From an uncultured Solirubrobacteraceae bacterium (lineage in GTDB: Bacteria; Actinomycetota; Thermoleophilia; Solirubrobacterales; Solirubrobacteraceae): a stretch of DNA of 35,316 nt. Numbering within the stretch: the stretch's first letter is position 1; each line of letters starts with the position of its first letter. Of this stretch, positions 1-35,316 are shown piece after piece. The notes beneath the pieces were generated by a model, which ran no database searches, was not told where the DNA came from, and saw only the letters and a list, made by a program, of their open reading frames with translations. The stretch spans positions 1 through 35,316 of the forward strand of contig CAZPQW010000031.1 of the NCBI GenBank assembly GCA_964588985.1, written 5' to 3'. The translations under genes and the position numbers were made by a program.

Positions 1-388
1 CAACCCGGAGATCCCGTTCGCGAAGTCGATGCCCGACTACATCATGCGCTGGCTCGCCTCGCGCTTCCTCGACGTGGACGCCCAGGAGGAACTCGGCATC
101 CTCACCCCCGAGGTCCGCGCACGCAAAGCCGCACAGGACGCCGCGATGGCGGTGAGCGTGTCCGACACCGCCGGTCCGTCCACCACCGCGGAGGACGCAC
201 CACAGGCATCGGCGGACGGCAATGGCAGCCCAGCGGCGGCGTCGTTCACCGAAACCCCGCCCGTGGTGCCCGCGCGACTGCAGGGCCTGGACCTCGGGCC
301 CGCCTGCAGCCAGTGCGGCGGGATGATGCAGCGGACCGGCTCGTGCTACACGTGCGCGTCTTGCGGCAACAACACGGGATGTGGTTGA
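1..388 (+). CDS. nrdJ: Class II (adenosylcobalamin-dependent) ribonucleotide reductase, C-terminal fragment (5' end outside window)
   Basis: Frame is open from base 2 and reads NPEIPFAKSMPDYIMRWLASRFL (TSCPD-type region), then a low-complexity linker and a terminal zinc ribbon CSQCGGMMQRTGSCYTCASCGNNTGCG typical of NrdJ C-termini. Confidence 0.9.
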   Translation, partial: NPEIPFAKSMPDYIMRWLASRFLDVDAQEELGILTPEVRARKAAQDAAMAVSVSDTAGPSTTAEDAPQASADGNGSPAAASFTETPPVVPARLQGLDLGPACSQCGGMMQRTGSCYTCASCGNNTGCG

Positions 389-439
389 GAGCTGAGTAGG
401 AGCTTTGCCCGGGTGACGGTTGGCGTGGCTGCGGCTGCG

Positions 440-1768
440 CTAGCCGCCACTCGGTTCTGACGACGCGGACTTAGCGCTGTCCACGGCCGAGCCGCTGCCG
501 GTCTTTTCCCGTTCGGCTTCCTTCGCGTCGTCCGACCCTTCGGAGCCGTCGCCGGGCGGATCGTCTGATACCTCGCCACCGCCGCCGGATTTCTGTTTCG
601 TGCCTTCCGAGCCGCCCGCGCCAGAGCCCGGCTGCTGGCCGCCTTCACCGCTGCCCGAGTCGCCGGACGAGAATTCGTCCCCACCGGCTCCGGTCGAGCT
701 CGCGAGCGTGGCGGCAGGGGCACTCTGGGAGGTCGTGCTCCCGCTGGAAGGCGCGCCTGTGGCCGGCTGGCTCTCCGGCGCGCCCGCCGACCGTTGGGGA
801 GCGGCGTGCGCGTGCTGGGTGTGGCTGCTCGAGCGCGGCTGGACGTTGTTGGCGTAGAGCCGCGTCCCACCGCTCTTGGGCGCTTGCCGCGCAACCGACT
901 TGCGAGTCGTGACGCGCACGGCGTCGGCGGTCGTGGAACTCGACGCCTCGACGCCGACGCTCTTCAGGGCCTGGTGCGCAGGGCGCGAGGACGTCTTGGC
1001 GTGACGAGCGGCGTGGTGGTGCAGCGGAACCTCCGCGGCACCCGCCACCAGAACCACGGCCGTGACCGCGAGGGCCGCACCCCTGAAGAGCGTCCCGCCC
1101 GCGTTGGCTCCCGCCCCACCCTGCGTGGAGAGCTCCGCGATTCTCTGTGCGGTCGGGGCGACCTTCGCGGCGCCACCGTAGAGCCATGCGATCAGCGGCT
1201 GCGGCGTGAGCGCGGCGGCAGCCCCGCGCAGGGTCGCCCTGGCACGGTAGATCAAGCCGCGAACCGCGCCGTGGGTGATGCCCAGAGCGCTTGCGACCTC
1301 GTCGTGGGAACGGCCGTCAACGGCGGTGAGGAGAATCGCGTCTCGCTGCATCGGCGGCAGCGCGGCCACGTCGGTCAGCGCGTCACGCACCGCGATCGTG
1401 CGCTCGAGGTCGACCTCCGCGCCGGCCGCCGACTCGACGGCCGCGGCGTCGGTGAGCGGGCTGTGGTCTTCCGGCGCGCGGCGCATGATGTTGATGGCGG
1501 TGTTGTGGACGATCCGATACAGCCAAGCCCGCAGCTCGCGCACCTCGTCCCCGCGCTCGAGCGCGAGCCACGCCCGCAGCAGCCCCTGCTGCACGGCATC
1601 CTCCGAGCGCGACTCCGACAGCCCGAGACGCCGGCAGTAGCGGAGCAGCTCGCCGCGATAGCGCTGCACCAGCACCTCGAACGCGCGCTCGTGACCGGCC
1701 GCGACCAGCTCCAGCAGACGCCTGTCGGATTGGGCCGCGAGCAGGCGGATGGAGACCTTGGGGCTCAC
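440..1768 (-). CDS. ECF sigma-70 factor with a predicted TM helix and long low-complexity C-terminal extension
   Basis: Region 2 (AFEVLVQRY..SEDAVQQGLLRAW..LRAWLYRIVHN) and region 4 (LPPMQRDAILL..SHDEVASALG..AVRGLIYRAR), followed by hydrophobic GAALAVTAVVLVAGAA and an S/G/T/E-rich tail. GTG start. Confidence 0.92.
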   Translation of the reverse strand: MSPKVSIRLLAAQSDRRLLELVAAGHERAFEVLVQRYRGELLRYCRRLGLSESRSEDAVQQGLLRAWLALERGDEVRELRAWLYRIVHNTAINIMRRAPEDHSPLTDAAAVESAAGAEVDLERTIAVRDALTDVAALPPMQRDAILLTAVDGRSHDEVASALGITHGAVRGLIYRARATLRGAAAALTPQPLIAWLYGGAAKVAPTAQRIAELSTQGGAGANAGGTLFRGAALAVTAVVLVAGAAEVPLHHHAARHAKTSSRPAHQALKSVGVEASSSTTADAVRVTTRKSVARQAPKSGGTRLYANNVQPRSSSHTQHAHAAPQRSAGAPESQPATGAPSSGSTTSQSAPAATLASSTGAGGDEFSSGDSGSGEGGQQPGSGAGGSEGTKQKSGGGGEVSDDPPGDGSEGSDDAKEAEREKTGSGSAVDSAKSASSEPSGG

Positions 1769-1940
1769 AGCAGCGACCGCCCAGCCGTGCGAGAGACGCC
1801 CGTCGAAGGCGTTGGAGACATCGGCATGGTTGACATTACTCTGCCCTCATAGTCGCCCTGATGCAACCGTATATCAACGATACCCCCGGACATACTGGAC
1901 GAAAAGCCCCTCTCGCACTCGACCAACCCTTCAATGCAGT

Positions 1941-1974
1941 GTGGGGTGGGCTGACCTTAGTCACCCCACCCCAC
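1941..1974 (-). terminator. Stem-loop, probable terminator for the 1999-2598 gene
   Basis: GTGGGGTGGGCTGAC-CTTA-GTCACCCCACCCCAC gives a 14/15-bp stem, with extra outer pairing ATGCAG(1934-1939)/CTGCAT(1981-1986). It lies about 25 nt after the stop codon. Confidence 0.65.
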
Positions 1975-1998
1975 CGCGCTCTGCATGTGCCCGACGGC

Positions 1999-2598
1999 TC
2001 AGCCGATCAGGTTCACGTGGTCCCACACGGCGCCCGCGCCACTCACGCTGAGCTCCGCCTCGCGTACAACCGCGCCGGCCACCAGCGCCGCTGTGGTGCA
2101 GCTCTGGTCGCCCTCTCCGGGGCCGCCCATGCCGCCGTCGTCCTCGCCTCCGCTGAAGCCGGCGCTGTCGCCGTGAGAGGCGCCGTCGCCGTGCCCGCTC
2201 GTCGAGGGAGCCACGGCGCCGCCTTCGGAGCCAGCGCCGTCGTCATCGCCGCGATCTTCCCCTTCGGCTGGCGGCGGGGTGGCGGGCAGGCAGTGGATCT
2301 CGGTCCGTTCTGTGACCTGGCCGCTGACCGTCGAGCCGTTGCTCAGCGTGATCGTGAGCACGCCGCCGGTGAACGAGGTCACGGTTCCGGCCGTTGCGCC
2401 GCTGTCGGGAGCGGGCGTGACGGGCGTCGTGCTCGTTGTCGAGCTCGCGGGCAGCGGACTGCCGAACGTGCGCACCGTCGCGCGCTTGGCGTGATGGTGC
2501 GCGCGATGGTGGCGCTTGGCGTTGTGAGCGGACGCCACGCCCGGCGCTGCGATGGCGAGCATCGCGGACATGGCCGTCGTGAGAAGCATTCTGTTCAT
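1999..2598 (-). CDS. Secreted protein with a His/Arg-rich N-terminus and a beta-rich (DUF5666/OB-like) domain
   Basis: RBS GAGGAGG precedes the ATG at 2598. Signal peptide MNRMLLTTAMSAMLAIAAPGVASA, then HNAKRHHRAHHHAKR. Beta-rich segments GTVTSFTGGVLTITLSNGSTVSGQV and LVAGAVVREAELSV flank an acidic Gly-rich loop bounded by two Cys. Confidence 0.8.
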   Translation of the reverse strand: MNRMLLTTAMSAMLAIAAPGVASAHNAKRHHRAHHHAKRATVRTFGSPLPASSTTSTTPVTPAPDSGATAGTVTSFTGGVLTITLSNGSTVSGQVTERTEIHCLPATPPPAEGEDRGDDDGAGSEGGAVAPSTSGHGDGASHGDSAGFSGGEDDGGMGGPGEGDQSCTTAALVAGAVVREAELSVSGAGAVWDHVNLIG

Positions 2599-2732
2599 CT
2601 TTGAACCTCCTCGGCCGCCGAACGTCGGGCGGCCGCTTCGTGCTTCAGTTGCGTACACCCCATGAGACAACGCTCGGGGGGAAACCTCACGGTGCGTGGA
2701 CGAATGTCACGCCGCATAGGATGAGAACGCCG

Positions 2733-3188
2733 ATGTCCGACGCAGAGCACCCACCACTCCCAGAGCCGCCATCGGCGGCTCACCCGCTGCAGGGAGGCTG
2801 CCTGTGCGGAACGGTCAGATTCGAGCTCAGCGAGCCGTTCATCTCAGCCGGCTACTGCCACTGCACGCACTGCCAGCGGCGCACCGGGACGGGCTCGTCG
2901 GCCAACGGACGCGTCCCCCAGGACGGATTTCGGCTGCTGCAGGGCGCCGACTCGCTGCGCGCCTACCAGCCCGCGACCGGTGTGCCGAAGCTGTTCTGCA
3001 CGCGGTGCGGCTCGGCGCTGTTCAGCGGCGAGCCGCTCTCAGACGAACAGGTCGCGGTGCGCCTCGGAGCGCTCGACCGCGATCCGGGCATCCGCCCCCA
3101 GTATCGGCAGTTCGTCGACTCGGCCGCGTCGTGGGAGTCGATTCCCGAGGACGGGCTGACGCGTCATCCGCGCTCGCGCGGCGGCTGA
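2733..3188 (+). CDS. GFA/CENP-V family zinc-binding protein
   Basis: Motifs GGCLCGTVRF, CHCTHCQR and FCTRCGS. Start taken at ATG 2733; ATG 2721 is an alternative. Confidence 0.92.
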   Translation: MSDAEHPPLPEPPSAAHPLQGGCLCGTVRFELSEPFISAGYCHCTHCQRRTGTGSSANGRVPQDGFRLLQGADSLRAYQPATGVPKLFCTRCGSALFSGEPLSDEQVAVRLGALDRDPGIRPQYRQFVDSAASWESIPEDGLTRHPRSRGG

Positions 3189-3533
3189 GCCGCGAGCCGC
3201 CCTCAGCCGCAGCCAGGAGAGCGAGCTGAGCTCGCCGCAGCGCTCACGCCAGCCCTCGAGCAGGCCTTCCATGCGGTCGCGGTCGGCGATGGTGGCGAGC
3301 ACCTCCACGCGCCCGCCGCCGTCGGCCTCGGGGCCGAGGCGCACCAGATACAGCTCGCCCGTGTCGGCGATCCACGCCGCCCTGTGCAGCGGGTCATCCG
3401 CCCGATCGCGCCACCACAGACCCACGTCCAGCTCGCGCGAGTGGATGCGACGCTCGTCGGCGGTGTAGAAGTTGGCCAGCGACCGGTAGCCGCGCGATCG
3501 CGGGCTCACAGGCCTGGGGTCTTGTCGTCTCAT
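3039..3533 (-). CDS. Hypothetical protein
   Basis: Globular-looking, aromatic-rich core (FYTADERRIHSRELDVGLWWRD..HRAAWIADTGELYLV) fills otherwise unassigned space. The last ~50 codons overlap the GFA gene antisense, so the 3' end is doubtful. Confidence 0.6.
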   Translation of the reverse strand: MRRQDPRPVSPRSRGYRSLANFYTADERRIHSRELDVGLWWRDRADDPLHRAAWIADTGELYLVRLGPEADGGGRVEVLATIADRDRMEGLLEGWRERCGELSSLSWLRLRAARGSAAARARMTRQPVLGNRLPRRGRVDELPILGADARIAVERSEAHRDLFV

Positions 3534-3646
3534 GCGGCACCGCCCGACTTTCGAGGGAGGAAAGGTTCCGCGTCCAAGCGTGAACCCCGCCCCTAAACGA
3601 CGGGTTACCGCGTTGTAAGGATTGGCCGCCGGCTGGGACCGCCGGC

Positions 3647-3674
3647 TGTCACCGGCCCGTTGGGGCCGGTGACA
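3647..3674 (-). terminator. Perfect 12-bp hairpin downstream of the HU gene
   Basis: TGTCACCGGCCC-GTTG-GGGCCGGTGACA, 21 nt past the HU stop. No U-tract, which is common in actinobacteria. Confidence 0.7.
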
Positions 3675-3695
3675 CCGTGGTCACTCAGGCTCAGG

Positions 3696-3971
3696 TCAGC
3701 CGTTCAGGCGCTTCTTCAGTGCGCTCGCGGCCGAGAACTTCGCGGCCTTGGAGGCAGCGATTTTGATCGTCTCGCCCGTTGAGGGGTTACGCCCCTCGCG
3801 AGCGGCCCGTTGGCTGACGCTGAACTTGCCGAAGCCTGCAAGCGCGACCTCACCCCCACCGGCCAGCTCGTCGGAGACCACCTCGATCGCCGCCTCAACC
3901 ACCTGCCGTGCCTGGCTGGCGGCCAGTCCAGTGCGCTCTGCGACCTGCTCGGCTAGCTCGTTCTTGGTCAT
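3696..3971 (-). CDS. hup: HU family DNA-binding protein
   Basis: MTKNELAEQVA..GFGKF..RAAREGRNPSTGETIKIAA; RBS AAGGGAG. Confidence 0.97.
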   Translation of the reverse strand: MTKNELAEQVAERTGLAASQARQVVEAAIEVVSDELAGGGEVALAGFGKFSVSQRAAREGRNPSTGETIKIAASKAAKFSAASALKKRLNG

Positions 3972-4049
3972 GCCACTCCCTTCTCGAGTGTCGTTGCTGC
4001 CCGCAGGCTAACCGTTTGTGTGGACGACGGAACGAAAATATTGCCCCGC

Positions 4050-4067
4050 GGGGCTTCGTGGAGCCCC
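4050..4067 (-). terminator. Short hairpin at the ctaA stop
   Basis: GGGGCTTC-GTG-GAGCCCC, immediately after the TAG. Confidence 0.4.
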
Positions 4068-5122
4068 TAGTTTCCGGGGAACTTCAGCGGCGCGACCGTC
4101 CTCGGACCCATCTCGAGGGTCCGTTCCGGGCGTCCTTTCGCCCGGCTCGGCAGCAGCGCGCCGGTCGCGCACGCCGCCCACAGGACCGAGATCCACGCTC
4201 CGCAGGCCAGTCCCACGTGCACCCACACGAGCTGCGTGGGCAGGTGTGTCTCGTACTGATCGAGCCCCACAGCGCCCTGCAGGGCCAGCAGCACGCAGAG
4301 CACGTTCAAAGGCCGGCGCACCTTCTGGGGGGCCTCGCGGCGGCGGGCGATCCACCACGCGGCGACCGAGAGCAGGCTGAACACGAACGCGATCTCCGCG
4401 TGTCGGTGGATGACGAAGTCCATCGTGCCGCGCCCGTCGAAGCTCAGACGGTTGATCTTCTGCCCCGGCGAGCCGCCCGCGTGCGGGCCAGCGGCGGTGG
4501 CCGCGGTGCCGGCGAAGACCGTCAGCGCGCCGAGCGCCACCAGCCCGCGCAGCCACAGCACGAGCGTGCGGTCGCTCTCAGCCTCGACCGGAGCCGCCGC
4601 CTCGGCGTCCACCGTTCCCTCTGCCGGCTCGTGCGTCGCGCGCCACACGAGCAGCACCGCGGCCAGCACGATCAGCATCGACAGCGCGAAGTGGCCCATC
4701 ACCCAGCCGTAGTCGAGCGCGCCTTTGACCGTGAAGCCGCCCAGCACCGCCTGGCCGACCACCCCGAGCGGCAGCAGCGCGCCCAGCCGCGCGAGATCGC
4801 GCCGGTAGGGGCGCCTGCGTACGGCGGCGAGCCACGCGCCGCCGGCGGCGATCGACACGGGGAAGGTGACCATCCGGTTTGCGAACTCGATCACCGCGTG
4901 GGTGTTCAGCGGCGGATAGACGTTGCCGTAGCACTTCGGCCACGTGGGGCAGCCGAGGCCCGAGCCGGTCAGCCGCACGGCCGCGCCCGTGAGCACGATC
5001 AGCGTGAGCGCGATCAGCCCGGCGTAGGCGAAGCGCACGTACTGCTCGGGCGTGACGGTGTAGCCGTTGGTGCGCTCGTCGGCGACAACCCGGTTGCGCA
5101 GGCTCTCTAGACGGGCGTGCAT
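4067..5122 (-). CDS. ctaA: COX15/CtaA heme A synthase
   Basis: GAAVRLTGSGLGCPTWPKC, EFANR, GHF, GPHAG and VWVHV motifs with multiple TM helices. Start moved to ATG 5122 because the ORF extension to 5407 overlaps rmlC. Confidence 0.9.
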   Translation of the reverse strand: MHARLESLRNRVVADERTNGYTVTPEQYVRFAYAGLIALTLIVLTGAAVRLTGSGLGCPTWPKCYGNVYPPLNTHAVIEFANRMVTFPVSIAAGGAWLAAVRRRPYRRDLARLGALLPLGVVGQAVLGGFTVKGALDYGWVMGHFALSMLIVLAAVLLVWRATHEPAEGTVDAEAAAPVEAESDRTLVLWLRGLVALGALTVFAGTAATAAGPHAGGSPGQKINRLSFDGRGTMDFVIHRHAEIAFVFSLLSVAAWWIARRREAPQKVRRPLNVLCVLLALQGAVGLDQYETHLPTQLVWVHVGLACGAWISVLWAACATGALLPSRAKGRPERTLEMGPRTVAPLKFPGN

Positions 5123-5127
5123 CACCG

Positions 5128-5697
5128 TCAAGGATGCCACTCGAACGGCAGCTCGGCGGCGATCTCGCGTAAGCGCGGCGCCACCGCGTCGCGCTCCGAG
5201 ACCGTCAGCTCCGCCGTCGGCAGCGCCCACTCGATCGCGATGTCCGGATCGTTCCACGCGATCCCACGTTCGACCGCGGGGTCGTAGTAGGCGCTCTGCT
5301 TGTAGATCACGTCCGCCACGTCGCTGAGCGCGCAGAAGCCGTGCGCGAAGCCGATCGGCACGTACAGCTCGCGCATGTTCTCGTCGTCCAGCTCCACCCC
5401 CGCCCATTCCCCATACGTGGGCGAGCCCCTGCGCAGGTCGACCGCCACATCGAGGATGCGCCCGCGCGCGCAGCGCACCAGCTTGGCGACCCCGTCGCCG
5501 ATCTGGAAGTGCAGGCCGCGCACCACCCCGCGCGTGGAGCGCGAGTGGTTGTCCTGCACGAACGCCTGCTCCGCGGGGATGCCGGCCTCAGCGTGCCACT
5601 CGCGCCTGTAGGTCTCGATGAAGAAGCCCCGCTCGTCGCCGTGGATCGCTGGCTCGATCGCGACGAGGCCGGGGATACGGGTCGGAAGGACGCGCAT
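5128..5697 (-). CDS. rmlC: dTDP-4-dehydrorhamnose 3,5-epimerase
   Basis: DERGFF, FVQDNHSRS..GVVRGLHFQ, KLVRC..G.ILDVAVDLRRGSPTYG, GFAHGF. Confidence 0.97.
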   Translation of the reverse strand: MRVLPTRIPGLVAIEPAIHGDERGFFIETYRREWHAEAGIPAEQAFVQDNHSRSTRGVVRGLHFQIGDGVAKLVRCARGRILDVAVDLRRGSPTYGEWAGVELDDENMRELYVPIGFAHGFCALSDVADVIYKQSAYYDPAVERGIAWNDPDIAIEWALPTAELTVSERDAVAPRLREIAAELPFEWHP

Positions 5698-5873
5698 TGC
5701 CTGCAGAGACTAGCCATAGATCCTCGGATTTGACCTGTTGAGCGTTTGTCCAGCGTCTTCGAGTACGCGTGAGTACTTAACCCGGATCGATGTGAGAGCA
5801 TGCGTCCCAGCGGGCCCTCGGGTTTGCAAGGCGGCGAGCCTCCTGGGACGTGTGCACGATCCGGCCCAGAGGT

Positions 5874-6779
5874 ATGGCGACATTTTTCACTGACAAAATG
5901 GTCTTTTTCCACCTCCCGAAGACCGGAGGGTTGTGGATTGCGGAGGCCATCGAGGCGGCTGGCGTGTCGACACACAGGCCGGACCCACTCGGCGACCAGC
6001 CGTACTCGAGTCATGGGCACGCCGACCTGCAGGAGGTGGACGTCGGCGAGCGTTTCAGCGTCGCGTTCGTCCGCCACCCGTTGGAGTGGTGGCGCTCCTA
6101 CTGGGGCCACCGTATGCGCACCGGCTGGCGGACAGACCACGGAGTAGACGTCGCCGCGGCGAGCGATGACTTCAACGAGTTCATCACGAGAGCCATCGCC
6201 CACCGCCCGGGCTACCTCGGCGAGATGGTCGAGTCGTTCGTGGGCTCCCCTCGACCGAAGGTCGACTTCGTCGGGCGCTTCGAGCACCTCGTCGATGACG
6301 CCTGTCTTGCTCTTCGGCTCGGCGGAGAGCCTTTCTCAGAGCCGGCTCTCAGAGCGCAACCACGCTGCAACGCAAGCGATCGCGAGGGATTTCCGGCGCT
6401 CTACCGACGCGACGTCGCACGGCGACTGGCCGAGGCAGAGCATCGCACCATCGAGCGCTTCTACGCCTATAACCCAATCCCCGCCCACCTGCTCGCAGAT
6501 CAGCCGGTGCGAGGGCATGCGCCGCCTGCCCGCAGCCTCGAGCGACACACGTTGACAACCGTTCGCGGTCGGCTGCAGCGCGCAGAGGAACACGTGCGCA
6601 GCCTCGAGTTGGCACTCGAGCGCTCACGACGATCCGAGGCCCACAGCGAGGCGGCGCTGGAGCGGGCCAGAGTCGAGCGCGACCGGGCGATGAAGGACCT
6701 GGCATCGCTGCAGAACAGCCGCCTCGTACGCCGCTCCCGCGCCGTGCGCGTCGCTTACTATCGAGCCCGCGCGCGTTGA
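5874..6779 (+). CDS. Sulfotransferase-family protein with C-terminal coiled coil
   Basis: PAPS 5'-PSB-like FFHLPKTGG, 3'-PB-like FVRHPLEWWRSYW, and VDFVGRFEHL. Heptad-like tail LQRAEEHVRSLELALERSRR..VERDRAMKDLASLQNSRLVRR. AGAGG precedes ATG 5874. Confidence 0.75.
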   Translation: MATFFTDKMVFFHLPKTGGLWIAEAIEAAGVSTHRPDPLGDQPYSSHGHADLQEVDVGERFSVAFVRHPLEWWRSYWGHRMRTGWRTDHGVDVAAASDDFNEFITRAIAHRPGYLGEMVESFVGSPRPKVDFVGRFEHLVDDACLALRLGGEPFSEPALRAQPRCNASDREGFPALYRRDVARRLAEAEHRTIERFYAYNPIPAHLLADQPVRGHAPPARSLERHTLTTVRGRLQRAEEHVRSLELALERSRRSEAHSEAALERARVERDRAMKDLASLQNSRLVRRSRAVRVAYYRARAR

Positions 6780-6790
6780 CCCGCCGGCAG

Positions 6791-8536
6791 TCAGGCGGGA
6801 GCGGAGCGCCTTCCCCGAACGAATACGCCCACGAGCACCAGCGCGAGGACCAGCAGCGATGCGAACGTGCCGACCATCCCGAGGCGCAGAGCCCGCGACG
6901 ACGTCGTGGAGAACGACAGGGTCTTGTGTTCTCCAGGCTTACCGGTAATCCGCACAACCATCACCGAACGACCGTACGCCCCGCCGGGTTCGAGCGGAGT
7001 GCGTCCGACCGGCACGGCGCCGCTGACGGTCACGAGATACGGCCCGGCGGTGACGTTGGTGGCAACGGTTCCCTCCTGCGAGACCACTATGGGATACCTG
7101 TAGGTCGCGTTGAACGGGCTCGCGGGTAGTTCTACCGCCGGCCGTGCCACCAGTGGGGTGCCACCCACGAGCTGGCTTATCGTCGGCTTGACCACAGGTG
7201 CCGAGCTGTCGGCGAAATCGGCTCCGCTGTAGTAGCTGCTCGGAGGATTGACGGCCGATGAGAACACTTCCGTGCGGTCCTTGAAGTAGAAGGATGGCGT
7301 ATGCCACACCTGTCGTGTGGCCAGGGTCACGCTTACCAGCGCCACGAGCACGAGCGCCATCTCGGCCCAATGCCGTCGCCGTACAGGAGCCCGCTGGAGC
7401 ATCAACAGCGCACACGTCACGAGCCCGCAACCCGCCAGGGTCACGTAGATCACGAGGCGGAATGGAAACTGAAGGTTGTTCCACGGCTTGGGTAGGGCCC
7501 CCAACACGCCAGGAGACAAGACCAGCCAGATCAGGAGGGCCAGAAGCGCGATCAAACCCACAGCCGCTCGCTTGATGGGACCGGGCACCACTCTCCACGT
7601 CGCCGCCACGACGACGAGCGCCCATGCAATCGCAAGCACCGGGGCCTGCGCCTGAACGTCACCCGTGATCCAACTCGGATCGACCGTATCGCGAAGTACA
7701 CCAAACAACACTCCTGGCGTTGAGTACCACAATTGACTTATTGCGGTATCGGTGCCATGCAGGATACGATTGTGATAAGCCAGCGTGGGAATCAGGACCC
7801 ACGAGTTCACACCGAGGCCGGCGACTCCCACGCCCCCGACCGCAGCCACGCGGCGCCATTTCACCCCAGCTACGCGCCAAGCACTCGACAGCGCGAGGCC
7901 CAGCAGGGCGAGAAACGTGGTACCCCAGACGAGCGTGAGGGGATGACTGCCCGTGAACAGCACAACGGCGATGACAAACACCGCCAGATGCGTTACACGC
8001 CAGCGCCTCGCGCGAACGAGGTACACCGCACAGGCCACCACGAGTGGGATCGCCGACGTGCTGACCGTCTCACCGAAATCCCCCCTCCCGTAGATGTTCG
8101 TGACATAGTAAGACGAGGTCACATAGAGGATCGCCGGAACGTGCGCGCGCCACTGAGACAAGCCGAGCTGACGGCAGATCCACAGCCAGCCCGCATAGGC
8201 GCCGACAATTGCCACGATGTAGGTGAAGACATACGCGGCGAGAGGATGCTCGCCGCTCACGGTGGCCAGGAAGCCAACGGCAGAAAAAAGCGTGCCTCCG
8301 TAGAACAGATACTGTGGAAAGAAGGCACCGATCCCCGACTGCACGAAATACGACGGGTGACCTAGCGTTCTGATGTTCAGGCCCTGCTCCCAAACCAGCC
8401 AGAGGTTGTTGGACCAGTCCGAGGCATAGGGCCGAGATGTGACGATCATCGGCGCGATGAGCAGTCCGATGACAACCACAGACAGCAATCCGTACATACC
8501 TCCTGATACGGATTGCATGTGGGCCTTGAGTCGCAA
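6791..8536 (-). CDS. Polytopic membrane protein, GT-C-like (PTPS-related/YfhO-type)
   Basis: More than 10 TM segments; SDWSNNLW after TM1; LFYGG, TNIYGRGDFGE and LQFPFR motifs; extracytoplasmic domain before the last TM. Exact start uncertain. Confidence 0.75.
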   Translation of the reverse strand: MRLKAHMQSVSGGMYGLLSVVVIGLLIAPMIVTSRPYASDWSNNLWLVWEQGLNIRTLGHPSYFVQSGIGAFFPQYLFYGGTLFSAVGFLATVSGEHPLAAYVFTYIVAIVGAYAGWLWICRQLGLSQWRAHVPAILYVTSSYYVTNIYGRGDFGETVSTSAIPLVVACAVYLVRARRWRVTHLAVFVIAVVLFTGSHPLTLVWGTTFLALLGLALSSAWRVAGVKWRRVAAVGGVGVAGLGVNSWVLIPTLAYHNRILHGTDTAISQLWYSTPGVLFGVLRDTVDPSWITGDVQAQAPVLAIAWALVVVAATWRVVPGPIKRAAVGLIALLALLIWLVLSPGVLGALPKPWNNLQFPFRLVIYVTLAGCGLVTCALLMLQRAPVRRRHWAEMALVLVALVSVTLATRQVWHTPSFYFKDRTEVFSSAVNPPSSYYSGADFADSSAPVVKPTISQLVGGTPLVARPAVELPASPFNATYRYPIVVSQEGTVATNVTAGPYLVTVSGAVPVGRTPLEPGGAYGRSVMVVRITGKPGEHKTLSFSTTSSRALRLGMVGTFASLLVLALVLVGVFVRGRRSAPA

Positions 8537-8644
8537 AGTGACGTTCAGCCCGACGTGGAGAGGCGGCGGACGAGCCGTCAGACTACCAGCAGCTGATGCG
8601 GCGAGTGCGTTGACGGCCTCGAATGAGACCAGGCGCCGGGGCGG

Positions 8645-9763
8645 CTAGAAGATCTTGACGAGGATCGTCTGGGTGATCGTGTTGCCGCCGACAGTCACGG
8701 CCAACGTCATGCGCAGACCGTGGTGCTTACGGATCAAGCTCACGATCCTCGGCGACACGCGCATCGGAAGATGGTTGGTCTTGTTGCCCGTGAGACTGAA
8801 GGTGCTCTGCCCGACGCTCGCGACCTTGCCCGCGAACGTCAGGGTTGCGACCCCGGAGCATCCCTGGACGGGCCTGCAGTAGACCGCGATCGAGACGGCT
8901 CGATGACTGTTGATGCCGTCAGTCTGCGGACTGACCCTGATCGGCGGCAGGACGGGAGGCAGGCCAGCGGTGCCGCCGGGGCAGATGTGCGTGGCATCGG
9001 GTCCCGTGCCGAGCGTCATCTGCATCATCAGTTCCTCGTTGCGCGCGGCGGCGAAGCCATCCATCGCGCTCGTGTCGGAGGCGGCCATGATGTCGCCGTT
9101 GTTGGTCCCATCGCCCCTGATGAACGAGGCGAGGGTGGATCCCTGCACCGGCCCGAGGACCTGATAGGGAACCCCGCTCTGGTAGGTGTGTTCGACGAAG
9201 CCGCCCTCGTCGTTGAGGTCGACGTAGTCGCCTGCTGACACGCACAGGTTGACCGGTTTGTAGGTCGTGACGGTGGAGCCGCTGGCTTCGTTCTGGCCAC
9301 ATACCGGGATGTCGTACGGCTGCGAGCTGAGATTGACCTTGGCGCCGCCGCCCGGAAGTGGGGAGATCGACTGGAAGTGGACCTGGGTCAGCGGTGGCGG
9401 GCCTCCTGGCGTCGGCTTGGCGCAGCCCTCCAGCTTGATGCTCAGAGCCTGACCCGTCGCCGGGGCCGCAGCTTGGGTGTCCCACAGGGCTGTATCAGCA
9501 CCGTAGTGGTAGGTGTGGACCACGCCGTTTGGCGCTTCGGGGGAGGCCGGAACGTGTGTGTCCGTGCCCTGGTAGTTGAGGTTTTCTGCGGTGTTCAGGG
9601 TCGCCGGCACCGCGAGCGGGCTGCCGAAGGTCGTGATCGCGGCCGAGCTGAGCGCCGGCGTGAGGACCGCTGAGAGGCAACAGAGCAGGACCGCCGCGAG
9701 CGCGGCTCCCGCGGATAGGCGCTGCATACGGTGGACTGCGCGGAGGTTAGCGTGAGCGGTCAT
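8645..9763 (-). CDS. Secreted Cys-containing beta-rich protein
   Basis: Signal-like AALAAVLLCCLSAVLTPALSSAA; T/P/G-rich beta sequence with several Cys; basic C-terminal domain containing YCRPVQGCSG. Start may be ATG 9727. Confidence 0.8.
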   Translation of the reverse strand: MTAHANLRAVHRMQRLSAGAALAAVLLCCLSAVLTPALSSAAITTFGSPLAVPATLNTAENLNYQGTDTHVPASPEAPNGVVHTYHYGADTALWDTQAAAPATGQALSIKLEGCAKPTPGGPPPLTQVHFQSISPLPGGGAKVNLSSQPYDIPVCGQNEASGSTVTTYKPVNLCVSAGDYVDLNDEGGFVEHTYQSGVPYQVLGPVQGSTLASFIRGDGTNNGDIMAASDTSAMDGFAAARNEELMMQMTLGTGPDATHICPGGTAGLPPVLPPIRVSPQTDGINSHRAVSIAVYCRPVQGCSGVATLTFAGKVASVGQSTFSLTGNKTNHLPMRVSPRIVSLIRKHHGLRMTLAVTVGGNTITQTILVKIF

Positions 9764-9795
9764 GGTGCGTGATTCGGCATCGGCGCCCTTGAGCC

Positions 9796-10968
9796 TTGAC
9801 CGGATCGATCGCCAGCGGACGGGTATCCATGTCGGGGATGCGTTCGGCCATATCTACTAACTTTGAGGTGGTGCTCGTCGAAGACCGAGAGGCGCAAGGC
9901 GGCGATTTGGCGCTCCCCCCCGGACGGCCTTGGAGCAGACGAGGCCTGCCGTCGCGGCCACCGGCCAAGCGATCGCGACTGCTCCTGAACGCTGTGACGA
10001 TCCTCGTCACGCTGCTTTTCTCGTACGTCGCGTTGAGCAACATCAACCTGTCGCTTGCGTGGCGTGCGTTGCGCACGAGCAACTACTGGTGGCTTGCCGC
10101 GGCGCTGATCGCCTTCGGCTTGGGCAACGTCGCCCGCGCCCTGCGCTGGCGCGCGCTGTTCGCTCGCGGCCGCCGACCGCCCATCGGAGCGGTCGCGACC
10201 GCGATGATGATCGGCTACCTCTACAACAACATCCTGCCTGCCCGGGCCGGCGAAGCGGCACGGGTTGTGGTGCTCACCCAGCGCAGCGACTCGGCGCCTG
10301 TGGAGATCGTCGGCACCGTGGTGCTGGAGCGTTTGTATGACGTGCTCGCGATCCTCCTCATCTTCTTCGCCGCCGAGCCCTGGCTGCCGCACGTGAGCTG
10401 GTTCGGCGCGGCAGCCGTCGCAGCGCTCGTGCTCGCGCTGCTGATCGCTGCAGCCGCAACGGTCCTCGCGGTCTTCGGCGACCGCCCTCTACGGCTGCTG
10501 CTGAAGCCTCTGCGCCGGCTGTCGCTCTTCTCCGGAGAGCGGCTCGAGCGAACGATCGCCGAGCTGGTGCACGGCCTCAGTGGGCTGAGGCACGCGAGAC
10601 TTGCGCTCGAAGCGTCCATGTGGACGATCGCCGCTTGGATCTTCACGGCGCTGTGCTCGTACCTCGTGAGCCTCGCCTTCCATCTGCATCTTCCGCTCGC
10701 CTGCGGCGTGCTCATCGCCGTGGCGGTCGGGCTGGGCATGATCCTGCCCTCCCCACCGGCCGCGGTCGGCGTATTCGAGGGCGCGGCGCTGATCGCATTG
10801 AGCGCATACGGCATCCCCCACTCCTCCGCCCTGCCATACGCCGTTGTGCTGCACCTCGTCAACTTCGTGCCATTCGTGCTCGTGGGAGCACTCACGCTGC
10901 ATTACAGCTCACGCCATCCTCGACATCCTGGGATCGGCGAGGCCACATCTGCCGCGCCTTCGACGTGA
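9796..10968 (+). CDS. UPF0104 / lysylphosphatidylglycerol-synthase-TM family (flippase-like) membrane protein
   Basis: RALRWRAL, NNILPARAGEAAR, ERLYD and PSPPAAVGVFE motifs. True start probably lies downstream of 9796. Confidence 0.88.
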   Translation: MTGSIASGRVSMSGMRSAISTNFEVVLVEDREAQGGDLALPPGRPWSRRGLPSRPPAKRSRLLLNAVTILVTLLFSYVALSNINLSLAWRALRTSNYWWLAAALIAFGLGNVARALRWRALFARGRRPPIGAVATAMMIGYLYNNILPARAGEAARVVVLTQRSDSAPVEIVGTVVLERLYDVLAILLIFFAAEPWLPHVSWFGAAAVAALVLALLIAAAATVLAVFGDRPLRLLLKPLRRLSLFSGERLERTIAELVHGLSGLRHARLALEASMWTIAAWIFTALCSYLVSLAFHLHLPLACGVLIAVAVGLGMILPSPPAAVGVFEGAALIALSAYGIPHSSALPYAVVLHLVNFVPFVLVGALTLHYSSRHPRHPGIGEATSAAPST

Positions 10969-12947
10969 TGCGGGACATAGGCAGCACAACGAGCCCACCC
11001 GAGAGAACGACGCGGCAGCGGAGTTCCCCCACAGTTGCCTCAGCACGCGTCGTCAATCGCCGGTCTCTGGACCGTCTCGCTCCGCTGGCTTATGTGATCG
11101 TCCTGGTCGGTAGCGCGTTCGCCGCCTACTGGGCGATGTTCAGCGAGTTCGCGCCGTACGACGACTCCGGGTACTTCATCCACTCGATTCGTCTTTTCAG
11201 CCAAGGCCAGCCTCTGTATGACCGTGTGTTCACCGACTACGGCCCGTTCTCGTACGAGCTGTGGGCGGCGGTGTTCGCGATTGCCGGTCACACCGTCTCG
11301 ACCGACTCTGGCCGTCTTGCCGTGGTGGGGCTATGGCTGCTGACGAGTCTCGTGCTGGGCATCAGCTGCCAGCGCCTCACCGGACGCCTTGCGCTTGGGG
11401 TCGTTGTCCAGGCGCTGAGCTTCACGGTGCTCATCGCATTGAACGCGGAGCCGATGCATGCAAGCGGCGTGGTGTGCGCACTGTTCGCCGCCACAATCGC
11501 ACTCGTCAGCTTCGTGCTGCCGAGCCGTCCACGAGCCGCTTTCCTCACCCTCGGCGCGCTGGTCGCCGCCCTGGGCCTGACGAAGGTCAATATCGGCGGC
11601 TTTGCCGGCATTGCCGTCGCCTACGCCACCGTGATGGCGCTGCCAGCGCTGTGGCGACACGACCTGCTGCGCTGGCTCGCGGCTGCCGCGCTCGTCGCCG
11701 TCGGACCTGTGCTGATGTGGAGCAACCTCACTCAGCAATGGGCCCAGAACTACGCGATTCTGGCTGTCGCGGGGGGCACAGCGCTCATCCTCGTGAGCGA
11801 CACCTCCGACGCGACCAATGACGTAAAGGAGGCTGCCAGCCAATGGGTGGTGTGGCTGCTGACCGGCTTCTTCGCATGCGCGGCAGTGGTCGTCGGGATC
11901 GTCTTGGCGCTTGGCACGTCGCTCGGGGCATTGGTTCGGGAGACCGTCGTGGTGCCCATGCATCAGGGCAATGCGTTCACACTGCCGATCAGTCTCACTG
12001 GAGATGTCATCTACTGGGCGGTGGGCGCCGTCGCCGTGGCGTGGGTGGTCCGGCGCATGCGAGCCAGGTCCGGGATCACCCATCGACCGGGGCTGGTCGG
12101 TGCGCTCGGTCGAGTGTTCGCGGCGCTCGGCATCTGGTTTTCGATCGTCGCCGCCGACCCGCTCAACATCTCGCCTGAGAACGCCAACTTCGCGCTCGCG
12201 ATCGTCCTCGCCTGGGTGGCGGCGATTCCCTCGACCCGCGACGACGGCAGCCTGCAGGGCCGTTTTGCACGCCTGTTCATTCCGTCGCTCGCCGTTCTCC
12301 AGGCGCTCATGGCCTATCCGGTCGCCGGCACCCAGCTGATGTTCGGCTCGCTGCTGTTCCTCGTGTGTGGCGCGATCTGCTTCGCCGACGGTTGGAGCGA
12401 TCTCGAAGCCTGGGGCTCCGCGCAAAGCATCCCGGACGGCGCGCTGGCTCCACGTACCGTCATGGTCGCGCTCGCCACCGCGTTGGCTGTCGCGTTCAGC
12501 TTCCAATACGTCGAGCGCCCGATGGAATTCTGGGGAGACGCCTACGCAACCAATCCGAGCCTGCGGATCGCCGGCGCGACGAGACTGCACCTGCCCGCCG
12601 CTCGAGCGTCGGCTCTCGAGCAAATCACCGCGCTGCTACGGGCCCGCTGTCGTAGCGTGATCACGCTGCCGGGCCTGCTTTCGTTCAATCTCTGGAGCGG
12701 CCTTCCCGCACCCAGCGGGCTCACCGCGGAGCCGTTCTGGCACCTGCTGAGCGCCTCGCAGGAACTGGCCGCCCTTGCGAGCGCGAGGGCGGCCACCGGA
12801 CTCTGCGCGGTCCGTAACGACGAACTGGCGGCGAGCTGGGACAACGGCAAGCCGCCGCCACAGACTCCTCTGGTGCGGTTCATCGACGAGGAATTCACGC
12901 CGATCGCGCAATACGAAGGCTACGTGGTGAGCGTGCGCCGCTCGTGA
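10968..12947 (+). CDS. GT-C-like polytopic membrane glycosyltransferase
   Basis: TGATG coupling to the upstream gene gives the start at 10968. PYDDSGYF..GQPLYDRVFTDYGP after TM1; LTKVNIG; many TMs; soluble C-terminal domain. Confidence 0.78.
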   Translation: MRDIGSTTSPPERTTRQRSSPTVASARVVNRRSLDRLAPLAYVIVLVGSAFAAYWAMFSEFAPYDDSGYFIHSIRLFSQGQPLYDRVFTDYGPFSYELWAAVFAIAGHTVSTDSGRLAVVGLWLLTSLVLGISCQRLTGRLALGVVVQALSFTVLIALNAEPMHASGVVCALFAATIALVSFVLPSRPRAAFLTLGALVAALGLTKVNIGGFAGIAVAYATVMALPALWRHDLLRWLAAAALVAVGPVLMWSNLTQQWAQNYAILAVAGGTALILVSDTSDATNDVKEAASQWVVWLLTGFFACAAVVVGIVLALGTSLGALVRETVVVPMHQGNAFTLPISLTGDVIYWAVGAVAVAWVVRRMRARSGITHRPGLVGALGRVFAALGIWFSIVAADPLNISPENANFALAIVLAWVAAIPSTRDDGSLQGRFARLFIPSLAVLQALMAYPVAGTQLMFGSLLFLVCGAICFADGWSDLEAWGSAQSIPDGALAPRTVMVALATALAVAFSFQYVERPMEFWGDAYATNPSLRIAGATRLHLPAARASALEQITALLRARCRSVITLPGLLSFNLWSGLPAPSGLTAEPFWHLLSASQELAALASARAATGLCAVRNDELAASWDNGKPPPQTPLVRFIDEEFTPIAQYEGYVVSVRRS

Positions 12948-12989
12948 TGCACGCGACAGAAGCGACCCCGACTTAGGACCTGGTCTGCG

Positions 12990-14732
12990 CTAGCCGGCGA
13001 CCGCACAGATGGTCAGCGCAGAGGAGGAGACGACCTGCGCGTACCACGGCTGTGGGGCTGTGTCGGGCGGGATCGTCAACCTCCCCGTCGAGCGCGGCCC
13101 AAGCGCCGATGCGATCGGGGCGAACGCGTCGCCGAAGCGCCTCAAGGCGAGCGTGGCCGGGGCTGTGCCGCCGTCACCGAGGACCACCCCACTGCGCGGC
13201 AGCAAGATCACGGCGCTCATCGTCGCCCCCGGCCCGGGCGAGAACTCCGTACAGCCGCCGAGCCGAGCCTGCGTGCCTCCGAGGAGTCCCAGCACCTGCG
13301 GGGCGGGCGCAGACGATCGCACCTTGGTCGCATACGGCGTGAGCTTGGGCGCCTCCAGCGCCAGCAGGACACCATCGGCCGCCCCGCGCGAGACGGCATC
13401 GGCCGAGGTGATCGTGGCTGGGCTGTCGGCCGGTGAGGAGCCGATTGCTCGGACGGTGTGCAGGTAGGTCCCCGCAGCGATCTGAGGCGCACGCTGCGAG
13501 TCCGGCTGATATCCCGGCGGTGCGTACGCCGCCGCGATTTCCAACGCTCCGAGCTCCGCCGCAACGACCTTCGAGGTCGACCGCAGGCCGCTCGCCCCGT
13601 TGTACAGCGGCGTCAGCCCGGTGATCGCGCAGAGGCCCACCAGCACCGCCGCCGACGCCATCGCTTGAGGCGTGATCGTGAGGCCGCGCAGCAGCTCGAC
13701 GCCGACCAGCACGACCACCACCGCGCCGAGGTACACATAGCGGCTCGTTTCCGGGGCCGAGGTGGTGGAGCGCGCCGTCGCCGTGATCACCCACAGCGAG
13801 AGGCCCGTCGCCAGCAACCCGGCCAGCCGCGCCGATATCGGCGTCGATCCGGACAAGCGCCGGAGCAAGACCAGAAGTCCGACCAACGCAAGAGGGCGGC
13901 CCCAGTCGAGCCCTCGTCCCACGAGAGCACCAACCGCCGCAGCGGCCAGGTCCACGGCGAAGCCCGGCGCGTTGATCAAGCTGCCGCTGGTTACCTCGCT
14001 TTCGCCATGGCCCAGGTACCACGCGACATACAGGAGGGCCGGCACCGCGACCACAAAGCCCCGATTCCAATCGCGCCGCCACGCCAGCTCGACGGCCACA
14101 CCCACTACAAGCGGTATGCCGAGGCTCGAGCTGCCAACGGCCAGCACCAGGCATCCCGTCGCAAGCAAGTCCCAGGCCCGATCGCGGCGTTCGAGTAGAC
14201 ACCACGCGGCCAGGCCACCGACAATCGAGAGCAGGTAGCCAATCTGAAAGGCCCAGAGCAGGTCTTCCCACGCTGCCCCGAGGAACAAGATCAAGGACGC
14301 GGCAAGCAGCGCTGGGAGATTGGCGATTCGTCGTCTGGCAAGCGTGAAGATCAGGCTGGCCGCGAATAGATGCAGCACGACGACCGCTAGACGAAAGACC
14401 GTGTAGTGGTCGAGCCCGACGAGGTGGAAGAGGACCTTGTAGGCCGCCACAGGGAACACCGAGATGTTGCCCACGTGCGCCGCCAGCAGGGAGTGCAGCC
14501 CTCCTCCGTAATCGTGGGTGACGAAATCCCAGTCGTCGTAGAAGAACGTGAGCTCGCGCCCCATGTGCAGCAGCAGGGCCGCCTCGATGAAGATCAACCC
14601 AGCCATCGCCCATCGGGCGTTCCGGTCGATCGCAGCGACGGTGCCCTCGAGCCATCTCGACGCGTGCGGCACTGTCGAAGAAGCCACCGTCTGACTCTCC
14701 TCGAGCAGCGGCGGATCGGCCAGAGGGCCCAT
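12990..14732 (-). CDS. GT-C-like polytopic membrane protein
   Basis: TGATG coupling with the GT2 stop gives the start at 14732. FFYDDWDF after TM1; WEDLLWAFQ; SRYVY; extracytoplasmic C-terminal domain. Confidence 0.75.
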   Translation of the reverse strand: MGPLADPPLLEESQTVASSTVPHASRWLEGTVAAIDRNARWAMAGLIFIEAALLLHMGRELTFFYDDWDFVTHDYGGGLHSLLAAHVGNISVFPVAAYKVLFHLVGLDHYTVFRLAVVVLHLFAASLIFTLARRRIANLPALLAASLILFLGAAWEDLLWAFQIGYLLSIVGGLAAWCLLERRDRAWDLLATGCLVLAVGSSSLGIPLVVGVAVELAWRRDWNRGFVVAVPALLYVAWYLGHGESEVTSGSLINAPGFAVDLAAAAVGALVGRGLDWGRPLALVGLLVLLRRLSGSTPISARLAGLLATGLSLWVITATARSTTSAPETSRYVYLGAVVVVLVGVELLRGLTITPQAMASAAVLVGLCAITGLTPLYNGASGLRSTSKVVAAELGALEIAAAYAPPGYQPDSQRAPQIAAGTYLHTVRAIGSSPADSPATITSADAVSRGAADGVLLALEAPKLTPYATKVRSSAPAPQVLGLLGGTQARLGGCTEFSPGPGATMSAVILLPRSGVVLGDGGTAPATLALRRFGDAFAPIASALGPRSTGRLTIPPDTAPQPWYAQVVSSSALTICAVAG

Positions 14733-15565
14733 CAGCGAGCTCCCGAGCCGTCGGTGAACCTCGATCGTGCTCGCCCGTGGCCGTTGGCGCTCACCAGGTC
14801 CGGGTTTGGGCGCTCGCGATCGCCGTCCGGCCGGTCTGGGCGATGGTAGTCCCCGCGACTGAGGTGATGCTCGAGGAACACGTACAGCACGATGAAGAGA
14901 TACCGGCTCCCCATCTCTTGGAGCTTCAGCTTGGAGACTCCATATGCGCGGTTCGTCCACGAGATCGGCACCACCGCGTAGGAGTGCCCACGGACGATCG
15001 CCTTCAGCGGCATCTCCACCGTCAAGTTGAAGTGGTTCGAGAGCAGCGGCTGGATGTGCTCGATGACCTCGCGCCTATACGCCTTGAAAGCGTTCGTCGT
15101 GTCGTTGTAGCCGTGACGGAACAGAACGCGAATCCCCAGATTCACCAGCCGATTGAGAATCAGCTTGACTCTTGGATAGTCGTTCACCTTTCCACCGCGC
15201 ACGAACCGTGAGCCAAATGCGCAGTCGTAACCTTCTTGAAGAACCTCGTAGTAGCGCACGAGATCCTTCGGCGAGTCAGACAGATCGGCCATCACGATCG
15301 CTACCGCGTCTCCTGTGAACTCGTCCAACCCGGCACGCACGGCCTGACCGAATCCCGGTGGGCGAGACGAGCGCACGCAGCGCACCGCCGGGTTGGCCCT
15401 CGCGATCTTCAGCACTGCAGCACTGGTGCCGTCACTGCTGGCATCGTCGACCACGACGATCTCGTAAGGGATCTCGCGGGCCTCCAGTTCCGCGACCAGC
15501 GCCTCGACGGTCACACCGATCGACTCCTGCTCGTTGTGAGCAGGGATCACGACCGACAGCTTCAT
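14732..15565 (-). CDS. GT2 polyprenyl-phosphate glycosyltransferase (DPM1/GtrB-like, no TM tail)
   Basis: [51 protein letters not shown]. Confidence 0.9.
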
Positions 15566-16635
15566 ACGCCGGCGACCCAGCGCTCGACGTTACGATCGTG
15601 TATCTGGCGAAGGATGTCCCGAACGTCGTGGTTGATGTCCCACCCCGGATAGTCCTGCTTGAAGGGCTCCAGGTCGCTGATCCACCAGCGGTGATCACCG
15701 ATCCTGTTCTCCTCGCCGAGGCTCCACTCGAGCTCACGCCCGGCGATCTCCTGGCACAGCTCGATCGCCTCCAACATCGAGCAGTTGCTCTGCCGCCCGC
15801 CGCCGATGTTGTATACGGCGGCGCATCGCGGCTCGCGGTGAAAGGCATCGAACGCCGCCACCAGGTCAGCTGAGTGGATGTTGTCGCGCACCTGCTTTCC
15901 TCCGTAGCCGAACACCGTGTATGGCTCACCGGTCACCGTGCAGCGCATCAGGTAGGAGAGGAACCCGTGCAGCTGAGTCCCGGCGTGATTGGGGCCGGTG
16001 AGGCAACCTCCACGAAAGCAGACAGTCCGCATCCCGAAATAACGGCCGTACTCCTGCACCAGCAGGTCTGCGGAGACCTTCGAGACACCGAAGAGCGAGT
16101 GGGTCGAGAGGTCGATCGACATGGATGTGTCGATTCCCTGGTGATAGCGATGACCTGCGGGTAGCTCCAAGCGCTGCTCGAGCTCGACGAGCGGAAGGGC
16201 GTTGGGGGTGTCCCCGTAGACCTTGTTGGTGGAGCAGAAGATGAAGGTCGCGCCGGATGAGTGACGGCGGGTGGCCTCGAGCAGGTTGAGCGTGCCGTTG
16301 GCGTTGACCGCGAAGTCGGTCTGCGGATCCGATGCCGCCCAGTCGTGTGAAGGCTGCGCTGCCGTGTGGATCACCAGCTCGATCTCCCCGGCTCGATCCG
16401 CGAAGATCCGCGCGACGCCATCGGCGTCTCGTATGTCCACCTCGAGCGAGCGAAACTCGTCGGGGTGGCTTCGCGTCAGCGCATCGGTGGTGTGGGCCGT
16501 CGAGGCTCCCGCTCCGAAGAACCTCGCGCGCATGTCGTTCTCGAGACCGATCACGTCGTAGCCGGCCTCGATGAAGTGCCGCACGGACTCCGAGCCGATC
16601 AGGCCTCCGGATCCGGTGACGATTGCTACAGGCAT
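15562..16635 (-). CDS. NAD-dependent epimerase/dehydratase, CDP-tyvelose-2-epimerase-like, with FxxxK in place of YxxxK
   Basis: [47 protein letters not shown] coupling to the GT2. Confidence 0.88.
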
Positions 16636-16647
16636 TTGGTCCTTTCG

Positions 16648-17751
16648 CTAGAGCGCGGCGGCAAGCGCGACTTCGTGCTCGACAATCCATGCATGGATGT
16701 CCGCCAAGATCTCATCCGGGCCACGTCGTGGGCGCCACTCGGTCATCTCGTACAGGTGGGTGCAGTCCGAAATATAGATCGGGATGTCCCCGGGGCGATC
16801 CTCCCCGGCGGGGCGGATATCGACGATCCTACCCGTGATCTCGGCACACAAAGCGGTCGTCTCCTGGAGCGACAGGCTGCAGGCCCGGCCGCCCCCGACG
16901 TTGACCGTTACCCCAGCCCATCGCTCACGATCCCGAAGCTGCTCATGGACGAGGTCGAGTAGATCGTCCACGTGCAGCAGATCGCGCACCTGCTTGCCGG
17001 TCCCGCCAAAACCGATGTAGGAGAGAGGGCGACCGAACTGATGAGCGAGCATCCAATACGTGAAGACGCCCTGGTCGACCTTGCCCATCTGCCAGGGGCC
17101 GGCGACGACTCCGCAGCGGTTGATCACGGCCTCGAGCCCGTACGTCTCGGCGTACTCTTCGATCAGGTGCTCGGCGCAGAGCTTCGTGGCGCCGTATAGC
17201 GTGCGCGCACCCGCAAGTGGGAACGTCTCCCCGATCCCGCGCTTGGACACACCCGGTACCGCCTGCTCGTCGCTCAGCTCCAGGCGAGTGTCGAGCTCGT
17301 CATAGGCGAGCCCCTCGAGCGCAGCCACGGGATACACGCGACTCGTGGACAGGAAGATCAGTTGGGCATCGGTGCGCCGTGCGAGCTCGAGACAGTTGTA
17401 GGCGCCCTCGAGGTTCGTGCGCACCACGTACTCTGGGCTTCCGTTCACACCCGCCATGACCGAGGGCTCCGCGGAGCACTCGATGATCGCATCGACCGAG
17501 CCCGCCTCCAGCAGGTCGTCCAGCTCGCGTACGTCGCCATGGAGGAAGCCCACGTTCGCCTCGCGCAGCCGGGGCAGATTGAGCTCGGAGCCGCGGCGAC
17601 GAAGGTTGTCCAGCGCGATCACCTCCCAGTCCGGATTGCCGGCGGCGAGACCCACGGCGAGACTCGCGCCGATGAAGCCTGCTCCGCCTGTGACGAGAAC
17701 GCGAAGCTTCGTGGGGTTCGTGTCGGGAGGAGTGGAGGGCGGCGCGGGCAT
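16648..17751 (-). CDS. NAD-dependent epimerase/dehydratase, CDP-tyvelose-2-epimerase-like
   Basis: TGGAGFIG, STSRVY, YGATK, GPWQMGKVDQG, GKQVRDLLH, RPGD. Confidence 0.9.
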   Translation of the reverse strand: MPAPPSTPPDTNPTKLRVLVTGGAGFIGASLAVGLAAGNPDWEVIALDNLRRRGSELNLPRLREANVGFLHGDVRELDDLLEAGSVDAIIECSAEPSVMAGVNGSPEYVVRTNLEGAYNCLELARRTDAQLIFLSTSRVYPVAALEGLAYDELDTRLELSDEQAVPGVSKRGIGETFPLAGARTLYGATKLCAEHLIEEYAETYGLEAVINRCGVVAGPWQMGKVDQGVFTYWMLAHQFGRPLSYIGFGGTGKQVRDLLHVDDLLDLVHEQLRDRERWAGVTVNVGGGRACSLSLQETTALCAEITGRIVDIRPAGEDRPGDIPIYISDCTHLYEMTEWRPRRGPDEILADIHAWIVEHEVALAAAL

Positions 17752-17841
17752 GTGGCGTGGTGTGTTGCTGGCGGGTCGCGTCGTGGCCGGACGGACGATT
17801 GCAACGCCGCGGACCGAGCCGGAGACTCTAGGACAACACCG

Positions 17842-20247
17842 CTACCCGGTGAGGCGAGCCAGTTGCGGCTGTGTGCACGCCGGACCGCCCGGCGCGACGG
17901 GCACCCTGACGCCGGGATGCTGCCCGGCATCGCGACGCAGAGCCAGCGCGCAACCCGTCGAGACGCCCGGGTAGGTCGCGAGTTCGATCTCCACCTGACC
18001 GGCTTCCACCGGGTCCCGACGACGTTCGTAGTCTTCGATGAGCGCCACGCCCGCCGCGAGCGAGTCGGCCACGTCGCCAGACTCCACGAAGTACCCACGG
18101 CGCCAACGGTCGAACGCGGGCGTGTGCCCGGCCCCCCGCGCGGCGAGGGCTGCGAACAGCGCTCGACCGGGAGGCTGGATCGAGCTCAGATTGGTGATCG
18201 CCTGAGGCCAGGTCGCGTGACGCATCGCGAGTGCGTAAACGGCCGCGGATGCCTCGGGCGTGCCCGCTTCCGCTGGTATGCGGTGCTCGATCCAGGCAGT
18301 CTGCGCCGCCAGCCGTTCGACATCCGAAGGCCACGCACGCGCGGCCAGGCCCGCCAGTCCAGTCGTGGCTCTCGCGGAGGGGTCGAGTGCGCGCAGCGCT
18401 CTGGCGAGGGGCTCGGGCGACAACGACAGCTCTTCGCGCGTCAGCGTATAGCCACCGAGAGCCGCCATCGCCAGGTCCGAGCCGCTGCTCGGAAGATGGC
18501 GCGCTTGAGCGCGTTCCAGCCTGACGATCGCCAGGGCGCCAGCCTGCGCCGGCTCACCCGCTTCCAGCCACCTTTCCCTGAGCCCTTCGAGGGTGTGATC
18601 GTCGAGCTGTTCGGGCAACTCGCATCGAGGCGTGTCGGGCAGAAGGATCCGATAGAAGCCCGCGAAGGCGCGAATCTCGTAGTTGATCGCGAGGAACTCG
18701 TCGAGCAGGCGCGAGCCAACGTAAGCCGACTTCCCCGCTGGATAGCGGTAGTCGCCGTCGGCCTGGACGACAGGTGCGCGATCGCGGCACAGTTCAGCGA
18801 CCGTTCTCCGCTCGACGTCGGCCGCGTTGACCAGGCCGGGATCGTAGGTCAGCGGCCAGGCCGCCGGCGGCGCGTCGAGCAGGTACCCCACGATCGCGTC
18901 GTTGCTCCATGCGACGTCGTTGCGCAGCTCGACCGACAGCGTCGAGCGACCGTCCAGTCCAAGCGCGCGCCACTGGGCGACGAGCGCTGCCATCGATGCC
19001 GCACCGCCATCTTGCGCCATCGGGATCCTGTTGAACCCGGGAACCACGACGCGGTCATCAACCGGCGGTCGAGCGGTCCAGCTGTCATAGATCGTTCCCG
19101 GTGAGATCCCAGGCACGAACGGATATGCCACGAGGACGATCACCACAACCACCGCCCACGGAGAGAGGCGGCCGACGAGCAGCGCGCCGGCGACCCAGAA
19201 CACGGGATTGCCGATCTTCCCGTATGTAGTACTGAACCGCGCCGCCTGACCGTAAAGCACCACCGCACAGACCAGCAGCATGAACGGGGTCAGATAGCTG
19301 CGATCGCGCTGGAGCAGCCGGCGGCGCCCGGATGGTATGAGCAACATCGCACCTGCAGCGAGCGTCACCAGCGCCGAGAGGCCGTAGGAGCCCACCACGG
19401 TGGCTCCTGTGGATTCTCCGAGTTGCAGATGCAGAAGCCGATTCAGCCGATCCGTGATCAGGTGCCATTCGATCGGCTGGCCCCGCTGGGCGTGAAAGCC
19501 CGACGACGACGAGGAGAGCGTGTAGCGGACGAACCACCACAGATGGCGCCAGCCCCCGGTGATCAACACGATCAGCGTGGGCAGAGCGGCCATCACGAGC
19601 GCGGCCAGGCACAGAACAGCACGACGGCGCCCGCGCGCAAGCACGACCAGGAGTACGACCGCCCACAGCACCGTGAAGATCGCGTACTCGGTGCGTGCCC
19701 AGCCAGCCAGCGAGCAGATGAAGGCGGCCAGCAGCAGCTGCCTCGGGTGCTCCGCCGCCGCCGCCTGAAGCGTGCCCTCCGACGAGCGTCGCACCGCGCG
19801 ATCCACGATCAGCGCGAAGCCGAACAACGCCGCAAAGCCCATCGAATACCGCGGGGTGGCCGAGGTGATCGTGATCAACCCCACCAGCACACCGAGCGCC
19901 GGCCCGCACCGTCGCCACACCAGCGGCGTCACCAGGAGCGTGACTATCGCCGGAAACACGCCGTAGACGAGCCTCAGCGCGAACACCCCGTTCACTCCGA
20001 GAAGATGAGGAAGCACCCCCGGGATTCCCAGCCCGATGCCGTAGGGCTCGTAGAAATCCGTGTACGGAAGCTGCCCGTGCAGCAGGTAGGTGACGGTCGT
20101 GTACTCGATCCCGTCGTCGAAGCGCCCAAGCAGTTCCACACGGGCGGCGACCACCATGGTCACGTAACACCAGGTGGCCAACACTCCCCCAATGAGCCAC
20201 GGCAGCCAGGACGGGCTCCTCCAGCGGGGCGGCACGCGAGCGATCAT
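17842..20247 (-). CDS. GT-C-like polytopic membrane glycosyltransferase with a large C-terminal soluble region
   Basis: RFDDGIEY..GQLPYTDFYEPYG after TM1; many TMs; roughly 350 aa of non-TM C-terminus. Confidence 0.75.
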   Translation of the reverse strand: MIARVPPRWRSPSWLPWLIGGVLATWCYVTMVVAARVELLGRFDDGIEYTTVTYLLHGQLPYTDFYEPYGIGLGIPGVLPHLLGVNGVFALRLVYGVFPAIVTLLVTPLVWRRCGPALGVLVGLITITSATPRYSMGFAALFGFALIVDRAVRRSSEGTLQAAAAEHPRQLLLAAFICSLAGWARTEYAIFTVLWAVVLLVVLARGRRRAVLCLAALVMAALPTLIVLITGGWRHLWWFVRYTLSSSSSGFHAQRGQPIEWHLITDRLNRLLHLQLGESTGATVVGSYGLSALVTLAAGAMLLIPSGRRRLLQRDRSYLTPFMLLVCAVVLYGQAARFSTTYGKIGNPVFWVAGALLVGRLSPWAVVVVIVLVAYPFVPGISPGTIYDSWTARPPVDDRVVVPGFNRIPMAQDGGAASMAALVAQWRALGLDGRSTLSVELRNDVAWSNDAIVGYLLDAPPAAWPLTYDPGLVNAADVERRTVAELCRDRAPVVQADGDYRYPAGKSAYVGSRLLDEFLAINYEIRAFAGFYRILLPDTPRCELPEQLDDHTLEGLRERWLEAGEPAQAGALAIVRLERAQARHLPSSGSDLAMAALGGYTLTREELSLSPEPLARALRALDPSARATTGLAGLAARAWPSDVERLAAQTAWIEHRIPAEAGTPEASAAVYALAMRHATWPQAITNLSSIQPPGRALFAALAARGAGHTPAFDRWRRGYFVESGDVADSLAAGVALIEDYERRRDPVEAGQVEIELATYPGVSTGCALALRRDAGQHPGVRVPVAPGGPACTQPQLARLTG

Positions 20248-20327
20248 ACTTGCCGATATCCCGGACTCTTCAAGGCACTCGACCCAGGCGCGATGAGCAA
20301 ACGGCAGCTCTCCTCAACCGCCCGCCC

Positions 20328-21494
20328 ATGACCGGTGCGACGCTCAGCGTATGCTGCCTGGCGAACTCTCCAGGCCCGTTCCTACGAGCGGCGTTGGAAC
20401 CGTTGCGAGAGGTCGCAGACGAGATCGTCCTCGCCGCCGGAGGCCCGGTCGACGAGGAGGATCTGCGGTGCTACGGCGATGTCGCAGACCGGGTCTTCTC
20501 GATCGAGTTCGCTTTCGTCGAGCGGCACCTGGCCTGGCTGCACGCACAATGTCGCAGCGACTGGATCTTGCGGCTCGACGGGGATGAGGTCCCCTCCCCG
20601 GAGATGATCCAAGCGGTGCTCGCCGCGAGAGACGATCGTCGCCTGAGCAGCGTCCTGTTCGCACGCCGCACGCTGTTCCCCACGATCGAGCGCTACATAG
20701 TGCAGGAGCCCTGGTATCCGGACTTCCAAGTCAGGATGGTCCGCAACGACGGCTCGCTGCGGTTCTCCGGGCTGATGCATTCGGCGGCCGAGCGGACCAT
20801 GCCCGCGCGCATGGTGGAGGCCCCCATCTACCATCTGCCGTTCATCGTGAGCAGCGTCGAGGAGCGCCGCGCGCGAGCAGGCCGCTACGAGCAACTACGG
20901 CCCGGGCTGGTCGCGCCCACCGGCCTGCGCGCCAACGACGCCCTACTGCCCGAGACCCTGAGCGAGCTGGCGACGGCCGCGGTGCCGATCGAGGACCAGC
21001 ATCTACTGCAGAGCGTCCTCTCGGCCACCGGTCCAGCGCATGGAGGTACCGACGTGCTGCCGGTATCGCTTCCGGAGATGGACTCGCTGTGGGCAGGCCG
21101 AGAGCTGCCCGAGAGCTCCCTTCGCGCGCGCATCTCGATGCTCGGGACACCTGTTCCCTTCTATCCCGGCGAGCGACGACCGGCCTATTTCAGTGTCCAC
21201 AATCTCGGCAGCGAGCTGTGGGGATGGGACCCCTCTGTGGGACCGTATCTGCACGTCGTGCACCGTTTGCTGCGATCCGACGGGACACCTCTGGACGACT
21301 GGCGTCCGTCGTTCTTCACCGAGTGGGTAAAGCCCGGTATGCAGACAATCGTACCCGGCCATATAGACGGCCCATCAGAGCCAGGCCGCTACAAGTTGGA
21401 GATGAGAGTGCGTCATGCCCCCGAACGACTCTTCGGCGAGGCGCAAGAGATCGAGCTGACGGTCACGACCGAGGGCGCCTGGAAGCGCCCGTAA
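20328..21494 (+). CDS. GT2 glycosyltransferase with C-terminal Ig-like domain
   Basis: DWILRLDGDE, WYPDFQVRMVRN, IYHL; C-terminal beta domain FSVHNLGSELW..PSEPGRYKLEMRV. Start taken at ATG 20328. Confidence 0.8.
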   Translation: MTGATLSVCCLANSPGPFLRAALEPLREVADEIVLAAGGPVDEEDLRCYGDVADRVFSIEFAFVERHLAWLHAQCRSDWILRLDGDEVPSPEMIQAVLAARDDRRLSSVLFARRTLFPTIERYIVQEPWYPDFQVRMVRNDGSLRFSGLMHSAAERTMPARMVEAPIYHLPFIVSSVEERRARAGRYEQLRPGLVAPTGLRANDALLPETLSELATAAVPIEDQHLLQSVLSATGPAHGGTDVLPVSLPEMDSLWAGRELPESSLRARISMLGTPVPFYPGERRPAYFSVHNLGSELWGWDPSVGPYLHVVHRLLRSDGTPLDDWRPSFFTEWVKPGMQTIVPGHIDGPSEPGRYKLEMRVRHAPERLFGEAQEIELTVTTEGAWKRP

Positions 21495-21502
21495 CCACTG
21501 AG

Positions 21503-22375
21503 TCAGAGGTTCTCGGCGATCAGCCGCGCGGAGCGGTTGAAGATCCAGAAGCCAAGAGCGAATACTGCCACCACTATCACCATGGTTGCCGCCAGCGCAG
21601 ACCATCCGCCGAGCACCGCGCCTGCACTGGGGGTCCCGTGGGTGACCATCGCGTGGCGAAATTGCTGGAAGGCGACCGCGAGCGGATTGAGCATGTAAAC
21701 GTGCACGAGCGTGTGACTGAGTTTTTCGCGCACCGTGTCCACCGAGATGATCACCGGCGATGCATAGAAGAGGATCTGCTGGAGAACGTCCCAGATCGGC
21801 TGAATGTCGCGCAGGGTCACGAACAGCGCCGAGAGAAGCATCGCGATCCCCGTGGCGAACACCGCAAGGAACGCGACGATCAACGGCAGCTCGAGCCAGC
21901 TGAGCATTGGAGTCACTCCTTCGATCAGCGCGAAGATCAAGACGACGATCAGGTTCAAACCCAGGTTGAAAGACGCAAGCAGGACGACGGAGAGCGGAAT
22001 CACCAATCTGGGAAACTGGATCTTGCGCACCAGGTTCTCCCGGTCGACGACACTGCGCACGGCCCCGCCGGTCGCTTCGCCGAAGAAAGTGAACAACACG
22101 ATCGAGCCGAGCAGCTGCGCGCCATAGAAATGACTTCCAGGGCCCGTCGAGCTGTTGACATGCGCGACCAGTGTGAAGAACACGTAGAGGACCCCGAATA
22201 GGAGGAACGGTCGCATCAGCTGCCAGAAGTAACCCAAGGCAGAGCCGAAGAACCGCAGCTTGAACTCGTTTCGCGCGATGTTGTAGGTGAGGTGCCAGAA
22301 GCGACCCCAGTCGTCGGTCAGCGCTCGCGGGCCGTGGATCGGCTGCCCGAGCGAAGCCGTGTCGATCGTGCTCAA
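21503..22375 (-). CDS. wzm: Glycan ABC exporter permease
   Basis: GSALGYFWQLMRP, LVRKIQFPR, RDIQPIW, FYASPV, LNPL, terminal IAENL. Confidence 0.95.
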   Translation of the reverse strand: MSTIDTASLGQPIHGPRALTDDWGRFWHLTYNIARNEFKLRFFGSALGYFWQLMRPFLLFGVLYVFFTLVAHVNSSTGPGSHFYGAQLLGSIVLFTFFGEATGGAVRSVVDRENLVRKIQFPRLVIPLSVVLLASFNLGLNLIVVLIFALIEGVTPMLSWLELPLIVAFLAVFATGIAMLLSALFVTLRDIQPIWDVLQQILFYASPVIISVDTVREKLSHTLVHVYMLNPLAVAFQQFRHAMVTHGTPSAGAVLGGWSALAATMVIVVAVFALGFWIFNRSARLIAENL

Positions 22376-23613
22376 GAGACCTCCGCCCCCACCTGTGCGT
22401 CCTTACCGACACGCTCTACGGCGGCCGTAAAGGGCAGATCGACGAATCCACCCGCGGCTGTTACGCCCCCGACCATGAAGTGCATCCCGCGGGGATAGCG
22501 GTCGATCACGTCCAGGTCCCGCCCGCGGCGCATCAGGCTCGCGACGGGGAAGTAGCGACCGGGCGCGAGGTGATTGTCGAAGCGCACCGAGAAGATCGCC
22601 TCTTCGCCCGCCTCGAAGCGCCCGCTCTGGGCGCATTCGCGACCAGTGCTGAGGACGAGTGCCGTGCGCCTGTCCTCGTTCTCGAAGGTCACGCGAAGCG
22701 CGGGGTCCTCGACCTGCTGCTCGAAGGCGACGCGCGCCTTGAACGCAACCGGATACCCCTGGTTGTAGACCGCCCAGCGATCGCCCGCACCGTCCTCGAG
22801 CCATGCATCCACGATCCGTGCAGAACCGTCGCCGACCCGTGCCAGCGTGCCGTCCGCGTCTTCGCGCACCTCACGGCCGAAGTTGAGCTCGAGGTAGCTT
22901 TCGGCAACCTTCTCAGGCTCGCCGAGCACGACAGGCGCGCCCCGCTCGAGCAGGATCGCGCGGTGACAGAAGCGGTTCACCGATCCCATGTCGTGCGTAA
23001 CGAAGACGATCGTCATCCCTTCGTCGCGCATACGATTGAACACGTCGAAGCACTTCTGCTGGAAGGCGGCGTCACCCACCGCCAACACCTCGTCTATCAG
23101 GAGGATGTCGGCGTCGACCTGGATCGCGACCGAGAACGCCAGGCGCACGTACATCCCGGAGGAGTAGTTCTTGAGCTTGAGGTCCTGGAACTCCTCCAGT
23201 TCTGCGAACTCGATGATTCGCTCGTAGCGCGCCCGCGCCTCGCGTGGGCTGAGACCGAGCATGATCCCGTTCATCACCACGTTGTCAAGCGCGGCCAGGT
23301 CGGGGTTGAAACCCACGCCCAACTCGATGAACGTCGACAGGCGCCCGTTGCACCAGATCTGACCCTCATCCACCCCGTAGATACCGGCCATGCACTTCAG
23401 CAGCGTGCTCTTGCCGCTGCCGTTGCGTCCGACGATCCCGAAGAACTCGCCGCGCTCGACCGCGAACGAGATGTCCTTCAGCGCAGGGAACGCCTCGTGG
23501 CGGGAGCGACGCAGCGGATGGAGCACGCGCTCCTTGAGCGTATGGGTCCGTTCCTCTGGCACCCGAAAGGTCTTGCTGACCCGGTCGACCACTAGCGCAG
23601 GCGCGTCACCCAT
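22372..23613 (-). CDS. wzt: Glycan ABC exporter ATPase with C-terminal extension (Wzt-C/CBM-like)
   Basis: Walker A GRNGSGKST, signature YSSGM, Walker B LLIDEVLAVGD, VTHD, and a ~170 aa beta-rich C-terminal domain. Confidence 0.95.
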   Translation of the reverse strand: MGDAPALVVDRVSKTFRVPEERTHTLKERVLHPLRRSRHEAFPALKDISFAVERGEFFGIVGRNGSGKSTLLKCMAGIYGVDEGQIWCNGRLSTFIELGVGFNPDLAALDNVVMNGIMLGLSPREARARYERIIEFAELEEFQDLKLKNYSSGMYVRLAFSVAIQVDADILLIDEVLAVGDAAFQQKCFDVFNRMRDEGMTIVFVTHDMGSVNRFCHRAILLERGAPVVLGEPEKVAESYLELNFGREVREDADGTLARVGDGSARIVDAWLEDGAGDRWAVYNQGYPVAFKARVAFEQQVEDPALRVTFENEDRRTALVLSTGRECAQSGRFEAGEEAIFSVRFDNHLAPGRYFPVASLMRRGRDLDVIDRYPRGMHFMVGGVTAAGGFVDLPFTAAVERVGKDAQVGAEVS

Positions 23614-23621
23614 ATGCCTCT

Positions 23622-23664
23622 AGGGTACCGGTGGGACTGTCGGGCACGGTTATAGTCCCGCCGG
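23622..23664. promoter_or_regulatory. Compact divergent promoter region with an imperfect inverted repeat
   Basis: TATAGT (23651-23656, +) lies 8 nt before GTG 23665. TACCCT (23622-23627, -) lies 8 nt before ATG 23613. Inverted repeat CCGGTGGGACTGT / ATAGTCCCGCCGG. Confidence 0.5.
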
Positions 23665-26600
23665 GTGCACGTCTGCACGGTGATCAACAAGGCCTGGCTG
23701 GCTCACGCCCGCGCGCTGGCCGAATCGCTCCGCGCCCACGAGCCGGACGCCCGCATGTCCGTGCTCGTAGTGGACGAGATCGCGGGCTTCATCGACCCGG
23801 CACAGGAGCCGTTCGAGGTCCTGAGGCCCGCGGATGTGGGCATCGCGGATTTCGCTGCGATGAGCGTCCGCTACAACGTCGTCGAGCTGTGCACGGCGCT
23901 GAAGCCGTGGGCGGTGCGCCACGTCCTCGCGAGCGGAGACACGGCGCTCTACCTGGACAGCGACATGCGCGTATACGCGCCGCTCGACGGATTGAGCGAG
24001 CTGCTGGAGCTGCACCCACTCGTGCTCACACCCCATCTGCTCGACCCACTGCCCGAAGACGGTCGCGTGCCGGACGAGCGTTCGATCCTGATGGCCGGCT
24101 CGTTCAACGCCGGTGTGATCGCCGCCCGCCCGGACGAGGCATCCGCCCGGCTGCTCGAGTGGTGGTCCGACCGCCTGCGCACACAGTCGCGCCTCGATGC
24201 TGCGAATGGCTTGGTCTACGACCAGCGCTGGGCCGACTTGGTCCCGGGCCTGCTCGGCTCGCTCGGGATCTGGCGCGATCCGGGTGTCAACGTCGGCTAT
24301 TGGCGTCTGGGCTCGAGCGCCGTCCGCCGCAGTGAGGGACAGCTCCTGATCGACGGGCAGCCGCTGCGGTGCTTCCACTTCACCGGCTTCGACCCGAGGG
24401 CTCCCGACCGTCTGAGCAGCTACGAGAACCGCGTCTCGCTGGATCGCGAGCCGGCGCTCGCCGAGATGTGCGCCGAGTTTGCCCTGCGCCTCGATGAGTG
24501 CGGCCATGCCGAGAGCAGCCACTGGCCATACGACTTCGGCTCGCTTGCCAACGGCACGCCGATCACGGTCGAGTTGCGCGACCTATGGGATCGGGCGAAC
24601 CGTGAAGGCGCGGTGCGCGAGACACCGTTTACTCCCAACGGACAGAGCGAATTTCTCGACTGGCTCGCCGAGCCCGAGGCAGGAATCAGCCGCGGCAGCC
24701 TCAACCGCTACATGGCAGCGATGATCGAGGCTCGCCCTGAGGTGCGCGAGCGCTTCCCCGACCCGCTCGGGGCAGATCTGGAGCGATACATGTCCTGGAC
24801 ACAGGAGCAGGCAGAGCGTCAGCCGACGAGCGTGCTGGGACTGCTCGGAGCCCGCCCCCAGGCCACCCGGCCGAGCGGCCTACGGGAGCTCGGCCCGGGC
24901 GAGACACTTGGCCTGGAGCGAGGCGAGGCGGTCGTGTGCATCCCCGTCTACGGAGCACCCGAGCTGTTCGCCGAGTGCCTCACGAGCGTTCTCGCCCACA
25001 CGCCGCGGGACGTGCCGATCCTGATCGCCGACGACGCGAGCCCCGATCCGGCGATCCACTCGTTCGTGACCTCGCTCGGGGAGCTGCTCGAGCACGAGGT
25101 CGTCTACCTGAAACAGCCGAGCAACCTCGGATTTCCCGGCAACGTCAACAGCGCGTTCGCCGCGGCCGCGCCGGCGGACGTGATCGTGCTCAACAGCGAC
25201 TGCATCGTGGCCGAGGGCTGGCTGGAGGGGCTCCGCCGGGCCGCGTATTCGGACGCGCTCGTGGCGACCGCCAGCGCGCTCACCAACCACGGCACGATCC
25301 TCTCCGTTCCCGAGCGCAACCGGCCTCGCGCGGGCATACCTCAAGAGCTCGACCTCGAGCGCGTCGCAGGCACGATCCTCGCCCAGTCGATGCGCATCCA
25401 CCCGCATCTGCCCACCGCGATCGGGCACTGCATGTACGTGCGCCGCCAAGCACTGGACCTCATCGGCGACTTCGACCTGGCCTTCTCCCCCGGATATGGG
25501 GAGGAGGTGGACTTCTCGCAGCGCTGCCTGCTGCACGGGCTGGTACACGTGGCGGCAGACGACGTGTTCGTGCTCCATCGCGCAGGCGGCTCGTTCGGCG
25601 AAGACGGCGACGCGAGCCCGGTCCAGAAGGAGCACGACCGGATCGTGGCAGCCCGCTACCCCTATTACGACCGCGCTCAGACCGCCGCCTCAACCACGGA
25701 CTTCGGGCGGCTGCCGCGAGCGATCGCGGCCGCCAAGCGGGCGATCAGCGGCCTATCCGTGACCATCGACGGGCGTTGCCTGGGGCCGTTCGTGACCGGG
25801 ACGCAGGTGCACACACTGCAGCTGATCAAGGCCCTCGACGACACCGACGAAGTGCCCCTGCGCGTGATCGTTCCACCGGATCTGGGCGACTACGCCGCCC
25901 GCGAGCTTGCAACCCGCCCGCGGATCGGGCTCATTCCCCATACCGAGGTCCACCCCGGGATGGACAGGACCAGCATCGCCCATCGTCCGTTTCAGGTGAG
26001 CAGCACGGACGACCTGCGGGTACTGAGCTGCACCGGAGAACGTCAGGTGATCACCCACCAGGACCTGATCGCCTACCGCAACCCCGGCTACTTCCCCGGC
26101 TACCCCCAATGGGATCGCTTCCAGCGGCTCACCGCGCGGGCGCTCGCCGTAGCGGACATGGTCGTGTTCTTCTCCCATCACGCGGCCAGCGACGCGCTGA
26201 GCGAGGATCTCGTCGATCCGACAAGGGTGCGGGTGGTGTACATCGGCGTCGACCACGCCGACACGCCGTCGTCGGGCGCGGCGCGGCCGCCGCGGGATGC
26301 CGACGAGCTTTCGTGCAAGCCCTTCCTGCTCTGCCTCGGCACCGACTTCAGGCACAAGAACCGCGTGTTCGCGCTGCGCCTGCTCGAGGCGCTGCGCGAC
26401 CAGCAGGGGCAGGATGTGGCGCTCGTGCTGGCAGGCCCACGCGTGGCCGAAGGCTCCTCCGCCGGCGAGGAGGCCGCCTACCTGGCCACACGCCCGGAGC
26501 TGGCGCGCGAGGTGAGGATCCTCCCCGCTGTCGACGACGACGAGAAGGAGTGGCTGCTGGAGCATTGCGCCGCGGTGCTCTACCCGACCACGTACGAGGG

Positions 26601-27246
26601 CTTCGGGCTGATGCCGTTCGAGGCCGCCGACCACGGTCGCCCGTGCATCTTCGCCTCACAGACCGCGCTCGCGGAGATCCTGCCGCGCGAGCTCGCAACG
26701 CTCGTGCCGTGGGATCCAAGCGCCAGCGCCAAGCGCGTCGGCGACCTGCTCTCGAGCCCTGACGCGATCGCAACGCACGTGCGCGAGATCCGTAGGGCGG
26801 GCGGACGCTTCACCTGGCAGGCGAGCGCGGAGTCGCTCGTGGACGTCTATCGCGCTGTGGCGGCGAGCCCAGCGAGAGAGGCGACCCGCCTCGCGGACGA
26901 GCTGGCCCTGGTCGAGTCCGAGCGCGACGAACTGGAGCGCAAGTACAACGAGCTGTGGCAGAGCCTCACTCCCGACGCGAGGACGCTCGTCCAGCCGGAC
27001 GGGGCGCTCAGCCCGAGCGATCACCGCTCGCTCGCAGCGATCGTCAGGCGCCCACTCCTGCGCAGAACGCTCTTGGCGCCTGCTTTGCTCGCCCACCGCC
27101 TGTCCCGGCTGCGCGCACCCGCACCCGAGGCGCCGAGCTCCCCGCCCGAGAGCTTTGCTCTCCATTTCGCCTGGTCCAACACGCAGCACATGCGCGAGCA
27201 GCTCGCGGCCGGCGACGCCGATCAGGCGCCCGTCAGCGAACCGTAG
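23665..27246 (+). CDS. Three-domain glycosyltransferase (GT8-like GT-A + GT2 + GT4) with C-terminal coiled coil
   Basis: Domain 1: ELCTALKP, YLDSD, FNAG, DQRW, FHFTG. Domain 2: IADDAS, LNSD, GYGEEVDF. Domain 3: HKN, YEGFGLMPFEA, FTW. Tail RLADELALVESERDELERKYNEL. Confidence 0.9.
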   Translation: MHVCTVINKAWLAHARALAESLRAHEPDARMSVLVVDEIAGFIDPAQEPFEVLRPADVGIADFAAMSVRYNVVELCTALKPWAVRHVLASGDTALYLDSDMRVYAPLDGLSELLELHPLVLTPHLLDPLPEDGRVPDERSILMAGSFNAGVIAARPDEASARLLEWWSDRLRTQSRLDAANGLVYDQRWADLVPGLLGSLGIWRDPGVNVGYWRLGSSAVRRSEGQLLIDGQPLRCFHFTGFDPRAPDRLSSYENRVSLDREPALAEMCAEFALRLDECGHAESSHWPYDFGSLANGTPITVELRDLWDRANREGAVRETPFTPNGQSEFLDWLAEPEAGISRGSLNRYMAAMIEARPEVRERFPDPLGADLERYMSWTQEQAERQPTSVLGLLGARPQATRPSGLRELGPGETLGLERGEAVVCIPVYGAPELFAECLTSVLAHTPRDVPILIADDASPDPAIHSFVTSLGELLEHEVVYLKQPSNLGFPGNVNSAFAAAAPADVIVLNSDCIVAEGWLEGLRRAAYSDALVATASALTNHGTILSVPERNRPRAGIPQELDLERVAGTILAQSMRIHPHLPTAIGHCMYVRRQALDLIGDFDLAFSPGYGEEVDFSQRCLLHGLVHVAADDVFVLHRAGGSFGEDGDASPVQKEHDRIVAARYPYYDRAQTAASTTDFGRLPRAIAAAKRAISGLSVTIDGRCLGPFVTGTQVHTLQLIKALDDTDEVPLRVIVPPDLGDYAARELATRPRIGLIPHTEVHPGMDRTSIAHRPFQVSSTDDLRVLSCTGERQVITHQDLIAYRNPGYFPGYPQWDRFQRLTARALAVADMVVFFSHHAASDALSEDLVDPTRVRVVYIGVDHADTPSSGAARPPRDADELSCKPFLLCLGTDFRHKNRVFALRLLEALRDQQGQDVALVLAGPRVAEGSSAGEEAAYLATRPELAREVRILPAVDDDEKEWLLEHCAAVLYPTTYEGFGLMPFEAADHGRPCIFASQTALAEILPRELATLVPWDPSASAKRVGDLLSSPDAIATHVREIRRAGGRFTWQASAESLVDVYRAVAASPAREATRLADELALVESERDELERKYNELWQSLTPDARTLVQPDGALSPSDHRSLAAIVRRPLLRRTLLAPALLAHRLSRLRAPAPEAPSSPPESFALHFAWSNTQHMREQLAAGDADQAPVSEP

Positions 27247-29249
27247 AACGCCTCCAACGCGTCGATCCGACGCTCCCACGCGTAGTCCTGGGCCGTACTC
27301 ATTCCCGCGCTGCCGAGGCGCTCGCGCAGCTCCGGATCCCCGAGCAGCCGTGAGAGCGCCGCGCTGACCGCAGCCACGTTCGGCTCGGGCATCAGGCAGT
27401 TCTCGCCGTCCACGCAGAAGTCCCGATTGCCGTGCGCGTCGGTGCACACGACCGCCGCACCGGTCGCCATCGCCTCCAGCGGCGGCAGTGCGAAGCCCTC
27501 GTGCGTGGAGGTCTGGATGAACACGGTCGCCTCGTTGAACAGCTCGTTCACCTGCTCGTCGCTGGGCGACTCCACGTAGCGCATCCGCTCCTCGACGGCC
27601 AGCTCCGGCTCGATGCCGAACATGCACAGCTCCGGCCGCGGATCGAGCGCTCGCCATCCGTCGATCGTCAGCGGCAGGTTCTTCAGCGGGTTGGTGCGAC
27701 CGAGTGCGAGGACCATGTCAGCACGACGCCCGCTGCCCTCGAGCGGACGGAACGTGTCGAGGTCGATCCCCGGGGGAATCAGCTCGGCGTCGAGACCCAG
27801 CTCGCGCAAGCGATCCCGGTTCCACGAGGAGATCGTCATGTAACGGAACTCCGGCCGGTAGGAGTCGAGGACCGCGTGGCGGGTCCACTCGTCGTCCGGG
27901 TAGTAGGACGTCTCGATGTCCTGCACGAAGTACACCGGGATGCCGCGGAGCACGCTCGCCCGCCACACCGGCGCGGCGGTATTCCACCACGTCGCGACCT
28001 TGATCGCGTCGATCTCCGACAGCGCCTGCACGAGGTCGCCGTAATCCTCGAAGCTGTGGACCGGGACTCGCAGGTCGAACCAGTCGGGCTGCTCACCGAG
28101 CGTGTACAGCGCGACCTCGTGGCCGCGGTCGAGCAGGCGATTGAGGTGCTCGAAGATGTCCCGGTGCCCACCGCCGACGCCGGTGCCCTCAGTCACATAG
28201 GCGATCCGCAGAGCGCCTGAGTCGGTGCGAACGTCGCGTGCGTCGAAGAAGTCCCCCCAGAGCTCCCAGAAGCGACGCTGGGAGGCGAGCTCGCGCTCAC
28301 CGACGTCGGTGCCGCGCGTCACCGACTCGTGGTGGACGAGCTTCGCCGCAGGGAAGTAGAGGACGCGGAAGCCCGCCTGCCACGCGCGCAGGCACCAGTC
28401 GACGTCCTCGTAGGCCATCGGATAGCCCTCGTCCAGCAGCCCGACGCGCTCGATCGTCTCGCGCCTGACGTACATGCACGCGCCCGTCACCGCCAGCGCC
28501 ATGCCCGTCTGAGAGGCGGGGCCCCAGCCTTCCGGCTTGAAGCGATAGCGATGGTCGAACCACTCCGGCGCGTCGCGGTTGCGCACGGTGCCGCCGAATT
28601 GGATGCGGCCGTCGGGATAGAGCAGCTGTGCGCCGACGATGCCGATGTCGTCCTCCTGCGAGGCCGCGTACTGCAGGCACGCGAGCCACCCCGAGCGCGC
28701 CTCCACATCCGAGTTCAGCACGACCACGTCACGGTCCTCGCCGGTCGCGCGCAGGCCGCGATTGACGTTCGTCGCGAAGCCCGCGTTCTCGGCGCCCTCC
28801 ACGATCTCGATCCCCGCGATTCGCCGCAGCAGCGCGAGGTGCTCCGCGCCGCTCGCGTCGTCGGCGACGATCACGCGAGCCATCCCGTCGGGCACGGTGC
28901 GACGGATGCTCGCCACGAGCGTCGCCACCCGCTCCGCATCCCGGTAGCTCGGCACCACCACGTCCACCGGCCTCCCGTGCTCTCGATACCAGGCGAGCGC
29001 GCGCCGCATCTGCACGTTGCGCGAGTGCGAGCGCAGCTGCAGGCGGTGGCGCAGCGGCGTGAAGCGCAGCGGCAGGGTGACCATTCGGAACAGCAGCGTG
29101 CGCCAGCCGTAGTAGCGGTAGGTGAGGTACACGCGCCTGCGCAGGCCGGCGAGCGGTCCGCTGAAGCTGCCGTCCAGCGCGTGTGCGGCGATCGCCTCCG
29201 GCTGGTCTATGGAGGGGCTGCTGTGAGGTGCGTTGCTGTCGTCGGTCAC
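27222..29249 (-). CDS. Bifunctional GT2 + GT4 glycosyltransferase, probable rhamnosyltransferase
   Basis: GT2: ADDAS, LNSD, VTGACM, EDVDWC, HHES. GT4: GGHR, ATWWNTA, YFVQDIE (WsaF-like), EGFALPPLEAM. Confidence 0.88.
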   Translation of the reverse strand: MTDDSNAPHSSPSIDQPEAIAAHALDGSFSGPLAGLRRRVYLTYRYYGWRTLLFRMVTLPLRFTPLRHRLQLRSHSRNVQMRRALAWYREHGRPVDVVVPSYRDAERVATLVASIRRTVPDGMARVIVADDASGAEHLALLRRIAGIEIVEGAENAGFATNVNRGLRATGEDRDVVVLNSDVEARSGWLACLQYAASQEDDIGIVGAQLLYPDGRIQFGGTVRNRDAPEWFDHRYRFKPEGWGPASQTGMALAVTGACMYVRRETIERVGLLDEGYPMAYEDVDWCLRAWQAGFRVLYFPAAKLVHHESVTRGTDVGERELASQRRFWELWGDFFDARDVRTDSGALRIAYVTEGTGVGGGHRDIFEHLNRLLDRGHEVALYTLGEQPDWFDLRVPVHSFEDYGDLVQALSEIDAIKVATWWNTAAPVWRASVLRGIPVYFVQDIETSYYPDDEWTRHAVLDSYRPEFRYMTISSWNRDRLRELGLDAELIPPGIDLDTFRPLEGSGRRADMVLALGRTNPLKNLPLTIDGWRALDPRPELCMFGIEPELAVEERMRYVESPSDEQVNELFNEATVFIQTSTHEGFALPPLEAMATGAAVVCTDAHGNRDFCVDGENCLMPEPNVAAVSAALSRLLGDPELRERLGSAGMSTAQDYAWERRIDALEAFYGSLTGA

Positions 29250-30256
29250 TCGGCTGGGTCCTGTGTGGAGGGTTGCGCGACTGGTGCGTCAAGGTCGAGC
29301 GCGGCAAAGCCGGCGCGCCGCTCGAGCGAGAGCCGGCGCCTCGCCGCGGGCGGAAGCAGATCTGCCCGCGAGCCGAGCACGGCCCCGACCAGACGCGCAA
29401 CATGGTGACGACTCACGGTCGCGAACGTCGTCGCTGTCGTCGCGATGCCGGTCGGGGCGAGCTCGCGACGGGCCTGCCCAAGCTGGCCGCGCAGCTGGCG
29501 AAGCAGGTGCCCCGGCCCCGCCGGCTCGCGCCATCCGTACACCTCGCGCAGCCCGCGCCACTCGTCGAAGCAGCGGCGCAGCTCCTGCATCGTCGTGTAG
29601 TCGTGGGAGTGCAGCACCGCGGCCCGCGGAACGAACGCCTTGGCGTAGCCCGCGCGCAGCATGTCGATCGCCAGCACGCGGTCCTCGGCGTATGGGACCT
29701 CGCGGAACGGGACCCGCTCCCAGGCCTCGCGCGACATGCACGCGTTGGCGTCGGTGAAGAAGCCGCGCCTGCCGATCAGCTCCAGCGCAGGAAGTGCACG
29801 CTCGTCCGGGCGCAGGCGCTCCACCTGCGGCGTGCCATCGGGGGAGAGCGAGTCGAACCACCGTTCGAGCTCTATCCGCACCTGCGTCGCCGCGTCCGGG
29901 CGGGGGCGGTAGGGGCCGTACGCGATCCCGACGTCCGCCGCGAGGTCGAAGCCCGCGAGCAGGCTCTCCAGCCAGCGCTCGTCAGCGGGCTCCGCGTCCT
30001 GCGTCAGCAGCGCCACGTGGGCGCCCGTGGCTTCGCGCACGAGCAGGTTGCGCGTCCCCCCGTGGCTGAACTGCTCCGGCGCTATCTCGAGCACGCGCGC
30101 ACCGTGCGCGCGCGCCAGATCCGCGGATCCGTCGCTCGATCCCGAGTCGCACACCAGCAGCTCGTGCTCGACGCTCTGGCGAGCGAGCGCTTTGAGCGTC
30201 CTCTCGAGCAGCGTCCCGCCGTTGCGCACGGGGATCGCGACCGTCACCGCGCTCAT
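29246..30256 (-). CDS. GT2 rhamnosyltransferase-like (RfbN/WbaN-type)
   Basis: CDSGSSDG, FSHGGTRN, LLTQDA, AED and HSHDY. ATGA coupling gives the start at 30256. Confidence 0.85.
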   Translation of the reverse strand: MSAVTVAIPVRNGGTLLERTLKALARQSVEHELLVCDSGSSDGSADLARAHGARVLEIAPEQFSHGGTRNLLVREATGAHVALLTQDAEPADERWLESLLAGFDLAADVGIAYGPYRPRPDAATQVRIELERWFDSLSPDGTPQVERLRPDERALPALELIGRRGFFTDANACMSREAWERVPFREVPYAEDRVLAIDMLRAGYAKAFVPRAAVLHSHDYTTMQELRRCFDEWRGLREVYGWREPAGPGHLLRQLRGQLGQARRELAPTGIATTATTFATVSRHHVARLVGAVLGSRADLLPPAARRRLSLERRAGFAALDLDAPVAQPSTQDPAE

Positions 30257-31755
30257 GCGTAATACCGCGAGATCGTGATGGCCTGCGCGAACAGGTCGTG
30301 GCCGACCGCCAGGACCACCAGCAGCGCGCCGAGCGCCGGCCCCCAGCGAGGACCGAGGAAGCGCACCGCCAGCGCGACGATCGCCCCGTACAGGCAAAGC
30401 AGCGGCAGCAGATAGCGCGCCTGCTCGAACACGCCCCCGTTCGCGACCAGGTACCGATAGGACTCGATGCCGATCTCCGCGCACAGGCCGCACAGCGCCA
30501 CCACGTAGACGCCCAGCTCACCCGCGCGGCGGCGCAGCGCGTCGCGTCGTCGCACCAGCTCGGCAACCGCCAGCGCGCATACCGACAGCGATACGACCTC
30601 CGCCATACGGTAGAACCACGCGGGAAAGCCATAGTCGAGCCATCCGAGCCTGCCGACGAAGCCTTCGAACCAGGTCGACCACAGCGGCGAGTAGTTGAAC
30701 TGCGGGCGCATCCACAGCCGCGGCAGGAACAGCTGCCACACGTGGCTGACCTCTTCGTTGACGTTGAACGGACGCAGGCCGATGGCCTTCACGCTGCCCA
30801 CTCCACCCGGGATCGCACCGCGTCCCCAGACGAGATGGTCGAGCAGCACGTACGCAGCGATCGGTGTCGCCGAAAGCCCTACCGCCCAGAGCAGGCCGCG
30901 TGTGGCGCCACGTCGATCGTGCGACCACGCGCGCCTGGTGAGCAGCACGAGCGCCAGCGCGACCGCTGGGACGAAGCCGAGCAGCGTGAGCTTCGAGATC
31001 AGGCCCACGCCGAGACAGCCGCCGATCAGAATGCCGCCGGCAGGCGTGAAGCCACGACGAAACGCTCTCGCCACCGCCCACAGCACGCCCGCGGCGGTGA
31101 GATAGAGCAGGTCGTCGTTGTTGACCCCGCCCGACATGAACCCGAACAGCGGCTCGAAGGCGACGAGCAGCGCGCCTGTCGGCCAGGCCCAACGAGCGCC
31201 GGGCAGCAGCTCGCGCAGGAACATGAACACGAGCAGCACAGTCGCCGCCCCCATGAGCGCCGACAGCAGGCGCATCGCCGCGAGTTTGTCGAGCACCTTG
31301 CCACCCGGCACGAGCTTGTAGGGGATCGCCTGGAACGCGTAGTACAGGGGTGGGTTGTTGGTGGCGGTGAGCGCGGTGCCGCTGCCGACCGCGGGGAGGT
31401 TCTGCCTGACGATCTGGTCGATCACCTGCTGCTGAACCTCCGTATCGGGCGCCGGGTTGTTCGCACGTCCGACGACCCCGAACGTCAGCAGCGCGCTCAG
31501 CAGCTGGTCCTCACGCGGCGAGAGCGGCCCTTCGGGCTGGGTCTGACGCGGCAGCGTGCCGCGTTCTGCGACCTGCTGTACGTACGCATAGTGCGCGTTC
31601 TCGTCAGGCACCTGGAACGGCGGCACGATCAATGACCAGGCCACGCCGTTGGCGAGCGCCACGAGCGCACACATGCGGGCCGCCCGCGGCACCCGCCCCC
31701 ACAGGCCGCGCAGCCTGCCCGCAGCGCCGCTCGTGACTCCCTTCGCCCCGCTCAC
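30253..31755 (-). CDS. DUF2142-like GT-C membrane glycosyltransferase
   Basis: PPFQVPDENAHY, NNPPLYY, GVNNDDL, QARYLLP. GTGA coupling gives the start at 31755. Confidence 0.82.
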   Translation of the reverse strand: MSGAKGVTSGAAGRLRGLWGRVPRAARMCALVALANGVAWSLIVPPFQVPDENAHYAYVQQVAERGTLPRQTQPEGPLSPREDQLLSALLTFGVVGRANNPAPDTEVQQQVIDQIVRQNLPAVGSGTALTATNNPPLYYAFQAIPYKLVPGGKVLDKLAAMRLLSALMGAATVLLVFMFLRELLPGARWAWPTGALLVAFEPLFGFMSGGVNNDDLLYLTAAGVLWAVARAFRRGFTPAGGILIGGCLGVGLISKLTLLGFVPAVALALVLLTRRAWSHDRRGATRGLLWAVGLSATPIAAYVLLDHLVWGRGAIPGGVGSVKAIGLRPFNVNEEVSHVWQLFLPRLWMRPQFNYSPLWSTWFEGFVGRLGWLDYGFPAWFYRMAEVVSLSVCALAVAELVRRRDALRRRAGELGVYVVALCGLCAEIGIESYRYLVANGGVFEQARYLLPLLCLYGAIVALAVRFLGPRWGPALGALLVVLAVGHDLFAQAITISRYYA

Positions 31756-32399
31756 CGGGCGGGATCCTCGTTCAGCATCGTCTTCGTCGCGAGCCCCACG
31801 GCGAGCAGCATCAGCACGAGCGCCGCGAAGGCCTCCCAATGACGCAGCAGATCGGACTTCGCGAGCGAGAAGCGATAGGCGAGCGTGGGCAGCAGTTGCA
31901 GCCACGATTCGCTGCCGGGGCGCATGTATTCGATCCGCAGGCGCCCGAGCAGCGGCCGTCCGGCGAGTTCGATCACGAAGTTCGCGTCCGGGACAGAGCC
32001 GCCGAGGGAGACCCGACGCGAGCCGCGATTGCTCACGCACACGGTCGCGCCGGGAGTCGTGTCGGGAACACGCGAAATGGGGATGCTCACCGCCCCCGGG
32101 CGCCAGCCGCCGGGCAACGTCCCCGTGCTGATCGTGCGGTTCGCGGAGCTGATCGCGACGGCGAGCGCCGGCGTGGGCGCTCCATCGCTCACCGCCTGAA
32201 GCGCTAGCGCGCCGGTGTCGCCCGGCAGCAGCTCCCCCGGCTCGCACAGCTTCTGCGAGGGGTCGAGCGACAGGACCGGCCCGACGTCTCCTGTGAGATT
32301 GGTTCCCGACCGGCGGGGTGCGCTCTGCAACAGGGTCACCACTGCGGCTATTGCGATCGACAGCAGCGCCGTCGCCACGAGCACTCGCACGAGCGTCAT
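31752..32399 (-). CDS. Membrane-anchored protein with an extracytoplasmic beta domain (N- and C-terminal TM helices)
   Basis: TM LVATALLSIAIAAVVTLL; beta-rich middle with two Cys; TM AFAALVLMLLAVGLA. Overlaps both neighbours by 4 nt. Confidence 0.75.
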   Translation of the reverse strand: MTLVRVLVATALLSIAIAAVVTLLQSAPRRSGTNLTGDVGPVLSLDPSQKLCEPGELLPGDTGALALQAVSDGAPTPALAVAISSANRTISTGTLPGGWRPGAVSIPISRVPDTTPGATVCVSNRGSRRVSLGGSVPDANFVIELAGRPLLGRLRIEYMRPGSESWLQLLPTLAYRFSLAKSDLLRHWEAFAALVLMLLAVGLATKTMLNEDPAR

Positions 32400-34789
32400 G
32401 GGCGCACCAACTCCACCCAGTCGAGCCGCACGCCACACAGGCTCCTCCAGCGCTTCAACGCAACCGTCTCGAGCCGCTCGGGCGCTTCACGCTGCAACGC
32501 CACCGCACCGATCGTGCCTATGCCCCATTCCCCGGGACCGAGGTGACGATGGCCGCCAGCCCGCGTGACGCTCAGTGTGTGGCCGCCGCGGCTCAGGCGC
32601 AGCGTGGCGACCTGCAGCCACTGCCCCGGCGTGTTCGAGCCCGAAGCCGCGCCGATCAGGCGTCCATCGAGGCGAACTTCGATCGGGCGCGGGAAGTCTC
32701 CCTGCACCCAGACCTCGTAGCGGCCATCTCCCTGCACGCTCAACGTACCGCTCGCGTGGCCCGGCCCATTGGGGAGCACCGCCCCGGCCTGGTCGGGATT
32801 CAACCCCCAGGCAAAGGAGCGATCGCGCGAGTAGAGCGGTTCGAACCAGGCGAGCTCAGGCGGAGTGGCGGCGACTAGCTCGCTGCCGGCGGGCGCCCCG
32901 GCGATCGTCTGACGCAACGCGGGGCACGACACCGATGCGGCCGGGGAGTAGCTCATCTGCTCTGGTAGGTGGCTCAGAACCTGCGGGCTGGACATCCGTC
33001 GCCAGCCGAGGTAGTACGGGTTCTCGTAGACGAGGCGGTAGTTGGCGGGCGGGCGGCTCGCCGCGGGCGAGCTGCGCGTGACGATGATCGGAAAGCCCTC
33101 CACGAACGACAGCAGCTCTTCGTCCAGATCGAAGTAGTGATCGGCAAAGAATTTCGAGTGTCGCAGTTTCGCCTGCTGCGGCGTCTGTGCCTCGAACGGG
33201 ACGCTGATCTTCGCCTCACGCGCCAGGTACTTCGCGTACTCCTCGAACTCGTTCCACAGGACCGGGCCTTCGCCCTTGAAGTGGTTGCCGGTCTGCACGA
33301 TCGCTTCGATGCGGCTCGTCGGGGCGACTCGATCGTGGCTGTAGGCGAGCAGATCCGATGCCCAGATCGCGCCCGCGAGCGCAGCGCCCACCGCGAAGCC
33401 GAGCGGGACGAAGCGTCCTCGCACCCATGTCAGGCCGACGAGCGCGACGAACACCACGGCGGGCCCGGCGATCGCCAGCAGCTTGCCCTGCGCATACGGG
33501 CTGACCCGTGGGTAGACGATCAGCAGCACGAGGCCCGTCACTCCGAACATCAGCAGGGGAGCGGGCTCTGCTCGCCTCAGCGCCCACGCGACTCCCGCGA
33601 TGACCAACACGAGGATCGTCACCGCCGCGACGATCGTCAACGCCGCGGCCGGTTCGGGCACGACGGGGAGTCGGTATTCGCCGGCGAGCCACACGCCGCT
33701 GACCTGGCTGAACGGGAGCGCCCGCAGCAGCTGGCCGAACTGGGTGGCGCCCACTCCCGAGGAGCCCTGCCCCTGCTGAGCCACGTGGAAGAACGTCTGG
33801 AGCGTTTCGAGCGTGGGGATCGAGAGGACCGCCGTCAATCCCACGCCGGCCAGGGTCGGGCCGACCCAGCGGCGACTCGGCCGCACGTGCCTGAACAGCA
33901 CCAGTGCGAGCGCGAGGAACAGCATCAGAGCGCCCAGGAACGGCACCGCCACCGCGTTGTAGGTCGCGAGCGCCGCGGCCGCTCCGACGGCGACGAGCGC
34001 CGCCCCGACATACGGGCGCTTCAACTCGATCGCCTCGCGCACGAGCGCGGTCGTCGCGCACAACGTGGCGAGCAGGCCGATCTCCTTGATGCCGCCCTGC
34101 AGCGCGTACTGGTAGGTGAGGTTCGCCGAGATCGCGACGAGGCCGATCAGCGCCGCGCGCCAAGACCCGAGCACTCGCGACATGAGGGTCGACAGCGCCA
34201 TCGCGCCTGCGGCCGCGAGCCCGGCTATGTATCCCTGGTAGAGGACCACCACCGGCGTGTCCACCATGCCGCTGAACGTGCCGAGCAGCGCCTGGGTGCC
34301 GAGCGGGTAGCCGGTCGACAGGTAGGCGTTCAGGAACTCGCGCTCGCTGGTCTCCGGAATGTTGCCCAGCGTGGTTCCGTAGCCCTTGATGTGCTCGGCC
34401 AGCAGCATCTCGAAGCTCGAGTCGTTGACGAAGTCATAGCCCGACCACGTCCAGTGGCCGTGAGCGATAACCGGCAGCATGTACAGCACGTACACGGCCA
34501 GCCCCGCCGCGCCCGCCCAGCCCGGGTTCAGGCGTGCGCGCAGCCCGCCCTGGGCGAGCGCCAGGCCGGCGATCGCCACCGCGGTCAGCAGCGCGACCGC
34601 CACCACATCGCCGGCGCCAGCCGCGTAGACGGGCAGAACGAGCACGATCGACACGCACAGCCCGAGCACCGGCAGCAGCGCGTTGGCCAGCCGAACGCGC
34701 AGCGCGCGCTCGAGCGCGAGGCCGCAGCCGAGGCTGCTCGCCCACATCACGAGCAGCATCCCGACCATCGCCATCAGGTCGTAATGCAC
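32396..34789 (-). CDS. Large polytopic GT-C-like membrane protein with C-terminal beta domain
   Basis: About 13 or more TMs; GYDFVNDSSF and GYPLG in the first large loop; GGIKE; PYAQGK; C-terminal GDGRYEVWV..LSRGGHTLSV. Confidence 0.72.
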   Translation of the reverse strand: MHYDLMAMVGMLLVMWASSLGCGLALERALRVRLANALLPVLGLCVSIVLVLPVYAAGAGDVVAVALLTAVAIAGLALAQGGLRARLNPGWAGAAGLAVYVLYMLPVIAHGHWTWSGYDFVNDSSFEMLLAEHIKGYGTTLGNIPETSEREFLNAYLSTGYPLGTQALLGTFSGMVDTPVVVLYQGYIAGLAAAGAMALSTLMSRVLGSWRAALIGLVAISANLTYQYALQGGIKEIGLLATLCATTALVREAIELKRPYVGAALVAVGAAAALATYNAVAVPFLGALMLFLALALVLFRHVRPSRRWVGPTLAGVGLTAVLSIPTLETLQTFFHVAQQGQGSSGVGATQFGQLLRALPFSQVSGVWLAGEYRLPVVPEPAAALTIVAAVTILVLVIAGVAWALRRAEPAPLLMFGVTGLVLLIVYPRVSPYAQGKLLAIAGPAVVFVALVGLTWVRGRFVPLGFAVGAALAGAIWASDLLAYSHDRVAPTSRIEAIVQTGNHFKGEGPVLWNEFEEYAKYLAREAKISVPFEAQTPQQAKLRHSKFFADHYFDLDEELLSFVEGFPIIVTRSSPAASRPPANYRLVYENPYYLGWRRMSSPQVLSHLPEQMSYSPAASVSCPALRQTIAGAPAGSELVAATPPELAWFEPLYSRDRSFAWGLNPDQAGAVLPNGPGHASGTLSVQGDGRYEVWVQGDFPRPIEVRLDGRLIGAASGSNTPGQWLQVATLRLSRGGHTLSVTRAGGHRHLGPGEWGIGTIGAVALQREAPERLETVALKRWRSLCGVRLDWVELVRP

Positions 34790-34810
34790 GATGCGGCTTC
34801 CGCCTGCCGG

Positions 34811-35316
34811 TTAGCGGCGGCGCAGACCGAGGATCGACAGCAGGAAGGAGGAGAAGAAGATCTGGATGCCCACGATCATCAGCGATGCGGACACCAGCGC
34901 GACGCGTTCGTCCGAGAGCGAGCCCAGCCCGTGCGAGATCCACGTCGCGACGACCACCGCTCCCATCGCGACGCCCACCAGGACGAACGCACCCCCCAGC
35001 AACAGCCCGTGCTCGAGGCGAAAGCGCGTCCGCATGCGATCGAACCATGGGTCTCGCTCGCCCATGAAGTAGGTGCCGTACGCGTGCGCGCAGAGGCCGA
35101 GGGCGAGTATCTGCGTGCCCACGATCATCAGCAGCGCCCCGCCGATCAGTGTGTGCAGTCCCCACGCGCGCCCGAAGAAGCTCAGCCCGGCGCCGACCAG
35201 GATCACGATCAGCGTGCCCAACCCGGCGAGGGTCGCTCCCGGCACGATGAACAGGTGGTTGGGGCTGTGCACGAGCAGGAAGCGCAGGTGGCGCCAGCCG
35301 TCGCGGAAGCTCGACA
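34811..35316 (-). CDS. GT2 polyprenyl-phosphate glycosyltransferase with TM tail, C-terminal fragment (5' end outside window)
   Basis: Frame is open to the window edge: SSFRDGWRHLRFLLVHSP..LFIVPG, followed by about four TM helices ending GIQIFFSSFLLSIL. Confidence 0.85.
   Translation of the reverse strand, partial: SSFRDGWRHLRFLLVHSPNHLFIVPGATLAGLGTLIVILVGAGLSFFGRAWGLHTLIGGALLMIVGTQILALGLCAHAYGTYFMGERDPWFDRMRTRFRLEHGLLLGGAFVLVGVAMGAVVVATWISHGLGSLSDERVALVSASLMIVGIQIFFSSFLLSILGLRRR

Follow-up and report, generated by a model that had tools for sequence, protein, structure and literature searches.

An extended SDR encoded in a 35,316-nucleotide window from an uncultured Solirubrobacteraceae bacterium has phenylalanine at the position of the catalytic tyrosine, and the substitution is conserved far beyond chance or error. 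The protein (F-SDR) probably relies on chemistry other than a tyrosine base and is probably not a dead partner of the canonical SDR encoded next to it (Y-SDR). We give a probability of about 0.5 to the reading that F-SDR is an independent working enzyme with a non-tyrosine base, and that Y-SDR and a glycosyltransferase (GT2) are an addition to it by which a GT-C protein obtains a polyprenyl-phosphate sugar.

The four genes are located on the reverse strand. Y-SDR (16648-17751, 367 amino acids) is a canonical extended SDR with the motif LYGATK, and F-SDR (15562-16635, 357 amino acids) is a TyvE-like extended SDR with the motif HSLFGVSK, in which Phe182 is encoded by TTC at 16092-16090. The sequence-only reading had pointed out this difference between the neighbours, and the open reading frames, the codon and the alignment with the CDP-tyvelose 2-epimerase structure 1orr agree with it. 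The genes for Y-SDR and F-SDR are separated by 12 nucleotides, the stop codon of F-SDR overlaps the start codon of GT2 (14732-15565) in ATGA, and the stop codon of GT2 shares one base with the start codon of the GT-C gene (12990-14732) in TGATG. These junctions indicate that the four genes form a single operon. Because the GT-C gene starts with the ATG at 14732, its product has 580 amino acids as in the homologues, and not the 656 of the mechanically listed reading frame. A gene for an 801 amino acid membrane protein (17842-20247, reverse strand) is found directly upstream of Y-SDR, 90 nucleotides from its start, and a flippase-like membrane protein of the LPG_synthase_TM type is encoded on the opposite strand (9796-10968, forward), 2 kb from the GT-C gene. 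The genes sit within a Wzm/Wzt polysaccharide locus.

In a HMMER alignment, Phe182 pairs with the catalytic Tyr of YGCSK in 1orr. All 120 close homologues of F-SDR have Phe at this site, as do 126 of the 151 aligned rows from a search clustered at 50% and all 80 genomic loci, which represent ten phyla and 59-77% identity. These comparisons indicate that Phe is fixed, has not arisen by drift and is not private to the source organism; the private mutation or sequencing error that the sequence-only reading had allowed for, with Tyr in the homologues, is contradicted by them. Tyr was found at the site in ten of 99 complete rows of the subfamily, where His97, His217 and His223 are the same and Cys211 mostly so, so that either Tyr or Phe can stand against one and the same active-site background.

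F-SDR matches the Pfam Epimerase family (PF01370, E 1.8e-40) and is 31% identical to Y-SDR. Its AF2 model (pLDDT 95.4) has 1orr as the top fold match, with TM scores of 0.87/0.92 and an rmsd of about 2 Å. The GxxGxxG motif (TGSGGLIGS) and STNKVYG are kept in the reading frame and in the alignment with 1orr, as had been read from the sequence, and so is Lys186. Nine residues do not vary among 40 diverse members (G8, G11, G14, R36, H97, S135, K138, F182 and K186), and T136 is almost invariant. In TaTyvE, the Lys of the triad and the segment Thr-Asn-Lys are described as essential (PMC13098431), and judging from the alignments the remaining requirements for cofactor and substrate binding appear to be retained in F-SDR. 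F-SDR is also more tightly constrained than the canonical Y-SDR: in 26 of 27 loci with both it shows the higher conservation, with a mean identity of 69.1% against 62.7%. His97 and His223 are specific to the subfamily and align with positions that contact the sugar in TaTyvE. They are candidates for an alternative base, as are His217 and Cys211, all four proposed from the alignment with TaTyvE. None of these four residues covaries with Phe among the 99 complete rows, and they therefore mark the subfamily and not a specific compensation for the lost Tyr.

Y-SDR matches the same Pfam family (E 3.2e-37), has the motifs YGATK, STSRVYP and AEPSV, and finds its top solved relatives in TyvE (9rl0, E 1e-30) and 1orr. 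GT2 matches PF00535 (E 1e-27), and the solved structures nearest to it, DPMS (5mlz, E 5.6e-25), ArnC and GtrB, are all of polyprenyl-phosphate glycosyltransferases. Its top NCBIfam matches, ArnC, PgfS and AglJ, are all far under their cut-offs, and no equivalog cut-off in NCBIfam was reached. The earlier assignment of GT2 as a polyprenyl-phosphate sugar synthase thus fits its solved relatives, and the proposed overlap with a GT-C gene is borne out by the TGATG junction and by the fold in the model. The polytopic 580 amino acid protein has homologues of about the same length that are all unnamed and without Pfam domains, with acidic D66 and D74 invariant. Its AF2 model (pLDDT 79.9) is predicted to have a GT-C fold, with EmbA/B/C, ArnT (5f15), AftB, AglB and PMT as top Foldseek matches (E 4.5e-5 to 4e-3, TM 0.29-0.42) and CBM29-like matches for its C-terminal beta-sandwich. 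The 801 amino acid protein has no Pfam or NCBIfam match at E<=0.001, only DUF6020 at E 0.044; about eight hydrophobic segments were seen within residues 1-390 in a crude scan, and it is possibly a further membrane glycosyltransferase.

Comparisons of gene neighbourhoods show that the association between the two SDRs is asymmetric: Y-SDR depends on F-SDR, and F-SDR stands without Y-SDR. Orthologues of Y-SDR were found in ten genomes of a class sample of 151 (14 with F-SDR and 137 others) and in three further genomes of the phylum, and in all 13 F-SDR lies within 2.7 kb. Within the class sample, the GT2 orthologue has the same distribution as Y-SDR and occurs in these ten genomes and no others. 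On the other hand, four of the 14 class genomes with F-SDR, all 96-99% complete, have no orthologue of Y-SDR anywhere in the genome at E<=1e-60, and among the 62 F-SDR loci flanked on each side by 3 kb or more Y-SDR is present in 27 and missing in 35. The grouping of Y-SDR, F-SDR and GT2 is not restricted to this locus but recurs across several phyla, in line with the sequence-only reading; the constant adjacency of the Phe protein to a YxxxK paralogue and this GT2, which it had proposed to test, does not hold, and the solitary occurrence that it named as evidence against its own proposal was found in part, in these 35 loci and four genomes. When the presence of Y-SDR and GT2 is mapped on the F-SDR tree, at least nine changes fall on well-supported branches and the context labels are interleaved.

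In 11 loci without Y-SDR a WecG/TagA glycosyltransferase directly follows F-SDR, and in one locus it is fused to F-SDR; Azospirillum brasilense Sp7 has F-SDR both with and without Y-SDR, on two plasmids. Fusions of F-SDR with methyltransferase, GT2, GT11 or WecG domains were also found. The occurrence of F-SDR without Y-SDR and beside or fused to other glycosyltransferases makes it less likely that F-SDR is a pseudo-enzyme bound to that partner; the two-step route and the alternative base, which the sequence-only reading also named, are still candidates.

The preferred reading is that the tyrosine hydroxyl is dispensable in the F-SDR subfamily. F-SDR would still bind NAD(P) and a diphosphate-linked sugar and would carry out its own step with another acid/base, and its product would be used as donor by the glycosyltransferase next to it or fused with it, whichever that is in a given locus. 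In this window and its relatives, the canonical Y-SDR and the DPMS/ArnC-like GT2 would be an add-on pair that always accompanies F-SDR. Y-SDR would follow with a redox reaction or epimerisation of the ordinary kind, GT2 would place the resulting sugar on polyprenyl phosphate, and the flippase-like protein would then carry the lipid-linked sugar over the membrane. On the extracytoplasmic side, the translationally coupled GT-C protein would pass it to a cell-wall polysaccharide. We infer this order of the two SDR steps, and likewise the sugar and its nucleotide. The LPG_synthase_TM protein (PF03706, E 1.2e-47; TIGR00374 flippase-like domain, E 1.4e-22) is a candidate for the flippase step, and weak homologues with 25-30% identity adjoin the GT2 orthologue in four loci.

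Tyvelose itself is an unlikely product. The pathway had been reported as absent from the window, which holds for RfbF and RfbG, but both are encoded elsewhere in the genome, on another contig. RfbF was found in only four of the 14 class genomes with F-SDR and in 24 of the 137 others, so the F-SDR gene does not co-distribute with the CDP-glucose synthase.

A non-catalytic role for F-SDR is an unlikely alternative. F-SDR could be an accessory domain that binds NAD and NDP-sugars and delivers, senses or gates donors for the adjoining GT2, GT26, GT4 or GT11, and Y-SDR would then be the sole true sugar-modifying enzyme of the operon. Known proteins with an SDR fold but no enzymatic function, such as NmrA (PMC2279256), likewise combine a lost Tyr with retained binding motifs, and F-SDR is repeatedly found beside or fused to glycosyltransferases of four families and to methyltransferases. 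However, 16 of the 62 loci with full flanks have no Y-SDR, no GT2 of this kind and no WecG/TagA glycosyltransferase within 7 kb of F-SDR. In two loci, drawn from the Verrucomicrobiota loci whose neighbours were scanned, F-SDR lies beside housekeeping genes, 6-phosphogluconolactonase in both and NIF3 or PMSR in one each. One enzyme that makes one donor is also more economical than one accessory domain serving four unrelated glycosyltransferase folds, and the domain order in the fusions of SDR, methyltransferase and GT2 resembles a pathway. Strong conservation and glycosyltransferase fusions would also fit a non-catalytic subunit that binds nucleotide sugars.

Somewhat less probable still is the proposal that F-SDR is catalytically dead and that a hetero-oligomer with Y-SDR, which makes the NDP-sugar for GT2, strictly needs it as a structural or regulatory subunit. 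The missing Tyr, the 12-nucleotide gap and the constant company of F-SDR in the 13 genomes with Y-SDR are in line with this, and mixed oligomers of the paralogues are conceivable because TaTyvE is described as a tetramer (PMC13098431). When the heterodimer was modelled, as the sequence-only reading had suggested, the median ipSAE was 0.57 (0.57, 0.61 and 0.51 in the single runs) against 0.00 for the best control, graded as weak support; at least 83% of the contacts agree between runs and the partner pLDDT is at least 85. Of 157 solved complexes in the calibration, 116 reached this mark, as did two of 215 mismatched pairs, and the range up to 0.60 holds just 18 of those 157 and both of the passing mismatches. 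Such a weak pass is expected of two paralogues of oligomeric SDRs through their likeness to solved SDR oligomers alone, and close cousins of a true partner pass too. The obligate partnership is weighed against by the loci and genomes in which F-SDR lacks Y-SDR, many with other glycosyltransferases adjacent or fused, by the greater conservation of F-SDR and by its invariant sugar- and diphosphate-contacting residues, which would not be expected of a mere scaffold.

The least probable alternative is that both SDRs act after lipid loading: GT2 would transfer a hexose from a common UDP-sugar to polyprenyl phosphate, and Y-SDR and F-SDR would epimerise it on the lipid as in DprE1/DprE2 or ORF13 of Citrobacter youngae O2. 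Y-SDR does follow GT2 in its distribution and not F-SDR alone, and it adjoins GT2 with F-SDR one gene away in three genomes. However, the C-terminal domain that binds nucleotide sugars in TyvE is present in both SDRs, as are the Lys/Arg that contact the diphosphate, and F-SDR also occurs at WecG-type loci with no polyprenyl-monophosphate sugar synthase nearby. The precedent itself (Kelly et al. 2024, PMC11127046) combines genetic evidence that the SDR epimerase ORF13 determines which undecaprenyl-phosphate-linked pentofuranose serves a GT-C as donor with an argument, inferred there and not assayed, that ORF13 acts post transfer to the lipid.

The best solved relative of both SDRs is CDP-tyvelose 2-epimerase (TyvE/RfbE; SDR1E, EC 5.1.3.10; 1orr, 9rl0; E 1e-31 to 1e-28), although the identity is just about 27-30%. 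F-SDR shares with it the Thr-Asn-Lys segment, the triad Lys and the fold, but has Phe for Tyr164, Pro-Ser-His for Val-Ala-Met and His for Gln205. Y-SDR has the Tyr, the Lys and a Gln aligned with Gln205 of TaTyvE, but Thr-Ser-Arg for Thr-Asn-Lys and Pro-Ser-Val for Val-Ala-Met. The residues aligned with Tyr203 and Asp204 of TyvE, which close over the cytosine, differ.

CapE, an extended SDR with MxxxK and measured activity (PMC3699295), is a precedent for an active enzyme of this kind without Tyr, and WbpM-type enzymes have Ser-Met-Lys (SMK) triads (PMC2279256). These are likewise extended SDRs of nucleotide-sugar metabolism; they are active, and in place of the Tyr of YxxxK they have a non-polar residue that never varies within the subgroup. 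However, their replacement is Met and not the Phe of the putative enzyme F-SDR, and they are UDP-GlcNAc 4,6-dehydratase/5-epimerases of the Polysacc_synt_2 branch, which the TyvE-like F-SDR matches weakly (E 4e-7). The adjacent SDR genes wbmF, wbmG and wbmH in Bordetella are also neighbouring paralogues in a surface-glycan locus, one of them with an incomplete triad; WbmF was proposed to act non-oxidatively on an intermediate from its neighbours (PMC2279256). WbmF lacks the Ser/Thr and F-SDR the Tyr, WbmF has a GMER-like Cys two residues past the missing Ser/Thr where F-SDR has Asn137, and the Bordetella locus has no coupled polyprenyl-phosphate GT2 or GT-C.

The GtrA/GtrB/GtrC and pentofuranose systems (PMC11127046) resemble this locus: they combine a synthase for the lipid-phosphate sugar with a flippase and with a GT-C that modifies the completed polymer, and in the pentofuranose systems an auxiliary SDR adds to the range of donors. 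Here the synthase is a DPMS/ArnC-type GT2 instead of a PRPP-dependent PPPRS, an LPG_synthase_TM protein takes the place of MATE or GtrA as candidate flippase, and there are two SDRs, one without Tyr, and a GT-C without a Pfam family. Phe in place of the catalytic Tyr is a fixed mark of a bacterial family of tyvelose-epimerase-like extended SDRs that is large, highly conserved and unstudied.

In textbook accounts of the SDR superfamily, the tyrosine of the YxxxK motif serves as the catalytic base. The TyvE-like SDR encoded at 15562-16635 on the minus strand (F-SDR) has a phenylalanine at this site, and the substitution picked up in the sequence-only reading is real: alignment to the CDP-tyvelose 2-epimerase structure 1orr sets Phe182 on the tyrosine, with the codon TTC at 16092-16090. 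The Ser/Thr-Tyr-Lys triad is incomplete in F-SDR, where Thr136 and Lys186 are kept and Tyr is replaced by Phe182. It is complete in the neighbouring paralogue (Y-SDR, 16648-17751, minus strand), which has the canonical YGATK with Y186 and K190 invariant. The cofactor motif GxxGxxG is kept in F-SDR, with G8, G11 and G14 invariant in 40 F-type sequences, and the 23 Y-type sequences compared all share G22, G23 and G25. The two proteins are 31% identical to each other, score 139.3 bits (F-SDR) and 128.7 bits (Y-SDR) for the Epimerase family PF01370 against a gathering cut-off of 20.9, and have the CDP-tyvelose 2-epimerases 1orr and 9rl0 as their best solved relatives (E 1e-31 to 1e-28). The AF2 model of F-SDR (pLDDT 95.4) predicts a two-domain fold with a C-terminal nucleotide-sugar-binding domain and matches 1orr with TM 0.87/0.92 over 355-363 columns; other solved SDRs fit clearly less well (TM 0.71-0.80).

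Phe182 is a family trait. Among the close homologues listed (82-100% identity, the window's own protein counted) Phe is found in 120 of 120. An exhaustive search of 50%-identity representatives gave 816 proteins at E<=1e-30. When the query and the best 150 of these 816 are counted, the site holds F in 126, Y in 10, L in 5, M, V and S in two each and T, I, Q and A in one each, and some of the rows with odd residues are visibly frameshifted fragments. A pattern scan with one genome per species gave at least 600 stretches, and 597 of the 600 listed could be confirmed. Its 80 best loci, analysed further, are spread over ten phyla at 59-77% identity, and Phe is present in every one. In 40 diverse members G8, G11, G14, R36, H97, S135, K138, Y140, F182, G183 and K186 are invariant, and T136, H179, C211 and H223 almost so. 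F is closer than Y to the copy in the window in 26 of the 27 loci where both genes are full-length (mean identity 69.1% vs 62.7%). Judged from these alignments, F-SDR is not decaying.

In one 740-aa representative of the family from the 50%-clustered search (P0175), an insertion of about 329 residues interrupts the FGxSK motif between Ala and Ser. The insertion contains a LAGLIDADG domain and has Cys as its first residue and Asn as its last, with Ser coming next. It looks like an intein, the removal of which would restore the FGxSK motif exactly. Inteins are usually located in the most conserved functional sites.

Variation at the site within the subfamily bears on the role of the tyrosine. 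Among 99 rows complete at 22 key columns, 78 have Phe, 10 have Tyr and 11 have another residue, and the Tyr-bearing rows keep H97, H217, H223 and mostly C211. Because Tyr and Phe alternate on an otherwise constant active-site background, the tyrosine hydroxyl appears to be of no importance to the function of the subfamily, whichever that may be. Residues that compensate for Phe by covariation were also sought among these columns; H97, H217, H223 and C211 are equally common in the 10 Tyr-bearing rows, and this candidate explanation was rejected. On this comparison the four residues are markers of the subfamily and not of Phe.

According to PMC13098431 on the CDP-tyvelose 2-epimerase TaTyvE, Tyr164 is the base for C-2 oxidation, and the Thr-Asn-Lys and Val-Ala-Met segments are highly conserved among TyvE-like enzymes. 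F-SDR differs from this in having Phe at the Tyr164 position, where Y-SDR retains Tyr, and it keeps Thr-Asn-Lys but has Pro-Ser-His for Val-Ala-Met. In Y-SDR both segments are changed, to Thr-Ser-Arg and Pro-Ser-Val respectively. His97 of F-SDR aligns to the Met of the Val-Ala-Met segment and His223 to Gln205 of TaTyvE, and these positions of TaTyvE are described as sugar contacts in the same paper. His97 and His223 are thereby candidate alternative bases.

The surroundings of F-SDR constitute a GC-rich (62-72%) cell-wall polysaccharide locus with a Wzm/Wzt ABC exporter, two very large GT2/GT4 fusion proteins, a DUF2142/PMT_2 membrane protein and several big membrane proteins without family assignment. 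Five genes lie head-to-tail on the minus strand: an 801-aa membrane protein (17842-20247), Y-SDR, F-SDR, a GT2 (14732-15565) and a second membrane protein, the GT-C protein (12990-14732). Y and F are separated by a 12-nt spacer, F and GT2 share an ATGA overlap, and GT2 and the GT-C gene a TGATG overlap. The latter overlap places the start of the GT-C gene at 14732, giving a protein of 580 aa, the same length as its homologues. A flippase-like LPG_synthase_TM gene (9796-10968) is found on the strand opposite to the GT-C gene. Close homologues of the genes in the Y-F-GT2 region, where named, come from Solirubrobacteraceae and Solirubrobacterales MAGs.

The proposal that a polyprenyl-phosphate sugar synthase and a GT-C enzyme follow the two SDRs is supported at the level of family for the GT2 and at the level of fold for the 580-aa protein. 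The GT2 belongs to PF00535 (E 1e-27), and its solved relatives at E<=1e-5 number eight, comprising Pyrococcus DPMS (5.6e-25), three ArnC, three GtrB and one unnamed glycosyltransferase. Its top NCBIfam matches are ArnC, PgfS, AglJ and dolichyl-phosphate hexose transferase, all below the equivalog cut-offs (the best, ArnC, at 75.8 bits vs 529). With regard to a membrane anchor or interfacial helices in the GT2, a crude hydropathy scan found zero 19-residue segments above threshold, and the translation has a short hydrophobic stretch near residue 225. For the AF2 model of the GT-C protein (pLDDT 79.9), nearly all Foldseek matches in roughly the first 28 ranks are GT-C enzymes (EmbA/B/C, ArnT, AftB, AglB, OST, PMT), with probability 1.00 for most and TM of just 0.25-0.42; CBM29 is the match for the beta-sandwich at its C-terminus. 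Two invariant residues, D66 and D74, follow directly after the first long helix pair and may be candidates for the acidic motif that GT-C enzymes have in their first outside loop. The protein has no Pfam or NCBIfam family, the relaxed Pfam search (E<=5) giving a chance-level match only, and its homologues listed are unnamed in 120 of 120 cases.

Lack of family assignment is shared by other membrane proteins in the window. Pfam gave no match at E<=0.001 for the proteins at 12990-14960, 17842-20247, 10620-12947 and 32396-34789 and the 372-aa ORF at 8645-9763, and NCBIfam none at the same threshold for the first three of these. At E<=5, Pfam gave DUF6020 for 17842-20247 (E 0.044) and PTPS_related for 6791-8536 (E 0.0014). 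No paralogy was detected by BLASTP among the seven window proteins compared. Besides the GT-C protein at 12990-14732, the window thus has four large polytopic membrane proteins of 581-801 aa lacking a Pfam family at E<=0.001, at 6791-8536 (minus), 10620-12947 (plus), 17842-20247 (minus) and 32396-34789 (minus); BLASTP detected no similarity among these four or between them and the GT-C protein. The 775-aa protein among them has homologues beside the Y-F-GT2 cassette in five other loci (L018, L024, L025, L030, L074). These four may be further unnamed membrane glycosyltransferases.

The sequence-only reading asked whether F always occurs beside Y and this GT2, and the comparison shows that it does not. 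The 80 loci were classed by tblastn within 7 kb (Y and GT2 at >=50% identity, WecG at >=30%), and a full-flank subset comprises 62 loci in which each side extends for 3 kb or more. F has both Y and GT2 as neighbours in 29 loci (26 of the full-flank subset), none of the three in 26 (16), a WecG/TagA family glycosyltransferase in 17 (14), GT2 only in 6 (5) and Y only in 2 (1). Thus 35 of the 62 full-flank F loci lack Y, as do 4 of the 14 F-bearing genomes of the same class. These neighbour counts rest on tblastn and RefSeq annotation, as simple ORF picking misjudged some genes in GC-rich loci, for instance merging F with upstream frames in L012, L016, L045 and L048. A Pfam scan of the neighbours found 11 loci with a WecG/TagA gene immediately 3' of F and one (L055) where the two are fused, and there are F representatives fused to methyltransferase, GT2, GT11 and WecG domains. 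The context labels are interleaved on the F tree, and the Y+GT2 label requires at least nine changes on well-supported branches; the tree is a quick maximum-likelihood IQ-TREE rooted solely by the very long branch of the Y outgroup, and neither donors nor an order of events are read from it.

Genome-wide counts show the same asymmetry. Of 151 sampled genomes of the class, 14 have an F orthologue and 10 a Y orthologue (E<=1e-60), and the GT2 orthologue (E<=1e-50) is found in exactly the ten with Y. In all ten, Y and F are on one contig, 12 to 2679 nt apart, and the four genomes with F only are 96-99% complete. A sample of 301 genomes from the phylum added three Y-bearing genomes, each with F 47-699 nt from Y and two of them with GT2 adjoining. 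Of the genomes behind five F+GT2 loci without a nearby Y, two carry a Y orthologue at a distance of about 10 kb or about 150 kb, two lack one and one has a 38% relative only. These co-occurrences point to a one-sided dependence, in which Y and GT2 need F nearby and F needs neither.

Some arrangements deviate from the cassette in the window. In one locus (L097, G059:C21:46000-53500, at 971-5965) Y-SDR comes first and is followed by GT2, a 621-aa unassigned gene and F-SDR, with overlapping stops and starts; this order, seen in some Solirubrobacterales relatives, suggests that Y and GT2 are the tighter pair, with F one gene off. Among the Verrucomicrobiota loci with scanned neighbours, two (L058 and L082, around 6200-9400) are different: F lies beside 6-phosphogluconolactonase and there is no glycan locus; NIF3 is near in the former and methionine sulfoxide reductase in the latter. 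The gene content hints at a housekeeping role for F in this phylum. Azospirillum brasilense Sp7 has Y (54% identity) and F (62%) in tandem at 5872-9868 of locus L098 on plasmid p5 (NZ_CP012919.1 130698-145753). The order there is GT-Y-F-radical SAM-GT, with a 577-aa radical SAM protein where GT2 otherwise sits and two glycosyltransferases of about 800 aa flanking the tandem. A second F copy on plasmid p2 has the order phosphoglycosyltransferase-F-WecG-GT4, and its surroundings resemble a D-rhamnan locus (GMD, reductase).

Among the options in the sequence-only reading, a putative alternative base or two-step route that would feed a polyprenyl-phosphate carrier and the GT-C protein is the best supported. 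In its widest form this reading would make the Phe-type subfamily widespread uncharacterised nucleotide-sugar enzymes that do without the universal tyrosine of SDRs and in which His97, His217, His223 or Cys211 would serve in acid/base catalysis. The product would be a sugar in the envelope glycans of at least ten phyla, transferred via WecG/TagA directly or through the dependent Y-SDR, polyprenyl phosphate and new GT-C enzymes. This full account is tentative, with a probability of roughly three in ten.

Two more specific proposals concern the sugar. The RfbF/G/H pathway was said to be absent from the window, which stands, yet RfbF and RfbG occur elsewhere in the genome. On contig C21 at about 45257-51500 (7257-13517 of locus L089) there are RfbF (438.8 bits, cut-off 300) and CDP-glucose 4,6-dehydratase, RfbG (459.9 bits), together with an RmlC-like 3,5-epimerase, another SDR and a Wzx-like flippase, a set that suggests a pathway to a CDP-6-deoxyhexose. 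Contig C15 has another match to CDP-glucose 4,6-dehydratase. In the class sample, RfbF was detected in 4 of the 14 genomes with F vs 24 of the 137 others. Since RfbF is not co-distributed with F, a CDP-sugar is unlikely as the general substrate. Judged by RfbF and RfbG, F-SDR does not regularly go together with a CDP-hexose pathway that runs on to 3,6-dideoxy sugars, which also separates it from TyvE. Public annotation of the F copies seen is solely 'NAD-dependent epimerase/dehydratase' or 'CDP-paratose 2-epimerase', and the latter label is probably wrong. The second proposal, F as an SDR-type substitute for WecB that would supply ManNAc donors to WecG/TagA, was dropped, although not disproved, because PF02350 (UDP-GlcNAc 2-epimerase WecB) and the F-WecG pair lack a complementary distribution: PF02350 is above cut-off in 4 of 5 genomes with the pair.

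Of the options in the sequence-only reading, F as the dead partner of a heterodimer is the least likely. Prediction of the F + Y complex gave a median ipSAE of 0.57 (runs 0.57, 0.61 and 0.51; best control 0.00; at least 83% contact agreement; partner pLDDT at least 85), graded as 'weak support'. The calibration comprises 157 solved complexes, of which 116 pass the mark, and 215 mismatches, of which 2 pass; at 0.60 or under are just 18 of the 157 and both passing mismatches. TaTyvE is described as a tetramer (PMC13098431), so two paralogues may reach such an ipSAE from likeness alone, and the score is given little weight in either direction.

The preferred reading, catalysis by an alternative base or a two-step route, has partial precedents. 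The literature describes the extended SDR CapE as active with MxxxK (PMC3699295), the adjacent Bordetella genes WbmF/G/H as including one SDR with an incomplete triad and a proposed non-oxidative action (PMC2279256), and systems that combine a lipid-phosphate sugar synthase and a flippase with a GT-C and have their donor altered by an auxiliary SDR epimerase (Kelly et al. 2024, PMC11127046). The system in the window combines themes of all three. Unlike them, it has the Phe substitution, a TyvE-like scaffold, a nested Y/GT2 add-on and a GT2-type synthase. Full-text searches, limited to main texts and covering few subscription journals, turned up no publication that describes a Phe-type TyvE-like SDR or a Y-F-GT2 cassette.

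Beyond the family itself, the analysis adds the dependence of Y and GT2 on F and the F-WecG pairing. The nested associations (F alone, F with a WecG/TagA glycosyltransferase, F with Y and a DPMS-like GT2) offer a practical starting point for experiments, and A. brasilense Sp7, which is cultivable and carries both F-WecG and Y-F arrangements, is a tractable test bed. With unnamed GT-C families and a candidate flippase, the locus widens the set of parts that Actinomycetota have for decorating glycans outside the cytoplasm. The F branch is very large, tightly conserved and multi-phylum, with Phe fixed and the features for binding cofactor and substrate all retained. It represents either a chemistry undescribed for TyvE-like enzymes or a new non-catalytic nucleotide-sugar-binding module.
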